A stretch of 64,000 nucleotides of DNA from an uncultured cyanobacterium (lineage in GTDB: Bacteria > Cyanobacteriota > Cyanobacteriia > Phormidesmidales > Phormidesmidaceae), in the NCBI GenBank assembly GCA_963793265.1, contig CAWBZI010000001.1:1376001-1440000 (forward strand). The letters are read 5' to 3'. Positions 1-64,000 of this stretch are shown one piece after another. A program made the position numbers and the translations under genes. A model generated the notes under the pieces. That model was not told the origin of the DNA and made no database searches. It was given only the letters and a program-made list of their open reading frames with translations. The first letter of the stretch is position 1, and each line of letters opens with the position of its first letter.

Positions 1-374
1 TGCTGCGCGATCGCCATCGACTGCGCTTTGGAGTAGCACGCATTTAGCAGCACGCATTCCACACTCGGACAAAGCTGAAAAAGCTTCGCTAAAGTCTTAC
101 CCTGCACCAGCGTTGAGTGGCCCGCTTCATTCTCAAAAACCAGACCCTGCTGGCCCGTACCGTGCCCCGAAAAATGAACAATCTGAGGCTGATGCTTGAG
201 CAGCGATCGCCGCAAATCATCTGGCCTTACGGCCCACTGCGAAATCACCTCAAACTGCTCACGCCCTTCTGAGAGCGCGAGCCCCTCCTGAATCTCACGC
301 ACTTCTTCAGGCAATCGAAGCTGAGCCGTATTAGAGGGATTCGCCGCCAGGATTAGAATTTTCGTAGCAGCCAT
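1..374 (-). CDS. CHAT (caspase-like) domain protein, 5' part; continues beyond window start
   Basis: Manual translation from ATG at 374 (not in ORF track): MAATKILILAANP...QIVHFSGHG...VLLNACYS; His (HFSGHG) and Cys (LNAC) dyad motifs; open to position 1. Confidence 0.9.
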   Translation of the reverse strand, partial: MAATKILILAANPSNTAQLRLPEEVREIQEGLALSEGREQFEVISQWAVRPDDLRRSLLKHQPQIVHFSGHGTGQQGLVFENEAGHSTLVQGKTLAKLFQLCPSVECVLLNACYSKAQSMAIAQ

Positions 375-499
375 CACGGTTACCTACGTTTAGCTATCCG
401 CAGAGCAATCATACCGGCTTATTTTGCGACTTCTCTTCCAGATTAGGTAAGATCACGGAAAAAAGTATTAAGAATTGAGATACGCTCGTCCAAACGGGT

Positions 500-1075
500 C
501 TAATCAGCAACTAGCTCACCATTCACTTCATTAATGGGACGCCGCTTCAGCTCTACCGATTCAGTACGGGGCAGCAGGTTAAAAACTTCGCGCATTTTGT
601 CATCGATCTTTTCGTAAGGCACCTGCCCAATCTCGTTGAACACCATTTCACCGTTTTCATCGAATACAACAACCTGCGGCACAGAGCCCTTGAAGTAGTA
701 GCCAGGTTCGTTTTCTTCGTAGCTGTCTTTCACTGGGATGGAGTCGGCAGCGATCGCAATAAAATTAGCCTCCCGACCATATGGAGCCTGAAGCTGCGAA
801 ACCACCGAAGAAAACAGTTTGCTATCTCGGCTGTCGTCTACATAGAAAACCAACAGCGTCGGTTTCTGCTGTGCAAAAGACTGCGCCAGCGAAAATCTTG
901 GCGGCACAATCGAGCCGTTGCCCGCATACAGCGCGTAAATATTACCATCGTAATTATCGTCGTTCAGCTCAGCTAAGGCAGGCCCGCCACCTATGCCCAG
1001 ACTTGCAACAATCAATAGTCCAACAAATATCACGCTTACGGTCAGCCGTAGGTTTCTGAAAAGTGTAGCCAGCAT
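500..1075 (-). CDS. Thioredoxin-fold thylakoid protein (PSI accumulation factor-like)
   Basis: Signal/TM segment then DDNYDGNIYALYAGNGSIVPP, LVFYVDDSRDSK and C-terminal LKRRPINEVN typical of this cyanobacterial family; ORF open to 1102. Confidence 0.7.
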   Translation of the reverse strand: MLATLFRNLRLTVSVIFVGLLIVASLGIGGGPALAELNDDNYDGNIYALYAGNGSIVPPRFSLAQSFAQQKPTLLVFYVDDSRDSKLFSSVVSQLQAPYGREANFIAIAADSIPVKDSYEENEPGYYFKGSVPQVVVFDENGEMVFNEIGQVPYEKIDDKMREVFNLLPRTESVELKRRPINEVNGELVAD

Positions 1076-1155
1076 AAGTCTCTTAAGTAATTCTCTAAAC
1101 AAATGTTGAAAGGGATTAGACGTATCGTCCCAAACTCCGTGCGCCCGAATGAGAG

Positions 1156-1764
1156 CTATGTTCCTCGAAAGCTATCCACTACTCTTTTTAAAGTTTCCTC
1201 ATTCTCTTGATAGCTCGATTCGGTTGTCCAGCCTACGACCTGATAGTACTTCTCGCGGCCTTTAATCGTCGTATGCAGGTACACTACCGGCTGATTGTCT
1301 ACGGTGCCTCTAATCTCATACTGCACCGCCGGGTTGCCGTTCAGCGAACTCAGGCCCGTGCGCGTTTCACCCTCATATCTATCCAACTCTCTTTGAATCA
1401 GCCAGCGATACTGCTCTGCATTATTCTCTAGATCGAACTGATTGAGCACCGCGTCGCTCTCAGAGAGCACCTTTGTATAGAGCCCCCTCGGTGGATAGGT
1501 CGCATAGATATCCGCGCTTCGCCGCAGCCCGCCTTTCTCGGCGACCCATCCACTCGGCACCGTTATTCTGACGTTGGTAGCCTCGTTTTCAAGATCAGAA
1601 GGCACGTCAATGTTTTCAGACCGGCTTACGCTGCCGATGGTTCGAGCGCGATCGCAGCTACTCACCCCTCCACTGACCAGCACAAAAATCAGCAATCCTT
1701 TCGCTAAACCAGAGACAGATAAACCAGGGGCAAGTAGATTACGAACAGAGCAATTGGGGCGCAT
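1156..1764 (-). CDS. Putative lipoprotein, PsbP/DcrB-like fold
   Basis: Lipobox-like VSSC; ITVPSGW...LNGNPAVQYE...VVDSFR pattern. Confidence 0.5.
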   Translation of the reverse strand: MRPNCSVRNLLAPGLSVSGLAKGLLIFVLVSGGVSSCDRARTIGSVSRSENIDVPSDLENEATNVRITVPSGWVAEKGGLRRSADIYATYPPRGLYTKVLSESDAVLNQFDLENNAEQYRWLIQRELDRYEGETRTGLSSLNGNPAVQYEIRGTVDNQPVVYLHTTIKGREKYYQVVGWTTESSYQENEETLKRVVDSFRGT

Positions 1765-1931
1765 CGTCTGAAATAGTGGGGGCTAAAGCACTGGGTCTAG
1801 AGCGCGACGCCAGCAAGTTAGCCAAAGCATAGCAGAGCGGTGATAGAGACAGCCGACATATTCCCCCCTCGCGGATTGCTATATGCTGTAGGTAGCTTAA
1901 TATCAGTGCCTATCAAACGCCACCTAACCCT

Positions 1932-3023
1932 ATGCTCAGAGCCGGAATTGTTGGACTGCCCAACGTCGGAAAATCAACCCTATTTAACGCAGTCGTCGCC
2001 AATGCAAAAGCTCAGGCCGCAAACTTTCCGTTTTGCACTATTGAGCCAAATGTAGGCATCGTAGCGGTTCCTGATGAGCGCTTGCAGGTGCTTGCAAAAA
2101 TTTCGGAATCCAAAGAAATTTTGCCTGCGCGAGTTGAGTTCGTAGATATTGCAGGCTTGGTAAAAGGCGCAAGCCAGGGTGAGGGCTTAGGCAACCAGTT
2201 TTTGGCCAATATTCGCGAAGTTGATGCCATTATTCATGTCGTCCGCTGCTTTGAAAACGATGACATTATCCACGTCTCAGGCTCTATTGGCCCGCTGCGC
2301 GACATCGAAGTCATCAATTTAGAGCTGGCACTATCGGATCTATCTCAAATAGAGAAGCGAATGGATCGCATTCGTAAGCAGGCACGCAATAGTGCAGAGG
2401 CCCAAACAGAGCTGGAGATATTAGAAAAGATTCAGCCTGTGCTAGACGAAGGTCAGGCGGCTCGCACCGTTGAGCTAGACGAGGAAGAAGCGCTGATTAT
2501 CAAGCCTTTGGGTTTGCTGACGCGCAAGCCAGTTATCTATGCGGCCAACGTGTCTGAAGATGACTTAGCACAAGGGAATAGCTGGGTAGAGGAAGTTCGC
2601 GCTCATGCCGAGAAGGAAAACGCTCAGGTGGTAGTTGTTTCAGCGCAGGTAGAAGCTGAGCTGCTAGAAATTCCTGAAGAGGAACGCGGCGACTTTTTAG
2701 AGGCCCTTGGCGTTGAAGAAGGTGGCTTGCAGTCTTTGATTAGAGCGACTTATGACCTATTAGGGCTGCGGACTTACTTCACAACTGGCCCTGAAGAAAC
2801 CAGAGCCTGGACGATTAAAGCAGGAATGCTCGCGCCCCAGGCCGCAGGTGTGATTCACACGGACTTCGAGCGCGGCTTTATTCGAGCTGAAACCGTGGGC
2901 TATAACGATTTGGTCACCAACGGATCGATGGGAGCCGCGAAGGAAAAGGGGCTGGTGCGCAGTGAAGGAAAGGAGTACACGGTTAAAGAAGGCGATGTGA
3001 TGCTCTTCCGGTTTAATGTGTAG
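1932..3023 (+). CDS. ychF: Redox-regulated ATPase YchF
   Basis: GIVGLPNVGKST, ANFPFCTIEPN, DIAGLVKGAS, C-terminal TGS domain ending FRFNV. Confidence 0.98.
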   Translation: MLRAGIVGLPNVGKSTLFNAVVANAKAQAANFPFCTIEPNVGIVAVPDERLQVLAKISESKEILPARVEFVDIAGLVKGASQGEGLGNQFLANIREVDAIIHVVRCFENDDIIHVSGSIGPLRDIEVINLELALSDLSQIEKRMDRIRKQARNSAEAQTELEILEKIQPVLDEGQAARTVELDEEEALIIKPLGLLTRKPVIYAANVSEDDLAQGNSWVEEVRAHAEKENAQVVVVSAQVEAELLEIPEEERGDFLEALGVEEGGLQSLIRATYDLLGLRTYFTTGPEETRAWTIKAGMLAPQAAGVIHTDFERGFIRAETVGYNDLVTNGSMGAAKEKGLVRSEGKEYTVKEGDVMLFRFNV

Positions 3024-3053
3024 GGGAGAGTGAGTTGTGAGGCCAAATATCCC

Positions 3054-3147
3054 GGAGCCCTCACCCTAAATCCCTCTCCCGGTGGGAGAGGGACTTCAGA
3101 TTTGGCTCCCTTCTCCCACCGGGAGAAGGGTTGGGGATGAGGGCTTC
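3054..3147. repeat. REP/REPIN-like palindromic element
   Basis: Outer IR GAGCCCTCA...TGAGGGCTT enclosing hairpins TCCCTCTCCC-GGT-GGGAGAGGGA and CCCTTCTCCC-ACC-GGGAGAAGGG. Confidence 0.8.
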
Positions 3148-3186
3148 TGCGTATTAATGCTAGGGACACACTTTGACCGCTAGCGC

Positions 3187-3903
3187 CTAATTATCCATAA
3201 CCACAAACGATTTCGTTAGCCCTAGCACCTGCTCGCTGTCGATTTGCTTGTTTGGAAACAGCCGCTTGAGCTGCGATCGCCTCAGCAACCTGACGCTATC
3301 AAACTCCTCATAGAAAATCCGCTTAAGCGAGTTAGAGCGCCAGGAAAACAGCGCGTAGTTGAGCGAAAGAAAAGCCAGCCTGCGATAGAGCGATCGCGGC
3401 AGCCAGTGAATAAACAGCGCCACAAAATGGGGCTCCATCGGGAACCAGTGATTCGGCGTTTGGATATAAACTCGCTTGCCCACGCGATCGCACTCTTGAG
3501 CAAACCTGGCCGTACTGGTCTCATCGCCCACATGCTCAATCACCGAATTAGAAAAGGTAAGATCAAAGCTCTTATCGGCAAACGGAATGTCGCAGCCATT
3601 CCCGACCATCGCTTTGTAGGACACCGAATCAGTCCCACCATCGCAAACGCCGCCGTCGCCTGCTTCAAAGCGATCCACATCGTTCTCTACATTGAGCAGT
3701 ACGAGTTCTTTGGGCACTACGCCGTAGTGTTCTTTGAGCAAATTCCAAATCGCCGGACGCCCGCCCACGTCTAGCACGCGGTAGCTAGCTAAGTCTGGAT
3801 AGGCCCTTACCAGCATCGCCAGCCGCCTTTTACGAAACTTAGCCATTGCTGGGGTGATGACTTGATCCCAAGAAATTTTTTCTAGAAAAGCAGGTAGACG
3901 CAT
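3187..3903 (-). CDS. Class I SAM-dependent methyltransferase
   Basis: VLDVGG motif I, IPFADKSFDLTFSNSVIEHVG, QTPNHWFPMEPH; likely start MRLPA at 3903. Confidence 0.85.
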   Translation of the reverse strand: MRLPAFLEKISWDQVITPAMAKFRKRRLAMLVRAYPDLASYRVLDVGGRPAIWNLLKEHYGVVPKELVLLNVENDVDRFEAGDGGVCDGGTDSVSYKAMVGNGCDIPFADKSFDLTFSNSVIEHVGDETSTARFAQECDRVGKRVYIQTPNHWFPMEPHFVALFIHWLPRSLYRRLAFLSLNYALFSWRSNSLKRIFYEEFDSVRLLRRSQLKRLFPNKQIDSEQVLGLTKSFVVMDN

Positions 3904-4191
3904 AGTGATAGAGGTTAGGCAATAAAGATAACCCGTAAGTAAGGCACAATTACTTACTCCTACAAAGAGCACCGATAGCAGGCGGATGTTCCCTTAATAG
4001 GCCGAAACCGCCATCTTTGACGCGTAAAAGGGGGTTAAAAAGTAGGTGTGTCCTGTTATGCCAGCGTCCATGTATTCCTACGGAAACTTCATAAAAAGGC
4101 TAGGCAGGGCGCTCAGATACGATTAAAATCTGCCATAGTCGCACCGCAAGCGAATTACACCGCAAGCGTTTCCTTTTAAGCATTTTCATGA

Positions 4192-5040
4192 ATGGCCTCC
4201 GTGGTTAACTGGTTCACAAAGATTCCGAATTGGGCAGCGCTCTCTTTAGTAATGAACGGGCTGCTGTTTGCCACGTTGCTTGCCGTTAGCCAGGAAGAGA
4301 CGACTTCTACCGATCTATGGCAGTCGGATCTAACCCCCGCTGTCAATACCACGATGGCAGAAGCCGCTATTACAGATGCGGTGCTGGACTTACCTAAAGT
4401 TGAAACCGGGCGCAAGCTCACCTACCAGGATCACGTATCGCATCTGGGCGATCGCGCCAGAGCCGTTGCCGCGCAAAACCCCGAACACCTCACCGTTTTA
4501 CTCGGTGACTCGCTCAGCCTGTGGTTTCCTGGCGAACTCATGCCAGGAGAAAGGGCCTGGATCAACCAGAGCATCTCAGGCGAAAAAACCAAGGGACTGC
4601 TCAACCGCTTAGATCTGATTGAAAAAAATAAAATCGAAGCCATCTTTGTGATGATTGGCATCAACGATTTGATCTGGGGCCAGACAGACAAAGAAATTAT
4701 TGAGAACTACAAAAAAATCGTCGAGCAGCTTAAGGCCAAGCACCCGACGACTCAGATTGTGGTGCAGTCGATATTGCCGCACGGGGGCGAAAACTCAACT
4801 TGGGAGAGCCGCGATAAGCTACTGGCGCTGCCGAGCGATCGCATCGTCGCTATGAACAGTGCGCTCAAAGAAATTGCCGATGACAACGACGCCTACTATC
4901 TAGACCTCTATCCTATTTTTGTTACGGGCAACGGTCAGCTCCGGTCTGATTTGACGACTGACGGTTTGCATTTGAACCGGGAAGGATATCTGGTTTGGCG
5001 AAGTGCGATCGCGCTATACGCACAGCTAGAGCTTCAGTAA
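4192..5040 (+). CDS. SGNH/GDSL-family hydrolase with N-terminal TM
   Basis: GDSLS, GIND and DGLHLN blocks. Confidence 0.9.
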   Translation: MASVVNWFTKIPNWAALSLVMNGLLFATLLAVSQEETTSTDLWQSDLTPAVNTTMAEAAITDAVLDLPKVETGRKLTYQDHVSHLGDRARAVAAQNPEHLTVLLGDSLSLWFPGELMPGERAWINQSISGEKTKGLLNRLDLIEKNKIEAIFVMIGINDLIWGQTDKEIIENYKKIVEQLKAKHPTTQIVVQSILPHGGENSTWESRDKLLALPSDRIVAMNSALKEIADDNDAYYLDLYPIFVTGNGQLRSDLTTDGLHLNREGYLVWRSAIALYAQLELQ

Positions 5041-5108
5041 GGGCCACACGCTGGCGATGCGATAAACTTGAGACTATAGAAATCTCGCATTCCTATCTTG
5101 AGTAATCC

Positions 5109-6356
5109 ATGGATACCAAAGCCTTTAAGCGCGCCCTTAACCACTCCGAAAACTACTACCGCAATCAGGGCTTTGGCCAAAAAGAAGACGTTGCCGGGCA
5201 GATGCGCTCCGAATACGAAAGTAGCCTTATTCAAACTATCCGCAACAACAACAATCTGCTTACCCAGGGCGAAGTCACCATTCACCTGGCCGAATCATTC
5301 GGCTTTTGCTGGGGCGTAGAGCGTGCGGTGGCCATGGCCTACGAAGCAAGGCAGCACTTCCCCGACCAGAAAATTTGGATTACCAACGAAATTATCCATA
5401 ACCCCGAAGTCAACCAGCAGCTCAAGGCGATGAACGTCGCGTTTATTGAGCTGATCGGGAAAGAGAAGGACTTCTCAGGCGTCGGACAGGGCGATGTGGT
5501 GATTCTGCCAGCCTTTGGTGCGAGTGTGCAAGAGATGAAGCTGCTTCACGATAAGGGCTGCGTCATTGTAGACACCACCTGTCCCTGGGTGTCTAAGGTG
5601 TGGAACACCGTTGAAAAGCATAAAAAAAGAGAGTTCACCTCGATTATCCACGGCAAGTACAAGCACGAAGAAACGGTGGCGACTAGCTCATTTGCAGGGA
5701 CTTATCTGGTTGTGCTGAACCTGGATGAGGCTGAGTACGTGGCTCGCTATATTTTGGCAGGGGGCGATCGCACCGAGTTCCTCACCAAGTTTGCCAACGC
5801 TCACTCCGAAGGCTTCGACCCCGACAAAGATCTCGCGGCAGTCGGCATCGCCAATCAAACCACCATGCTCAAAGGCGAAACCGAACAAATCGGCAAACTC
5901 TTCGAGCGCACCATGCTCAAAAAGCACGGGCCCCAGGCGATTAACGACCACTTCCATAGCTTTAACACCATTTGCGATGCCACCCAAGAACGGCAGGACG
6001 CGATGTTTGAGCTAGTGGAGGCGGACGTAGATCTAATAGTCGTTATCGGCGGCTTCAACTCCTCTAATACAACCCACCTGCAAGAGATTGCCGTAGAGCG
6101 CCAGATTCCGTCTTTTCATATAGATAGCGCTGCGCGAGTGGGGCCGGGTAACCGCATTGAGCATCGACCGTTGCATAGTCAGCAAATGAGTCAGCCAGTG
6201 GATGATGAAGGGGTGGCGATCGCAACTAACTGGCTCCCTGCTGGCAACATTTCAGTCGGCGTCACCTCAGGAGCCTCAACCCCTGACAAAGCCGTTCAGG
6301 AAGTGATTGAAAAAATCTTTGCGATTAAGTCTCAGGTGCCTGCTGGCGTAGCTTAA
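5109..6356 (+). CDS. ispH: 4-hydroxy-3-methylbut-2-enyl diphosphate reductase
   Basis: [27 protein letters not shown] (Fe-S Cys), GASTP. Confidence 0.97.
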
Positions 6357-6525
6357 TCACCGATAGCAGCCTATTCGCTATAGATAGCCCGCTACAGGTA
6401 TCTCTCAGTGCATAGCTGTCTTTCGATAATGACAAAAATGTAATCAAGGGCTACATCTTCAGACGCACAGAGATATCGCAACCTTTTTCTAAGGTTAAGG
6501 AAGTTTCAAAGGAACAACCTTACAT

Positions 6526-6999
6526 ATGAAAAACCAGTTCACCAGAATCGCTAAAATCGGCAGCGCGGCTGCACTATCAGTGCTATCGCTTTCTGTCGTC
6601 GCCTGCTCGCCTGCTGTAGAAGATGTCAGCACTGATGCCGACGTGCCCACCGATCAAGCAGCCGTACCCGATGGCGCAGAAGCTGGCGACGGTGACGATC
6701 CTGATATCGCTGGCCTCGTTGGTGAAACGGTCACTATCAGCACAAAGGTAACTGAAGTAATTTCGCCTAATTTATTTACCGCCTTTGATGAAGAGTCAAT
6801 GCGCGGTGAAGAAGTGCTAATCGCCACCGATTTGCCAACGCCTGAAGTCGGCCAAAATATTGAAGTCACGGGCGATGTCATGGAAATGACCGATACCGCT
6901 GTTAAAGAGGCTTACAACGTAGACATCGATCCTGCGCTTGTAGAAGCTTACGTTGGCAAGCCATACATCGCAGCTAAGGCAATTGAAGCCGTTGACTAA
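6526..6999 (+). CDS. Acidic lipoprotein, unknown function
   Basis: Signal peptide with lipobox VVAC; AAGGA RBS upstream. Confidence 0.7.
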   Translation: MKNQFTRIAKIGSAAALSVLSLSVVACSPAVEDVSTDADVPTDQAAVPDGAEAGDGDDPDIAGLVGETVTISTKVTEVISPNLFTAFDEESMRGEEVLIATDLPTPEVGQNIEVTGDVMEMTDTAVKEAYNVDIDPALVEAYVGKPYIAAKAIEAVD

Positions 7000-7055
7000 C
7001 TGCTTGCTTTAGCCCAAACAGCGTATCTTTTGTACGCCGTTGATGCCTATCTTGA

Positions 7056-7097
7056 GCCCCCTCTAGCCCATGTAAAGTAACGGCTAGAGGGGGTTTT
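7056..7097 (+). terminator. Intrinsic terminator-like hairpin
   Basis: CCCCCTCTAGCC...GGCTAGAGGGGG then TTTT, between convergent genes. Confidence 0.7.
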
Positions 7098-7104
7098 ATG
7101 CTAC

Positions 7105-7138
7105 TTGATGCTAGAGGAAGCAACCCTTCTAGCATCAA
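7105..7138. terminator. Second hairpin between convergent genes
   Basis: TTGATGCTAGA...TCTAGCATCAA inverted repeat. Confidence 0.5.
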
Positions 7139-7235
7139 TGAATTCCAACTGGCGAGGCAAACAGCAACACCCAGCAGCAAGCTAGTCCTAGCGCGATGCC
7201 GACAGAGATAATACTCATCAAGAAATACCTAACGA

Positions 7236-8717
7236 CTATCTAGGGCCATCGTACGGCAGGCGCTGCCAGTCAGGATCAACTTCCATCAGCCAGTCCTCAC
7301 CCACCCGAATCGTAATATCCGAATCGATATCGCCTGTCGAATCGTACACGACTTGACCAATATCTACCGTCTCTTTAACTGAGCGCGCACTGCCAATATC
7401 GCCACGCTGAGCCACCACCGACGTTTGACGATTCACAGTGGCCCAGTCGCGCACCACGTACACATTATAAAAGCCCAAATCTCTGAGATATTCGGCCATT
7501 GAGTAGCTGGCATACTGGTCGTCAGTCGCATTTTGCACTGCAATCTTCAGGGCGCTCAAGGCTCTAGCAGAAGGCGGCTCGTAGTAGTTGATGCCCTGGC
7601 CTTCATCAGCAACCAGCTCAGCGGCAGAGCGCGTGTTGAAATAAGTTCGCATCAAGTCGCTGCTAGCAGATCTATCTGATAGCCAGTAGCTAGCGCTGTA
7701 TTCTTCAGGATCGCTAAAGCGCCCAGGCAGCATCACCATATGCAGATCTTTGCTGTCTAGATTCAGGCCGAAACCCGCCAAGGCTAGCAGCTCCTCTACG
7801 CTCAAGTTCGTATCAATATGGCTTTGCAACACGCGAATAATCTGCGGCAGCTTAGGCAGCATCGCGGGTGTCGCCAACCGCTTGCGCAGCGCCTTTAGTA
7901 AGACCTGCTGCCTTTGCACTCGGCCAATATCACCGTATGAGTCTTGGCGGAAGCGAGCAAACTGCTCGGCCTCATCGCCATTTAACACCTGCAACCCAGG
8001 CTGCAAGTCAATCACCAGCCCCTGCGTTTTGTCCTCATACTCCATGGCTTTTGGCACCATCACCTCAACGCCACCCACCAAATCGACAATCTTCTTAAAA
8101 GCCGCCGTGCTTACGCGTACATAGCGATCAATTTTGACATTATCAAAGTTGTGCATCACTGTTTGAGCTGCCAGCTCAGCGCCGCCCTCAAAGTTAGCCT
8201 CGTTAATTTTCTCGATGCCATAGCCCGGAATCTCAACCCGCGTATCGCGAGGAATCGACATCACATTGACGGCTTTTTCTTCGGGGTCAACGCGAGCGAG
8301 CAGCATGGTGTCCGTACGGCCTACCAAATCACCAGGCTTAGCCCCTTCTACGTCATGCGCTTCGTCTAGCCCCATCACTAATATATTGACGGGACGAGAA
8401 ACTTGATAGCGAAAGCCAGAGCGCCACAGGTCAGTCAGCGGCGGTGCTACTGTTTCATCACCAGCTGGCCGAGGAAGTGGAAAGGTAATAACCGCAAGGG
8501 TGCCTAAGCCAGCCGTTATCAGCGCAGTAGAGCCGAACAATATCGACCAAAAGGTGCCCTGAACCAACTTACGTAGGCCGCTGCGCTTCTTAGCTGTCGG
8601 GGTTAAAGACGTTTTTGTAGAGTTTGTAGAGATAGGGGGGAGCTTTTTTCGGCTAGGCAGGCGAGATGACGCTTCAGGATAAGAATTTGCCTCTTGATCA
8701 TTAGGCTGAATAGTCAT
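7236..8717 (-). CDS. LCP (LytR-CpsA-Psr) family protein with LytR C-terminal domain
   Basis: TM, NILVMGLD, RTDTMLL, SIPRDT, RFRQDSYGDIGRVQRQQ, DSDITIRVGEDW. Confidence 0.93.
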   Translation of the reverse strand: MTIQPNDQEANSYPEASSRLPSRKKLPPISTNSTKTSLTPTAKKRSGLRKLVQGTFWSILFGSTALITAGLGTLAVITFPLPRPAGDETVAPPLTDLWRSGFRYQVSRPVNILVMGLDEAHDVEGAKPGDLVGRTDTMLLARVDPEEKAVNVMSIPRDTRVEIPGYGIEKINEANFEGGAELAAQTVMHNFDNVKIDRYVRVSTAAFKKIVDLVGGVEVMVPKAMEYEDKTQGLVIDLQPGLQVLNGDEAEQFARFRQDSYGDIGRVQRQQVLLKALRKRLATPAMLPKLPQIIRVLQSHIDTNLSVEELLALAGFGLNLDSKDLHMVMLPGRFSDPEEYSASYWLSDRSASSDLMRTYFNTRSAAELVADEGQGINYYEPPSARALSALKIAVQNATDDQYASYSMAEYLRDLGFYNVYVVRDWATVNRQTSVVAQRGDIGSARSVKETVDIGQVVYDSTGDIDSDITIRVGEDWLMEVDPDWQRLPYDGPR

Positions 8718-9076
8718 TACGGGGCGATCGCAGGGATAAATGTGGGCAAATATTTTCGCACTAGCCTGATGAAGCTACCAAAGATCAGTAGAGGCAGGCG
8801 TAATCTTCGAGACACTTTGAGAAAAATCTGAGGATAGATGACGCCTGATATACAAACGAGTAAAGAGGCTGCACGAAAAATTTACCAGAACTGTTGATCT
8901 CAAACTATGCGTGAATTTACGACTCACAGCCGTTCAGATCACGACGTTTCTAGAAAATTGTGCAAACTTTTGCAAGTTTGTGTTTTGTTAATCAATTGTT
9001 AAGAGAATTGTAGCCTGTAATCTTCCGGTCAGGGGTAGGATAAACCGGAATCTTGGATGGCACAGTAGTATTTGTT

Positions 9077-10147
9077 ATGGCGCGTTTTATCCCCATTATT
9101 TTGGCTGGCGGCAAGGGCGAGCGCTTTTGGCCTGTCAGCAGGCTGAAGCGGCCTAAGCAGTTTCTGTGCCTAGACGGCGGCGAGCGATCGCTCTTACAGT
9201 CCACGGCCGATCGCCTGCTGCCGATGGCTGATTGGGCATCGCTTTTTGTCATTACCGCATCGCATTTGGCCGAGGGCGTCCGCGAGCAGCTTCCAGAGAT
9301 TCCTACTGAAAACATATTGGTAGAGCCTCAGGGCCGTGATACTGCCCCAGCCGTGGCCTGGGCAACATTAGAAGTGGCTAAACGCTTTGGCGAAGACGCA
9401 GTTTGCGGGTTTTTCCCTGCCGATCACTACATCACCGATGAAGCGCGCTATCGAGATACGCTAAAAGCAGCGGCTGCGCTAGCGGTGGAGGAAGGGGCGA
9501 TCGCAACCCTTGGCATTACCCCCACTTTTCCCTCTACCGGCTACGGCTACATCGAACAAGGCAACGAAGCAGGCACCTTCAGCGCAGGCACCGTGACCGA
9601 TCTGCCTGCCTATAAGGTCAGCCGCTTTGCCGAAAAACCTGATAAGGCGACTGCCGAAGCCTTCCTTGCCAGCGGCAGATATAGCTGGAACAGCGGCATG
9701 TTTATCTTTCCAGCCGCCGTCATGATCGCAGAGCTGAAGACCCACGCCCCCGAGATGACCTATGCGCTACTCGAAAAAGGTGCAGATGCCTACGCAACGC
9801 TAAAAAAGCTCAGCATTGACTATGCGGTGATGGAAAAAACGGATCGGGCCTACGTGGTACCAGCTAACTTTGGCTGGGATGATTTGGGCGATTGGAATGC
9901 CATTGAACGGCTGCTTAAAGGCGATGCGGACAATGTAGAGCTGTGTCAGCACGTCGGTATCGATAGCCACGGCAGCATTTTGTATAGCGCTGATCCCGCA
10001 GAAGTGATTGTCACGATTGGGCTAGAGGATGTAGTAGTGGTGCGCGATGGCAACGCTACTCTGATCGTGAAAAAAGACCGTACGCAGGAAATTAAGCAGG
10101 CGGTGAAGTCTTTAGGTCAGGAAGATAAATTCCAGCACATGCTGTAA
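9077..10147 (+). CDS. manC: Mannose-1-phosphate guanylyltransferase (GMP domain only)
   Basis: ILAGGKGERFWPVSR..PKQF, EPQGRDTAPA, EKPD, WNSGMF, GWDDLGDW. Confidence 0.93.
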   Translation: MARFIPIILAGGKGERFWPVSRLKRPKQFLCLDGGERSLLQSTADRLLPMADWASLFVITASHLAEGVREQLPEIPTENILVEPQGRDTAPAVAWATLEVAKRFGEDAVCGFFPADHYITDEARYRDTLKAAAALAVEEGAIATLGITPTFPSTGYGYIEQGNEAGTFSAGTVTDLPAYKVSRFAEKPDKATAEAFLASGRYSWNSGMFIFPAAVMIAELKTHAPEMTYALLEKGADAYATLKKLSIDYAVMEKTDRAYVVPANFGWDDLGDWNAIERLLKGDADNVELCQHVGIDSHGSILYSADPAEVIVTIGLEDVVVVRDGNATLIVKKDRTQEIKQAVKSLGQEDKFQHML

Positions 10148-10237
10148 ACGGCTTAACACACCCCTTAAACAAACTAGGCAAGGCTCTGAATCTAGCATTC
10201 TAGGCGCAGCCAGCTTAAAAACTTAAAATACATAGCG

Positions 10238-10290
10238 AAAGCCTTGTGCACTTAAAGACTCAGCTTACGAGTCAGGTGCGCAGGGCTTTT
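10238..10290 (+). terminator. Long hairpin terminator
   Basis: AAAGCCTTGTGCACTT...AGGTGCGCAGGGCTTTT with inner GACTC/GAGTC stem. Confidence 0.65.
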
Positions 10291-10459
10291 GTACGTGGGC
10301 ACATCTATGCCGATTTATACGGAGGTATCGGCTAGGATTTACGGTAGATTTGGGTATGTTTACGGAATCTTTTTGTACAAATTGGATATGCTGTAAACTT
10401 TTCTAAGCAACGAAGGCGACTGTCTTTACTAAATTTTCATCCTCATTCTGCAAAATACA

Positions 10460-11245
10460 ATGGCCCTCAAGACAATGGCACTACCACGTATTTCAAAAGT
10501 AGCGATCGCCGCTGGCATTTTAGGCACCAGCTTACTAGCTGTTACGCCTGCTAACGCTTCAGTCCTGGTTGATCCGTCTATCAGAAGAGAAGGCAGCGAC
10601 ACCTCTCAGGTATCAAACAGCAGCGAAAATATTGTTCAGCTAGCCACTAGCACCCCTGGCTTCAGCACGCTCTCAGCAGCTTTGCAGGCCGCTAATCTTA
10701 CCGGCATCTTAACTGGCGAAGGCCCTTTCACCGTATTTGCCCCCACCGATGCGGCTTTTAGCGCGCTCCCCGACGGCGCACTAGAAACCCTACTTTTGCC
10801 CGAGAATAGAGACTTACTGACTAAAGTGCTCTACAACCACGTGGGCTACGGGAATGTCACTTCCGACCAGCTCAGCGCAGGCGCTTTTGAAACGTTTGAC
10901 GGCACCGTTGACGTCGAGGTTGAACCAACAGGCGTTACGGTAGATGGCGCTAATGTTGTTCAAGCTGATGTAGATGCCAGTAACGGCGTTATCCACGCAG
11001 TAGATACAGTGCTTTTACCAGCAGGCTTCACCGACCAGCTTCAGGCCCGAATGAACAGCACATCTACAACTTCAACAACTTCTAGCAGCAGCACAGAGCA
11101 AATTACTCGAGCAACCACACTGCAAGAGAGTGCAATCGATCGTTCACAAGAAGTTGCACCTGTTGCACCTGTTGCACCCGCAGCGGTAACGCCTCAGCCT
11201 GAGCCTGAACCTGCTGCTCAAGAGCCTGTACGCGGCCTTTGGTAG
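10460..11245 (+). CDS. Secreted fasciclin (FAS1) protein with S/T/P-rich tail ending PVRGLW
   Basis: Signal peptide (PANA), FTVFAPTDAAF, NGVIHAVDTVLLP. Confidence 0.92.
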   Translation: MALKTMALPRISKVAIAAGILGTSLLAVTPANASVLVDPSIRREGSDTSQVSNSSENIVQLATSTPGFSTLSAALQAANLTGILTGEGPFTVFAPTDAAFSALPDGALETLLLPENRDLLTKVLYNHVGYGNVTSDQLSAGAFETFDGTVDVEVEPTGVTVDGANVVQADVDASNGVIHAVDTVLLPAGFTDQLQARMNSTSTTSTTSSSSTEQITRATTLQESAIDRSQEVAPVAPVAPAAVTPQPEPEPAAQEPVRGLW

Positions 11246-11400
11246 TCGGCCATTCTAGGAGCCGACCAGGAACCAACCAGGCGCTAGCGAGTCGTGCAGC
11301 ATCGTTGATCCGAGCCTTTTTTCCAGAGGGCTGAATCAAACGCACGACTCGCCGGTTCAAAAGCATTTTTAGCAGTACTCATATTCTCAACAAGGGCGTC

Positions 11401-11952
11401 ATGAAGTTGCCAAATTCGTTCTCGGCTTTGCTGTTCGCAGGGCTTGTATTAGGAGCCGCAGCACCTGCCATTGCGCAGCAGGCACCCATCACCACGCCTC
11501 GCGAAACGCCTCGATCATCGGCCACCAGAACGGCCTACTCCACAACAGAAGCGCAGTCTGTGATGGGCAGTCAAATTGTCTTGAGTTTGGAGCAGCGCCG
11601 GGTATTTCTCTACCGTGGCGACATGCTCGTAAGTAGCTATCCAGTGGCGATTGGCACAGAGGAAACGCCTACGCCCCAGGGAGAATTTGCCGTTTCACAA
11701 ATGGTCACCAATCCAGCCTGGCAGAGTCCTTGGACAGGAGAAGTGCATGAGCCGGGCGCTGATAGCGCTCTGGGCCTGAGATGGATAGGATTTGCAGCCA
11801 GTGATGAGGGGTCTTTTGGCTTCCACGGTACGCCGACTGTCGAGTCTATCGGGCAGGCAGCCTCTAACGGCTGTGTGAGAATGCACAACGAAGACGTGGT
11901 GGCTTTGTTTGCTCAAGTAGATATCGGTACGACGGTCATTGTGCAGCAGTAG
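11401..11952 (+). CDS. L,D-transpeptidase (YkuD family)
   Basis: Signal peptide; YPVAIG..TPQG, GFHGT...SNGCVRMHN. Confidence 0.92.
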   Translation: MKLPNSFSALLFAGLVLGAAAPAIAQQAPITTPRETPRSSATRTAYSTTEAQSVMGSQIVLSLEQRRVFLYRGDMLVSSYPVAIGTEETPTPQGEFAVSQMVTNPAWQSPWTGEVHEPGADSALGLRWIGFAASDEGSFGFHGTPTVESIGQAASNGCVRMHNEDVVALFAQVDIGTTVIVQQ

Positions 11953-11978
11953 ATGCAGCAGTAGACGCAGCAGTAGAT
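11943..11978 (+). repeat. 12-bp tandem repeat x3 (GCAGCAGTAGAY)
   Basis: Triplication of the last codons plus stop of the first LDT; fills the intergenic gap. Confidence 0.9.
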
Positions 11979-11979
11979 T

Positions 11980-12543
11980 ATGAATTATTCAAGGCAGTGG
12001 CTTAGATATTGTGTAGCCGGTACAGTTGCAGCGATCACGTCTCTATCAGCCGGTCACATAGCGGAGGCAACCGCAGTTGAGTTGTCAGAGCCCTCCGTAG
12101 AACCGGCAATGCGTACGGCAGCTACCACTAATCTTGAATCCAATACCCAAACGCTTGCGCTCAATATAGTCCTTAGTCTCTCAGACCGACGTGTTTCGGT
12201 TTATCGCGGTGACATGCTTGTCTCTAGCTATGCAGTCGCCGTGGGCCGTGAAGGTTGGAATACACCGACTGGCGAGTTCAGCGTCTTTCAAAAACAAGTC
12301 AATCCCGCTTGGGAGCATCCTTTCACTGGCGAAGTGCTGCCGCCTGGCCCTGAAAATCCCCTGGGAGCCCGATGGATTGGCTTTTGGTCGGATGGCATTA
12401 ATTCTATTGGCTTTCACGGGACGCCCGACGAGTCAGTAATTGGTAGCGCGGTGTCTCACGGCTGCGTACGGATGCACAATGAAGATGTGCTGGCGCTGTA
12501 TGAGCAGGTAGGCTTAGATACGCCTGTGACCGTTTTGCCCTAA
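11980..12543 (+). CDS. L,D-transpeptidase (YkuD family), tandem paralog
   Basis: YAVAVG..TPTG, IGFHGTP...SHGCVRMHN; shares YRGDMLVSSY with the upstream copy. Confidence 0.93.
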   Translation: MNYSRQWLRYCVAGTVAAITSLSAGHIAEATAVELSEPSVEPAMRTAATTNLESNTQTLALNIVLSLSDRRVSVYRGDMLVSSYAVAVGREGWNTPTGEFSVFQKQVNPAWEHPFTGEVLPPGPENPLGARWIGFWSDGINSIGFHGTPDESVIGSAVSHGCVRMHNEDVLALYEQVGLDTPVTVLP

Positions 12544-12615
12544 TGAATCCTCGCTTTTAAGTTAAAACGCTACGCTAATAGAAGTTATTCTTGATTTATA
12601 GGCCCTTTTTATAAC

Positions 12616-14463
12616 TTGGCGTCTACCTCTAAATTCTCAGCATTCATTAAAAGCGCGAGCAGCTCCCTGACGATTTTCAAAAACATGCCCCGGCTGCTTC
12701 GGCTAGTATGGGTAGCTGCCCCAGGGGCACTGATTATCAGCCTGATACTGACGCTCACCAGTGCGCTGATACCCGCAACTCAAATTTACATTAGCAAGCT
12801 GATTGTAGATAAGGTGGTGGATTTAGTCGGCGACGGCGTGGCGATCGCACTTATCATCCAATCCCTGACGCCCTTGGTCGCAGCAGGCTTCGGCTTTTTA
12901 CTCCTCCAAGCCGTCTTGCAGCAGCTCGACAGCTACATCACTCAGATCATGAGCGATCGCTTCCTGCTTTTCGCCAACACCCAACTCCTGCAACAGGCCA
13001 CCCGACTAGATCTGGCCCACTACGAATCGGCAGAATTTCACGACATCCTCGACCGCGCCCGGCAAAGCGGCAGCAACTATCCCATGCGGGTGCTGCGCCT
13101 ATCCTTACAGCTTCTAGGCCAGGTAACTCGCCTGTTTGGACTGCTCGCCCTGCTACTGCGCTTTAATCCTTTAGTCTTCGTACTGCTCTTACTCAGCGCC
13201 CTGCCCACCTTTTGGGTCAGCGTTCGCTTCTCCGAGCGCCGCTTTTGGATGACCCGCCGCCAAACGCCCAGCCGCCGCCTCGCTGACTACTTTGGCAAAG
13301 TGCTCACCGAACCTGAGTTTGTCAAAGAGGTGCGGCTGTTTAACTTGGGCAGCTACATGGCTAAGCAGTATCAAGACATTCGCGCTGAATTTAATGAGGA
13401 GTCTAAAGTTCTTGCTCGGCGGCAGGCGATCGCTCAAGTCGCGCTAGAAATTATCTCAGCCATCGGCTTCTACGGCGCGTATGCCCTAGTCCTTTGGGAA
13501 ACCATTCGCGGACTTGTCACCATTGGCGATTTAACCCTATATGCAGGCACCTTTCAGCAGGCCCAAGCCGCTACCGCTGGCATTTTGCTCAGCATCGCCA
13601 CCCTTTACGAATTTAACCTGTACGTCTCTCAATACTTCGAGTTTTTAGATCTTGCCCCACAGGTCATCAGCCCAAATCGCGCTAAACCTTTCCCCAAACC
13701 TATCCGCGAAGGACTCGTTTTAGATAATGTCTACTTCACCTATCCCGGCAGCGACACGCCCACGCTCAAAAATATTAATCTTGAGATCGGCCCGCAGGAG
13801 TGCATTGCGCTTGTAGGTTTAAACGGCTCTGGTAAAACGACGCTGCTGAAGCTACTAACCCGGCTGTATGACATCGACCGCGGTCGAATTTCAATTGATG
13901 ATGTGCCGCTAAGCGCGTTTAATCTCGAAGACTTACGGCGCAATATCGGCGTGTTGTTTCAAGATTTTGCGCGCTATGCCCTTACGGCCAAAGACAATAT
14001 TGGCTTCGGCAACCTGCCCGATCGAGAGGATGACGAGCAGGTTTTGCAGGCGGCGACTGATGCGGGGGCGACAGCGGTGATTGATAGGCTAGAGGGCGGC
14101 TACGATACCGTGCTCGGCAAAATGTTTGACGGCGGCGTAGATCTCTCAGGCGGGCAGTGGCAGAAGATTGGGCTGGCTAGAGCCTTTATGTCGCAGGCGC
14201 AGGTGTTGATACTCGATGAGCCTACAGCAGCGGTGGATGCGATCGCTGAACACGATCTCTTTGAACGCTTCCGCCAGCTCACTCAGGGCAAAATGACCTT
14301 CTTAGTCAGCCACCGCTTCTCAACGGTACGCATGGCCGATCGCATTGTCGTGCTAGAAGATGGCGAAGTGATTGAAGCTGGCACTCACGATGAGCTAGTT
14401 GCCCAGCAAGGCCGCTATGAGGAAATGTTTCGATTGCAGGCAGAAAGCTATACGAGCGCTTAA
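12616..14463 (+). CDS. ABC exporter, fused permease/ATPase
   Basis: TM domain, GLNGSGKT, LSGGQWQ, LILDEPT, SHRFS. Confidence 0.93.
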   Translation: MASTSKFSAFIKSASSSLTIFKNMPRLLRLVWVAAPGALIISLILTLTSALIPATQIYISKLIVDKVVDLVGDGVAIALIIQSLTPLVAAGFGFLLLQAVLQQLDSYITQIMSDRFLLFANTQLLQQATRLDLAHYESAEFHDILDRARQSGSNYPMRVLRLSLQLLGQVTRLFGLLALLLRFNPLVFVLLLLSALPTFWVSVRFSERRFWMTRRQTPSRRLADYFGKVLTEPEFVKEVRLFNLGSYMAKQYQDIRAEFNEESKVLARRQAIAQVALEIISAIGFYGAYALVLWETIRGLVTIGDLTLYAGTFQQAQAATAGILLSIATLYEFNLYVSQYFEFLDLAPQVISPNRAKPFPKPIREGLVLDNVYFTYPGSDTPTLKNINLEIGPQECIALVGLNGSGKTTLLKLLTRLYDIDRGRISIDDVPLSAFNLEDLRRNIGVLFQDFARYALTAKDNIGFGNLPDREDDEQVLQAATDAGATAVIDRLEGGYDTVLGKMFDGGVDLSGGQWQKIGLARAFMSQAQVLILDEPTAAVDAIAEHDLFERFRQLTQGKMTFLVSHRFSTVRMADRIVVLEDGEVIEAGTHDELVAQQGRYEEMFRLQAESYTSA

Positions 14464-14683
14464 GCCATTAGGCGATCTATCGTTTGGCAAATCTCGGGCG
14501 ATCGCGATTATCCGTACTAAAAACTATCGGTTTCTCGATAGGATTAGAAAGGCAACTTTACCACTTTAATTTGCAATGGACATTCGGTTTAAGCTTTGGC
14601 TCGGCGTCTTTGGTTCACTCCTCACTCTTTGGCTCGCCGTCAACTTTTTAGTTTGAGATAGCTAGTGAATCAGAGGTGCCAGA

Positions 14684-15556
14684 TCACTTCCGCGCCGTTA
14701 GCCAAGTTTGGACTTCAGCCAAGCTCTCAAAGTCTAATAGCATTTCACTTAAGTCTTCCAGCATAGCCAGTGGCAGTTCTGATATTTCTTTTTGAATAGC
14801 ATCTGGAAGTACCCCAAAGCGTTTTCCCAGCAGCCGAAGGATGACTCTGGCTTCTCCTTCGGCCTTACCTTCGGCCTTACCTTCGGCCTTACCTTCGGCC
14901 CTACCTTCGGCCATGATGTCCTGATAGACTCTGGTTTCTTCAAAAGAGATGTCCAACATTTTCTCTACCTCTCGACGGTTAATTTGTCCAAATCTATACG
15001 AAATGATGGTGATTACCATATCTATGATGGCACGACTTTCATCAGACGAGCCTGTCTGACTTGTCCGCTTTAACAACGCTCTAGCCTCTGCCGGTGCGCT
15101 CGCTTCATCTAGTGTCGTCAATACCATCAGTCCAACCCAGGACGGTAGCTGCTGGATATCTCCAAGCTCATCTAGATAGATTCGGTGCAGTTGACCGCAC
15201 GCTAACAGTCGTCTGTGCGGATACAGCTCACCCTGCTCTTTACTGCGAGAAGGATAGATGACGACAGATTGCCAATCGGTGAAGCGATCGCGATTTCGAT
15301 AAAAGTAAAGCGCCGATTCAGCAAAGACCCGCTCGTAAAGTCTTTCGTCTTTTTGAAACTGAACTTCAACGAAAAAAACAGCGCCTGGCTTGCCTTCTGG
15401 CGGTAGAATCACACCGTCAATTTCAAACCTGGGTTCTTTTACAGCAACCGAATCAAAGCGATAGCCGTCAGTATCTTCAGGTGGATTAGGCAGTAGCTCA
15501 AACAGCAGGGTCGGAGAGAGCTGAAAGAGCTTGTAAAAGATTGAATCGCGTCGCAT
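14684..15556 (-). CDS. Rpn-family PD-(D/E)xK nuclease (DUF2887 + DUF4351-like C-terminus)
   Basis: MRRDSIFYKLF, IDGV...FVEVQFQKD, (AEGK)n linker, RLLGKRFG...LEDLSEMLLDF. Confidence 0.9.
   Translation of the reverse strand: MRRDSIFYKLFQLSPTLLFELLPNPPEDTDGYRFDSVAVKEPRFEIDGVILPPEGKPGAVFFVEVQFQKDERLYERVFAESALYFYRNRDRFTDWQSVVIYPSRSKEQGELYPHRRLLACGQLHRIYLDELGDIQQLPSWVGLMVLTTLDEASAPAEARALLKRTSQTGSSDESRAIIDMVITIISYRFGQINRREVEKMLDISFEETRVYQDIMAEGRAEGKAEGKAEGKAEGEARVILRLLGKRFGVLPDAIQKEISELPLAMLEDLSEMLLDFESLAEVQTWLTARK
14856..14912 (-). repeat. 12-bp in-frame tandem repeat (AEGK/AEGR) ~4.7 copies
   Basis: CCTTCGGCCTTA units. Confidence 0.9.
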
Positions 15557-15591
15557 ATTGCATAGCCCTTATTTATTTTTGGTATCAACTT

Positions 15592-16458
15592 TTAGGCTGC
15601 TGCGAATAGACGCTCCCAATCGATGTTGGAGGGGCGATCGCCCTTAGAAATCATCTCAAATGCCTTATTTTCTGCCGCTGCAATCTCCAAGCAGGCCACA
15701 CAGGCCGCCGCCACATCAATCCGACTGGTTTGCCCATTGAGCGTATCGCCTGTAGCCATCGCTACCCCAGCTTTTCCTTCAGTACTCGCCTGCACTAGAG
15801 AATTAAAGTCACGCGAGGTATAGGGGCCATCGGTTAGCTGCCCCGGCCTGATAATTGTGTAGGGAAGCCCCGATCGCAAAATTGCATTCTCGCCTTTACC
15901 CTTTGCATCTAGTACACCAAAAGCATTCAGCAGGCTATACGGAAACTGGTCTTTGCGCGCTACCCCGCAAGAGGAGACAAACACAAATCGCTGTAGCGTT
16001 CTGGGCGCAGCCTGCACCAAATTACTCACGCCAATTGCATCCACGGCCTCTGGGGTATTACGTGCGTTGGCATTGCGAAAGTCTTCATTGAGATAAATTT
16101 TTGACCAGCTCGCAATTTGCTCTAGCGGGTTGCTACCTAGATCCGCCTTGAAGTCCCACCGATCAGAAGGTAGCGCCGTTGTACCCGTCGCACAGATTAA
16201 GTGCGTAATCTCCTCGGTTGCGGCGGTTAGCGTTTGGGGCTCACGAATATCACCCACGGCAATCTCAACTTTACCTGCGAACATGGTCTGCGCTTTTTCG
16301 GCGCTACGGGTTAAGGCACGCACCTTATAGCCTTCAGTCAATAGCTTTGCCACCGCTAGCTGCCCCACCCCACCTGTCGCACCCGCTACGAGCACCAAAG
16401 AGCCTGCCTTTGGTGCGCTATTAGCAGGTTCGTTACCGGAAAAAATGTCTGCAGTCAT
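15592..16458 (-). CDS. Atypical SDR / NAD(P)-binding oxidoreductase
   Basis: VLVAGATGGVG, YTIIRPG, SRIDVAAAC. Confidence 0.88.
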   Translation of the reverse strand: MTADIFSGNEPANSAPKAGSLVLVAGATGGVGQLAVAKLLTEGYKVRALTRSAEKAQTMFAGKVEIAVGDIREPQTLTAATEEITHLICATGTTALPSDRWDFKADLGSNPLEQIASWSKIYLNEDFRNANARNTPEAVDAIGVSNLVQAAPRTLQRFVFVSSCGVARKDQFPYSLLNAFGVLDAKGKGENAILRSGLPYTIIRPGQLTDGPYTSRDFNSLVQASTEGKAGVAMATGDTLNGQTSRIDVAAACVACLEIAAAENKAFEMISKGDRPSNIDWERLFAAA

Positions 16459-16683
16459 GATGTCACCTTAATTATTGCGAGCTTTATGTAGAGGCTTTTG
16501 TGCAGTTTAGAATCTAATTTCGGTAAGGTGGCTTAGGACACTTGCTTTGCATATTTAGCGTCATAAAGTTTAATATTTAGCTTGATGTTTAGAACCATCG
16601 GGGTTTTGCCTGGCAGCGACCGAAAAGATTGTCAGTGCAAACCACTTAAACTGTAGGTCTTTCTAGGCCAACCACGCAGAAAT

Positions 16684-18108
16684 ATGCTCCAGCAGCCTCC
16701 TGATAAAAAAGTTTTGATACGAATTTTGAACAATCTTTTTATGAAAAAGTCAGCTAAGTCTGAAGCTGATTCTACCGAGGTGACGGTACCTATCGTTGAG
16801 GCAGTCTCCGTTGTTAAAGAGGCAGCTATCGACAAAGGAGACTCCAATACTAAGGAGATGCCCTTAGTTGAAAAAGCGTCTGCGATTGAAGAGGTGCCTA
16901 CGGCTAAGAAAAAGCTAGCGACAAGACTCGCTCGTTTGCCCAAAGGTAAGATTGCGTTTGGGTTAGGGCTATTAGGAGCTAGCTCTGGGCTGGCGTTTAC
17001 TCAGGCCATGCCAGATTCTTTACAAGCTACGATTTTGCCCGCTCAAACCCGCGCTGAGCCGCTTCGTCAGACGGGCGATCCAGAGGCGCAGGCGGTGCTC
17101 GGGTCAAGCGGGCTGTTTTTGACCAACGAGATTTTTTATCGAAAGATTGAGGCGATCGCACAAGTCCCTCGCAGCCAAACCTCAGCGCTCACTCAAGAAG
17201 GTGCGATCGCGCCCACAGCCAGCGGCCTACCTGTTCCTACTGATTCAGACTCGAAAGACACCTCAAAAGCAGACAGCGCCAAAGCTAAAGCTGCCCAAAA
17301 GGCACAGGCTGAACAAGTCATCGCCGCTGCGCCCCCCGCCCCCAAAGCTGCCGCCCCCGTCTTTGCAGGTACCACCATCGATAGCGTATTAGAGATGCGC
17401 GTTTCTTTAGCCCGAGATGTTGAGGCGATCGCCTTTGCCACTTCCAGCAGCGGCACCATCACCGACCTAGACGGCAACCCGCTCAAAACGCTCACCCCGG
17501 AAACCTCAGCGCTTGCCGAAATCGGTAACGGCATCGTCGTTGATGGCGAAACCCTGCCCACCGCCTTTTGGGTGTATCCCGAAGACGGCGGCTATGTGGC
17601 AGTCGGTAACAGTTGGTATCGTGGCCGCGTTCTTGTGGCTCTGCGCGAACGCGGCCTGATCGCGGTTAACTACGTTTTGCTGGGCGACTATCTCTACAGC
17701 GTCGTCGGCAGCGAAATGTCACCTAACTGGTCAATCGAATCACTCAAGGCTCAGGCCGTCGCTGCTCGCTCCTACGCGCTCACTCACAACATTCATCCCG
17801 CTAGCGATGAATACTTCGATCTTGACAACACGCAGCGCTTTCAGGCTTACAAAGGCATAGATAGAGAGGCGAACACAACTCAAGCCGCTGTGCAGTCTAC
17901 CGCTGGCGAATTCATCAGCCACGAGGGTGGGATTGTTGAGTCGCTGTATGCGGCCTCTCAAGACATTGTTGACGACGCGCATAAAGGAAGTGGCATGAGT
18001 CAGCTCGGTGCCCGAGATTTGGCTGAGCAGGGCTACAGCTATGCAGAAATTTTGAGCCACTACTATCCTGGCACCGCACTAGGACGAATAGAAACCGACC
18101 ACGAGTAG
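16684..18108 (+). CDS. SpoIID/LytB domain protein
   Basis: YLYSVVGSEM, LKAQAVAARSYA, GMSQLGA...ILSHYYPG; start uncertain (16684 or 16741). Confidence 0.88.
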   Translation: MLQQPPDKKVLIRILNNLFMKKSAKSEADSTEVTVPIVEAVSVVKEAAIDKGDSNTKEMPLVEKASAIEEVPTAKKKLATRLARLPKGKIAFGLGLLGASSGLAFTQAMPDSLQATILPAQTRAEPLRQTGDPEAQAVLGSSGLFLTNEIFYRKIEAIAQVPRSQTSALTQEGAIAPTASGLPVPTDSDSKDTSKADSAKAKAAQKAQAEQVIAAAPPAPKAAAPVFAGTTIDSVLEMRVSLARDVEAIAFATSSSGTITDLDGNPLKTLTPETSALAEIGNGIVVDGETLPTAFWVYPEDGGYVAVGNSWYRGRVLVALRERGLIAVNYVLLGDYLYSVVGSEMSPNWSIESLKAQAVAARSYALTHNIHPASDEYFDLDNTQRFQAYKGIDREANTTQAAVQSTAGEFISHEGGIVESLYAASQDIVDDAHKGSGMSQLGARDLAEQGYSYAEILSHYYPGTALGRIETDHE

Positions 18109-18277
18109 ATAGCGAGTAAACAGCTTGCCTACGACTGATTCCAGCAATATTTGAATGCGGCTATCCGAATAAAGCAAAGGGAAGAAGGTTGTGTAAACCC
18201 CTCTAGGCATATAAAGAATAGTCGGTAGAATAGAGGCACAAGCTTCTTGCTTTCGAGAACGTTCTTTTGAGAATGCC

Positions 18278-18802
18278 ATGAAAGAGTCTGGTCAGTCTGT
18301 TTATTCTGCCGAACCTTTAGCAACTAGCCCGGCAAATGCGGGTCGTACAGTTGCGAGCTACCTGTTTTGGCTGGCCTGCCTATCGGGGGTTTGTGGACTG
18401 CACCGATTTTATAATGGCAAGATTACATCGGGATTTATCTGGCTGTTTACCTTTGGGCTATTTGGCATTGGGCAGCTCGTAGATTTGGCTAATATTCCTG
18501 AAATGGCAGAGGAGCGATCGCGTCAACTCCGTCAGCGTAAGTACAACATTGCCCAATTCAACGATCCGGCATTAGTACAGACGCCTCAAACCGGAAAGCC
18601 CTCGCTTGTCATTCAGCTTCTTCAGCTTGCCAAACAAAAGAAAGGCCGCCTCACCGTCACAGACTGCGTACTAGAAACAGGCGCTTCCTTTACAGAAGTC
18701 GAGCAGCAGCTAAAAGAGCTTGTTACGGCGGGCTATGCGTTAGTCACTAACGATGTTGTCTCAGGTATTGTTGTTTACGAGATCCCTGAGTTAGAAACAT
18801 AA
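18278..18802 (+). CDS. TM2 (NINE) domain protein
   Basis: [30 protein letters not shown]-terminal winged-helix-like segment. Confidence 0.85.
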
Positions 18803-18873
18803 CTAGGCGATAGTATTTTCGGGAAACATGAAGTGTCAACGTGTTGTTTTAATCAACATTTTATTACACTGCC

Positions 18874-20130
18874 ATGTCTTCTAAAAATAAACTAGCTAAA
18901 GATGAAAACAGCGGATGTGGATGCCTGGGCTTATTGCTATTTATTGGGTTCGGCATTTGGCTGGTGCCCAGATTGCAGTATATCAATCGTCAGGACGTTG
19001 AAAACTTCTCTCCTGAGAAGATAGGCAGTATCGCGAGTGCTGTAATAAATAAAGGCGATCATTCAACAACAACACTTACAGCAACAGAGCCTACCGCAAT
19101 AGAACCTATAGAATCAAAGCCTGTAGCGACAACACCGACAGCTCCTACAGACTACAAATTAAAGACTTCTGTCCCTGCCATACAGCAGGCACCTGCTGAG
19201 AGCAATATAGAGCCGATGGCCTGGCCTACACTACCTGCAGCCTGGGCTAATAAAGAGATGCGGGGCATTTATATTAGTCGGTATGCGATTACAAACCGGG
19301 CAAGTGAACAGATGATTCGCGATCGCGTCCGCTACTACAAGGCTCAAGGCATTAACACCATCATTCATGGCGTGTGGGGTAACGGCTGCACGATGTACAA
19401 AAGCGAGGTGATGAAACAAACCCTTGGCTACTCAAGCTGTCCTAACCTGTTTCAAGACGACTGGCTCGTATGGCTAATCGACGAAGCGCACCGGCAGGGA
19501 ATGCAAGTACACGCCTACTTTGAGAAAGGCATCAAACTAGACGAGAATAGTCCCATTTTTGACCTAGCGACCCAAAAAAAGTGGCTACTTCCAGGCATCG
19601 ATAAAACCTACGCAGGCGTCGATCACTATTTGTTAGATGTAGAAAAGCCAGAAGTTGCAAAGTACTTTCATGAAATTCAAGCAGAGTTTGTGCGCAAATA
19701 TCCCACCATTGATGCGGTGCAGTGGGACGACTACCTAGGCTATCACGAAGAAATATCAGGCGGTGTCGATCGCACCAAGGCCCTAACTGAGTTTGCGCTG
19801 GGTCTGCGAAACGCGGCCAAGCAGACGAATCCAAACGTTAGCTTCGACGTTTGTCATCATAATCCTTACTGGAGCAAGCAATACTTTGACGCCGACTGGA
19901 AAAACTGGAATGTTGATAGAGCTTTCATTCAAGCCTATGACGACAAGAACTTTGCTGAAGAACTTAGCTACATAGAACAATCTGAAGGCATTGCCGTAAC
20001 AGACACTCAGTTTGATCGGCTAGAAGCTTTAGCCAACAATCCCAATGTGAAAAGCGTTTTTCTCTTTCCGTCTGATGGTGATCCAGAGAAGACCGCTGCT
20101 CGATTCAAGCAAACAGTAGGCGTACGTTAA
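18874..20130 (+). CDS. GHL10/DUF187 glycoside hydrolase-like protein with N-terminal TM
   Basis: EMRGIY, EAHRQGMQVHAYFE, IDAVQWDDY. Confidence 0.85.
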   Translation: MSSKNKLAKDENSGCGCLGLLLFIGFGIWLVPRLQYINRQDVENFSPEKIGSIASAVINKGDHSTTTLTATEPTAIEPIESKPVATTPTAPTDYKLKTSVPAIQQAPAESNIEPMAWPTLPAAWANKEMRGIYISRYAITNRASEQMIRDRVRYYKAQGINTIIHGVWGNGCTMYKSEVMKQTLGYSSCPNLFQDDWLVWLIDEAHRQGMQVHAYFEKGIKLDENSPIFDLATQKKWLLPGIDKTYAGVDHYLLDVEKPEVAKYFHEIQAEFVRKYPTIDAVQWDDYLGYHEEISGGVDRTKALTEFALGLRNAAKQTNPNVSFDVCHHNPYWSKQYFDADWKNWNVDRAFIQAYDDKNFAEELSYIEQSEGIAVTDTQFDRLEALANNPNVKSVFLFPSDGDPEKTAARFKQTVGVR

Positions 20131-20220
20131 CGCTTAGAAGTGCACTGGATATCTTCCTCTCAAACTTCTCTACTATCAGATAAGCTTATAGTCAGCCGGT
20201 CTTCCTTATAAAATCGTTTT

Positions 20221-20514
20221 ATGAACGCAAACACCCTTTCTCGCTACGTTGAACGTAATTCTGAAATTTTGAGCGGAGAACCCGTTGTAACAGGTACTCG
20301 CACCTCTGTTCGAGCCATTGTTGGCCTATGGCGGCTGGGTATTATGCCAGAAGAAATATTAGTGCACCTTCCTCATCTCACGCTGGCCCAGGTATTTGAT
20401 GCATTGAGTTTCTATCAAGACAATCAGCCAGAAATTAACGAATACATAGAGCGCAATCAAGTGCCAGATGAATTGGTTCACCCATCTGTAAAAGCAATGC
20501 TGACAAATTCGTGA
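20221..20514 (+). CDS. DUF433 antitoxin
   Basis: ILSGEPVVTGTR...HLTLAQVFDALSFY; overlaps next gene (GTGA). Confidence 0.9.
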   Translation: MNANTLSRYVERNSEILSGEPVVTGTRTSVRAIVGLWRLGIMPEEILVHLPHLTLAQVFDALSFYQDNQPEINEYIERNQVPDELVHPSVKAMLTNS

Positions 20515-20840
20515 CCGAACTTATAGCGCTATACACAGATGAGGATATGTCAGCATTGGTCGCTAAGCTTCTAAAGTCGCGTGGCTTAGAAGTGACGACT
20601 GTTCCTGAACAAGCCTCACTGGGTAAAAGTGACCTTGAACAGCTAAAGCTAGCATCTTCTATGAACAGATGTCTCATAACCCACAATCGAGTAGACTTTG
20701 AGCGGTTGCATATTCAGTATGTGGATAACAACCAAGAACATGCTGGAATTATTGTCGTTCCACAGAAGAACGCTTATGAAGTAGCTAAAAGAATTGGCAT
20801 CTTGGTTAATGCACTAACAGTTGATGATATTGCGAACTAA
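20511..20840 (+). CDS. DUF5615 PIN-like toxin (possibly 5 aa short)
   Basis: LYTDED, SDLEQL, LITHNRVDF, HAGII. Confidence 0.88.
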   Translation: MTELIALYTDEDMSALVAKLLKSRGLEVTTVPEQASLGKSDLEQLKLASSMNRCLITHNRVDFERLHIQYVDNNQEHAGIIVVPQKNAYEVAKRIGILVNALTVDDIAN

Positions 20841-20868
20841 CTGCTATACGCATGAGCTATGACTGCTT

Positions 20869-21933
20869 TTAAGGTAGAGGCACAAAGCCTGCTTCTTTGA
20901 GGAGTTCGCCGCCTTCTTCGGTTTGGATGAGCTGGGCGTAGGCGGTGCCTGCTTGCTCGGTTAGCTGGCCGTCTTTGCGGACGATGATGTAGAGCGGGCG
21001 GATAAGGGGGTAGGTTTGGCTTTGGAAGGCGTTGAGGTTTAGCTGATTGCGCTGGGTTGGGCAGCTAGTCGGGGCGACGTAGGGATTTTGGTAGGGGGCG
21101 ACGAGCTGGGAGCCTGATGTGCCGATGGGAAGCGGGGCGACGGTGCACTGGCCGACAATTTCGGGGGCGGAGGCGTAGTAGATGGCTCCTGGGTTTTCGC
21201 TGACGAAGCGGATGGCAGCAGTGGTGGTGTTTTGCCTTTGCACGGTGGGGGCGAAGGGCTGGTCGTTTAGGACGACTTCCTGGAAGAATTGGACGGTGCC
21301 GGAGTCGCCTCGGGAGGTGGGGATGATAGGGAGGTTGGGGCCGCCAACTTGGTTCCAGTTGGTGATGCTGCCCGTGTAGATGTCTTTGAGCTGAGTGAGG
21401 GTGAGGCCGGGGATGGGGAGATCGGGATGGGTGGCGATCGCAACTGCTTCCATCGCCACCGGAATCTCTTGCAGGGTCACACCCCGCTGCTGCGCCTGCT
21501 GCTTTTCTTGTGCGCTCAAAGGCCGTGACGACTGCGCAAACGCCAGCTCGCCGTTGATGAGCAGCTCAATCCCTTCACTTGAGCCTGAAGCGTCTTTATA
21601 AACCAGGGAAAAACCGGGCTGCGCCTGCTGAACTTGGGGGTCAAACGTGCTTCTAAGCGGAGCCCATGTTGTGCTGCCGCCATAGAAAAACCGCCCGTTT
21701 GGAATGTTGGATACGTCTGCAAACGTGCCGCCCGAAAAGGAGCTAGCAATATCTACAGGCTGAGGGTTCTCGGCCCCATTGACCGTCGTTTGCATCGTTT
21801 CTGCGGCGTCAGATAAGCCACCCCCCGACAACAGATCACTGCTCTTGAGCCACCATCCACCCGCCCCAACCACGGCAATCGTGATTCCTAAAGCGATGAT
21901 CAAAGCAGGGGTTTCGTTCTTTGACTGGCTCAT
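20869..21933 (-). CDS. PstS-like phosphate-binding periplasmic protein (orphan)
   Basis: YGGSTT, GSSEG, FAQSSRPL, IYTGSITNWNQVGG, SGT, YPLIRPLY. Confidence 0.85.
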   Translation of the reverse strand: MSQSKNETPALIIALGITIAVVGAGGWWLKSSDLLSGGGLSDAAETMQTTVNGAENPQPVDIASSFSGGTFADVSNIPNGRFFYGGSTTWAPLRSTFDPQVQQAQPGFSLVYKDASGSSEGIELLINGELAFAQSSRPLSAQEKQQAQQRGVTLQEIPVAMEAVAIATHPDLPIPGLTLTQLKDIYTGSITNWNQVGGPNLPIIPTSRGDSGTVQFFQEVVLNDQPFAPTVQRQNTTTAAIRFVSENPGAIYYASAPEIVGQCTVAPLPIGTSGSQLVAPYQNPYVAPTSCPTQRNQLNLNAFQSQTYPLIRPLYIIVRKDGQLTEQAGTAYAQLIQTEEGGELLKEAGFVPLP

Positions 21934-22000
21934 GAGACAAAAGCTAAATAAGGGATGGATGTGTAGCCGTAATAGCTAACGCTAGCCATAAGCTACCCAC

Positions 22001-22270
22001 CTAAAACACTTGATTCCATTCATAAACGGAATATTCTGTCCAGATCCCGTTTTGCCAGTAAGGATCGCCCTCTATGAGCTGGCGCACCGCATCTTCACTG
22101 TCAGCCTCATATGTGCCAAACACCTTTGTATTATCGGTAGTTGGGCCGAGAGCCGTGAGAATGCCGCGTTCCTTTTGCTCAGTAAGCCCCTTGAGGTGAG
22201 CTTCGCGGTAGGGCGATCGCTTCTCCAAAGCATCCACACAATAGCTGCCCCACATCACAAACTTAGCCAT
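22001..22270 (-). CDS. YciI family protein
   Basis: REAHL...GPT...DPYWQNGIW. Confidence 0.9.
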   Translation of the reverse strand: MAKFVMWGSYCVDALEKRSPYREAHLKGLTEQKERGILTALGPTTDNTKVFGTYEADSEDAVRQLIEGDPYWQNGIWTEYSVYEWNQVF

Positions 22271-22318
22271 AGTCTCATTCCCTTAATTACGCCCTTAAAT
22301 CAAATCACACTCTTTCAT

Positions 22319-22831
22319 CTAAACGATCTCAAATTCAACCCCATAGGTTTCCAAAAGGTTGCAAGTTGTGTGGTCTACCACATTGGTATCGCTGAGTTCT
22401 AGATTGTAAAAATTCACTGTGTCATCGTCAAAATAGGGACCTGCGTGCCACGTTCCTACCTCTAGCTTGACGAAGCAATCGCCTGGAATCTTGAATACCC
22501 GAATGTCTGTGGGCTGAGGGTTTGGCTGCGCGCTCGGCGGGGCAACACCTAAGAACCACGTTCGTCCGTCTAAAGCACCTAAGCACTGAGTACAGCCGCC
22601 GTGTCGGGTAATGTCATGAAATCGTCGTCCGCGCTGATGGAGCTGCATGATGTAGAAGCGCGGCGTACCGTTTTGCAAGTCGAGCTGAGCATCTTGCAGG
22701 TTAAACGGAACGTCGTCGGGCTGAGGCCGAATGAGTTGTCCAAAGGGTTTGAAGGCTTCGGAATTGATAGGCGTTGCCTCGATGGGCATTGCCTGAACGG
22801 TCGGAGATGAGTTAGCCAAAATAATAGTCAC
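22319..22831 (-). CDS. Ureidoglycolate lyase (AllA-like cupin)
   Basis: FKPFGQLI, ITRH..CTQ, GTWHAGP, NLELSDTN. Confidence 0.8.
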   Translation of the reverse strand: MTIILANSSPTVQAMPIEATPINSEAFKPFGQLIRPQPDDVPFNLQDAQLDLQNGTPRFYIMQLHQRGRRFHDITRHGGCTQCLGALDGRTWFLGVAPPSAQPNPQPTDIRVFKIPGDCFVKLEVGTWHAGPYFDDDTVNFYNLELSDTNVVDHTTCNLLETYGVEFEIV

Positions 22832-22907
22832 AAAATCATAAGGATCATAGGAAATCCTATAGGCTAGGGGGCTGTATCATTCTATAGAAAGTAGCTAGCG
22901 ATATTAC

Positions 22908-24050
22908 ATGGACGACAAACTAATGCTGATGATTCCGGGGCCGACCCCGGTGCCTGAGAAAGTTTTGCTGGCGATGGCGAAGCACCCGATTGGGCATCGC
23001 AGCGGCGAATTTAGTCAGATTATCGCTGAGACAAATGAAAATCTGAAGTGGCTTTTTCAGACCAAGAATCCCGTGATGGCGCTGTGTGCGAGCGGGACTG
23101 GCACCATTGAAGCGGCGATTATTAACTTTTTGAGTGCGGGCGATCGCGTCATCGTCGGCAGTAACGGCAAGTTTGGCGACAGATGGGCACAAATTGCCAA
23201 AGCCTACGGCCTAGACGTGCAGGTCGTTAAGGCCGAATGGGGCGAGCCGCTGAACCCCGATGATATTGCCGCTGAACTCAAGACTGATAAGAGTATCAAG
23301 GCCGTTATCATCACGCACAGCGAAACGTCTACTGGCGTACTGAACGATTTAGAGGCGATCAACAAGGCTGTAAAAGACAATAGCGATGCATTAATTATCG
23401 TTGACGCGGTTACTAGCCTGGGTTCTTACAACATTCCGGTGGATGAGTGGGGCATTGATGTGATTGGCTCTGGCTCGCAGAAGGGCTTTATGCTGCCACC
23501 AGGCTTGGGCTTTGTTACGGCTAGCGATAAGGCATGGGCAGCTTACGAGAAAGCAACGCTGCCTAAGTTCTATTTAGACCTGGGTAAGTATCGCAAAGCT
23601 GCTGATAAAGACAGCACGCCTTTCACCCCGCCTGTGAATCTCTACTTCGGCATGAAAGTGGCCTTGGAGATGATGAAAGCGGAAGGTTTAGAGAGTATTT
23701 TTGCTCGCCACACGCGGCACAAAGAAGCGGCGCGCGCGGCAATGAAGGCGTTGGGTCTACCTTTGTTTGCTCCTGATAGCAATGCGAGTCCGGCGGTAAC
23801 TTCTGTTGTTCCTGATGGCGTCGATGCTGAGAAGATTCGCTCGGTGATGAAGAATCGCTTTGATATTGCCCTTGCAGGCGGTCAGGATCATATGAAGGGC
23901 AAGATGTTTCGGATGGGGCATTTGGGCTTTGTGAGCGATCGCGATGTTTTATGCGCCATTAGCGCCCTCGAAGCAACTTTGGTAGAGCTAGGCCACAAAG
24001 CGCCAGGTAGCGGCGTGGGTGCAGCGAGCGAAAGACTGCAAAAAGGATAG
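22908..24050 (+). CDS. Class V aminotransferase (alanine/serine-glyoxylate; DhsS-like)
   Basis: MIPGPTPVP, HSETSTG, DAVTS, GSQKG (PLP Lys), FRMGHLG. Confidence 0.93.
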   Translation: MDDKLMLMIPGPTPVPEKVLLAMAKHPIGHRSGEFSQIIAETNENLKWLFQTKNPVMALCASGTGTIEAAIINFLSAGDRVIVGSNGKFGDRWAQIAKAYGLDVQVVKAEWGEPLNPDDIAAELKTDKSIKAVIITHSETSTGVLNDLEAINKAVKDNSDALIIVDAVTSLGSYNIPVDEWGIDVIGSGSQKGFMLPPGLGFVTASDKAWAAYEKATLPKFYLDLGKYRKAADKDSTPFTPPVNLYFGMKVALEMMKAEGLESIFARHTRHKEAARAAMKALGLPLFAPDSNASPAVTSVVPDGVDAEKIRSVMKNRFDIALAGGQDHMKGKMFRMGHLGFVSDRDVLCAISALEATLVELGHKAPGSGVGAASERLQKG

Positions 24051-24096
24051 ATATTGTCTTGATTAAAAGACTACTGAAAAATTAGATTCAACAACA

Positions 24097-24139
24097 AGAG
24101 TCTCGAAGGATTTAAAACCTTTCGAGACTCTCTTCTTTT
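24097..24139. terminator. Hairpin terminator between convergent genes
   Basis: AGAGTCTCGAA...TTCGAGACTCT followed by CTTCTTTT. Confidence 0.7.
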
Positions 24140-24169
24140 AGAGGCGCATACGGATTAGCAGAATGTTGT

Positions 24170-25333
24170 TTATATGCAATGCCCTGATCGTATTGCCTCT
24201 GTCACAATCGCCACTGTCTGGTCAATTTCAGCTTCAGTAGTTTCTCTTCCAAGCCCGAACCGTAAGGTTGCTCTAGCTAACTCATCACTGCGACCGAGTG
24301 CTTTAATCACATGAGAGGGTGCGGGACTCGCTGAGCTACAGGCTGAACCAGAAGAGAGCGCAATGTGCGGCTGTAGTTGCGAGAGTAGCGTAGCGCCTTT
24401 AATACCTGAGATGCTGACATTAAGGTTGTTGGCAAGGCGCTGTGTAGGATGTCCGTTGAGATAGATATCGGTGAGATTGGTAGAAAGGTGTGTCCAGAGG
24501 CGATCGCGCAACCCCTTCAACCGCTTCATCTCCTCATCCCGCTCAGCCATCGCCAGCCTCAGCGCCTCGCCAAATCCCACAATCTGCGGCGGATAAAGCG
24601 TACCAGAACGCAATCCTCTCTCCTGATCGCCACCATGTAGCTGCGGCGCAAGCTGTACCCGAGGATTTCGCCTGCGCACATACAGCGCGCCAATGCCTTT
24701 AGGGCCGTAGAGCTTATGGGCCGTCATTGAAAGCAGGTCTATATTCATCGCCTGCACGTCAAGGGGGATTTTGCCGAGGGCTTGGGCGGCATCGGTATGG
24801 AAAAGGATATTGCGATCGCAACACATCTCCCCAATCTCTTTAACCGGCTGCAACACCCCAATCTCATTATTCGCCGCCATCACCGACACTAAAATTGTCT
24901 CAGGCCGAAACGCCTGCTCCAAAGTCTCTAATTGAAGGAGCCCTTGAGAATCTACCGGCAAATAAGTCACGCTAAAACCCAAACGCTCCAGGTATCGGCA
25001 GGGCTCAAGCACCGCGCTATGCTCTGTTTGCACAGTAATAATATGTTTGCCATCGCTCATATAAGATTCGGCAACGCCTTTAATCGCCAGATTGTTAGCT
25101 TCTGTTGCACCGCTTGTAAAAACAATCTCTACAGGCTCCGCATTAATCGCCTTAGCGATAATATCTCTCGCCTTATCAATGCCTGCCTCAGCCTCCCAAC
25201 CATACGAGTGATTCAGGCTGCTAGGATTACCAAAATACTCTGTAAAAAACGGCAGCATCGTCTCCAGCACACGCGGATCAACCGGCGTGGTTGCGTTACT
25301 GTCTAAATAAATAGGACGACTGGCTTTGTTCAT
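24170..25333 (-). CDS. iscS: Cysteine desulfurase, IscS/NifS type
   Basis: YLDSNATTP, HTDAAQ, AHKLYGPKG, SSGSACSS. Confidence 0.93.
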   Translation of the reverse strand: MNKASRPIYLDSNATTPVDPRVLETMLPFFTEYFGNPSSLNHSYGWEAEAGIDKARDIIAKAINAEPVEIVFTSGATEANNLAIKGVAESYMSDGKHIITVQTEHSAVLEPCRYLERLGFSVTYLPVDSQGLLQLETLEQAFRPETILVSVMAANNEIGVLQPVKEIGEMCCDRNILFHTDAAQALGKIPLDVQAMNIDLLSMTAHKLYGPKGIGALYVRRRNPRVQLAPQLHGGDQERGLRSGTLYPPQIVGFGEALRLAMAERDEEMKRLKGLRDRLWTHLSTNLTDIYLNGHPTQRLANNLNVSISGIKGATLLSQLQPHIALSSGSACSSASPAPSHVIKALGRSDELARATLRFGLGRETTEAEIDQTVAIVTEAIRSGHCI

Positions 25334-25725
25334 ATCGACTCTATTTCTTCATTTTGTTCCCTCAGCACGAACCGATCAAAGAAACCAATGGCTTCGTAAT
25401 TTCCAAAAGGCGTTTCGGTAACATATGTGCTAAATAGCAGGCGATTTTTTCGCTCTGTATTCGTAACAATTAGATCTTGTACTTCTTCAGCAGTAAGGCT
25501 CTCGCTACCTGCAACGACGCCTTGACAAGCTTTACTAATTGCCTCACCTACTCGCCCGAGCCATTCAGCAAACCCTTCGGGCTGACACACCGAAGCTTCC
25601 ACTTCATCAGCGACCGTTGTTGAAAGGTACTGCGCGTAGTCTTCTTCAGTAGGGTTCGTAATAAATAATGCGCCGCCCAAGGCTACCAGCGAAAACAGCG
25701 CTATAGAAGGAACAACTTTTTTCAT
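25330..25725 (-). CDS. DUF4359-like protein
   Basis: TM then TNP..DYAQY, two Cys, TERKNRLLFSTY; 4-nt overlap with iscS. Confidence 0.7.
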   Translation of the reverse strand: MKKVVPSIALFSLVALGGALFITNPTEEDYAQYLSTTVADEVEASVCQPEGFAEWLGRVGEAISKACQGVVAGSESLTAEEVQDLIVTNTERKNRLLFSTYVTETPFGNYEAIGFFDRFVLREQNEEIESI

Positions 25726-25794
25726 GATCGATTAACCTAAAAGAGAAGACAGTGTGAGACTGTATGAGATCTGTGACTATCCTAACGTAACGCT

Positions 25795-26370
25795 ATGAAC
25801 ACACCTGCTCATGCCATTTTCAATCTGGCACTGCTGGGTCGCAAAAAGCAGCCGCAGTGGAATCCGCTCATTATCTGGGGTGCGCTCATTCCCGATTTGG
25901 CGATGTTCGCGTTTTACCTATGGCTCAGGCTCGCTACAGACATTCCAGAAAACCAGATTTGGCGAGTAGAGTACTATCGGCCCTTCTGGCAAACGCTGTT
26001 TGACTGGTTCAACTCTATTCCGCTGGCGCTGCTGGGAATGGGCGTCATGTTTTATGCCAGGCGTACCGGGATTGCGCTACTGTTTGCCAGCATTTTGCTA
26101 CATTGCTTGCAGGATCTACCGCTCCACAATGACGACGCGCATCGGCACTTTTTACCCCTGAGTAACTATCGCTTCGAGAGCCCGCTTTCTTATTGGGATC
26201 CCGACCACTATGGTCAAATTATGGGGCTGATAGAGCTAGTGCTGATGGTGGTTGCAAGCATCTATGTTTTTAGGCGGGTGCGATCGCGCTGGACTAAAGG
26301 TCTTTTAATCTCAGTTAACGTACCAGCGTTGCTCCTGCTCGCATATCTAGCGTTCACTGCCGTCACATAA
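25795..26370 (+). CDS. Membrane protein, metal-dependent hydrolase-like
   Basis: MNTPAH, GALIPD, LHCLQDLPLHNDDAHRHF, SYWDP. Confidence 0.75.
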   Translation: MNTPAHAIFNLALLGRKKQPQWNPLIIWGALIPDLAMFAFYLWLRLATDIPENQIWRVEYYRPFWQTLFDWFNSIPLALLGMGVMFYARRTGIALLFASILLHCLQDLPLHNDDAHRHFLPLSNYRFESPLSYWDPDHYGQIMGLIELVLMVVASIYVFRRVRSRWTKGLLISVNVPALLLLAYLAFTAVT

Positions 26371-27200
26371 ATCGCCTGCGGGCTTGTCATTTCACGCAGT
26401 TCAATTCGCTTCACGCTGGGCAACTGCCACCAGGGAACGTGCGGAAACGCATGGTGCTCACGATGATAGCCAAAGTGATAGCAGGTGATTAGGGAAACTA
26501 GCCAGGGCCAATAGTTGCTATTAGTCCGCAAGGATGACTGGTAGGTGTCGTGCTGCTTGCGGTGCACCAAGTAAGTGCCAAAGTAAAAGAGCTGCATAGA
26601 ACTGAGCAGCGATGGAATGGCCCAAAAAGCGAGCAAGTTTGCTTCAGGCACACCCATCACGCGATATAGGCCGTTGTAAATGACCGCAATGCCTAGCGAC
26701 TGGCGCAGCGTCCAATAGCTGCGCATAAAACGGAAGTACCACAGCACCGGATGGGTGTGCTTGCCGTTATGAAAGTCGGGGTCGTGATGGCTAGCGGGAA
26801 AGCGGTGATGCTCGGTGTGGGCCTCGTGGAGTTTGTCGTAAGGAATCAGGCCGTAGAGGAAAAGAGCTAGTTCACCTAATGCTCGGTTGAGCTTAGGACG
26901 ATTAGGGGCAATCGTTTCGTGCATGGCATCGTGGCCAGTGACAAAAAGACCCGTGTATAAAAAGGTGAACCATGGGATGAGGAGCCCGCAGCCAACCGGG
27001 CCAATTTCGCTAGCGCCAGTGGTAAATGCAGTTGAGAAGCTAACGGCCCAGACAAGCAAAATAGACAGCGCTACAATCACGCCGCCATTGGATTGACCAT
27101 CGGCGGGAAGGGGTAGTTGAATCTGTGTTTTGAGATAGGCCTTTAGTTTGTGAAAGTTGGGTTTATGGGTTGATAAGTAGGAAAAAGGCGCTCTGATCAA
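26262..27200 (-). CDS. crtW: Beta-carotene ketolase
   Basis: His boxes HDAMH, HTEHH, HREHH; DPDFH; QLFYFGTYLVH; CYHFGYH..PWWQLP. Confidence 0.9.
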   Translation of the reverse strand: MIRAPFSYLSTHKPNFHKLKAYLKTQIQLPLPADGQSNGGVIVALSILLVWAVSFSTAFTTGASEIGPVGCGLLIPWFTFLYTGLFVTGHDAMHETIAPNRPKLNRALGELALFLYGLIPYDKLHEAHTEHHRFPASHHDPDFHNGKHTHPVLWYFRFMRSYWTLRQSLGIAVIYNGLYRVMGVPEANLLAFWAIPSLLSSMQLFYFGTYLVHRKQHDTYQSSLRTNSNYWPWLVSLITCYHFGYHREHHAFPHVPWWQLPSVKRIELREMTSPQAIYVTAVNARYASRSNAGTLTEIKRPLVQRDRTRLKT

Positions 27201-27339
27201 AACAGGTGGCTCAGGATATTAGCGAGGGTGTATTGGCGAGGGCGGGAAAAACCCACACACTATGAAATCACAAATCATAAAAATCTTGATGTGTTCTCAT
27301 CCCGTCTAGTCGCCTGGTTTATAGCGGCGGCTACAAACC

Positions 27340-29976
27340 TCACGATAAATTCAAAGGATCGACATCAATACTCAAGCTGGTGCCTTTTGGAATCTGCTTT
27401 TGCAGACCCGTAAGCACTGGTAACTGTGTTTGTAAGGGTAGCTTGATGAGGATGTGCCATCGGTAGCGGCGGGCCACTCGATAAATTGGCGCAGGTACAG
27501 GCCCGAGAATGTCGTAGGTGGTTTCTTCCAATTGATTTTCAAGGTGATCGCCCTCCTGACTCACCACTAGGTGATCGCGCACCTGCTGCGCCGTTTCTTC
27601 AGTCACCCGTTCATCGAGCCCGCTAATGCGCAAAAGCACCAGCCGCCCGTATGGCGGATAGGAAAGGGCTGCGCGATCGCCCATTTCCGTCTTCAAAAAA
27701 TCAGCATACGCCACCTGCGAATTCACAGGCACCTCTGGCAATGGATCCACATCCTTAGCCTTTTGCACAAGCGCCTGAATCGCTACATGCTCTGGGCTAT
27801 AGGTTTGCACAATCACCCGCCCCGGCTGCTCACCCCGTCCGGCTCGCCCTGCAACCTGCGTCATCGTCTGAAACGCTCGTTCACTCGCCCTAAAATCAGG
27901 CATAAACAGCAGCCCATCAGCCGCAATTACCCCCACCAACGTCACCTGCGGCAAATCAATCCCCTTCGTCAGCATTTGGGTGCCCACCAGTAAATCAGCC
28001 TCTCCTTGCGCAAAGCGAGTCAGCAGTGCCCGGTGTGCGCCCTTATTGCGTGTGGTGTCACTGTCGAATCGAATGCAGCGAGCCTGGGGCAAGTACTTTG
28101 CCAGGTCGTTGACCACGCGCTGGGTGCCGCTGCCGAAGTTTTTAAGGTAGGGCGAGGCGCACTCAGGACATTCTTTCGGATGGCGCTGGCCGTAGCCGCA
28201 ATAGTGACATTGCAGCCGGGCGGTGGCGTTTGGATGCGGCTGATGAAAAGACAGCGACACGTCACAGTGCGGGCACTCCATCACATAGCCACAGCTCCGA
28301 CAGGACACAAAGCTGCTGTGCCCCCGCCGATGAATAAATAAAATGCCCTGGTTGCCGGTTGCGATAAGTTCTTCGAGCGCTTTTTGTAAAGAGCGGCTAA
28401 AGACGGTGCGATTGCCTTCGTGCAGCTCAGTTCGCATATCGACGACTTCAATCGGCGGCAACGGGCGGGCGTGAACCCGCTGCGGGAGGGAAAGGTAGTG
28501 GCGATCGCACGCTAAATCTGCCTGCGGATTATCCGGCGTCCGCTCAGGCGTGATCGCTACATCGCCTTTAAACCTCACCCACGTCTCAATCGAAGGCGTA
28601 GCCGACCCTAATATCAGCGGACACGCTTCCAATTCAGCGCGCCACCGCGCCACCTGCCGGGCGTGATAGCAGGGCATCGGCTGATCTTGCTTAAAGCTGC
28701 TGTCGTGCTCTTCATCTAAAATAATCATGCCGAGGTTGGGCAGGGGCGCAAATACCGCCGAGCGAGTACCGATAATGACCTGCGGGCTGCCGGTGAGCAT
28801 TTGCCGCCAGGTGTCGTAGCGCTCGCCTTCTGAAAGGCCGCTGTGGTAGACACAAACCTTGTCACCAAAGCGACTGCGAAAGCGATCGGTGAGCTGCGGG
28901 GTCAGACCGATTTCGGGCACGAGGACTAGGGCAGACTTTTGGGCTTGAAGGATAGGGGCGATCGCCTGCAAATACACCTCGGTTTTACCCGAACCCGTGA
29001 CGCCGTGCAGCAGCCCCTCGCTATAGCCTTTCATTTGCTGAAGCACAGCTAGCGCCCGAGCCTGATCGTCAGTCAACGCTTTAGGCCGATCGGGCAGCGC
29101 CGAAGAATGACTGCTAGCGCGTAAGATTTCGCGCGGCTCAATCACTAAGTAGCCTTTATTAGCAATGCTTTTTAGCGTCTTACTGGTGGTGTGTAAAAGC
29201 TGAAGCGCATCGCTGAGCCACAGTTCGCCGCCCTGCTGAGCTAAGGCTGCTAGTAATTCGTGCTGGCGATGTGTGAGATTAGGATCGTCATCAGGCGGCT
29301 GCGCGATGAGTGAAACGGCCTGGCGCTTTTGTGCTTTGGGCGATCGCGGTGGTGATAGATAATTTTCAGCTAGGCCCCGGTTAACTAGCTCGCCGAGAGC
29401 TTTGCTAATTTCAGTCAGTTTGTACTGCGGCTTGAGCTGACGCCGAATGTGCTGCCAGCTATAGTCCTGTTCGGGTGAGTTTTTGAGAACTGTTGTTAGA
29501 TCTAGGGCTGAGGGAGAAAGGCTTTGATTTATATTTTGATCGATAGTTTGATGGGTAGACGGTGCGTCGTTTGACTTTTGTTGTATCTGCGAATTAGGAG
29601 AAAGTAATCTTACTCTTCTTTGCGATCGCGACAACAATCCCGGCGGCAGGGCCGTACGTAATACTCGAATAAGCGGCGTTTGATAGTAGCGAGCAACACG
29701 GTTTAAAAGTCGCCAGTAGTGTTTACTGAAAAAGCTTGTGTTGATCAAACTTTCTATTGTTTTGATAGAGGAGGGGACAACCCCCTCAGGGGGATGGGAT
29801 AGGGGTTTGATAGCGATCGCACCCACCCGCTGCGCCCCAAATGAGACGCTGACAATATCTCCTGGATGCACCTCGAAATGCTCTGGCACGCGGTAGGTGT
29901 ACAGATCTGTAGCGCCCGGACAGTCTACCAAAACTTCGATTAACGCATCGCGCGGGCGAGGTGAGACGAAACACAT
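27340..29976 (-). CDS. priA: Primosomal protein N'
   Basis: GVTGSGKT, DEEH, CxxC clusters, GTQMLTKG, IDVDP; start uncertain (ORF open to 30012). Confidence 0.96.
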   Translation of the reverse strand: MCFVSPRPRDALIEVLVDCPGATDLYTYRVPEHFEVHPGDIVSVSFGAQRVGAIAIKPLSHPPEGVVPSSIKTIESLINTSFFSKHYWRLLNRVARYYQTPLIRVLRTALPPGLLSRSQRRVRLLSPNSQIQQKSNDAPSTHQTIDQNINQSLSPSALDLTTVLKNSPEQDYSWQHIRRQLKPQYKLTEISKALGELVNRGLAENYLSPPRSPKAQKRQAVSLIAQPPDDDPNLTHRQHELLAALAQQGGELWLSDALQLLHTTSKTLKSIANKGYLVIEPREILRASSHSSALPDRPKALTDDQARALAVLQQMKGYSEGLLHGVTGSGKTEVYLQAIAPILQAQKSALVLVPEIGLTPQLTDRFRSRFGDKVCVYHSGLSEGERYDTWRQMLTGSPQVIIGTRSAVFAPLPNLGMIILDEEHDSSFKQDQPMPCYHARQVARWRAELEACPLILGSATPSIETWVRFKGDVAITPERTPDNPQADLACDRHYLSLPQRVHARPLPPIEVVDMRTELHEGNRTVFSRSLQKALEELIATGNQGILFIHRRGHSSFVSCRSCGYVMECPHCDVSLSFHQPHPNATARLQCHYCGYGQRHPKECPECASPYLKNFGSGTQRVVNDLAKYLPQARCIRFDSDTTRNKGAHRALLTRFAQGEADLLVGTQMLTKGIDLPQVTLVGVIAADGLLFMPDFRASERAFQTMTQVAGRAGRGEQPGRVIVQTYSPEHVAIQALVQKAKDVDPLPEVPVNSQVAYADFLKTEMGDRAALSYPPYGRLVLLRISGLDERVTEETAQQVRDHLVVSQEGDHLENQLEETTYDILGPVPAPIYRVARRYRWHILIKLPLQTQLPVLTGLQKQIPKGTSLSIDVDPLNLS

Positions 29977-30244
29977 GAGAAAAAAGCTAGTGAAGAAAAC
30001 GAAACGTAACAATAAGAGTGAGAATGCTACAGAGATGCTGGCTTAAGTGCATTACAGAGTTTTAGAAAGGAAACGTAAGTTATCAGCCCGAACAGTTTCT
30101 TCATGAAGTGTTGTTATAGTAAGGTCGTAGTTTGGAAAAACACACTCTAGTTCCTTAGGCGTCATTCCAGAGCTTAGTAAGATTGAGCTTCGTAAGATTC
30201 CGATACCAGAATCCGATAGTCATGATGTGAACCTGATTCTAAAT

Positions 30245-31561
30245 ATGACAGCCCCCTACACTTCTAAAAACAGCAACCCTAAAATCAGTACAACGTCCTC
30301 TCCAAGCAGCGCAGTTGCCACAAAAGTGACCACTTCACCCGGCTGGGAAGATAGCTTTGATCTTTCTGAATCAGAAGCCTCTGTCGATTCTGCCTACAAA
30401 GGTCAGTTTGCTACAGCTACAGCCCTAGTAGAGGATGAAGTCGATAGTGAAAGCGGCCCTCAAACCGGATCCGAAGTGGTAAGTGATGCCCTTATAGATA
30501 GCTCAGACGACACCTCGGCTGAGGGTGATGTTCTCGATGGCCTAGACGAAAGCCAGTACTCAGCGCAATACTCCGAATCAGAAACGGCTTCCCCACGCTA
30601 TCGCAAATCATCTAATGATGACGCGGTGGGTGCCTTTTTTAAGGAAATGGCTCGCTACCCACTACTCAAACCTGACGAAGAAATTGAGCTAGCCAGGCAG
30701 GTACGCATCATCGTAGAGCTAGAAGAACGCTCCGAGGCGCTGCAAGAATCATTGCAGCGTCGCCCCAGCCTGACAGAGATAGCCGAGTCTTTTGACTGCA
30801 CCGAACAGCAGCTCAAGCGCCGCCTGCAAAAAGCGCGATCGGCCAAACGGCGCATGATCCGCTCCAACCTGCGCCTCGTTGTCTCTATTGCCAAGCGCTA
30901 CCTCAACCGGGGCGTTCCTTTCCTAGATCTTATTCAAGAAGGTGCACTCGGCCTCAACCGCGCTGCCGAAAAGTTTGATCCTGATAAAGGCTACAAGTTT
31001 TCCACCTATGCTTACTGGTGGATTCGCCAGGGCATTACGCGTACCATTGCAAACGATGCGCGCACCATTCGCCTGCCGATTCACATCGTTGAAAAGCTCA
31101 ATAAGCTCAAAAAGGCGCATCGCGAACTGCGTAAAGAGCTTCAGCGCACGCCGACTGAGGCCGAAGTAGCCGCAGCGCTAGATATGACGCCCGATCAGCT
31201 TCGGGTGCTTCAGCAGGTGCAGCGCAAGTCGCTTTCTTTAAACCATCGCGTCGGCAAAGGCGAAGACACCGAGCTGATGGAGCTGCTCGAAGATGGCAAG
31301 TCGCTATCGCCTGAGTCTAAAATTAGCGAGTCGATGATGCGTCAGGAGATTTCTGACGTGCTCACCGAGGTGCTCACCGAGCGCGAAAAGGACATTATTG
31401 CCTTACGCTATGGCTTGACCACAGGTGAGACGCATACGCTTGAAGAAGTGGGTCGGATTTTTCAGCTTTCGCGTGAGCGAGTGCGGCAGATTCAGACGAA
31501 GGCCATGCGCAAGCTGCGTCGGCCCCAGGTTGCCTCTCGATTGAAGAACTGGCTGAAGTAG
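30245..31561 (+). CDS. sigE: Group 2 sigma factor SigE
   Basis: VGAFFKEMARYPLL, RTIANDARTIRLP, SLNHRVGKGEDTEL, RRPQVASRLKNW match cyanobacterial SigE; long acidic N-terminus. Confidence 0.85.
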   Translation: MTAPYTSKNSNPKISTTSSPSSAVATKVTTSPGWEDSFDLSESEASVDSAYKGQFATATALVEDEVDSESGPQTGSEVVSDALIDSSDDTSAEGDVLDGLDESQYSAQYSESETASPRYRKSSNDDAVGAFFKEMARYPLLKPDEEIELARQVRIIVELEERSEALQESLQRRPSLTEIAESFDCTEQQLKRRLQKARSAKRRMIRSNLRLVVSIAKRYLNRGVPFLDLIQEGALGLNRAAEKFDPDKGYKFSTYAYWWIRQGITRTIANDARTIRLPIHIVEKLNKLKKAHRELRKELQRTPTEAEVAAALDMTPDQLRVLQQVQRKSLSLNHRVGKGEDTELMELLEDGKSLSPESKISESMMRQEISDVLTEVLTEREKDIIALRYGLTTGETHTLEEVGRIFQLSRERVRQIQTKAMRKLRRPQVASRLKNWLK

Positions 31562-31607
31562 GAAACTTTCAGCTTCTAAATAGACTTTGAATCAGCAGGC
31601 AAGCCTT

Positions 31608-32423
31608 CTATCTAACTGAATGCTTGCCTGTTTTCGAGCGAAAGGTCACATTCACGCCCTCATTGGTCTGCTGCAACAGCAGTAGCGGTGTGGGCTTTGC
31701 TTTTTGATCCCACTGCATATTGGCAATGCGCCCCTGCAAAGTCGGCTGCCAAAAGGTTTCAGAGTCAGGCGGGTTCAAGAAGTTCTCAATACATTTGACC
31801 ACTTCGTCAACGGTTTTTGAAGTAGCCTGAGCAGGAACTTTAGTCAACTGAATTTGAATACGAAACAGCACGCGCTTGCGCTTCTTTGCATCGTTAGGCG
31901 AAATGTACTCCACGTCAAATAGCTGATCGATAGGTCGCGGCTTGCTGGCAATGCCTACGGTACCGCTGCTGGCCTGTGAAGGTCTGAGCGCTTCGCTAAT
32001 GCGCTGCTTGACTTTTATCTTAAGCTGATTGACGATAGCAAAGTTAAATTGCTTTTCTTCCATTCGCATTCGCAAATAGTCGAGGTTAAAGTCGCGCGAA
32101 TGCACCAAATCTGGATTGCGCTCCATGGTAGTAATGGTGCTTAAAGCTAGCTTGACGCGCTTTTGCAGCTCCTTATTTTTGTAGCTTTCAAACTTGAGCT
32201 GCTTTTGGAGCTTGCGCGTTTGTATTGCTGAAAAAGTGCCTAGTCCAACGAGGGCAATAGTAAGTCCGCCTGAGGCAAACATCCACAGGCTTGTAGGGGC
32301 AGGCGGCGCTTCGACCTGTGCCTGAATTTGCGCTCCGGTCTGCGCTTGGGCTAGTAAGGCAGAAGCGGCAGAATCTGTAAAAAATTCGGTTGCCTGAAGG
32401 GGAAGCGATCGATCGATAGACAT
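31608..32423 (-). CDS. Conserved cyanobacterial hypothetical (TM + coiled coil)
   Basis: Single TM, NPDLVHSRDFNLDYLRMRM, WQPTLQGR, WDQKAKPTPLL; start chosen to avoid overlap. Confidence 0.7.
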   Translation of the reverse strand: MSIDRSLPLQATEFFTDSAASALLAQAQTGAQIQAQVEAPPAPTSLWMFASGGLTIALVGLGTFSAIQTRKLQKQLKFESYKNKELQKRVKLALSTITTMERNPDLVHSRDFNLDYLRMRMEEKQFNFAIVNQLKIKVKQRISEALRPSQASSGTVGIASKPRPIDQLFDVEYISPNDAKKRKRVLFRIQIQLTKVPAQATSKTVDEVVKCIENFLNPPDSETFWQPTLQGRIANMQWDQKAKPTPLLLLQQTNEGVNVTFRSKTGKHSVR

Positions 32424-32543
32424 ACGGCTATGGGCTGCTGATCGTTCATAGGATGCCCATTGGAGCTGAAAGAATTTATAAATGTTGATGCTTTCAATCC
32501 TGCCGTTTTCCACCATTCAAGACTCAACTATTTAAGTGATGCT

Positions 32544-33323
32544 ATGACACCGATCGCTCTACCCTCACCCCTTTGCGCCGCGCCGCTCTCAGATGTTCGC
32601 CTCGTCGCGACCGATATGGACGGAACGCTGACAACAGCAGGACAGTTTTCACCGATGCTGCTGACGGCCTTTGAGCGACTGGGCAAGGCGAATATTGAGG
32701 TGATGATTGTGACTGGGCGTTCGGCTGGCTGGGTGAGCGGACTGGTGCACTATCTGCCGGTGGTGGGCGCGATCGCTGAAAACGGTGGCCTCTACATCAG
32801 CAAGCAAACCGCAGAGCCTGTGATTTTGCCAGATATCCCGCGCATGAGTACGCATCGCGATCGCCTCTCCCACCTCTTCACCAAGCTCAAAGGCCGCTAC
32901 CCTAACCTGCGCCCGGCCACCGACAATCTCTTCCGCATCACCGACTGGACGTTTGACATTGCCGGACTTACGGGCGAGGACATTGCCTGGCTACAGAAAA
33001 CCGCCTGCGCCGAGCCGACCATGGGCTTTACCTACAGCAACGTGCAGTGCCACCTCAAAATCGAGCGCCAAAACAAAGCAGCGGGCCTAAGTAAGGTGCT
33101 TCAGCAGCATTTTCCACAGCTCACCAAATCGCAGGTATTGACCATTGGCGATAGTCCCAACGACGAAAGCCTGTTCGACAGCCAACAGTTTCCTCACTCG
33201 GTAGGGGTTGCAAACGTGGCGCACTATTTACCAGCATTGGCCCATCAGCCTGCCTATATCACCGAAGCTGATGAGGGGGCGGGGTTTGTAGAGATTGTTG
33301 ATTGCCTAGTCGCTAAATCGTAA
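32544..33323 (+). CDS. HAD-IIB family hydrolase
   Basis: DMDGTLT, TGR, GDSPND motifs. Confidence 0.9.
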   Translation: MTPIALPSPLCAAPLSDVRLVATDMDGTLTTAGQFSPMLLTAFERLGKANIEVMIVTGRSAGWVSGLVHYLPVVGAIAENGGLYISKQTAEPVILPDIPRMSTHRDRLSHLFTKLKGRYPNLRPATDNLFRITDWTFDIAGLTGEDIAWLQKTACAEPTMGFTYSNVQCHLKIERQNKAAGLSKVLQQHFPQLTKSQVLTIGDSPNDESLFDSQQFPHSVGVANVAHYLPALAHQPAYITEADEGAGFVEIVDCLVAKS

Positions 33324-33342
33324 ATAGAGATTGAACAAGCGT

Positions 33343-34872
33343 TTAGATGATGCAGCCGCCCGCTTGATTTTTCCAGTCATTAATTAAAGAGGTGAGCCAG
33401 CGCACGTCTCGGCGGCTCATAGCCCCATCTGCTAAAGAGAGCTTGTAGCAGTCGCGGGGCTTGTGCGTCCGGTTGTGGTGCGTCAAGATTCGCAGGGATT
33501 CTTCGCCAGGTAGGGTACTGATGCTGTAGATGTCGGCGCGCTTGGTGTTGACAACGTAAACAGGCGATCGCCCCCAGTACTTATAGGCAATCAGCAGCAC
33601 GTCTGTCTCTAGCTGAATCTGCACTTCTCTGAGCAAGAACGTATTAAGCAGCCTAAGTCCGTTGCTGATAAAGCGGACGCCATAAAAGCAGCTCACAATC
33701 GCGAGGCTAGCGGCTGAGGCTGAGGCAACTAGGCTGAACAATCCACCCGCGCTGGTGAGCATAGCAGGCGAAAAGTGCAGCAGGCTGAGCAGGTGCATGG
33801 CCACGCCGATAAGCGCACCGCCCATCAGTAGGGGGGGAATAGCTCGCTTTGCCTGCTTGCTTTTGATGCCTACAGGCGGAACGATTAGCTCTAGCGATCG
33901 CAGTTTCTTCACCGATCTAATTCGCGTAAAGAAGGGCTGATACTTGTCTTGATTGCCCGAGACGATGGGCACGGGCAGCATTTGCACCTGGGTTGGCTGC
34001 AATATGCGCCGCTTGAGCATAGAGAGAGGGAGGGAGTTAAGTGATCGCAGCGCCTGCTTGGCCGAGTTGGGGCGATCGCCAACATAGGGTTCAACCAGCC
34101 AGTTAATCCACTGCTGAAAGCTCGGGCTGAGCTTAGCGGGCGAACAGGCAAACTTCATTCGCATCCCGCCGCTATTAGGCCGGTGTGGCAAATCGCCTAA
34201 ATGACGGCCAGTCGCCAGGTAGATTAGAGTTGCGCCTAAGCTGTAAAGATCAGAGGCAAAGGTGGCCTGTCCGCCGACCTGCTCGGGTGGCATGTAGCCA
34301 TAGGTGCCAACTAATGCATCGTTGCGCTGGGCCTGAACGTATTGAACAGTGCCTAGATTAAGCCAGGAAACCTGTTTGATCCCGATGATGGGGCCTGCGA
34401 TCGCTACGTTATCAGGCTTAATATCTCTATGCACCAACCCCTTGCTATGCAGGTACACCAGCCCTTTTAGTAGCTGTTTAGCAATGTCTTTTATCTCAGC
34501 TTCGCTATAGGTTTTACTAGCGGCGATCTGCTGAGCAAGCGTCTGCCCTTCGTGGTGACTTTGCACCAGTATCAGCCCCTTACTGCGACCTTTGCCTTCT
34601 TGTGTCGTATCGACAGTAAAAGAGTCTATGTAGCGAGGGATCGTGGGGTGATTGAGAGATTCGAGCAGTTGAATTTCGCGCTCAAAGCAGCAGATATCGC
34701 CAGTCGGCGTATTTTCTTCGACAGTCAGCGATTTAATCACAACAGACTGCTGGTGCTGGATGTCTTTTGCAAGCATTTGCTGATAGCCAAAGGGTTGACC
34801 GATGGGCCGACCAATTGCATAGCGATCGCTCAATCGCTCAAGGACAGTAGACGGAGGAGAAAAAGTAGCCAT
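33343..34872 (-). CDS. Ser/Thr protein kinase-like membrane protein (DFG altered)
   Basis: VVIK, HRDIKPDN, GTYGYMPPEQ, SDLYSLG; two C-terminal TMs. Confidence 0.88.
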   Translation of the reverse strand: MATFSPPSTVLERLSDRYAIGRPIGQPFGYQQMLAKDIQHQQSVVIKSLTVEENTPTGDICCFEREIQLLESLNHPTIPRYIDSFTVDTTQEGKGRSKGLILVQSHHEGQTLAQQIAASKTYSEAEIKDIAKQLLKGLVYLHSKGLVHRDIKPDNVAIAGPIIGIKQVSWLNLGTVQYVQAQRNDALVGTYGYMPPEQVGGQATFASDLYSLGATLIYLATGRHLGDLPHRPNSGGMRMKFACSPAKLSPSFQQWINWLVEPYVGDRPNSAKQALRSLNSLPLSMLKRRILQPTQVQMLPVPIVSGNQDKYQPFFTRIRSVKKLRSLELIVPPVGIKSKQAKRAIPPLLMGGALIGVAMHLLSLLHFSPAMLTSAGGLFSLVASASAASLAIVSCFYGVRFISNGLRLLNTFLLREVQIQLETDVLLIAYKYWGRSPVYVVNTKRADIYSISTLPGEESLRILTHHNRTHKPRDCYKLSLADGAMSRRDVRWLTSLINDWKNQAGGCII

Positions 34873-35261
34873 GCTCGCAGCTAATAAAAAACGTGAACAA
34901 AGTATTCCCTATGATTTTTTGATACGTCTAAGAGAATCAGATTAAATTCACGCAGACGCCTTGACAAAAGCTCGTAAAGGCTTTTGCTGATCTAGGTATA
35001 AATCGCTCAAAGAATATGGATGCCGCAAGGCGGCCTAGTCACAATATCAAGTTATCTCTCACTCTCACAAGAAAGTTTGCGATCCTCTGATAGCAAAGCT
35101 TGTAAGGTTTATATAAAACTCTCTAAGTAATCTTCTGTAGTCGATAAATGAGAGCATTCATTGCGTTTTAAGAGAATGCGAGAAGTTACGGATATTGATT
35201 ATGAAAACGTGTTCAATTAGCACCGCGAAGCTACTGACTTAGCCTTTGCTCTGCTGCCAAT

Positions 35262-36257
35262 TTATCGACTAATTTTTGCAGTAGCCTTATCGATAAATCT
35301 CTTTAACGTAAGGTACATAATTCGCTGACGGGTGAGCTGAGGAATGTCGCTTTCTAACTGGCTTTGGGTGTCAAAAAAGTCGTTGATATCTCTTAAGATA
35401 ATCTCTAACCTTGGAACCAGTTGTTCAAGGCGGTAGGGTGAAAAGAACTCGGATGGTAGCGATCGCCTACTCGGCCAGTTGCTTGTAGCATCCAGAATAC
35501 GCTTAACGTCGTACTCGGTGGCATAGGCCGAAATCTTCTGACAGTTGAACCCTGGATCGAGGTAGTCAGCAAGCGCATGGTTCACGCTCGAAAATACTTC
35601 GCAGCCGCAGGCCATTGCCTCCATCGGCGGCAGCCCAAACCCTTCTGTCAGGCCATAGCGCCCCCAGTATTCCGCAGAGTCGTACAGATAGACTTTGGCA
35701 CGGTTGAATAACCCGATCAGATCTTCTACGTAGCTATCTAGCACAACCACGTTGCACTGCTTTTCAAGCGCTGGGACGAGCTGTCTTAAAAGATATTCAG
35801 ACGACTTGCGCGCCTGTACGAGTACGTCAATATCTCGGGAAAGCTGGCGATTCTCAAAGGCGGGAGAAATTTCGTTGGGCAGATGATAGATCAGTGAGCT
35901 AAGCGCTTTTTCGCCCCAGTAGCTCATGGTGTTGCGGCTGACGGTGAGGATGGGAATGCGGGCGGGCAGCGAGAAGCCGTAGCCGGTGCTGTGGGCGTGG
36001 TAAAGGGTGGGGCGATCGCCTAATCGCTTAATCAGCTTCGGTACATCAAATCCCCAGCTCACCACAAAAATGCACCCGTCAGACGGCTGCTTAAGCACAT
36101 CATCTAAAAACAGCGTGTCTTTTTCCTTTTGCCGGTAGGTCACCACTTCAGCCTCGCAAATCTGCTGGGCCAGCCGGAGCGTATTGAGTTCGGCGGTAAG
36201 CCCTCCGGCAAAGAACTTTTTAGTGGTTCCGGGTAGCAGAAATAGCAGCTTTCTCAT
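35262..36257 (-). CDS. GT-B glycosyltransferase (GT4-like)
   Basis: EGFGLPPMEAMACG; start MRKLLFLLPG. Confidence 0.88.
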   Translation of the reverse strand: MRKLLFLLPGTTKKFFAGGLTAELNTLRLAQQICEAEVVTYRQKEKDTLFLDDVLKQPSDGCIFVVSWGFDVPKLIKRLGDRPTLYHAHSTGYGFSLPARIPILTVSRNTMSYWGEKALSSLIYHLPNEISPAFENRQLSRDIDVLVQARKSSEYLLRQLVPALEKQCNVVVLDSYVEDLIGLFNRAKVYLYDSAEYWGRYGLTEGFGLPPMEAMACGCEVFSSVNHALADYLDPGFNCQKISAYATEYDVKRILDATSNWPSRRSLPSEFFSPYRLEQLVPRLEIILRDINDFFDTQSQLESDIPQLTRQRIMYLTLKRFIDKATAKISR

Positions 36258-37230
36258 CAGACTCTTGCGATTCAAACGGTGCACTCTCAACACCATACCG
36301 CTGTGCGCCCTCTGAATCGCGGCAGGGCTGAGTATATAAATGCTTGAACGTGTCTAAAAAGGCGTAGGTTGCTGGGGTTAGCAGCGTGTTGCGTAGCCAG
36401 CTAAGGCCCAGCGGGCGGGTGATGCTAAAAGGAAGCCGGGCGACTCGAACTTTCGAGGGGATAGGCTGAGCAGAAAGCCTGGGCATAAGCGCAATGCCGA
36501 GCCCTTGGCGGGTCATGCTTACTGAGGTGGAGTCGTTGGCGATAAGATAGTCCACTTCAATCGGTGGGTGAGCTGCGCGTAGGTGATCGCGAATTTCTTT
36601 ACAGCAGTCGCTAGATGAAGTGATCAAGGGATGCTTGTGCAAGTCGTCCCAGGTAATTTGAGCTTGGATGTCTGGACGGTTGGGTGGGACGAGGGCGATA
36701 AAAGGATCGTCCATGATTTTGAATGATTCAAATTCGCTACCTCTGATCAGTTCGGCCATGCTTAAGTCGGCTTTGCCTTCGATGAGGGCGTTGGCAAGTG
36801 ACTGGGTGTTTTCAAATTCGATGATGGTGATTTGGACGGTGGGGTGGTGGCTGTGGAGGTGAGCGATCGCGCCCGGCAATATCTCACTCGCCAAACTCCG
36901 AAACGCCGCAATCCGCACCAGCCCGCCCTCAATTCCTCTGGCCCTAGCCGCCGACTGGCCCATATCATCTACCAGGCTCAAAACCTGCCGTGCCTGCTCA
37001 AAAATAGAGGAGCCTACCGGCGTGAGTGAGGCCCGCTGCCTACCGCGATGAATCAGCTCCACGCCCAGCGCGTCCTCAAGCGCGGCAATGCTGTGGCTCA
37101 CCGTAGACTGACTCACGTTTAGCGCTAGCGCTGCTTCGCTAAAGCTGCCGGTTGCCGCCACGCTCATCAGCGCCCTCATCTGAGAGAGCTTAACTTTATC
37201 GCTGAGGCTCTTTGCAGGTTTTCCAGACAT
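36220..37230 (-). CDS. LysR family regulator
   Basis: GSFSEAALALNVSQSTVSHSIAALEDALG HTH; substrate-binding domain. Confidence 0.93.
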   Translation of the reverse strand: MSGKPAKSLSDKVKLSQMRALMSVAATGSFSEAALALNVSQSTVSHSIAALEDALGVELIHRGRQRASLTPVGSSIFEQARQVLSLVDDMGQSAARARGIEGGLVRIAAFRSLASEILPGAIAHLHSHHPTVQITIIEFENTQSLANALIEGKADLSMAELIRGSEFESFKIMDDPFIALVPPNRPDIQAQITWDDLHKHPLITSSSDCCKEIRDHLRAAHPPIEVDYLIANDSTSVSMTRQGLGIALMPRLSAQPIPSKVRVARLPFSITRPLGLSWLRNTLLTPATYAFLDTFKHLYTQPCRDSEGAQRYGVESAPFESQESDEKAAISATRNH

Positions 37231-37502
37231 AGGTCTACTCAACTGGGCTATTCAAAGGCTATCTTTTTTTACGATCTTCAGCGCATCTATCTTTTGCATA
37301 GGCACCATTTATCCTATGCTTTGCCGCTTCCTATACGTTTTTATACAGTAGATACATCGAGAGAAAAAGCGATTGAAACGTTCTCTTTAACTACGCCTGA
37401 GAGCCATGCCTGAGCGCACCTTTCCTTTTCTCGAAGTCCTTAAATTGCGAAACGTCAGGTACGACTGCCTGAACAAAATATAACCAAACACAGAGGCTCA
37501 TA

Positions 37503-37829
37503 ATGAACAGCACCAACAGATTTTCCAATCAATACTTGCAGGCTTCCAACACGGCCATCCCTTCAATTGCCGACACTCAAGCGCGACTAGAGCAGCTACT
37601 AAAGTCTTCTCCATCGCTACCCCAATCAGGGCCTCGTACGCCCTGGTACCAGCGCTTAGGCCAGTGGCTCCTCGCGTCGTTAACCGACAACCAACAGGTG
37701 CGCGTTTGGACAAAAATCACCCCAAATGGCACCCAATGGAATGCCTACGATCCCAACCTTCAGCGTAGCTTCTCGGCCTACTCAGAAGCCGACCTACGCA
37801 CCTGGCTAGAGCAGCGTCACTATAGCTAG
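37503..37829 (+). CDS. Conserved hypothetical, divergent from LysR
   Basis: W.AYDP...SEADLRTWLEQRHY motif seen in cyanobacterial small proteins. Confidence 0.7.
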   Translation: MNSTNRFSNQYLQASNTAIPSIADTQARLEQLLKSSPSLPQSGPRTPWYQRLGQWLLASLTDNQQVRVWTKITPNGTQWNAYDPNLQRSFSAYSEADLRTWLEQRHYS

Positions 37830-37925
37830 TTAATAGCAGCTCTTTACCCATAGTTTGTAACGCTACATGAGACTAGGGCTGACGTTCGCCATAATAGGCG
37901 TAAAGCAAGCGAACGGTATAACCAC

Positions 37926-38369
37926 ATGTCTCCAACAGCTAACAAATCTATGGGTAAAGTTCTTACGCCGCTGACTATAACTAACAGAGCCGATCAGGTT
38001 TTGGCTTCACGAGGCGTCATTCCTGACGATCAAGTGCGCTCAATCTTGATAGAAGACGTTTTAGTAGACACAGGGGCCACGACGCTTTGCCTTCCCTCAG
38101 CCCTGATTGCAGAGTTAGGATTAGAGCTACTTAAAGAGGTCGATGTCTTAACGGCAAATGGCATTAGCAAAGCGCGCGTTTTTCAAGATGCGAAGCTAAC
38201 GCTGTGCGGACGTGAAGGTACCTTTGAGTGCTTGGAGTTGCCGGGCGGTAGCAATGCTCTGATTGGTGTTATTCCCCTGGAATCATTAGGGCTAGAGCCT
38301 GATTTGAAAAATCAAAAGCTTAAAGTACTGCCGTCTGAGTCAGCAGATACCTATCTGACCATTCTATAG
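37926..38369 (+). CDS. Clan AA (retropepsin-like) aspartyl protease
   Basis: LVDTGAT; LIGVIPLESLG. Confidence 0.85.
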   Translation: MSPTANKSMGKVLTPLTITNRADQVLASRGVIPDDQVRSILIEDVLVDTGATTLCLPSALIAELGLELLKEVDVLTANGISKARVFQDAKLTLCGREGTFECLELPGGSNALIGVIPLESLGLEPDLKNQKLKVLPSESADTYLTIL

Positions 38370-38453
38370 GTCGCGCTCAGGTCATCGTAAGCCAGGCGCT
38401 TTCCAATAAAGGACTATGATAGTTACTGATTAGCGCAGCAAAGGAGCTTTACT

Positions 38454-38627
38454 ATGTTCGGCTTGGGCATCCCTGAAATTGTCATCATTGGCGTTGTAGC
38501 CGTTTTAGTCTTCGGCCCTAAGCGAATTCCTGAGCTAGGTGGTGCGCTTGGCAAAACTCTGCGCGGCTTTAAAGAAGAACTTGATAAGCCTGATGAAGAG
38601 GATGAATATTTTGACGAAGAAAAATAG
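38454..38627 (+). CDS. tatA: Twin-arginine translocase TatA/E subunit (57 aa)
   Basis: Manual translation MFGLGIPEIVIIGVVAVLVFGPKRIPELGGALGKTLRGFKEE; AAGGAG RBS; missed by ORF track. Confidence 0.92.
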   Translation: MFGLGIPEIVIIGVVAVLVFGPKRIPELGGALGKTLRGFKEELDKPDEEDEYFDEEK

Positions 38628-38672
38628 GCTTTTATACCTAGCTCGGTTTCTATAGATGAAAGCCGCTAGTGG

Positions 38673-39161
38673 TTATAGTTCACCAACGACTCGTAAAATC
38701 TTCTGATATAGCGGCTCAGCGATCCAGAAGCCAACAGGACTTCGCAACGTATCTAAGAGCGGTCGAATAGCTGTGATCAGGCCGCGATCTTTTGCTTCAA
38801 CTAGAATGCCAATCACGCCAGTGAACTTCAAACCCTGCCCTTCAGCAACTATACGAGCGGCTCTATCGTCTATCAAAACTTGCTTTACACCTAGCTCTAG
38901 AGCTAGCGCGATCGCCTCACACTCCCCAATATGTACGCTCTCAGTTAGCAGACTCTCGACGACAGTACGATTAGCGACACTTTTAATCTGAATCCATTCA
39001 TACGTCTCTACTTCTACAGCACCCGCTTCTTTTGGTGGGCCAAGTAGCTCCCTATAAACGGCTTCAGGAATAACGACTGTTTCATATAGCTGCCTGAGCA
39101 ACAAAAGCTGTCCAATTGCTGCCAAATTGTTGATGGGCGAAGTATCACTAACAACAATCAC
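38673..39161 (-). CDS. DUF3368 PIN-domain toxin
   Basis: VVSDTSP, GECEAIALA, LIDDRAAR. Confidence 0.9.
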   Translation of the reverse strand: MIVVSDTSPINNLAAIGQLLLLRQLYETVVIPEAVYRELLGPPKEAGAVEVETYEWIQIKSVANRTVVESLLTESVHIGECEAIALALELGVKQVLIDDRAARIVAEGQGLKFTGVIGILVEAKDRGLITAIRPLLDTLRSPVGFWIAEPLYQKILRVVGEL

Positions 39162-39406
39162 AGCCTGCCTAGAGCCTTGAGATTTTCTATATCCTTATCG
39201 AAATCAGAAACGTCATAAATAGGAATATGACGGCTCCCTAGCAGGCGCTGAAACTCCATCCTGGTCATCTCTGCAAAGCTGCTTGCTTGAGATAACGTCA
39301 GCCGCTCTTGCTGAAACAGCAAAATAGCGATTTCCTGCTTTAGTTCACTTGCCGTCATCTGGGCCGAGACTAAAACCGAATCAGGAATTGTGATTGTTAG
39401 GCTCAT
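39158..39406 (-). CDS. UPF0175 antitoxin
   Basis: EIAILLFQQERLTLSQAS..EFQRLL; 4-nt overlap with toxin. Confidence 0.9.
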   Translation of the reverse strand: MSLTITIPDSVLVSAQMTASELKQEIAILLFQQERLTLSQASSFAEMTRMEFQRLLGSRHIPIYDVSDFDKDIENLKALGRL

Positions 39407-39486
39407 AGTTTTAGTGCTACAGAATCTTTCTTATTTTATCTTAGTAGCTCAGCGCAGGTACCACTTTATTCTTTCGACCGGATCAC

Positions 39487-40167
39487 TTATACAGCACGCC
39501 CAAGAGCGGATAAAACCATCTCAAACAACTCATTGGCATTGTTTGTGCATCCGAGAGCACCATGTCTGCGTGATTCTGCCACGTGTTCTGGTGCTCTCGA
39601 ACTCGCATAAATGATAAAAGGTGTTTTATTTCCTGTAATTCGAAGTTTATCAAGAAGTGTGTAACCCGCGCGAGTATCAGGCGGCCGTCCCATATCAGAA
39701 ATAATTACGTCAAAACGCCGACGAGATACCTGTCTTAGTGCTTCTTCTGTTGATGCTGCTATCACAAACGTAATACCCAAAGCTTCAAGCGCTTGTTGCT
39801 CATAGATATTGTTGTCAGGACGATCGTCTACCCACAAAACGATGGCTTTACTTACCTGCTTTATATTTTCAGGAGTTACCGCCTCTGCAACGACATATGC
39901 GGCAAGCTTTGCCTCCTGAACCGCATCTTCACGAGTCGCAGCTTTATTGGCTGCCGCAGCCAAAGCGGCAGTTGCCTCAGCCTGCCGCTTTTTTAGAGAA
40001 GCTTCGAACCCCGCACCTTTGAGCGTTAGTTCTCCCAGACTTGAGAGAAATTGACGGAGATCTTGTCCGAAACGGAGCAGAGTAAATACAATCACTCCGG
40101 GCCAGGTCAACACACTGAGTAATTGTGTGATTGCATCAATCAGCTTAACAAGATTGTCGATGCTCAA
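39487..40167 (-). CDS. Membrane-anchored receiver-domain protein
   Basis: N-terminal TM (LTWPGVIVF), VLWVDD, IISDMGR. Confidence 0.8.
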   Translation of the reverse strand: MSIDNLVKLIDAITQLLSVLTWPGVIVFTLLRFGQDLRQFLSSLGELTLKGAGFEASLKKRQAEATAALAAAANKAATREDAVQEAKLAAYVVAEAVTPENIKQVSKAIVLWVDDRPDNNIYEQQALEALGITFVIAASTEEALRQVSRRRFDVIISDMGRPPDTRAGYTLLDKLRITGNKTPFIIYASSRAPEHVAESRRHGALGCTNNANELFEMVLSALGRAV

Positions 40168-40250
40168 GATCTAATTGTCCAATTCATATAACCTGACTTA
40201 CACCTTTTAACTGAGGCTACTAACTACAGCATTCCTAATATGTTAGATCT

Positions 40251-41546
40251 TTAAATGTCTAGACGCTGATACACCTTAGATAGGTTCCGCAGCTGATAGT
40301 CAGGGTTAAAGCACTCGTTGATTTCTTCAGGCGTAAGTTTCTCTTTTACCTGTGGATCGCTTTCGAGTAACTTCTGAAAGTTGCCGCCGGGGGTGTTCCA
40401 AGCTTGGTGAGCGTTGGTTTGCACAATGCGGTAGGCGTCTTCGCGGTTGATGCCTTTTTCCACAAGCGTGAGAAGGACGCGCTGAGAGAAGACTACGCCG
40501 CCGTAGAGATTCATGTTGCGCTTCATGTTTTCGGGGTATACCTGAAGCTTTTTGATTAGCTTGGTGGTTTCGACCAGCATGAAGTGGGTGAGGATGCAGC
40601 TATCGGGGAAGATAACGCGCTCTACGGAGCTGTGGGAAATGTCGCGTTCGTGCCAGAGGGCAACGTTTTCTAGGGCGGCGACGGCGTTTCCTCTGAGAAT
40701 GCGAGCCATGCCGGTAAGGCGTTCGGACTTGATGGGATTGCGCTTGTGGGGCATGGCCGATGAGCCCTTTTGGCCCTTGGCAAAGAATTCTTCAACTTCT
40801 AAGACATCGGTGCGCTGAAGATTGCGAATTTCGACGGCAAAGCGTTCTATCGATGCGCCGACGCCTGCAAGGGTCATGATGAATTCGGCGTGGACATCGC
40901 GGGAGATGACTTGAGTAGAGGCGGTGTCGGGCTTGAGGCCGAGGAGCTGGCAGGTGATTTCCTCGACTTCGGGGTCAATGTTGGCGTAGGTGCCGACTGC
41001 GCCGGAGATTTGGCCGACGGCGATTTCTTCGGAGATGCGGTTGAGGCGTTCGCGGTGGCGCTGCATTTCGGCCAGCCAGCCAGCCAGCTTAAAGCCGAAG
41101 GTCATGGGTTCGGCGTGGATGCCGTGCGACCTGCCGATCATGACCGTATCGCGATGCTCTTGGGCCTTATAGCGAATGGCCTGAATCAGATTTTCAACGT
41201 GCGTCAAAATGAGCTGATGGCTGGCGACAATCTGCAATGAGAGCGCCGTATCTAGTACGTCAGAGCTGGTCATGCCGACGTGGATGTAGCGGCCAGCATC
41301 CCCAACATACTCGTTAACGTTGGTCAAAAAAGCGATGACATCGTGGCGAACTTCGGCTTCGATTTCAAGAATGCGATCAACGTCGAACTTGGCCTTTTCC
41401 TTAATAGTCGCGACTGCTTCGGCTGGAATGCGACCGAGCTGGGCCTGCGCTTCACAGACGGCAATTTCTACCTGCAACCAGGTTTGAAACTTGTATTCGT
41501 CTGTCCAAAGTTCGCCCATCTCGGGCAAGGTATACCGTTCTATCAA
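40251..41546 (-). CDS. purB: Adenylosuccinate lyase
   Basis: RHDV, TSSD, GRSHGIHAEP, SSAMPHKRNP; TTG start. Confidence 0.98.
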   Translation of the reverse strand: MIERYTLPEMGELWTDEYKFQTWLQVEIAVCEAQAQLGRIPAEAVATIKEKAKFDVDRILEIEAEVRHDVIAFLTNVNEYVGDAGRYIHVGMTSSDVLDTALSLQIVASHQLILTHVENLIQAIRYKAQEHRDTVMIGRSHGIHAEPMTFGFKLAGWLAEMQRHRERLNRISEEIAVGQISGAVGTYANIDPEVEEITCQLLGLKPDTASTQVISRDVHAEFIMTLAGVGASIERFAVEIRNLQRTDVLEVEEFFAKGQKGSSAMPHKRNPIKSERLTGMARILRGNAVAALENVALWHERDISHSSVERVIFPDSCILTHFMLVETTKLIKKLQVYPENMKRNMNLYGGVVFSQRVLLTLVEKGINREDAYRIVQTNAHQAWNTPGGNFQKLLESDPQVKEKLTPEEINECFNPDYQLRNLSKVYQRLDI

Positions 41547-41774
41547 GGGAATCAACTGCCAAGAGCAACCGGATTATTTTATCGGGTATGTGCCCGGTAT
41601 AGGGTTCTGATTCCAAGACTTTTGCAATTTGTTGCTCAAATGTCTCAGCTTTGGTTGATAGATTTAGCGTTAGAATTCGGCGTTATTACGGGGTCTTAGG
41701 TATTTATACGGTTATTGAGGCGCGATCGCCCCTTGTAGGATGTTATGTCAGAAAATCGTTTGTGAAGGCATAGG

Positions 41775-43529
41775 GTGTTGGCGGATATGGAGCAGATGGG
41801 TGAGCGAGTAGAAGAAACGGCTCAATCAGCTAGCGAGCAGCGCTTCCAAGCTTTCATGGACAACTCGCCCAATTTAGCTTTTGCAAAGGAGGCAAGTACG
41901 GGCCGAATTGTGTATGTCAACCGGCCCTTTGAAACCTTTTTTCGGATTAAAGCAGCCGATATCATTGGCAAAACTGATTTCGACTGGCAGCCTTTAGAAA
42001 TCGCTCAGCACAATCAGCAAAATGACCGCGAGGTGGCGGAATCGGGTCAGTCTATGGAGGTGATTGAAACGGTTCCTGATGCGAACGGTACGCCGCAAGA
42101 ATGGCGAGTGCTTAAGTTTCCATATCGCGACGCGAACAATCAACTGTTTGTCGGTGGCATTGCGGTCAATATCACCGAGCAAAGGTGCTTAGAACGGCAG
42201 CTCTATCAGCAGGCTAACCACGACGAACTCACTCAGCTCGCCAACCGCAGACAGTTTGAGCGAGAGCTAACTGAAATGCTGCGGCCTAGAGAAAAGGTGG
42301 GCGTACTGTGCTATTTAGATCTCGATCAGTTCAAGCTGATTAACGATAGCTGCGGTCATGCGGCGGGCGATCAGCTATTGCAGCAGGTGGCTACTATTTT
42401 GACCAAGCAGGTGCGAACCAGTGATACGGTGGCTCGCTTAGGCGGCGACGAGTTTGCGATTCTCTTACGGCAGTGCTCTTTGGGGTTTGCGCGCGAAATT
42501 ACGAACCTTATGTGTCAACGAATTCGTGCGCTACGCTTTGTTTGGCAGGGTAGAACGTTTTCCATTGGGGCGAGCATTGGGGTTGTCGCGATCGCCTCAG
42601 AGAATGACGATGCCGCCGAAATTATGGCTGCTGCCGATGCCGCCTGCTATACCGCCAAAAAGACAGGTCGAAACCGCGTGCATGTTTATAATGCAGATGA
42701 TTTGAGCCTGTCGCGTCAGCGCGATCAGCAGCAGTGGTGTCTCAAGATTGACAGGGCGCTCGAAGAAAATCGCTTTCAGCTTTATCATCAGCCTATTGTG
42801 CCGGTAGGAATAAGCGATCGCCCCTACCTTCACACCGAAATCCTACTCCGCATAAAAGACGAACAGGGCCAGCTCATCGCGCCTATGGCCTTTATCCCTG
42901 CTGCCGAACGCTACCACCGAATGTCTTTGATCGATCAGTGGGTCGTGCGTCACTGTCTTGCAGAGCTAGGTCGAGATAGCGCTAATCAAGCAGGAAGTGG
43001 CGCACAAGGCAACCGAAAGCAGCGCAGCAAGTCATCCCATCGGCTCTATAACATAAATCTTTCAGGCGCTAGCCTCAGCGACAAACAGTGCTTAGCCACG
43101 CTCAAAGCCACCATTCAAGACAGTCGCATCAACCCTGCGCTACTTTGCTTTGAAATCACCGAAACTGCCGCCATTTCAAATCTTCGAGACGTCACCGTCT
43201 TTATGGCTACGCTCAAGCAGATTGGCTGTCAGTTCGCACTAGATGACTTTGGGAGCGGCATGTCTTCTTTTGGCTATCTCAGACAGCTCCCTGTGGACTA
43301 CATCAAAATCGACGGCAGCTTCATTCAAAATATAAAAGACCCGCTCAACGTTGCCATCGTGGGGTCGATTTGTAGCATTGGGCGAGCGATGAACTTTCAG
43401 GTGATTGCAGAGTCAGTAGAAGACAACACCACCCGTCGCAAGCTCAAAACGCTGGGCGTAGACTACGTACAGGGCTACGGCATTGCGACACCTGCGCCTT
43501 TTTCGCTAGCTCACAAGAGTGCTGCCTAA
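41775..43529 (+). CDS. PAS-GGDEF-EAL c-di-GMP enzyme
   Basis: PAS; RTSD I-site + GGDEF; EIL, EITE, DDFGSG, KIDGSF, QGY. Confidence 0.95.
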   Translation: MLADMEQMGERVEETAQSASEQRFQAFMDNSPNLAFAKEASTGRIVYVNRPFETFFRIKAADIIGKTDFDWQPLEIAQHNQQNDREVAESGQSMEVIETVPDANGTPQEWRVLKFPYRDANNQLFVGGIAVNITEQRCLERQLYQQANHDELTQLANRRQFERELTEMLRPREKVGVLCYLDLDQFKLINDSCGHAAGDQLLQQVATILTKQVRTSDTVARLGGDEFAILLRQCSLGFAREITNLMCQRIRALRFVWQGRTFSIGASIGVVAIASENDDAAEIMAAADAACYTAKKTGRNRVHVYNADDLSLSRQRDQQQWCLKIDRALEENRFQLYHQPIVPVGISDRPYLHTEILLRIKDEQGQLIAPMAFIPAAERYHRMSLIDQWVVRHCLAELGRDSANQAGSGAQGNRKQRSKSSHRLYNINLSGASLSDKQCLATLKATIQDSRINPALLCFEITETAAISNLRDVTVFMATLKQIGCQFALDDFGSGMSSFGYLRQLPVDYIKIDGSFIQNIKDPLNVAIVGSICSIGRAMNFQVIAESVEDNTTRRKLKTLGVDYVQGYGIATPAPFSLAHKSAA

Positions 43530-43565
43530 CAGTTGCTTGCTCAGAAAAGTGATAGGACGCGTAGC

Positions 43566-43799
43566 CTAACGAGCGCTTCTAACCACAACCCTTTGCGCCT
43601 GTTCTTGCGCTTGTTCTTGCGCCTGCGAAGGCTGAGAGTATGATTGCAGTACTGACCAGCAAAGCTTAATTGCCAAAATCGCCAGGCCACCAATGATCCC
43701 TACGGTGACCATGATCTCGGGCACGTGGAGAATCGATAGGGCTATGCCAACGGCAATGAGAGAAAGAATACTCTTGTTCACGGATCGTTCCTCCAGCAA
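43566..43799 (-). CDS. Small two-TM hypothetical protein
   Basis: Hydrophobic hairpin, QAQE repeats; start may be GTG further in. Confidence 0.55.
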   Translation of the reverse strand: MLEERSVNKSILSLIAVGIALSILHVPEIMVTVGIIGGLAILAIKLCWSVLQSYSQPSQAQEQAQEQAQRVVVRSAR

Positions 43800-43995
43800 T
43801 AATGGCCTACATATTTCAATGCTAACGATAGAAACCAGTTACGATCCCCAAAGCGGCGAAACCTTAGTAACGCTTAACGTGTGTAGCGAAACTAAAACAA
43901 TTGGATACAGAAGTTAATGGAAAAAGAACACATAGCTCAATAGTAGCCTGAGAGAACATCTTTGGGTCACTCACTCAAACAGTCGGCTCAGTCTA

Positions 43996-44325
43996 TTAGC
44001 TCAAGTCAGCATCAATGGCTTCGGCATTTTCTTCACTGGGCACGTCGGTCGTAATTTTTAGATGAGCAACATTAACGATACCGACACCCACTTCTAGCTT
44101 CACGCGCTCGGTATTCATCTGCTTGGCCCGAACCTGATCTCCAGCCACCTTCAGAATATCTAGCGCCTGATCGACCGCCGTCTGAATGGCCTCTTCAGTG
44201 GCTTCTTCAGCACCGCCCGTCATATTAGAAACGGTGCTAGCCACGTCACCACCCGCTTTCTCAACGGCATTGGTGACTTTGTTCATAAGTTTTTTGCTCT
44301 GTTGAGAAATATCGGAAGAGGCCAT
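43996..44325 (-). CDS. Hypothetical protein
   Basis: Uninterrupted ORF with normal composition. Confidence 0.6.
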   Translation of the reverse strand: MASSDISQQSKKLMNKVTNAVEKAGGDVASTVSNMTGGAEEATEEAIQTAVDQALDILKVAGDQVRAKQMNTERVKLEVGVGIVNVAHLKITTDVPSEENAEAIDADLS

Positions 44326-44436
44326 CAACAAGTACGCATAGATAACAGCAGCTAAACGACTCGCGTCTAACTGCTGCTTACTATCGACGAGTCCTCTTAC
44401 CGTTGCATCAACCTTTAGCTAGAGCTACAGGATTAG

Positions 44437-46107
44437 CTAGATGTCTTCTGGCTCCATACCTGCGACCACAGGGGCTGTCTTGCTCAGCTTTAGCTCAGGA
44501 TGATCGCTTTCAGTTTGGCGGCAGTTCCACTCATTTTTAAACAGTAATACGGGGCGACCATAGCTGTCTTTCACAGTCGCCGTGTTGAAAATACGTCCAG
44601 CTTTCTCTATCGCTGGCCATCCACCCGTCGCCCAGCGCGCCACACTGTAGCCAATCGGCTCTAATAGCGTCTCCACGTTGTACTCATTCCTGAGTCGAAA
44701 CTGCACCACCTCAAACTGAAGCTGACCCACCGCCGCCAAAATCGGATCTCTGCGGGACTCATCGGCAGAATACATAATTTGCACCGCACCTTCTTCTCTC
44801 AGCTCAGAGACACCTTTGCGAAACTGTTTGAATTTTGAGGGGTTTGGGTTCTTGAGATAGGCAAACATTTCGGGAGAGAAGAAGGGAATGCCTTCGTACT
44901 CCAGTTTTTCGCCCTGGTAGATGGTGTCGCCAATGGCAAATACGCCGGGGTTGTTAAGTCCAATCACGTCACCAGGGTAGGCAACTTCAAGTGATTCTCG
45001 CCCCTGGCCAAACAGCTTTTGGGGGTGAGAGAGGCGCACGTTTTTGCCGGTGCGAGCATGACTGACTACCATGTCTTTTTCAAACTTGCCAGAGCAAACG
45101 CGGATGAATGCAACGCGATCGCGATGCCTTGGATCCATATTGGCCTGAAGCTTGAAAATGAAGCCCGAAAATTCTTCATTTGTAGGCGGCACTGAGCCAA
45201 TTGTGCTCTCATGAGGGCCGGGCTTAAGACCGTAGTCTAGGAAAGCCTCCAAAAATAGCTCAACGCCAAAGTTCGTCATGGCGCTGCCAAAAAACACAGG
45301 CGTCATCTGGCCCGCGTGCACCATTTCAAGATCCAAGCTAGGGCCAATCTCATCGAGCATTTCTAGCTCTTCTAGAAACTGTTCGTATAGCTCGGTGGTC
45401 ACTAGCTCCTCAAGGCGCGGATCGTCCAGATCGAGCACAGTGTCTTTCGCTTCTTTACTGCCGTGCGCGGTACGCTCGAACAGGTGCACTTTGCGTTTGC
45501 GGCGATCAAACACGCCTTTGAATCTGTCGCCTATGCCAATCGGCCAGTTCACCGCATACGTGGTTAGCCCCAGCTCCTGCTCAATCTCATCTAGCAGCTC
45601 AAGCGGTTCGCGCCCAGGCCGATCCATCTTATTAAAGAAGGTAAAAATTGGCATGTCGCGCATTCGACACACTTCAAAGAGCTTTCGCGTTTGCGGCTCT
45701 AGCCCCTTCGCAGCGTCTTCGAGCATCACCGCATTATCAGCAGCAGCTAAGGTGCGATAGGTATCTTCACTAAAGTCTTGGTGACCGGGCGTATCGAGCA
45801 GATTTATTCGGTAGTCGTCATAGTTAAATTGCAGCACGGTCGAGGTAATCGAAATGCCTCTTTGCTGCTCTAGCTCCATCCAGTCAGAAACCGCGTGTCG
45901 TTGCGCTCTGCGGGCTTTTACTGAGCCTGCCTCATGAATGGCTCCCCCATAAAGCAGCAGCTTCTCTGTCAGGGTCGTTTTACCGGCGTCAGGGTGGGAG
46001 ATAATAGCAAAATTGCGCCGCTGCTCTACGGCTTCGGCAATCTCACTGCTGCTTTTATCTACGCTGCTTTTATCTACGCTGCTTTTATCTATAAGAGTGG
46101 AGGTCAT
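44437..46107 (-). CDS. prfC: Peptide chain release factor 3
   Basis: [42 protein letters not shown]. Confidence 0.98.
46048..46092 (-). repeat. 15-bp tandem repeat x3 at prfC N-terminus (VDKSS)
   Basis: GCTGCTTTTATCTAC x3. Confidence 0.9.
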
Positions 46108-46353
46108 AGTTGGCGCTGTAGCTTAGTTGCACTAATTGTAATGCTTAGTGTGAAGCGATCACGCCATCTAATACGGCGGAAAACCGTGCATAGTCTGAAT
46201 AAGGATTTAGCAGAAATGAAGGGCTTTGTTGGCTGAGGTGTTTGTTGTTTTGAGTGCTTAGGCGATCGCACGGGACTCTTAGAAACCTTTCCGATCGCGA
46301 TTAAGCCTCTGGTAGAGATTAATAATTATCTTTTACATAAACCAGCTTTAACA

Positions 46354-46584
46354 ATGAATCGATTAACCGTTTCTCTACCAGATAACGTTCACGCTCGGCT
46401 CAAGGATTTGGCCAAGCGTGAAGGGGTTTCGATGAACCAGTATGTCGCCTACGCGATCGCCCATCAGGTTGAAACGCCAGAAGGAAGCTCACCATTAGGC
46501 GATTTAGACGATCTATTAGATGACTCCGACGAAGCCGACGTGTCTTATCTATGGCCAACAAAAGCGACAGGTAGACGCGTTTAA
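46354..46584 (+). CDS. Ribbon-helix-helix protein (HicB-like/antitoxin-like, orphan)
   Basis: RLTVSLPDNVHARLKDLAKREGVSMNQYV. Confidence 0.8.
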   Translation: MNRLTVSLPDNVHARLKDLAKREGVSMNQYVAYAIAHQVETPEGSSPLGDLDDLLDDSDEADVSYLWPTKATGRRV

Positions 46585-46760
46585 GCGCTAGGTCTAGAGA
46601 TTTTTTGATTGTCAGAAGCTGCTTTCTCAGCGCGGCTGTCGAGAATGCCGAATACGAAAGTAGGCAGCGTGAGCACCGCAATAAAGCCCGCCGCGTAGAC
46701 GGCAACTTCTAGGCCGGAAGGGAGATGGATGAAGTCGGAAATGGTGGTGTATGCGAGCAT
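46581..46760 (-). CDS. Small single-TM protein (59 aa)
   Basis: AGGAG RBS before ATG at 46760; hydrophobic VAVYAAGFIAVLTLPTFVFGIL. Confidence 0.65.
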   Translation of the reverse strand: MLAYTTISDFIHLPSGLEVAVYAAGFIAVLTLPTFVFGILDSRAEKAASDNQKISRPSA

Positions 46761-46957
46761 GAGAAGTTTCTCCTGGTAGGTAGGCCATCTATTATTGATT
46801 AACAGAAATAGCCACAAATAATTGAGCGATGGTGATGTGATAACACACCTTGCAGGTGGCTGCGCGCTGGTTGCAACAGATTGTGTATGTCATTTTTTTG
46901 ACTGTTGTTTACGTTGCTTATTATTCTGTTATTTAGCGCAAACATTTAGCGTCACAG

Positions 46958-47296
46958 TTAAAGAATAACCATGAGTAAACTGAGTGCAATAATCGTGAAT
47001 ACCACAATCCGAAAGCCATATTTTCGCTGCCAGGGAATGTGATAAATCTCTTGGCGGGTAGGCTCTGGCGAGGCGTTTACATCCTGATAAAGTGTGCAGG
47101 TCATGGCGGTAGGTCGCTTAGGGAACGTGCAGCTATCGTCTTTGTCATAAAGGCAGGTGGCACACAGCGGCTCTGCGCCCGTAGCGCGCTGTAATGTCAT
47201 GCCCGCATGACCATGCGCTGCCAGGGTTAGCTGGCAGTGGGGGCACTTGACTGCGCTGCTAGAGATGAGGCGATCGCACCGAGGACATTGCGGCAT
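46958..47296 (-). CDS. Zinc-ribbon membrane protein
   Basis: CPRC, CPHC, CATC..C..C and C-terminal TM. Confidence 0.8.
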   Translation of the reverse strand: MPQCPRCDRLISSSAVKCPHCQLTLAAHGHAGMTLQRATGAEPLCATCLYDKDDSCTFPKRPTAMTCTLYQDVNASPEPTRQEIYHIPWQRKYGFRIVVFTIIALSLLMVIL

Positions 47297-47388
47297 GAGG
47301 CAAAAGAGGCGATCGCAATAGCGCGCCCAACAAAAGGTTAATGTGCCTCAATAATGCCGCATTCGTTAACCCTATGTGTAGCTTGTCG

Positions 47389-49112
47389 TCATGCGACACT
47401 CTCAACAGCTAGCAGTGAAGGCTCAACGAATGGATCAAGCTGAAGATTGGCCAGAAAACTACTAGAAGACGATGGTGCTGTGTCGCTCGGGAGACTTTGA
47501 CCCGCACGCTCTAGCAGAGGAGCCTCTACCCGTTGAGCTGCGACCTGCTGTTCACCCCTGACCAGCAGATCATTCTCGTCAATCGCAACAATCTCAATCG
47601 CCTTGATCGCTGGGTGCTGAGACTTATGAATAAATTCCAGGTCGATCGTGCCGTCGCTGGTGATCCGCTGAGTGAGCACCGAGGCTTTATTGAGCTGATT
47701 GCCGCCGAGCTGGAATGTATCTATATTGGCAAAAGTCTCAGGGACAGTGCCGTCTACGCTGATGTCGAATATGCGAGCGCCCGAGCGATCGCCACTATTA
47801 TTCAAATCAGGCAAATTCGCATAGCTTTCCGACAGATACAGCTTTACCTCAACGTTCGTTCCAGCTTCCACATCAAAGGCCCACTGCATTTCGCCCGCCG
47901 CATCGTTGTCTCTATCCCAGCGCTCTGTGTTGAACAACGTAGAGGGGCCCGCAAGTGAGGGTAGCGAAGAGATATTTGCCGGGGCAGAGGTTTGAGTGCT
48001 GTTGTTAGAGCCCGCATTGGTAAAAAAAGGTGGCGGCTCGGCAACAGGGCTACCGCTGACTGCGGTAATCTCTATCTCATCAAAAACAGCCTGAAACGTA
48101 TTCGCCGGAGGTGCGCCTGTGTTCGTCGAAAACAGTCCAACCGCCAGCCCTGAAGACTGACCTTGCACCGTATAGTCTCCTTATTATCGCATTAAGCACA
48201 GACGTGCCATTTGGTACGTTAAGAAGGCTTGGAATGTTCGTCGGCTGTCCGTCCGCTCCGTCGATAGGATTGCCGTCTAGATTAGCGTTTGAGCCGTTAT
48301 CAACGGTATAGAGCTGACCGGATTGCGAAATGACCAAATCAAACGGATTGCGAAAGCCATCTGCATAAATTCTTAGCGGCGCATCGGCAGGCAAAATGGA
48401 CATGTTAAGCCCGTCATTACCACCCCACGGCCCGGCCACGTCTAGTCCGTCGCCATTTTCGCGATCGCCATCATTCGCCACCGAAGGGTCGTCTAAAGTT
48501 GGCAAATCGTATATGTACTGCCGCGATGCACCATTCTGTCCACCTGCTGGATCGGTTAGAACCGCTCGACTGTTGATGTCATTGAGGTCAATTTCTAACA
48601 CCGCGCCCGACAGCGCATATTCACCTGTGTAGGAGAAAACCTGGAAGGCGCGCCGTTGTTTGTATTACCACCCTGAGCGACATAGAGCTTAGTACCGTCT
48701 GGGCTGAGCACCAGTCCGTTGGTCGAGTGGTTTTGCTCTGAGCGTGGCAGTCCTCTGACAATATCGACCGCCTGCCAACTGCCACCATTGCGGGTGAGCC
48801 TGGTAATTACACGCTAATCCCATTGGCCGAACCATCATCATTGTGGTTCTGAATTGCCTTAACCAAATTAATTTCTTCAGCAGCAGTTGCAACATACTGA
48901 CCGTTTTGCAGCTCAACAGTGAATGCATTGATCGCGCCGTTCTGTTCAGAAACATAGAGCCTGCCATCGGGGCCGAACTGAAGCGATGTAGGGTTGCTAA
49001 GCGGACTCGACCCGTTAATAGCCGACTGAAACTGACCTGCTGAGCTGAAGCTGATATCAACCATTTCGCTGAGCCCTGGATAAGGAGTAGATGCACCGGA
49101 GGCATCCAACAA
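47389..49112 (-). pseudogene. Fragmented beta-propeller (GSDH-like)/malectin large surface protein
   Basis: Pieces NPTSLQFGPDGRLY / RGLPRSEQNHSTNG / GFRNPFD / malectin-like ERWD..RIFDISVDG..AIKAIEI in different frames; frameshifts near 48810, 48638, 48181. Confidence 0.8.
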
Positions 49113-49256
49113 GACGCATCAACTTAATTTGGTGTTCCAAGTCACCGTTTTTCCAGCCCAATCTGAGCCCAGAATCATACGGTAAACCGCCTGTAAACCC
49201 AGAGAATAGTTTGTCAAAATAGGGATGTAATTTCTACGCTGCCAGGAGCTTGCGAT

Positions 49257-49580
49257 ATGGACACCTCGAATCTACTCAGACAGCTATTAATGGTGGGCGT
49301 TGGCACCACCTCATTAGTGGCCGAACGGGTTAAAAAAATGAGCGAGGAGCTAGTGCGCGATGGCAAGCTTGATCCCGATCAGGCAAAAGGCTTTGTCGAT
49401 GACTTTATGTCTCAGATGAATATCGATCAGGCCACCATTGAAAAGCAGATGCAACGACAGGTGCGTAACATAATGCAAGATTTGGGTGTGCCCCGGCAGT
49501 CGGAAATGGATGAGCTACGCGGACGGCTCGATCGCTTAGAAAGACAGCTCCGCGATCTAGAAAATAAGAACTGGAGCTGA
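49257..49580 (+). CDS. Phasin-like (granule-associated family) protein
   Basis: LLMVGVGTTS...DLGVPRQSEMDELRGRLDRLE; RBS AGGAG. Confidence 0.75.
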   Translation: MDTSNLLRQLLMVGVGTTSLVAERVKKMSEELVRDGKLDPDQAKGFVDDFMSQMNIDQATIEKQMQRQVRNIMQDLGVPRQSEMDELRGRLDRLERQLRDLENKNWS

Positions 49581-49703
49581 GCTTAGATTACGTCATTAAG
49601 ATCGCGTTCTAGTTTCCAATTCTTAAGGGCGGCTACATCTCGCTCAAAACCGTCGTACACTGTGCGAGGACACCAAAGATTTATCGACACCTATTGATTA
49701 AGT

Positions 49704-50273
49704 ATGAGAGAAATATTAATTAGCTTTGGCGTGGTTGTCGCTTGCTGCGCGGTGCTGCTAGTCGCTCAGTTCACAGGCGGCGATAGCGAAACAGCGGTTG
49801 CTGGCGATACGTTGCAGGCTCCTGCCGCGCAGACTGAGACGCTAATAGCTCAGGGCAGCGCGAGTGATTTGGTGACAGGCAGTACTACAGGAGGAGACGC
49901 GGTGACAAACCCACAGGCAGACGCCAACAATATTGTAACGACTGATTCGGGCCTTAAGTATGAGGTGATTGCAGAGGGCGATGGGGCTAAGCCTCAGCCA
50001 GGCAATCGCGTGTTTGTGCACTATGTTGGCACGTTAGAAGACGGCACTAAGTTTGATAGTTCGCGCGATCGCGGTCGTCCTTTTGATTTCACTATCGGCC
50101 AGGGCCAGGTGATCAAAGGCTGGGATGAAGGCGTTGGCGACATGCAAGTCGGCGACAGACGCAAGCTAATCATCCCTCCCGAACTCGGTTACGGTGCTCG
50201 TGGTGCAGGCGGCGTCATTCCCCCGAATGCAACTCTGATTTTTGATGTAGAGCTGCTGCGGATTGGTAGCTAG
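49704..50273 (+). CDS. FKBP-type peptidyl-prolyl isomerase
   Basis: [38 protein letters not shown]. Confidence 0.96.
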
Positions 50274-50300
50274 TCGATAGAAGTTTATTTGCTCAGCCGA

Positions 50301-50351
50301 AAGCCCGTACTTCTAGAGCGTTTGCTTTAAAGAGGTACGGGCTTGTTTTTT
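50301..50351 (+). terminator. Intrinsic terminator
   Basis: AAGCCCGTAC...GTACGGGCTT then GTTTTTT. Confidence 0.75.
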
Positions 50352-50446
50352 GTTTAGAGTGCAACTGGTACTAATGAGAGCAGTGCACAACAACATGCAA
50401 CAAGAAACATCAAAGGTAGCTATCTATCTTCATTCTTTATTGCCGC

Positions 50447-50929
50447 CTATGTAGTTTGACAAACTATTAAGTGATCGCCTGCCGGGCAGATAATATGGTT
50501 CTTTTCAAGCCGTTCTTGGCTGTCTAATGTTAGTGAAAACTCTGTTCCTTTAACTCCCTTTATAGGTATGTCATTCATTGGGACTTTTGACCAATAGTAG
50601 CGGCAATTCCAAAGTGCATAGAGCCTAGTGATCACAAATTTATCCGAAGGTGATAACAAACCTTTACTTTGCAAAATTCGATCAACGACATTCTGAAATT
50701 CATCTTCTATTTCTTTGCCATAGCCTTTCTCAGCTCGTTCGTCCCACTTACGCCGAGCCCAAAATATTTTGTCGTTGGGTCTAGCGCTGCGTCTCTTCTG
50801 CTGCTGAAACATGTAAATATCTACAAGGCCATCTTCCTTGCAAAATCTACTGATACTACGACTTGGAAAGATATGTTGTAGAAGAGACAATTCGTAAGGA
50901 TTTCCCGTTTGTGTAGGTTCTGACTTCAT
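50447..50929 (-). CDS. AT-rich hypothetical, DUF4238-like N-terminal fragment (possibly truncated)
   Basis: QHIFP..I.RF motif; AT-rich; abrupt end. Confidence 0.45.
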   Translation of the reverse strand: MKSEPTQTGNPYELSLLQHIFPSRSISRFCKEDGLVDIYMFQQQKRRSARPNDKIFWARRKWDERAEKGYGKEIEDEFQNVVDRILQSKGLLSPSDKFVITRLYALWNCRYYWSKVPMNDIPIKGVKGTEFSLTLDSQERLEKNHIICPAGDHLIVCQTT

Positions 50930-51041
50930 TCAGTGATCTTTGATGACTCTTACAATGGAAAAGCACAGATAACCTTACTTCCAAGATGTTCAGGTTGGCT
51001 TCTAAAGCTGAATCTCTTGAACAGATAAAACTCAGCGTCCA

Positions 51042-54000
51042 TCAATCTCTATTCGAGAAATCAGAAGCCCTGTTAAGAAACTGCGTATATTCTGGCTGAA
51101 ACAACAGCTTTACGGTGCCCGTTGGCCCATTGCGATGCTTGGTTAAAATAATCTCTGCAATGCCGCGATCAGGCGTATCAGGATCATAATATTCTTCGCG
51201 ATAGAGCATCATAATCAAATCTGCATCCTGCTCGATTGCGCCCGAATTATGCGAAACAATACCATCTGCGACCCATGAGGCTGGCCCCGGAACTGTTAAA
51301 TCGTATACTGGCGCTTCACCGATAGGTTCAATAGATACGATTTCGTCCCAGAAGATATGAGAACCTGCAATCTCTTTAAGCCTCGGTCTTTCTAGAACGT
51401 TGACAGATCTTGGAGAGACTTCTGGCGTTGAAGAGAATTTAGGATGAGATAGTCTACTGTAGGAAGTTCCCGTTAGTACAAGTCTAGAGTCAGGCCAGGG
51501 CTCTGCGGACTCAGAGATCTGAAGAATGTGGTTTGCTACGGCAATCCGGTCGCCAACTTCTAAAGTTTTTATCCGCTGCCATCCATCAAATGTATAAAGG
51601 CGGTGCTTACCAGTTGCTTTCAGCTTTCGTCCGCTGGCAGTCGTAATTTCGTAGATAGACTTTACACCTACCTGCCAAACTAAGTCTGTTTTAGCTTTAA
51701 TTAACTGACCTCGGCCATCTAGGCTAATAACTTCAGGCGCTTGTCCAACTAAGTCGGCAATGGGCAAACGTCTACCATCAGCGAGCCATACCAGCGTGTC
51801 TCCCGTAACGCATTCTCTAAGATCAGACATCATGGGGCGCTTGTTAGTTCGAGACTCTACGCCACGGCTGAGCTGAGATAGCGCAATCACAGGGACGTTG
51901 AGTTCGCGAGCTAGTCCTTTGAGCGATCGCGTCATTTTAGAAAGCTCCTGCACCCGGTTATCGCCACTGCCCTCCATCAGTTGCAAGTAATCAATCAATA
52001 TAAGGCCCAGCGACCCACCCTGCTCTGCCTGCAACCTACGCGCCTTAGATCGAATCTCTGTCACGCCAATGCCCGGCGTATCGTCAATAAAGATAGGTAG
52101 CTGTGAAAGCGTATTAATCGCATGGCCCATCGGCTCCCACTCGTGCTGAGCAATTCTTCCAGTACGCAACCGGCCACTTTCAATCTTCGCCTCTGAAGAA
52201 AGTAGGCGATAGATGAGCTGCGCTTTTGACATCTCTAAGCTGAAAATAGCAACAGGCTGACGATGGGTATCTGCGATGTTGCGAGCTACGTTAAGCACAA
52301 AGCTTGTATTGTGTACACAAATGTCGTTAGCAACAAAGTTGTGAGTATCTGGAATAGTAAGATCGTAGACTTGTTGAATGCCAATAGGCTCGATAGCAAC
52401 AATTCTATCCCAGTAGATTTCGCTGGCGGCAAGATCTTGCAATGGCCGATCTTCTAGCGCGGTTGCTAGCGCTGATAGTCGAGGCCGACTGAGTGCTCTA
52501 GTACCAACGTGAATGTTACTTGAACCTACCAGTTCTGCTCGCCTGGCCAGTGCAGACCAGCTTTCCGCACCCTTCGCAGCTTTTAAGTTCTCCCAGACTT
52601 CAACTGGAACAAGGTCACGATTGGTGTGGTATTTTTTGGCAGTGATCACCTCTGCAACTCGATTAACAGAAGATTCTTTACTAAAAATACCAATCTCATT
52701 TACAAAGATCGAGAGCGCGGCAGCATCAGTAATATCTAACTGCCAGGCGACTCGCCGTGTGCCTTGATACTTCATGTTACGCCGCTTGAGCGCGGCAATA
52801 ATGCCAAATCGAAGCAGTAAATGCTGAATTTGCTGAGCAAGCTTTTTACAGACAGAGGCATAGCCAATTTGAGCCTGTCCGCTCGCGAGCACAGAGGCCC
52901 AGCCATCCGTTGCAAATAGCCGATTCAAAAATAGGGCGAGCTGTGGTTTGGGCAGTGTGAAAACCACATCAGGAATGACTTTATTATGAGCGCTGCACTG
53001 CCACAGACCCAAGCTTTCTAACCATGCCGAAACTGGGTTCTTTTCAGATCCTTCATCAGTATCAGCGGTCACGGCTAAAGACGGGACGCGCGTTCCACGA
53101 CTGGTGTTCACTCTGACTTTCACGCAGGGGAAGTGATGTACCGCCTCGGTGAAGTCGGTTTGCATGAGGACGTTCGTATTCGTAAACCTCGGAGAGCTGC
53201 CTGTCAGCCCGCCGTCACCAATAAAATAGGCCAGAAGTTTGACTTCGTGATCTGGGAGGGGTTGATTGCCGAAGATAGATAGTTTTCTAGGGACGGCAAT
53301 GTGATCGCCCACTCCTAACTCCGCTAAAGGTGACCACCCATTCATCGTCAAATAAGGATGCGTCAACGTCGTCTCAACCTGTCGCCCTAACCGCGTAGTG
53401 ACTCTAAAGACAGGCTTCATACCATCATCCACGAAAGCAGAAGGCTCAGTCACTTCAAAGCGCCAGCGGCTGTTTAAAGTGAGTAAATTAGCCTGGCGCT
53501 TCTTATAAATAGCCTCAATGGTCGTGACTGAACCATCGGCTAGCAAAATTTCAGCATTGGCGCTCAGACACTTGCCCATAGCCGGACGTGCAGCGGCAAT
53601 GATGAGATCGGAGCGTTGAAAGCCCTGGGTCATCGCGTCTAAGTCATAGAAGCCGCAGGCGAGGCCAGGGAGAACCATGCCAAGCGATCGCTGCTCAATA
53701 TCCGAAAACGTATCGGTCAAAATGTCCGAAGTCGCCGTCAGTCCTGCCGTGGGCCGCTCTTGCGTAATCCCAAATAGCTGCTGCTCAGACTTATCGAGCA
53801 CTTCTTCCAAAGGCGTCTCAGTCTCGTAGCCAAGCTGAATAATCTCGCCGCCCGACTGAATCAGCTTACGGCGCGTGTACTTATCCATCACCAGCTTGGC
53901 GTACTGGTCAATATTCGCCGCGCTAATCGTGCGATCCACAAGCTGAGCCAGTCGGCTTTGCCCGCCTACCTTATCCAAGGTGCCTTTGTCCTTAAGCCAG

Positions 54001-54233
54001 GTGGCAATGCCCATCAGGTCGGTAGGCAATCCTCTCGCCTGCAAATCCAGCGCCGCCTGGTAAATGTTGCGATGTGCGCCAATGTAAAAGGCTTCAGGCG
54101 TAATGACTTCAGTAACCCGTCCAATCGCTTCAGGGTCAATGAGAATGCCGCCCAAAATCGCTTCTTCCGCTTCGATATTTTGAGGCGGTAGGCGATCAAT
54201 AGCGGGTTTGAATCGAGGTTCTGAAGCAACCAT
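51042..54233 (-). CDS. dnaB: Replicative helicase DnaB precursor with two inteins (453-aa extein)
   Basis: [54 protein letters not shown]. Confidence 0.98.
51246..51812 (-). mobile_element. Mini-intein (189 aa) at SDLRE/SG site
   Basis: C1 CVTGDT, block B TGKH, block F VYDLTV, terminal HN followed by Ser; no LAGLIDADG motifs. Confidence 0.93.
52308..53570 (-). mobile_element. Intein with LAGLIDADG homing endonuclease (421 aa) in Walker A (GK/T)
   Basis: [40 protein letters not shown] followed by Thr. Confidence 0.95.
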
Positions 54234-54267
54234 GAGAAGCCAATCTTGAGGGCGAGCCTTTAAACGG

Positions 54268-54302
54268 TAAAAGGGTAAGGAGCAATTCTACTCCCTACCC
54301 TT
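54268..54302 (-). terminator. Terminator-like hairpin between rplI and dnaB
   Basis: AAGGGTA-GGAG...CTCC-TACCCTT with short U-tract on the minus strand. Confidence 0.6.
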
Positions 54303-54372
54303 ACTTTAGACTAATAAACAGTACAAGTGTTCGCAGTCTTTTATAACCAGAGCCGTGGTTTAGTCAGCCAGT

Positions 54373-54834
54373 CTAGTCAGCCACGACGCGGAGATTAATC
54401 GTCGCAGTCACTTCGCTATGTAGCTTAACGTCTACCTTGTACTCACCGAGCTTATTGATATCGGGCACGTCAATCTCACGACGATCGACTTCTTTACCCG
54501 CATTCGCCTGAATCAAATCAGCCACTTCAGCCGCAGTCACCGTACCAAAAATAGCTTCGTCTTCACCCACAGCCTTAGCAATGGTAAATAGGCCAATGGT
54601 ATTGAGCGCAGTCTTAGTCGCTTCAGCCTCTTGCTTAATCGCTTCTAGGCGCTGACGCTCTTTCTCGCGGCGAAATTCCACCTGCTTAAGCACACCAGGG
54701 GTCACCCGATACGCCATACTGCGAGGAACTAAAAAGTTGCGGGCATAGCCAGGGGCTACTTCTACTAAATCACCGTCGCTCCCAAGTTTTGGGATGTCCT
54801 GTGAGAGGACTACCTGAGTTTTTTTTCTCGCCAT
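54373..54834 (-). CDS. rplI: 50S ribosomal protein L9
   Basis: LG..GDLVEVAPGYARNFLVP; IFGTVT; KLHSEV. Confidence 0.98.
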   Translation of the reverse strand: MARKKTQVVLSQDIPKLGSDGDLVEVAPGYARNFLVPRSMAYRVTPGVLKQVEFRREKERQRLEAIKQEAEATKTALNTIGLFTIAKAVGEDEAIFGTVTAAEVADLIQANAGKEVDRREIDVPDINKLGEYKVDVKLHSEVTATINLRVVAD

Positions 54835-54941
54835 TTCTTTTACTAATTGTTTCCATCGCAGCGCAGTTTATTAGTCTACTCAAGTTGTGCTAAAGGCGCA
54901 ACCGCTACGGCCTAAAAACACTGCGTAAGCCCTAACATCGT

Positions 54942-55715
54942 TTAGAAATTATCTTTCATTTCGCGGATGCGAGCGAAAACGGTCACCGGATCTTCACTTT
55001 TTGCCACTGTCTGAAGCGCCGGGCTATCCCAACGGAGAAAGGGATTCGTGCTTTTTTCAGTAGCTAGCATCGCAGGTACGGTCGGTTGGTTTTGCTTACG
55101 GGCGGCGGTGACTTCGGTGAGGCGCGATCGCAACTCCTCATTCTCCCCATCCACACTCACCGCAAACTTCAAATTACTCAGCGTATACTCATGCCCGCAC
55201 CACAGCCGCGTGTTATCCGGCAGTTGCCGCAGCTTCCCTAAAGAAATCGCCATCTGCTCAGCCGTCCCTTCAAACAAACGACCGCACCCGCCTGCAAATA
55301 GCGTATCGCCACTGAACAGCTCGCCCGGTTCGTCAGGCTCAGCCGGTGGAAAGTAATAGGCAATATGTCCTCGGGTATGGCCAGGCACAAAAAAGACTTC
55401 GGCGCTGCGACCGGCAAATGAGACGCGATCGCCCTGCCCCAGAAAATGCCTTTGCCCTGGAATACGCCCCTGATCTTGCGCGCCACCATACACCTCAGCA
55501 TCAGGAAATCGGTCAAGCAGCTCACGATTACCGCCCACATGATCGTTGTGATGATGCGTATTAAAAATAGTGACAAGGGTAGCGCCTAGCTCATTGAGCT
55601 TTTGCAAAACAGGCGGCGCATCGGCAGGATCAATGACCGCAGCCGTATTGTCTGTAGGATTGTGCAGGACAAAAATGTAGTTATCCGAGCGGGCAGGCAG
55701 GCGATAGATTTCCAT
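54942..55715 (-). CDS. gloB: Hydroxyacylglutathione hydrolase (glyoxalase II)
   Basis: THHHNDHVGG, GHTRGH, GDTLFAGGCGR, HEYT, TNPFLR. Confidence 0.95.
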   Translation of the reverse strand: MEIYRLPARSDNYIFVLHNPTDNTAAVIDPADAPPVLQKLNELGATLVTIFNTHHHNDHVGGNRELLDRFPDAEVYGGAQDQGRIPGQRHFLGQGDRVSFAGRSAEVFFVPGHTRGHIAYYFPPAEPDEPGELFSGDTLFAGGCGRLFEGTAEQMAISLGKLRQLPDNTRLWCGHEYTLSNLKFAVSVDGENEELRSRLTEVTAARKQNQPTVPAMLATEKSTNPFLRWDSPALQTVAKSEDPVTVFARIREMKDNF

Positions 55716-55866
55716 AGCGTTAAAGTCTGAGCTTGTTTTCAAGAGAACGGGTGCTCAAGATAGATTAACGAAAATACAAAGGCTTAAACACGAGGAAAGA
55801 GAAGTTGCGACCACCAAAAGAGTTGAGGACTTCCAAGTCTTATTTTTTGAAAGTCATTTCTTTTAG

Positions 55867-56577
55867 CTACAGATCTTCTGGAGAAATACCTAGCTCTTTA
55901 AGTTTAGCGGCTAGCCTATCTGCTCTCTCTTCCGCCTGTTGGGCTTCTTGTTGAGCCTGCTGAACTCTCTCCTCTGGCGTAAGCAACCTCATGCCCGATG
56001 CGTCGTACCAATATAGCCACTCTCGCTCTCGTCCCAGATAGGTTCCGCGCGATCGCCCTAGCCCCAACCCAATCTCAGGCAGCCAAACTGGATTACCTTC
56101 CAACAGTTTGTACTCCCCATCAACAAGCCGATACACTTCCAACGGCTCTCTCTTTCGCCTAGATTGCGGGTTAGGCAGGTAGATTGCGTAGTAACGAACC
56201 CCTAAAGCCGCATACCTTTCCTTCTTTTTCTCGTATTCGCCGCCATATGTTTTAGAGACAACCTCTAATGCAAGCATAGGCGGAATACCCTCTTCCTCCC
56301 ACAGCACATAGCTCAAGCGGCCCTCTTCTCCGACAAATCGTTCGACTCCAATACTCAAAAAGCCATCTGGGACGATTGCGGGCTTCTTTGGGTCAAAATA
56401 TACACCCATATCTACGCCAAAAAACCAGTCCATCCTATCGGGCCAGGCCATCGCTAAAACAGCATCCAACAGGTTAGGAATCAAATTTTGCAGCTCATTA
56501 TCCACTGGCGTCTCATCAGAATCAGGTAGCTCAGCAGAAGAGGGCAAGCACTGTCTTGGGTCGTACTGTAGCACCAT
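55867..56577 (-). CDS. Uma2 (DUF820) endonuclease
   Basis: LPDSDETPVDNELQ, VPDGF, LEVVS, Q/E-rich coiled tail. Confidence 0.93.
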   Translation of the reverse strand: MVLQYDPRQCLPSSAELPDSDETPVDNELQNLIPNLLDAVLAMAWPDRMDWFFGVDMGVYFDPKKPAIVPDGFLSIGVERFVGEEGRLSYVLWEEEGIPPMLALEVVSKTYGGEYEKKKERYAALGVRYYAIYLPNPQSRRKREPLEVYRLVDGEYKLLEGNPVWLPEIGLGLGRSRGTYLGREREWLYWYDASGMRLLTPEERVQQAQQEAQQAEERADRLAAKLKELGISPEDL

Positions 56578-56650
56578 AGTTTTACGCGTGGTTTCAACGG
56601 CTCAAAATTCTACTACTGTTATCTTAGCTGCCTCGTCGATTTCCCTTACT

Positions 56651-57433
56651 ATGAACCCGCTTTCAATCTTGACTCAGACCAAACTACAGCGCGTTTCAGA
56701 CGGTCACGCAGCATCTTTGTTCGAGTCCTGTGATTCTACAAAACGCACCCTCGTCCTTGTTTGGCCTCAGCTTGGCGACTTCGACACCTTAGAATATGCC
56801 TGGTGGGTGGAACGCGATCGCTCAAAACTCCAGTCTTACAACATCCAAGTCAGAGCCGTTGCCATAGGCGATCGCGCTGCCGGTCAAAAGTTCTGCACCT
56901 ACACCGGCTTCCCCCCAGAACACCTATACATAGATCCTGCCGCCTCACTCCACCAAAAGCTAGACCTATACAAAGGACTCACTGCTTCACTCCCCGGCCT
57001 CAGCCCACAACAAAACGGCTACTTGAACCTTTTGCTCATGTGCGCAGGCATCGGCAGTCCTGGCACCCTCAAAGAAGTCTTTCGCGGCTACAAAGGTGAT
57101 AAAAGTGCGCCTCAGCTCATTGCGGATGATGAAGTGGTGAAAGCTGCGCCTTTGCCTGCGCTGAAAGGTGAGGTGTTCAAGCGAGCAGGGGGTAAGGGGT
57201 TTCAAAGACCGTTTGAGCTGGCGACATTGCGATTGCGGAATATGGCAGAGGTGTTGGGTAATTGGAAAACTTATGTGCCGGATGCGGCGTATTTGACGCA
57301 GCGGGGGGCGACTTTTTTGTTTGAGGCTGGGGAGAGGGAGGTGTTGTATGAGTGGCGCGATCGCAACATCTTAGGCTTTGCAGAGAACATGAGCGACCCA
57401 CTATCCTTTTTAGACGGACTGTTTGATTCGTAG
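56651..57433 (+). CDS. Peroxiredoxin-like (AhpC/TSA_2) protein
   Basis: PQLGDFD, MCAGIGSPGTL, RPFELATLRL, QRGATFLF. Confidence 0.85.
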   Translation: MNPLSILTQTKLQRVSDGHAASLFESCDSTKRTLVLVWPQLGDFDTLEYAWWVERDRSKLQSYNIQVRAVAIGDRAAGQKFCTYTGFPPEHLYIDPAASLHQKLDLYKGLTASLPGLSPQQNGYLNLLLMCAGIGSPGTLKEVFRGYKGDKSAPQLIADDEVVKAAPLPALKGEVFKRAGGKGFQRPFELATLRLRNMAEVLGNWKTYVPDAAYLTQRGATFLFEAGEREVLYEWRDRNILGFAENMSDPLSFLDGLFDS

Positions 57434-57482
57434 GCGCTCAGTTTGTGAGGGCGTTGTTGCGTGATTTGGCAATAGAGATAAG

Positions 57483-57821
57483 CTACGCTTCTATGAGCCT
57501 ACAGAGTGTTTCAGCGATCACAGCCTGCGTTGACACGCTTAAGCTACCAAGCTCACGACGAACCATAGATTGACGTAGCGTAATTAGGTGATCAAGTCGA
57601 ATAATCGAAGGTTTGATCAGACCACTAATTGAGAAATCAGCACTACTGCTGTCTATTCTTATATCCGTCTTTGGCGAAAGCTTCCTAGTCTGACTGGTGA
57701 TTAGTGCAAAGATGACGTGCTGATAGACTCCAATCGAATTAGTAAGGCAGTAAGCAGGCCGAACTTTGCTAGACGAAAGGTCGTCAAAAGGGAATTGAAT
57801 TAAGACGACTTTACCCTTCAT
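57483..57821 (-). CDS. PemK/MazF family toxin
   Basis: FPFDDLSSSKVRPA, ITS, GLIKPSIIRLD. Confidence 0.88.
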   Translation of the reverse strand: MKGKVVLIQFPFDDLSSSKVRPAYCLTNSIGVYQHVIFALITSQTRKLSPKTDIRIDSSSADFSISGLIKPSIIRLDHLITLRQSMVRRELGSLSVSTQAVIAETLCRLIEA

Positions 57822-58056
57822 AGTTAACAGGGTGGCCATCGTTCAGCGTATAGATATCCTCTTCGGCATCTTGCAAAAATGCAAACGATGGATTTTTTGC
57901 AGCGGCTTCACACCATTCGCTCTCGCTGATATCGCCATCAGATTCAGCAAGTAAAACAATAACGCGCACTCTCTGATCTATAGCATCGCTTAGCGGCTGA
58001 TCTAACTGAAGATAGCCCTGACTATTCACTTTCCCAGTCACTTCTATAGCCCGCAT
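57811..58056 (-). CDS. Cognate antitoxin
   Basis: Small acidic protein, NPSFAFLQDAEEDIYT..DG motif; overlaps toxin start. Confidence 0.8.
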   Translation of the reverse strand: MRAIEVTGKVNSQGYLQLDQPLSDAIDQRVRVIVLLAESDGDISESEWCEAAAKNPSFAFLQDAEEDIYTLNDGHPVNYEG

Positions 58057-58233
58057 ACTTCTACCTTCAAAAACATGAACTCGTTTATCTTATAGTCTAG
58101 CTCAGCAACATAGCGCTTACTATCTATGGATAAAAACACATAGCCATCGGGGTAAATATGAGTATATATGCGATTAACCGCTCTCATTCTTGAAGTCTAT
58201 ATTTGACTGAGTGATTTGAGGTTTAGCTAGAAT

Positions 58234-58743
58234 ATGGAATCATTAGAACTATCACCTGCTCAATCAAAGCTAAAGTTAACGCTTTGGAACGCTGAAGTAG
58301 AAAGCTTTGACAGCCGTGATTTCTATATTTGGTTACAGGATATGGGATTGCCGGAGTCAGTCGTAACGAGGTTACACGACCTAGCACATAAAACTGTTCA
58401 TATGGGGAAGAAAGTTGTTTCTATTGGGAAAGTTCTTCTACTTAAAATCATCAACTTCGTGAAAGAAAACCCCTGCTTAGTTGCTGGAGCAGGTATAGGC
58501 ACAGTATTCGGAGCTGCTATTTATACCCTTATAAATTCTTTGCCTATGGGCCTCGGTCAAATTTTAGAGCCAATTGCTAGGATTCTAGGATTAGGCGCTG
58601 CTTCACTAGGCGCTAGCTTAGGGCATTCTCTTGATAGAGAACTTAAAAGTATGAGTCAGAGTTTGCAAGAAGCTGCAAGCAGCTTTTTTAGTCTATTAGC
58701 GAACGTGCTACGCTCACTCGCCAATCAATTTGTTCCTGCCTGA
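58234..58743 (+). CDS. Hypothetical glycine-zipper membrane protein
   Basis: GAGIGTVFG and GAASLGASLG GxxxG arrays; AT-rich. Confidence 0.75.
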   Translation: MESLELSPAQSKLKLTLWNAEVESFDSRDFYIWLQDMGLPESVVTRLHDLAHKTVHMGKKVVSIGKVLLLKIINFVKENPCLVAGAGIGTVFGAAIYTLINSLPMGLGQILEPIARILGLGAASLGASLGHSLDRELKSMSQSLQEAASSFFSLLANVLRSLANQFVPA

Positions 58744-58774
58744 ACCGATAAACCTGAATTATTACAATTGAATC

Positions 58775-59347
58775 ATGTCAAAGAAAGAACGTAGTAAAGA
58801 AGAACTTTTAAAGGCGCTTGAAAGGCTAAGAGAAGGCGGTGATAACATTTCCTTCATGGCTGATATTGGAGCTGTTGGAATCGGCGCAGTAGGCGCTGGT
58901 GCAGCAGCTTTTGCGTTTGGCGGAACTACGGCTACCGCACTGTTCGGTTTAGTTGCTATCCCTGTAGCCGCTCCTCTAGCTGTTGTTGCCGGAGCTGCTG
59001 TGTTGGGCGGCGGCGCTTTGTTCGGAGTCAAAAGAGCTTTTGAAGGCACTTATACCGATGGGAAGAAAGCAGAACTTGTTAGACAATTAGAAGACGAATT
59101 ACGTGAGATAAAAACGAAAGAACGAAAAGATAAAATTAGCCAGGAAGATAAGCGAAAGTTTCATCTCTTTCTAGAAGAACCTATTAAGTTCGACCTGATT
59201 ACGCCTGAAGATGCGCAGCAGCTCATGAAGCTGGTTGAAACAGGAGGTCTTGAGATTAGCGATGCATACCAAACTGTCATCGATATTCTTGCCGAGAATA
59301 AGGACGACAAAGGCGACAAACCTGGTTCGTTAGCACTAGCAAGCTAA
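58775..59347 (+). CDS. Hypothetical glycine-zipper membrane protein with charged C-terminal domain
   Basis: ~55-aa G/A-rich hydrophobic hairpin then coiled coil. Confidence 0.75.
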   Translation: MSKKERSKEELLKALERLREGGDNISFMADIGAVGIGAVGAGAAAFAFGGTTATALFGLVAIPVAAPLAVVAGAAVLGGGALFGVKRAFEGTYTDGKKAELVRQLEDELREIKTKERKDKISQEDKRKFHLFLEEPIKFDLITPEDAQQLMKLVETGGLEISDAYQTVIDILAENKDDKGDKPGSLALAS

Positions 59348-59569
59348 GAAGTCAATTCCAAATTTACCGCCGCTTCTCAATCTTCTTTGAGCACCAAAGG
59401 TTTGACGTATTTCATTCTCTTCACGTTTCAGCGATAGCCCATTCTTAATCATATGCTTCGCTAAGCCTTCCGGCTCAAGCTTCAAAACTGAGAAGTATGT
59501 TTCATTCACTATTAAGTCCGAGCATTGAATCATCGATGTTCGGACTTTGTGGTTCTTAGCCATCATATT

Positions 59570-59725
59570 TTACATAGCCTCTTCCGTTCTCAAGCTAGAA
59601 GACAGTTCTAACCAGCAAGACCATTTCGACATTGGCAACGTATTTCTTACCTTGTTCTTCAAATAAGAAGTCACAATCTCAGCCGACTGCAACATATCAA
59701 GCAGAGATTGAAGATCCCGATTCAT
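59570..59725 (-). pseudogene. Truncated HepT (DUF86) toxin
   Basis: MNRDLQSLLDMLQSAEIVTSY overlapping the mntA-like 3' end, then unrelated sequence and stop; no RNxxxH motif. Confidence 0.8.
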
Positions 59726-60032
59726 AAATTACCTGAGCAGAAGACAGAATTTCGTGACGGCGAAGATAGTTGGCGCTGCTTTCAATACTAGGCCGAGTGA
59801 CGACATCTACGTCCCTTCCAAAAATTGTCTTCAGATCCGCTTCCATCAAGTCGAGGTCATAGAAGCTAGGAACAGCCTCAGAGCGATATTGAATCATCAC
59901 GTCGATATCGCTGCTGTCAGGCCGAAAGTCATCACGTAAAACAGAGCCAAACAGCGCAAACTCTATCAAATTCCATTTTTGACAGAACTGCGCTATCTCA
60001 GCTATCGGCAGCTTAATGTTTTTGAGCTGCAT
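59697..60032 (-). CDS. MntA-like minimal nucleotidyltransferase antitoxin
   Basis: FGSVLRDDFRPDSSDIDV; FGRDVDVV. Confidence 0.9.
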   Translation of the reverse strand: MQLKNIKLPIAEIAQFCQKWNLIEFALFGSVLRDDFRPDSSDIDVMIQYRSEAVPSFYDLDLMEADLKTIFGRDVDVVTRPSIESSANYLRRHEILSSAQVIYESGSSISA

Positions 60033-60180
60033 GAGTTTGCTCCAATTAGCTGCCTCTATTTTGTCAGATTGCGGATGCAGCGATCGCATTCATCGCGATC
60101 GCCCACACCTACGAATCACAAATGGCGTACAATCCACACCCATCCCAAGGCAAACGAATGCCACGAGCCACACAAAATAA

Positions 60181-60198
60181 TTTACAATGTTTAACAGT
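60181..60198 (+). promoter_or_regulatory. HLR1-like (RpaB) direct repeat upstream of fusA
   Basis: TTTACAAT-GT-TTAACAGT vs (G/T)TTACA(T/A)(T/A)-N2 x2; -10-like TACCAT at 60202. Confidence 0.5.
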
Positions 60199-60295
60199 TG
60201 GTACCATTGCCAGATGCAATAACTTGATCATTTTGTAAGCACTGCTCGCTAAAGTGGTGTGCCGACGGTTTCCAAAACTCATCTAAAGAATCACC

Positions 60296-62386
60296 ATGAA
60301 AGACCTGACCAAATACCGCAATATCGGTATCTTTGCCCACGTAGATGCAGGCAAAACGACCACCACTGAAAGAATTTTGAAGCTCACCGGCAAAATCCAC
60401 AAGATCGGTGAAGTTCATGATGGTGCGGCAACCACAGACTTCATGGATCAAGAGCAGGAGCGCGGCATCACTATTCAATCAGCGGCAACCACCTGCTTCT
60501 GGAACGACCATCAGCTCAACATCATCGACACGCCCGGACACGTAGACTTCACGATTGAAGTTTACCGCTCCCTCAAGGTTCTAGACGGCGGCGTCGGCGT
60601 ATTTTGCGCCTCCGGTGGCGTAGAGCCTCAGTCTGAAACGAACTGGCGCTACGCAAACGACTCCAAAGTAGCTCGCATTATCTACGTCAACAAGCTCGAC
60701 CGCACAGGCGGCGATTTCTACCGCGTTATTCAGCAGGTAGAAGAAATCCTGGTGGCTAAGCCCCTCGTAATGGTGCTGCCCATTGGTATTGAAGACGATT
60801 TCAAGGGCGTCGTTGACCTCCTCACCGAAAAGGCGTGGATTTGGGACAACTCCGGCGATCCGTTGAACTACGAAATCACCGATGTGCCTGAAGACATGAA
60901 GGACAAGGTGGCCGAGTACCGCGAAATGCTCATCGAATCCGCTGTTGAGATGGATGACGATGTGATGGAAGCCTACTTAGAAGGCAACGAGCCTGATCTT
61001 GACACCATCAAAAAGTGCATTCGTAAAGGCACTCGCGAGCTGGCGTTTTTCCCAACTTATTGCGGCTCCTCCTTTAAGAACAAAGGCGTTCAGAACGTGC
61101 TGGATGCGGTTGTAGACTACCTGCCTAACCCCACTGAAGTGAAGCCTCAGCCCGAGGTTGACCTTGACGGTAACGAGACAGGCGGCGTTGCAAAGGTCAC
61201 TCCTGATGCACCCCTCCGCGCCCTCGCGTTCAAAATTATGGACGACCGCTACGGTGCGCTCACCTTTATTCGTATCTACTCCGGTACGCTCAGCAAAGGT
61301 GACACCGTGCTCAATACCTTTACGGGCAAGACAGATCGCGTAGGCCGACTGGTATCTATGCACGCTGACTCCCGTGAGGAAATCGATGTTGCACAAGCAG
61401 GCGACATCGTAGCGATTGTAGGTATGAAGAACGTACAGACGGGCCATACGCTGTGCGATCCGAAGAACCCTGCAACGCTTGAGCCGATGGTCTTCCCCGA
61501 TCCGGTTATCTCAATTGCCGTTGAGCCTAAGGACAAAGGCGGCTCTGAGAAGATGGGCCTGGCCTTGAGCAAAATGGTTCAAGAAGATCCCTCCTTCTAT
61601 GTGGAGACTGATCAGGAAAGCGGCGAAGTCATCCTTAAGGGCATGGGCGAGCTTCACCTGGATATTAAGGTGGACATTCTGAAGCGTACTCACGGCGTAG
61701 AAGTCGAAGTGGGTAAGCCTCAGGTGGCCTATCGTGAGTCCATCACGAAGATTCTCAGCGATACCTACGTGCACAAGAAGCAGTCCGGTGGTTCGGGTCA
61801 GTTTGCCAAAATTGACTACACTATCGAGCCTTCTGAAGTCGGCGTTGGCTTTGAGTTTGAGTCCAAGGTCACAGGGGGTAACGTGCCTCGTGAATTCTGG
61901 CCTGCAGTTGAGAAAGGCTTTGCTACCAGCATGGAGAAAGGGCCTTTGGCTGGCTACCCCATGGTGGATGTGAAGGTTACTTTGACCGATGGTGGTTTCC
62001 ACGCGGTTGACTCTAGCGCGATCGCCTTTGAAATCGCAGCCAAATCAGCCTACCGTCAGTCTTTCCCCAAAGCTGGCCCTCAAATCCTTGAGCCGATTAT
62101 GAACGTAGATGTATTCACCCCAGACGATCACATGGGCGATGTGATTGGTGATCTCAACCGTCGTCGCGGCATGATCAAGTCTCAAAACTCAAACCCCATG
62201 GGCGTTCGCATCAAAGCTGACGTGCCTTTGAGTGAAATGTTTGGCTACATTGGCGACTTGCGCACCATGACCTCCGGTCGCGGTCAGTTCTCAATGGAAT
62301 TTGGCAACTATGCCCCATGTCCTAAGAACGTTGCTGAAGATGTCATCAAAGAAGCTAAAGAGCGTCAGGAAGCCGCTAAGAAGTAA
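60296..62386 (+). CDS. fusA: Elongation factor G, stand-alone paralog
   Basis: [44 protein letters not shown]. Confidence 0.97.
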
Positions 62387-62421
62387 ACCCCTTCTTACCA
62401 GTGGATGACTGATTAACAAAG

Positions 62422-62452
62422 CATCCCCTGATCTTTTTTAGGTCGGGGGATG
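62422..62452 (+). terminator. Hairpin after fusA
   Basis: CATCCCCTGATCT...AGGTCGGGGGATG; weak U-tract. Confidence 0.55.
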
Positions 62453-62537
62453 TGCTGTATATAGCGCAAATATCCAAGCTGCAATATCAGACCATTGTTC
62501 AATACCGCGATCCTTTCAAAGTCGCTATCATTTATTT

Positions 62538-62897
62538 ATGGAGTTAAAAGCCCTACCCACCGATATCGTTCTCAGCGACTCTAAAGCCGTGCTGGGCCAC
62601 ATCAAGCTAGATCGGAGCCTTTACCCAGGCACCTATGTAGACATTAACGGCCACACGTACCAGATTCTCGTTCGCCGCCACCAATATCAGCTCAAGCTAG
62701 GCCGCTATCATCTCCACAAAGCGGTCGTCCACGTCAAAAAAACAATCGTCCCTGAAGAACGCACCCTCCTCAACGGCACCTGGGTCATTGGCGACATCAC
62801 CTGCACCTACAACGCCCGCTCCGAACTCCTCCGCTGCGCCGTCAACCCGACTGGCCCCTGCGACGACTGCACTCACTATCGATTAGAGACTTCTTAG
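62538..62897 (+). CDS. DUF6464-like protein
   Basis: IGDITCTYNARSELLRCAVNPTGPCDDC. Confidence 0.8.
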   Translation: MELKALPTDIVLSDSKAVLGHIKLDRSLYPGTYVDINGHTYQILVRRHQYQLKLGRYHLHKAVVHVKKTIVPEERTLLNGTWVIGDITCTYNARSELLRCAVNPTGPCDDCTHYRLETS

Positions 62898-62930
62898 AGC
62901 TTTTGCCAGAGACAACTATTTGAGAAAGAA

Positions 62931-63932
62931 TTACTGTGCAGACTCAGGTGCGGCACTCTCACCGTTAGGGTTAGCAGACGCCGCTTCAATGCTTCCGGCT
63001 CCTCCTTTTAATTGGTTAATGGCCTCTGCAAAGCGCTGCCCAATAACTTTGTAGCTGTCTGCGGTGAAATGAATCCCTCCCATGGGTAGGTCATTGGTTT
63101 CAATCATCGCGCCGTTGGGAATTTGAATGCTCTCCTGCTGCTTTTGCACCAGCGTCCAGTTAGGCAACCCTTTTAGATCCTTTGGTTGACCGATCTGTGC
63201 ATACACTAGCGGGATGTTTGGTCTGCCGATGTCTTGGCGGAAGCTGTAGGCGAATAGGGCAAAGTTTTCGGCCCAGGCTTCAGCATTGGGGCGTAAGGAA
63301 GGGAACTGCTTAGGGTCGATGGTGTCAGCTTCGCCCTGAAAAAATAGGATGCCGCTGACTTCGCCCATGGGTGAGGCCGCGCGAACTCGCTTGAGACATG
63401 ATCCGTAAAGGGTTTGGTCGCTGAGGTTTCGCTGCCAGTCAGCAATAGAGGAGCCGTTTTTAGCGCAGGGAATGAGGCCAATGAGCTGGTTGCTGTCTTC
63501 AGCGACGAGCGTTTTAGCGAAGGTAAAAGCCGGGCCAAAGCCAAAGTCTGCGTCTTGAGAGACGCTATCGACCTGGTTTTCAGGATTATCGATAGGTTCT
63601 GAGGCGGGTTGCCAGCGGTAGTCGTTGCCGAAGGTGAAAACGTTGGCACTGGTTGCGATCACCTCAGGAATTTCAGCCGCCCCCACCATATTGGACTGGC
63701 CCATCAGCACGTACAGCTTCAGCTTGCCTTGCAGCCGTTCAGGCACAGCAGGCTGATCGTCAAACCTGCTAGCAAGTGCTTCGTGAGGTGCATAAAAGCG
63801 GTCATACAGCCCGACCACTCGCAACAGGTCGCCACCTTTTGCACTGAGATTAAGGTATTTTTGCAGACCGATGCCGAGCCCAGTTCCGCAAATGAGAGCA
63901 AGGCCAATAACGGTAATCGAACGGAGTTTCAT
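62931..63932 (-). CDS. Sialate O-acetylesterase (SASA/CE6-like)
   Basis: MGQSNM, FQGEAD, GGIHF. Confidence 0.88.
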   Translation of the reverse strand: MKLRSITVIGLALICGTGLGIGLQKYLNLSAKGGDLLRVVGLYDRFYAPHEALASRFDDQPAVPERLQGKLKLYVLMGQSNMVGAAEIPEVIATSANVFTFGNDYRWQPASEPIDNPENQVDSVSQDADFGFGPAFTFAKTLVAEDSNQLIGLIPCAKNGSSIADWQRNLSDQTLYGSCLKRVRAASPMGEVSGILFFQGEADTIDPKQFPSLRPNAEAWAENFALFAYSFRQDIGRPNIPLVYAQIGQPKDLKGLPNWTLVQKQQESIQIPNGAMIETNDLPMGGIHFTADSYKVIGQRFAEAINQLKGGAGSIEAASANPNGESAAPESAQ

Positions 63933-64000
63933 ACGTAGGCAAAGAGAGTGAGTTTTGAAGATCAGGTGCTAAAGCAAAGTCGAAGTGAGTACGCGTTTTG

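What the first reader, a model, noticed from the sequence alone, without database searches (positions are those of the whole stretch)
36803..36930. Strand skew flips at HIP1 sites: a possible footprint of HIP1-initiated DNA processing
Seen: DNA 5' of GCGATCGC is G/T-rich and DNA 3' of it is C/A-rich, switching abruptly inside single genes. Hand counts: 36863 (LysR, minus-strand gene) 60 nt before G27/C4, 60 nt after G10/C29; 55124 (gloB, minus) 40 nt before G18/C7, after G1/C19; 24812 (iscS, minus) before G16/C6, after G3/C18. The same look occurs at 5763, 12841, 21434, 24500, 32768/32857 and 36012 in genes of both orientations, so coding-strand bias cannot explain it. These sites were picked by eye, not sampled. 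Known: HIP1 function is unresolved and it contains methyltransferase targets (GATC, CGATCG). Inference: a nick or break at HIP1 followed by 5'->3' excision would leave the strand 5' of the site single-stranded, and C->T deamination there gives this polarity. HIP1 could therefore be an entry site for repair or recombination. I cannot check whether this has been published.
Basis: partly seen in the sequence, partly recalled or inferred. Interest (0 to 1): 0.9.

Follow-up and report, generated by a model that had tools for sequence, protein, structure and literature searches.

The report
G-to-C strand flip at HIP1
In this cyanobacterium nearly every copy of the abundant palindrome GCGATCGC (HIP1) sits where the DNA switches from G-rich to C-rich, a mark written mostly into silent codon positions, which points to a one-directional repair or recombination step that starts at this long-unexplained word.

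Summary
In the window, 67 of 73 scorable HIP1 sites lean the stated way, against 49% of random positions. Over 6,887 sites in the genome, GC skew runs from +0.36 just 5' of the site to -0.36 just 3'.

The flip is specific to the full octamer. 161 other palindromic octamers, GATC, CGATCG and 2,058 hexamers show nothing comparable. It is strongest at 4-fold sites (G 0.42 against C 0.17) and the same on coding and template strands. It crosses gene borders and is independent of the regional, replication-like skew. At orthologous places it follows HIP1 presence genome by genome.

It is not universal. It is strong in this Phormidesmis-like genus and a few other lineages. It is near zero in others with as many HIP1 copies.

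C-to-T deamination alone does not fit: T does not rise and purines do. My best reading is a HIP1-anchored process of 5'-to-3' polarity that biases substitutions. The closest known analogue is the strand-asymmetric mutagenesis beside meiotic break hotspots.

I found no paper describing this. Earlier agents of this scan reported the same flip, in this genome and in others.

The parts
36863..36870 (.).
36803..36862 (+). 5' arm of that site: G27, C4, T20, A9
36871..36930 (+). 3' arm of that site: C29, G10, A14, T7
36220..37242 (-). LysR-type regulator gene that holds the site (HTH_1 + LysR_substrate)
24812..24819 (.). HIP1 inside the class-V aminotransferase (IscS-like) gene 24170..25333 (-). 60-nt skew +0.39 before, -0.67 after
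55124..55131 (.). HIP1 inside the GloB-like hydrolase gene 54942..55742 (-). 60-nt skew +0.30 before, -0.78 after
1..64000 (.). All 74 HIP1 copies of the window (1.9 expected by chance). 67 of the 73 scorable ones have upstream GC skew above downstream skew. Mean skew +0.185 before, -0.219 after
34397..34404 (.). HIP1 that lies exactly at the left edge of a patch of about 10% divergence (34405-34648) between this genome and a near-identical strain in metagenome contigs
   Evidence: only 40 of 262 differences were printed

Best explanation
HIP1 is the fixed starting point of a strand-polar DNA transaction. On each strand, the DNA that begins at the site and runs 3' is removed or replaced. This leaves or favours the complementary strand, which is the 5' arm of the other orientation.

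Over evolutionary time this biases substitutions. On each strand the stretch 5' of HIP1 gains G and loses C, and to a lesser degree A. The effect has a length constant of about 70 nt plus a weak tail to about 1 kb. The result is a sawtooth of GC skew between neighbouring HIP1 copies.

The most likely form is a nick or break at HIP1, followed by 5'->3' resection and recombinational repair from a sister chromosome copy. The exposed 3'-ended strand would then suffer C->N and A->N changes, as seen beside meiotic break hotspots.

Shown: the footprint, its specificity, its polarity, its dependence on HIP1 and its independence from transcription and from the regional skew. Inferred: the nick or break, the resection and the enzyme, which is not identified.
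For: - Specific to HIP1. 4-fold skew (10-60 nt) is +0.345/-0.393. The values are -0.05/-0.02 for 984 CGATCG and -0.06/-0.01 for 16,674 GATC outside HIP1. The only variant with a comparable flip is GTGATCGC, the expected product of methyl-C deamination. No other palindromic octamer or hexamer anchors a flip.
- A pressure on individual sites. It is largest at 4-fold sites (G 0.42-0.48, C 0.11-0.18 within 30 nt). It is present at 2-fold sites: C/(C+T) is 0.32 and G/(A+G) is 0.655 at 10-30 nt, against about 0.5 far away. It is small at codon positions 1 and 2, yet it shifts amino acids: V, M, E, G are enriched 5' and T, N, H, I, P 3', with ratios from 1.25 to 0.82.
- All sites are shifted. Arm skew averages 0.148 with the same spread as random DNA, and 72.5% of 13,774 arms are positive against 46.5%.
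- A DNA-level effect. Coding and template arms give 0.447 and 0.460. It carries into other genes of opposite orientation: +0.309 at 60-100 nt and +0.175 at 100-150 nt.
- Follows HIP1 at orthologous places (site-pairs, not independent sites). HIP1 only in this genome: +0.190 here, +0.058 in the relative (n=23). HIP1 only in the relative: +0.148 there, +0.038 here (n=39). HIP1 in both: +0.203 and +0.172 (n=77).
- Additive with the regional skew. In log-odds, the HIP1 part is the same in regions of positive, negative and no regional skew, and the regional part is flat with distance.
- Matches the closest analogue. C and A are depleted on the strand that would be the 3' tail. Hinch et al. 2023 report C>N and A>N changes on that strand, mirrored across the break (PMC7615360, passages).
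- One anecdote: a patch of strain divergence starts at the base after a HIP1.
Against: - No nick, break or enzyme is shown.
- Neither Vsr, MutH nor RecC was found.
- None of four restriction-modification neighbours of the methylases is shared with other genomes that show the flip.
- Presence of a Y-family polymerase or of MutL does not track the flip.
- Intergenic positions are 3-4 times less skewed than 4-fold sites at equal distance. A purely neutral mutational bias does not predict this.
- T is not raised at 4-fold sites, so simple deamination of single strands is not enough.
- The footprint is near zero in several HIP1-rich lineages. The process is therefore not tied to HIP1 as such.
- Composition alone cannot separate a mutation bias from a fixation bias.
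- Ends of internal repeats are not enriched at HIP1.
Confidence: 0.45

Rival explanations
1. One-directional mismatch correction started at HIP1. This would be Elhai-type methyl-directed repair of replication errors, or correction of recombination or transformation heteroduplex, that is, biased gene conversion. The strand with its 5' end at HIP1 is the one excised. MutS sees G-containing mismatches (G.T, G.G) better than C-containing ones (C.A, C.C). Alleles with C therefore survive on the excised strand and alleles with G on its partner.
For: - It gives the right sign for all three site classes: G > A, T > C, and G far above C on the 5' arm.
- MutL is present.
- Elhai 2015 proposes HIP1-directed repair (PMC4390886, passages).
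- The long tail to about 1 kb resembles mismatch-repair tracts.
- A patch of strain divergence starts at a HIP1.
- The mismatch hierarchy used here is recalled knowledge and was not tested.
Against: - No MutH-like nickase was found, and Cassier-Chauvat 2016 reports mutH absent from all cyanobacteria (PMC5101192, passages).
- MutL is also present in genomes without the flip (G016, G017, G020).
- E. coli-type repair is bidirectional and would leave no polarity.
- The effect is equal whichever way the regional skew points. That is not expected if nascent-strand nicks of the lagging strand compete with HIP1.
Confidence: 0.25
2. Selection for G-rich 5' arms. The 3'-ended strands next to HIP1 would need to be G-rich, or carry G-rich polar words, for a function such as recombinase loading, a translocase, or a Chi- or KOPS-like signal pointing at HIP1.
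For: - The whole-sequence skew of coding and intergenic arms is similar, while 4-fold sites carry most of it. This is what load-sharing under selection could give.
- Kamoku and Nielsen 2024 suggest a Chi-like role (abstract).
Against: - No dominant polar word. The asymmetry of 3-, 4- and 6-mers is close to what the mononucleotide skew predicts.
- No compensation. Arms with more G at codon positions 1 and 2 do not have less at 4-fold sites (correlation +0.03).
- Smooth decay over hundreds of bases.
- Absent in many HIP1-rich lineages.
- RecC was not found.
Confidence: 0.12
3. One reading: single-strand exposure with C->T deamination as the sole cause.
For: C falls on the 5' arm. At NNY codons C/(C+T) drops to 0.32. 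The sign of the weak AT skew fits.
Against: - At 4-fold sites T falls and G rises by 0.14.
- The purine share rises from 0.47 to 0.60.
- Transitions alone cannot move the purine-to-pyrimidine ratio.
Confidence: 0.05
4. A replication-linked cause: HIP1 as a preferred start of Okazaki fragments, or as a site treated differently on leading and lagging strands.
For: HIP1 spacing of about 825 nt is close to bacterial Okazaki fragment length (recalled). The polarity, with a 5' end at HIP1, would fit.
Against: Only one arm per site should then be affected, depending on fork direction. Both arms are equally affected in regions of positive, negative and zero regional skew, and the regional term is flat with distance.
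Confidence: 0.03
5. No process at all: HIP1 merely arises or survives where G-rich DNA meets C-rich DNA, or the flip is an artefact of the assembly or of my gene calls.
For: The left half of the word is G-skewed and the right half C-skewed.
Against: - The flip is visible in raw sequence.
- It is seen in 12 of 12 other genomes of the genus, in a second family, and in the Phormidesmis-labelled relative.
- It extends hundreds of bases.
- One-mismatch variants other than GTGATCGC lack it.
- At orthologous places it appears only in the genome that has the HIP1.
Confidence: 0.03

Closest known systems
Strand-asymmetric mutagenesis flanking meiotic double-strand-break hotspots in humans (Hinch et al. 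2023, PMC7615360; passages read)
   Same: Mirror-image strand asymmetry about a defined centre. C>N and A>N changes occur on the strand left single-stranded by 5'->3' resection. C>G and A>G are prominent, which would enrich G as seen here.
   Different: - That case is eukaryotic, set by a protein-bound motif (PRDM9), with a 1-2 kb scale, and was measured as new mutations.
- This case is a bacterium and an 8-bp palindrome at about 6,900 sites.
- The scale here is about 70 nt plus a tail.
- It is seen only as equilibrium composition.
- No break has been shown.
Replication-associated GC skew (sign change at origin and terminus)
   Same: G>C and a weak T>A on one strand, with a sign change at a point. 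It is also strongest at silent sites and shifts amino-acid use.
   Different: One origin and one terminus per replicon, against thousands of flips. The HIP1 term is additive with and independent of the regional skew.
Methyl-directed mismatch repair (Dam/MutH) and Elhai's proposed G-methyl-C-directed repair at HIP1 (PMC4390886; passages read)
   Same: A short methylated palindrome as the entry point for strand removal over up to about 1 kb. HIP1 contains GATC and CGATCG.
   Different: No MutH was found. GATC and CGATCG outside HIP1 have no effect. The known system is bidirectional and leaves no reported polarity. Elhai's paper does not mention skew.
Chi sites (RecBCD/AddAB recombination hotspots)
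   Same: An over-represented octamer linked to recombination. A Chi-like role for HIP1 has been suggested (abstract; passage).
   Different: Chi is asymmetric and co-oriented with replication. HIP1 is a palindrome. RecC was not found here. No flanking skew flip is known for Chi (recalled).
Very-short-patch repair (Vsr) of methyl-C deamination
   Same: It acts at a methylated palindrome and replaces the strand 3' of a nick. GTGATCGC, the deamination product, is the commonest variant (n=640).
   Different: No Vsr was found. Vsr patches are very short (recalled), while this footprint runs for hundreds of bases.

Membership tests
Replication-associated GC skew | Sign change only at origin and terminus, and direction tied to fork direction | tested here: not met
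   6,887 flips. The HIP1 term is identical in regions of positive, negative and zero regional skew.
Methyl-directed mismatch repair (Dam/MutH type) | A MutH-family nickase is present | tested here: not met
   PF02976 was not found in the 99%-complete genome, while the E. coli control rang.
Methyl-directed mismatch repair (Dam/MutH type) | The effect is attached to every GATC | tested here: not met
   16,674 GATC sites away from HIP1 give -0.06/-0.01.
Methyl-directed mismatch repair (Dam/MutH type) | The MutS/MutL core is present | tested here: inconclusive
   MutL_C is present in G000, but also in genomes without the flip. MutS was not searched.
Very-short-patch repair | A Vsr endonuclease is present | tested here: not met
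   PF03852 was not found, while the controls rang.
Chi / RecBCD hotspot | RecBCD (RecC) is present, and the word is asymmetric and oriented | tested here: not met
   PF04257 was not found. HIP1 is a palindrome.
Break-hotspot single-strand mutagenesis (Hinch 2023 type) | Mirror-image strand asymmetry about the centre, with C and A lost on the 3'-tailed strand | tested here: met
   At 4-fold sites 20-29 nt upstream, C goes from 0.27 to 0.175, A from 0.196 to 0.174 and G from 0.28 to 0.42, mirrored downstream. This is composition, not observed mutations.
Break-hotspot single-strand mutagenesis (Hinch 2023 type) | Breaks and resected single strands at the centre | not testable with these tools
   This needs end- or single-strand mapping.
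Extended palindrome / hairpin or cruciform element | Positions -i and +i are complementary beyond what composition gives | tested here: not met
   Observed equals expected for i = 4 to 100, and complementarity is depleted at i = 1-3.
Polar-word systems (KOPS- or Chi-like arrays pointing at a site) | A specific oriented oligomer carries the asymmetry | tested here: not met
   Excess asymmetry over the mononucleotide expectation is at most about 0.7 log2 units for 4-mers. No dominant 6-mer was found. Words longer than 6 were not scanned.

The most novel reading that the evidence does not exclude
HIP1 is the entry site of an unidentified activity that recognises the sequence, perhaps with a dependence on methylation. 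It nicks or cuts the chromosome and starts 5'->3' strand removal at thousands of places. The silent-site sawtooth would be its evolutionary scar. Because the scar varies from strong to absent among HIP1-rich lineages, both the enzyme and the function of HIP1 could be found by comparative genomics and end-mapping.
Probability: 0.45. Interest if true: 0.9.

Novelty: new variant of a known kind. Interest (0 to 1): 0.8.

Why it matters
HIP1 has been known for about thirty years without an agreed function. Current ideas are mismatch repair, nucleoid organisation, and DNA uptake or a Chi-like role.

This footprint gives those ideas something measurable:
- It has a direction: the strand that starts at HIP1 is the one acted on.
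- It has a length scale: about 70 nt plus a tail of about 1 kb.
- It has a base preference: G > A~T > C on the 5' arm.
- It is independent of transcription and of the regional, replication-like skew.
- It differs clearly between lineages.

It is also strong enough to set much of the local GC3 skew of the genome and to shift protein composition near HIP1. That matters for codon-usage and skew analyses of cyanobacterial genomes.

Tried and rejected
- **Hairpin or extended palindrome:** no complementarity beyond composition.
- **Polar oligomer:** none dominant up to 6-mers.
- **Sub-family of sites:** the whole distribution is shifted, not a part of it.
- **mRNA or protein cause:** rejected.
- **Selection on total arm skew:** no compensation between codon positions.
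- **Lagging- or leading-strand-only models:** rejected.
- **Additivity of neighbouring HIP1 copies:** outer arms of close pairs are only slightly stronger (0.538 against 0.508 at 10-30 nt). The far tail looks additive, but regional differences confound this, so the result is inconclusive.
- **Candidate genes not found in G000:** Vsr, MutH and RecC. DndE was also not found, but that search rang in no control genome and so shows nothing.
- **Y-family polymerase:** missing in G000, but its presence over 301 genomes does not track the flip. It is present in 5 of 8 other genomes of the genus, 2 of 2 of genus g12, 3 of 8 of family f21 and 0 of 2 of the flat genus g11.
- **MutL:** present with or without the flip.
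- **Neighbours of the m5C methylases:** one HNH protein and three unknown proteins were searched in three genomes with the flip (G088, G033, G112) and two flat ones (G021, G105). None was found in the three with the flip. The HNH query gave weak hits only in the two flat ones.
- **Ends of internal repeats:** not enriched at HIP1, 1.2% within 10 nt against 3.4% at random.
- **Close strains in JGI metagenome contigs:** only 2 distant loci were returned.
- **Polarised or rate analysis with relatives:** all relatives held are only 75-87% identical in DNA, so silent sites are too saturated.
- **Arm asymmetry at one-mismatch variants:** not robust, +0.059 +/- 0.034 for GTGATCGC.
- **Direct checks of two survey outliers:** too few sites to confirm (G234, 13 sites, +0.019 +/- 0.06; G257, 8 sites).

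Full report
**1.

The window (G000 contig C1, 1,376,001-1,440,000) carries 74 copies of GCGATCGC where shuffles give 1.9. The genome carries 6,888 in 5.68 Mb.

The sites were cherry-picked. The rule is general all the same. 67 of 73 sites have more G-over-C before than after, against 48.9% of random positions. The mean skew is +0.185 before and -0.219 after.

Over 6,887 sites in the genome, GC skew is +0.36 in the last 5 nt, +0.16 at 20-30 nt, +0.07 at 60-80 nt and +0.02 at 150-200 nt. Downstream is the mirror image. AT skew is weak and of opposite sign.

**2. It belongs to HIP1 alone**

- 161 other palindromic octamers with at least 20 usable sites give a mean antisymmetric skew of -0.009 (sd 0.026, max 0.065). 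HIP1 gives 0.168.
- Away from HIP1, none of 2,058 hexamers exceeds 0.035 in size.
- At 4-fold sites, 984 CGATCG and 16,674 GATC outside HIP1 show nothing.
- Among one-mismatch variants only GTGATCGC keeps a comparable flip (+0.334/-0.254). It is the commonest variant (n=640) and the expected product of methyl-C deamination.
- The arms are not an extended palindrome, carry no dominant oriented word, and are not a sub-family. The whole distribution of 13,774 arms is shifted by 0.15 with unchanged spread.

**3. Where it is written**

I made my own ORF-based gene calls (4,561 genes, 85% coding). With these, the flip is concentrated at codon position 3: +0.45 at 9-20 nt and +0.15 at 100-150 nt, against a baseline of 0.01. 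Positions 1 and 2 move by about 0.05.

- At 4-fold sites within 30 nt upstream, the plus strand has G 0.42-0.48 and C 0.11-0.18, against about 0.28 and 0.27 far away. Plus-strand and minus-strand genes give the same values.
- At 2-fold sites on the 5' arm, C/(C+T) falls to 0.32 and G/(A+G) rises to 0.655, from about 0.5.
- The preference on the 5' arm is therefore G > A~T > C. T is not raised at 4-fold sites, and the purine share climbs from 0.47 to 0.60.
- Coding and template arms are alike (0.447 and 0.460 at 10-30 nt). The skew runs on into neighbouring genes, including genes of opposite orientation (+0.309 at 60-100 nt, n=269 G+C; +0.175 at 100-150 nt, n=708).
- Amino-acid use shifts as well: V, M, E, G are enriched 5' and T, N, H, I, P 3'.
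- Intergenic positions show the flip 3-4 times more weakly (0.135 at 10-30 nt). I cannot explain this.
- There is no compensation between codon positions.

**4. Shape and independence**

Between neighbouring HIP1 copies the 4-fold skew forms a sawtooth. It runs from -0.51 to +0.51 across gaps of 200-400 nt (n=1,243) and from -0.37 to +0.34 across gaps of 1-2 kb (n=1,399).

The genome also has a strong regional strand skew, up to about +/-0.26 at 4-fold sites. In log-odds of G to C the two effects add exactly:
- The HIP1 term is 1.4 at 1-10 nt, 0.93 at 20-30 nt, 0.54 at 60-80 nt, 0.30 at 130-170 nt and about 0.15 from 220 to 600 nt.
- It is the same in regions of positive, negative and no regional skew.
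- The regional term does not change with distance to HIP1.

This excludes models that act on one arm only according to fork direction, if the regional skew reflects replication.

**5. Cause or consequence**

I aligned stretches of same-genus genomes with G000 and sorted the aligned places by HIP1 presence. The counts are site-pairs, and several relatives can share one G000 site.

| HIP1 present in | G000 arms | Relative's arms | n |
|---|---|---|---|
| both | +0.203 | +0.172 | 77 |
| G000 only | +0.190 | +0.058 | 23 |
| relative only | +0.038 | +0.148 | 39 |

The flip therefore follows the octamer, not the gene.

**6. Not universal**

- Direct DNA shows the flip in 12 of 12 other genomes of the genus, with 1-32 sites each. 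It also shows in G088 of a sister genus (+0.165 at 10-30 nt, 37 sites) and in G033 of another family (+0.194, 99 sites).
- It is absent in G017 (279 sites), G106 (113), G016 (63) and G020 (54). In G018 it is confined to the first 10 nt.
- I counted G against C at position -20 in 301 genomes of the class. I transcribed the 200 genomes with about 2,200 or more matches and left out the 101 with few HIP1 copies.
  - The values run from -0.098 to +0.124, with a median of +0.011 and a sampling error of about 0.012.
  - G000, at 0.115, is among the top three.
  - 22 of 200 genomes reach 0.07 and 21 lie at or below -0.03.
  - All 8 genomes of family f21 are positive.
- Two outliers could not be confirmed for lack of sites (G234, G257).
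- Around rbcL, 32 of 41 cyanobacterial loci with at least 6 HIP1 sites (labelled by their record titles) are positive. The nearest relative, labelled Phormidesmis sp., gives +0.135 +/- 0.029.

**7. Mechanism**

The polarity fits removal of the strand that starts at HIP1 and runs 3'. Two families of models then give the right signs.

- Damage to the exposed partner strand. Hinch et al. 2023 describe this for human break hotspots, with C>N and A>N changes on the 3'-tailed strand and prominent C>G and A>G (passages).
- Mismatch correction that always excises the strand starting at HIP1 and rejects G-containing mismatches more than C-containing ones. That hierarchy is recalled knowledge, not tested here.

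Deamination alone fails on the purine gain. I rank the break/resection form first. Three things weigh for it: independence from the regional skew, the match to the hotspot spectrum, and one patch of strain divergence. That patch starts at 34405, the base after HIP1 34397-34404, in contigs of a near-identical strain. It is a single case. A second patch edge at about 37931 is not at a HIP1, and only 40 of 262 differences were printed.

No enzyme was identified.

**8. Known or new**

- Xu et al. 2018 and Elhai 2015 contain no 'skew' (word search).
- The 2026 GBE paper uses the word only for sampling.
- Of the 11 papers that hold both GCGATCGC and 'skew', none of the 8 listed concerns HIP1 flanks, judging by title and abstract.
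- No paper holds HIP1, cyanobacteria and 'strand asymmetry' together.
- Subscription journals and supplements were not searched.
- Earlier agents of this scan reported the same flip in two other windows of this genome and in four other genomes. Those notes are not independent evidence. One of them pointed me to Hinch 2023, which I then read.

Noticed in passing
window 34397-34648 and 37931-38600: Contigs of a near-identical strain in four metagenome runs differ from the window in patches of about 10% divergence on an otherwise identical background. One patch begins at the base right after a HIP1. Another patch edge is not at a HIP1. This suggests frequent recombination between strains.
   Followed up: partly
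whole genome, e.g. G000 C4:1-300000 and C1:1050000-1350000: There is a strong regional strand skew at 4-fold sites, up to +0.26 and -0.23, that changes sign along contigs. This is presumably replication-related.
   Followed up: partly
genome-wide; GTGATCGC / GCGATCAC: The C-to-T variant at position 2 of HIP1 is the commonest one-mismatch variant (640 sites, against 139-392 for the others). It keeps a HIP1-like skew flip, which fits decay of HIP1 by methyl-C deamination.
   Followed up: partly
genome-wide, positions -3..-1 and +1..+3 of HIP1: The bases flanking HIP1 are less complementary than their composition predicts: 0.193 observed against 0.267 expected at +/-1. HIP1 here is therefore not extended into a longer palindrome.
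   Followed up: no
G000 C1:1596699-1598673; C1:810031-812443; C6:510793-512710: Seven C5-cytosine methylase genes are present. One has an HNH endonuclease and an HTH controller next to it. One sits next to a SmaI-like endonuclease split into two ORFs, and that methylase itself has internal stops. Others have neighbours with no known family.
   Followed up: partly
G000, whole genome: No Y-family (DinB/UmuC) polymerase domain was found in this 99%-complete genome. 5 of 8 other genomes of the genus have one.
   Followed up: partly
L083 (genome contigs record labelled Rhizobium sp. Q54 MAG): A contig labelled as Rhizobium carries a cyanobacterial RbcL 92% identical to this genome's, and 29 HIP1 copies in 21 kb. 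The bin is probably mislabelled or contaminated.
   Followed up: no
genome-wide, codons 4-25 from HIP1: Protein composition differs on the two sides of HIP1. Val/Ile, Ala/Thr and Asp/Asn shift toward the G-starting codon on the 5' side.
   Followed up: yes

Follow-up and report, generated by a model that had tools for sequence, protein, structure and literature searches.

What makes the silent bases of a single gene swing from C to G between two copies of one DNA word? The gene lies at 56588..57433 on the plus strand of the window (the 64,000-nt stretch of DNA analysed here, whose coordinates we use throughout) and is a single open reading frame of 281 aa, counted from the first GTG, with a match to the Pfam family AhpC-TSA_2 (E 1e-20), which bears out the peroxiredoxin-like identity given in the first-pass annotation. 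The octamer HIP1 (GCGATCGC) stands within it at 56868..56875 and 57357..57364, as annotated, with an additional copy at 56814..56821, 46 nt left of the left anchor, and the DNA between 56875 and 57357 is HIP1-free. The base counts that had drawn attention to the interval are exact: 56901-56960 holds A17 C27 G7 T9, and 57301-57356 holds A7 C5 G28 T16. On the plus strand, which leaves the left HIP1, a C-saturated tract (56876..57070) has C at all 20 fourfold G/C sites (56881-57070). A crossover zone with five mixed fourfold sites follows (57071..57123), and then a G-saturated tract (57124..57356) with G at all 24 fourfold G/C sites (57124-57343), where the minus strand, which leaves the right HIP1, is C-rich. 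From the first to the second half of the interval, third positions go from C39 G7 to C2 G45 and fourfold sites from C23 G1 to C1 G24. Codon endings had been described as changing from C/A to G/T; the C-to-G part of that description stands and the A/T part does not (fourfold A goes from 9 to 5, T from 9 to 9).

The crossover had been placed near 57100 and read as giving the underlying process a reach of 200-250 nt. The position is sound, being that of the interval midpoint (57116, surrounded by the crossover zone; the minimum of cumulative G-C is at 57070). It gives no reach, however, because 240 nt is half of the 481-nt interval and any symmetric process crosses at the midpoint; genome-wide, the skew decays in two parts, one of about 57 nt and one of about 1 kb. 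The interval is also the extreme of its genome and therefore unfit for estimating a typical value. Bases on the predicted side fill 47 of its 49 fourfold G/C sites, vs 28.6 +- 3.4 under a genome-average HIP1 model, a skew far beyond chance. Among the 2,381 intervals of 250-800 nt that could be scored it comes first (z 5.4, spread 1.38), by raw bases it is second of 1,029, and the gradient is the strongest among 30 orthologs. A bias more than 27-fold the average would be needed for such step-like saturation. Intervals across the genome do not generally change in a step at their midpoint, and none of the readings discussed below accounts for the near-perfect step here.

Accessory flanks were considered as the reason for the interval's strength and rejected, as genome-wide proxies gave rho 0.00 and 0.04, and edge genes (0.71 +- 0.09) were compared with inner genes (0.62 +- 0.03). 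The flanks of the gene are barely common to 29 orthologs (upstream 1, downstream 0), and 15 or so orthologs have another downstream neighbour in common. Here the neighbours are a Uma2 family gene (55867-56577, minus strand) and a PemK-like toxin (57483-58056, minus strand), the latter with an overlapping upstream 81-aa open reading frame that lacks a Pfam match and likely forms a toxin-antitoxin pair with it. The HIP1-free 2.7 kb at 57365-60079, of about 43% GC, are likely accessory DNA. Elsewhere in the window, 51042-54233 (minus strand) encodes a DnaB-like helicase of 1,063 aa with two apparent intein insertions, judged from the translation, and about 580 nt of this gene (51236-51823) are missing from contigs of related organisms.

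The peroxiredoxin-like gene is the carrier of the skew signal and not its cause. GCGATCGC is hyper-abundant, with 74 copies in the window vs 1.9 expected and 6,888 copies (1.2 per kb) in the source genome, and silent positions are C-rich after and G-rich before most of them. At 6-10 nt from these 6,888 sites, the fourfold GC skew of the strand leaving HIP1 is -0.63 for coding and -0.60 for template strands, and it is -0.25 in intergenic DNA; the polarity is the same on both gene strands. The change of skew across the site (the flip) has the expected direction at 89% of 2,858 isolated sites. AT skew moves little near HIP1, divergence is lower rather than higher, and GC content is 0.60 vs 0.55, a rise that conversion predicts. 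All 12 neighbour contexts shift, and a hidden context effect (GC or CG creation) was rejected on that ground. Amino-acid use in coding DNA follows, with Thr at 1.18, His 1.13, Gln 1.09, Met 0.85 and Glu 0.87 after HIP1, and Val at 1.14, Gly 1.08 and Asn 0.87 before it.

The genome-wide decay fit that the first-pass annotation had suggested does not return a single length scale. On 422,646 sites the decay is described by two parts, either of 57 nt and 966 nt, or of 52 nt with a second part that runs linearly to the next site; a single exponential (122 nt) or a fixed ramp (208 nt) is worse by 690-1,440 lnL, and nearest-site-only and pure linear shapes also fit more poorly. A skew of -0.16 persists at 600-1000 nt in intervals longer than 2.5 kb. 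Intensity varies among intervals, with the strength near the ends predicting agreement in the middle. The second-neighbour HIP1 adds a weaker effect, for which saturation or site turnover can account.

The flip is specific to HIP1. It is absent, away from HIP1, at GATC (13,899 copies), at bare CGATCG and at other palindromes, and 7-mers of HIP1 and bare CGATCG carry little or none. Of the 31,229 8-mers examined 150 nt or more away from HIP1, GTGATCGC (flip 0.64 vs 0.79) and words overlapping it come top. GTGATCGC is the commonest HIP1 variant (766 copies), and was considered as a second active word. A comparison of three genomes (G004, G009 and G007; 378 orthologous genes, about 0.8-0.9 Mb each or ~17% of the genome, 85-90% identical) shows it to be a decay product: it stands opposite the HIP1 of the other two genomes at 46 sites, is conserved in all three at 1, and where it has arisen alone has a flip of 0.04 +- 0.11. 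C2>T makes up 56 of the 118 single-base differences from HIP1 in this trio, a decay route that fits m5CGATCG methylation (PMC6105098, in part). The same route is seen as a live polymorphism in the window, as a G>A at 60101 in the strain of sequencing run X1 turns the HIP1 at 60095-60102 into the C2-to-T decay form.

The trio also dates the skew. Among 563 aligned HIP1 sites, the flip is 0.83 at the 354 shared by all three genomes, 0.58 at the 77 shared by two and 0.08 +- 0.09 at the 49 found in one, vs -0.04 at random positions. At two-genome sites, the lineage without HIP1 is still at 0.59; at one-genome, newly gained sites, the other genomes are at 0.01. The HIP1 sites thus come first, and the skew then builds up and outlasts the loss of the site. 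The link between sawtooth and HIP1 that was first proposed for this one gene is therefore upheld by a flip that is genome-wide, specific to HIP1 and younger than the sites. Retention of the gradient in orthologs lacking the sites had been offered as a refutation, a test that is weaker than assumed because the skew outlasts site loss. The left anchor is present in 22 of 30 orthologs, the additional copy in 11, and the right anchor is exact in 16 and in the C2-to-T decay form in 4. Nine orthologs that lack the downstream site and four that lack the upstream ones retain the gradient, as expected when lineages that lost a site keep its skew; it is lost in two with a mid-gene site and one without any site.

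The effect may not be universal. The flip is 0.57 +- 0.04 in 13 Phormidesmis-like loci, the closest named relatives (244 sites), and 0.68-0.70 in the trio. Four other HIP1-rich groups, with 31-46 sites each, give 0.22 +- 0.10, 0.07 +- 0.14, -0.09 +- 0.16 and 0.02 +- 0.12, and picocyanobacteria give 0.04 +- 0.05. In these small samples from other families it is weak or absent. Two records in the collection, L218 and L239 (titled Salipiger and Sphingobacterium), resemble the listed picocyanobacterial neighbours in carrying an L9 gene with 60-62% identity to the query, and are probably mislabelled or mixed assemblies.

If HIP1 bounds recombination tracts, the correlation of the odd-one-out lineage across a site should drop. 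Such a drop is seen in 215 genes of the trio, where excess concordance falls from +0.017 at a distance, through +0.005 next to a conserved HIP1, to -0.005 across it (z -4.0; z -4.1 with synonymous codons only). The profile is V-shaped, centred on HIP1 and recovered by about 140 nt. The dip remains when base change is conditioned on (z -3.2) and when either half of the genes is taken by itself (z -2.2 and -2.3), and equally conserved control 8-mers show none (0.408-0.415 vs 0.385 +- 0.008). An unpaired distance-bin test gave a z of only -0.2 to -2.5 per bin, and the offset profile is lopsided (83 sites); a z near -6 from an earlier comparison was set aside, as it ignores the sampling of sites. 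Switch points lie within 30 nt of HIP1 in 25 of 122 cases vs 12.4 expected (P 0.0005; one trio), 82 of the 122 lie more than 60 nt from any HIP1, and the 26 best-localised ones give P 0.05-0.09 within 30-60 nt. Most switches are thus elsewhere or poorly localised, and the breakpoint enrichment at the motif, of the kind that defines Chi-type sites, is two-fold and comes from one trio. None of the 13 named loci of the genus is close enough for a second trio. A pair of species representatives, G022 (L018) and G005 (L020), between which the gene is 98% identical, was left out because G022 has a second copy and may be mixed; a recent transfer is the other way to account for the pair.

A possible instance lies beside the right anchor. 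A near-identical strain contig from run X1 (6.7 kb) has 19 differences in all from the window, none of them in the 1.1 kb at 56258-57378, and then seven in the 31 nt at 57379..57409, the first of them 15 nt after the right HIP1. This is likely a recombined patch; as evidence it is anecdotal, coming from a single run with a possible relation to the source sample. Four differences at 50087-50141 form another cluster, which likewise begins 15 nt past the HIP1 at 50065, and clusters at 53475-53489 and 62523-62536 lie 195 and about 500 nt from a HIP1. Two of four clusters among the differences listed (40 of 58 in the strain contigs) therefore begin 15 nt from HIP1 (P about 0.02, with a post hoc threshold); the strain differences are too sparse for a substitution spectrum.

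The spectrum was instead obtained from the trio with a non-reversible likelihood model, whose rates supersede parsimony estimates, on 40,705 of 50,915 fourfold sites; the other 10,210 were dropped as lying inside HIP1 or having a HIP1 context that differs between genomes. With a free root, log rates on the leaving strand change by +0.88 for G>C, +0.50 for A>C and +0.36 for T>C, and by -1.13 for C>G, -0.61 for C>A, -0.34 for C>T, -0.45 for A>G and -0.16 for G>A (bootstrap sd 0.09-0.27). The bias is two-sided, with C on the strand leaving HIP1 both gained and retained. The C/G bias is the largest (2.0 +- 0.4) and is strand-polar, and those for A/G (0.19 +- 0.19) and G/T (0.21 +- 0.31) are indistinct from zero under the free root. 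A two-sided fixation bias fits better than add-only, protect-only and deaminate-only models under both root assumptions. When genes were bootstrapped, a conversion model with six parameters came out ahead of the add-only and protect-only models, with 12 parameters each, in 20 of 20 replicates, although in one of them the protect-only model trailed by only 0.8 lnL. By AIC, a three-parameter selection-like model (247,124.9) is level with conversion (247,124.4), and a free 12-rate model is ahead of both by about 13. The spectrum thus does not separate conversion from selection.

Taken together, the skew pattern and the doubled ancestry switching near HIP1 are likely the scar of one-directional, biased repair starting at the site. 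We read the sawtooth, with about an even chance of being right, as the most pronounced local instance of a strand-polar G-to-C bias that acts genome-wide and is written by HIP1-anchored biased repair of recombination heteroduplex. The reading builds on the observed polarity, its independence of gene direction, the dependence on site age, the two-sided substitution bias and the excess of ancestry switches. Homologous DNA, taken up or from another chromosome copy, would pair across or up to HIP1. A putative nicking protein would then nick at HIP1, and the strand leaving it would be replaced 5' to 3', mostly over about 50-60 nt and now and then up to about 1 kb. Mismatches that hold G (G:G, T:G, A:G) would be detected more often than their counterparts with C (C:C, C:A, C:T), so that the leaving strand gains and keeps C. 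Since opposite strands would be replaced to the left and right of HIP1, ancestry would switch at the site. This one rule of nick, 5'-to-3' replacement and G-mismatch preference would yield the sign of the three clear biases as well as the ancestry switch; two of the five non-zero biases that the mismatch rule predicts (A/G and G/T) are within error of zero. C:C and G:G differ in how well they are detected by mismatch repair. PMC8235422 gives no hierarchy of mismatches. Of this asymmetry, PMC3375284 (in part) bears out no more than that C-G/G-C markers pass repair well, and in pneumococcus it saw no effect of mismatch repair on multi-SNP imports.

The source genome carries candidate parts for such a system, namely MutL, DprA, a Dam-family methylase and several C5 methylases. 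Its MutL holds an endonuclease-like motif. The methylase matches, one to MethyltransfD12 and eight to C5 methylases, are candidates for methylating GATC and CGATCG; one of the eight C5-methylase matches has two stops (C1:809848-811017). MutH was not found in this genome (99% complete; the E. coli control was detected), Vsr was found in 0 of 21 genomes, and NucS was not found in the source genome or in the trio, with weak matches in 4 of 21 genomes. The pattern differs from methyl-directed repair by E. coli Dam/MutH, where GATC is the signal, as GATC away from HIP1 shows no flip here, and from very-short-patch (Vsr) repair, which depletes the T variant of its site, as GTGATCGC is the commonest variant here. 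GGCGCC (5 copies), GCCGGC (6), GGACCC (7) and CGGACC (12) are nearly absent at least 150 nt from HIP1 in the source genome, which suggests restriction-site avoidance.

Alternatively, HIP1 might direct the repair of replication errors, much as in the G-mC mismatch repair proposed by Elhai. Excision would run only 5' to 3', so that errors on the leaving strand are corrected and, if the system is blind to the new strand, those of the other strand are fixed, recombination being incidental. We regard this as unlikely, although MutL with its endonuclease-like motif and both methylase families are present, C>T, A>G and C>G all drop near HIP1, and the ~1 kb part of the decay equals the repair range cited in section 3.4 of PMC4390886 (in part). 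Repair of errors alone does not predict the rise of G>C, A>C and T>C, nor ancestry switches at HIP1, and the protect-only model lost to conversion in every bootstrap; the strand-blind version is compatible with the spectrum, and the mismatch rule applied to replication errors would yield the same one. Distinctly less probable is weak selection for C on the strand leaving HIP1, where a translocating or single-strand-binding protein might be loaded, with the ancestry breaks as a separate effect of HIP1. A fitness model with three parameters does as well as conversion, amino-acid use shifts along with silent sites (after HIP1, Thr and His up, Met and Glu down), and HIP1 itself is under selection (PMC5861425, in part). 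Such selection would have to act on hundreds of thousands of single bases, however, and the effect is context-free, HIP1 derivatives being the sole oriented words that stand out; under a stationary root, moreover, the free model is ahead by 40 AIC, and the G/C bias, at 2.8, is larger than the summed biases through T or A.

Replication and mutation at the site itself fare worse. That HIP1 copies are tiny start or stop points of replication (for example of Okazaki priming or Pol I nick translation) and the skew a leading/lagging asymmetry would suit the sawtooth form, and a long exponential fits no better than a part that runs linearly to the next site; with A/T skew barely changed, ancestry breaks unpredicted and an add-only polymerase-error model fitting more poorly, we think this very unlikely. 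A cut at HIP1 could also be resected, leaving single-stranded 3' tails to deaminate as they do at meiotic hotspots. The skew has the right sign for this, the entering strand being G-rich, and T>C is up on the leaving strand, but G>A there is flat (+0.01 +- 0.08 with a stationary root, -0.16 +- 0.13 with a free root), divergence is not raised, and the deamination model comes last of six, hardly better than no effect under the free root. The spectrum largely refutes this explanation, and its chances are slim indeed. Finally, we give practically no credence to protein composition or chance in the flagged gene alone. First codon positions do shift too (C25/G23 to C14/G35) and the interval was chosen by eye as extreme, but the signal peaks at fourfold sites, is genome-wide and equal on both gene strands, and orthologs with the site elsewhere or with none lose the gradient; chance may still contribute to this interval being the extreme.

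Biased repair of heteroduplex at HIP1, our preferred reading, has relatives among known processes. Classical GC-biased gene conversion (gBGC) is a two-sided fixation bias near breakpoints, with raised GC and amino-acid spill-over, and is strand-symmetric, without action on G/C pairs. HIP1 flanks share the two-sided bias, the raised GC and the spill-over, but here G-to-C is strongest, strand-polar and pinned to a DNA word. Meiotic breaks reportedly show a mirror-image, strand-asymmetric pattern around the break site that stems from added mutation, unlike HIP1, where divergence does not rise and G>A is flat. To our knowledge, standard models of base composition in bacteria do not include a strand-polar G-to-C conversion bias. 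Mismatch-specific survival of imported markers recalls pneumococcal Hex heteroduplex repair (PMC3375284, in part), and the two length scales recall the micro- and macro-imports of H. pylori, of 28 and 1,645 bp (PMC9426483, in part); in the portions of these papers at hand, neither is motif-tied or has a described strand skew.

HIP1 has had no settled function in three decades (PMC5861425 and PMC13756078, both in part), and has earlier been proposed as a recombination or repair signal (bioRxiv 2024.09.10.611283 and PMC4390886, both in part). Elhai's proposed methylation-directed, G-mC mismatch repair explains the gain of HIP1 (PMC4390886, in part). Our system resembles it in the octamer, the methylase families with MutL, the failure to find MutH, about one site per kb and the nick-and-replace logic. 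It differs in that decay here is mostly via C2>T and in that bare CGATCG and 7-mers carry little or no flip; the portions of PMC4390886 at hand make no claim on flank composition or polarity. In PCC 7002, homologous HIP1 raises transformation and integration, an effect that survived addAB deletion (bioRxiv 2024.09.10.611283, in part), and HIP1 abundance tracks competence genes (PMC13756078, in part). As a Chi-like or uptake signal, HIP1 would thus differ from Chi, which is non-palindromic and needs RecBCD/AddAB, in being a palindrome with an addAB-independent effect, and what these two studies measure, as far as their excerpts go, is frequencies or gene co-occurrence rather than the tract edges, base bias and ancestry breaks described here. 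We found no paper, among mostly open-access main texts, on HIP1 flank skew or natural breakpoints at HIP1; 'skew' and 'asymmetr' in that sense are absent from the available main text of PMC5861425, PMC4390886 and PMC13756078, and 'skew' from that of bioRxiv 2024.09.10.611283. New from the trio are a skew that follows site age, a two-sided bias and ancestry breaks at HIP1.

It is possible, though we would not lean on it, that HIP1 is where an undescribed repair system, directed by strand geometry, enters recombination heteroduplex to resolve it. That system would always rewrite the strand 3' from the site, turn each of the thousands of HIP1 copies into an edge of recombination, and drive a G-to-C conversion bias strong enough that codons and proteins are reshaped. 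If true, flank skew would be a readable map of local gene-exchange intensity, and the flagged gene the hottest among intervals of its size. The bias distorts codon-usage, selection and GC-skew analyses in these genomes, and hints at where HIP1 belongs in homology arms. Lastly, HIP1-centred ancestry breaks with a polarity, two length scales and a mismatch preference make the choice between recombination hotspot and repair signal a one-experiment question.
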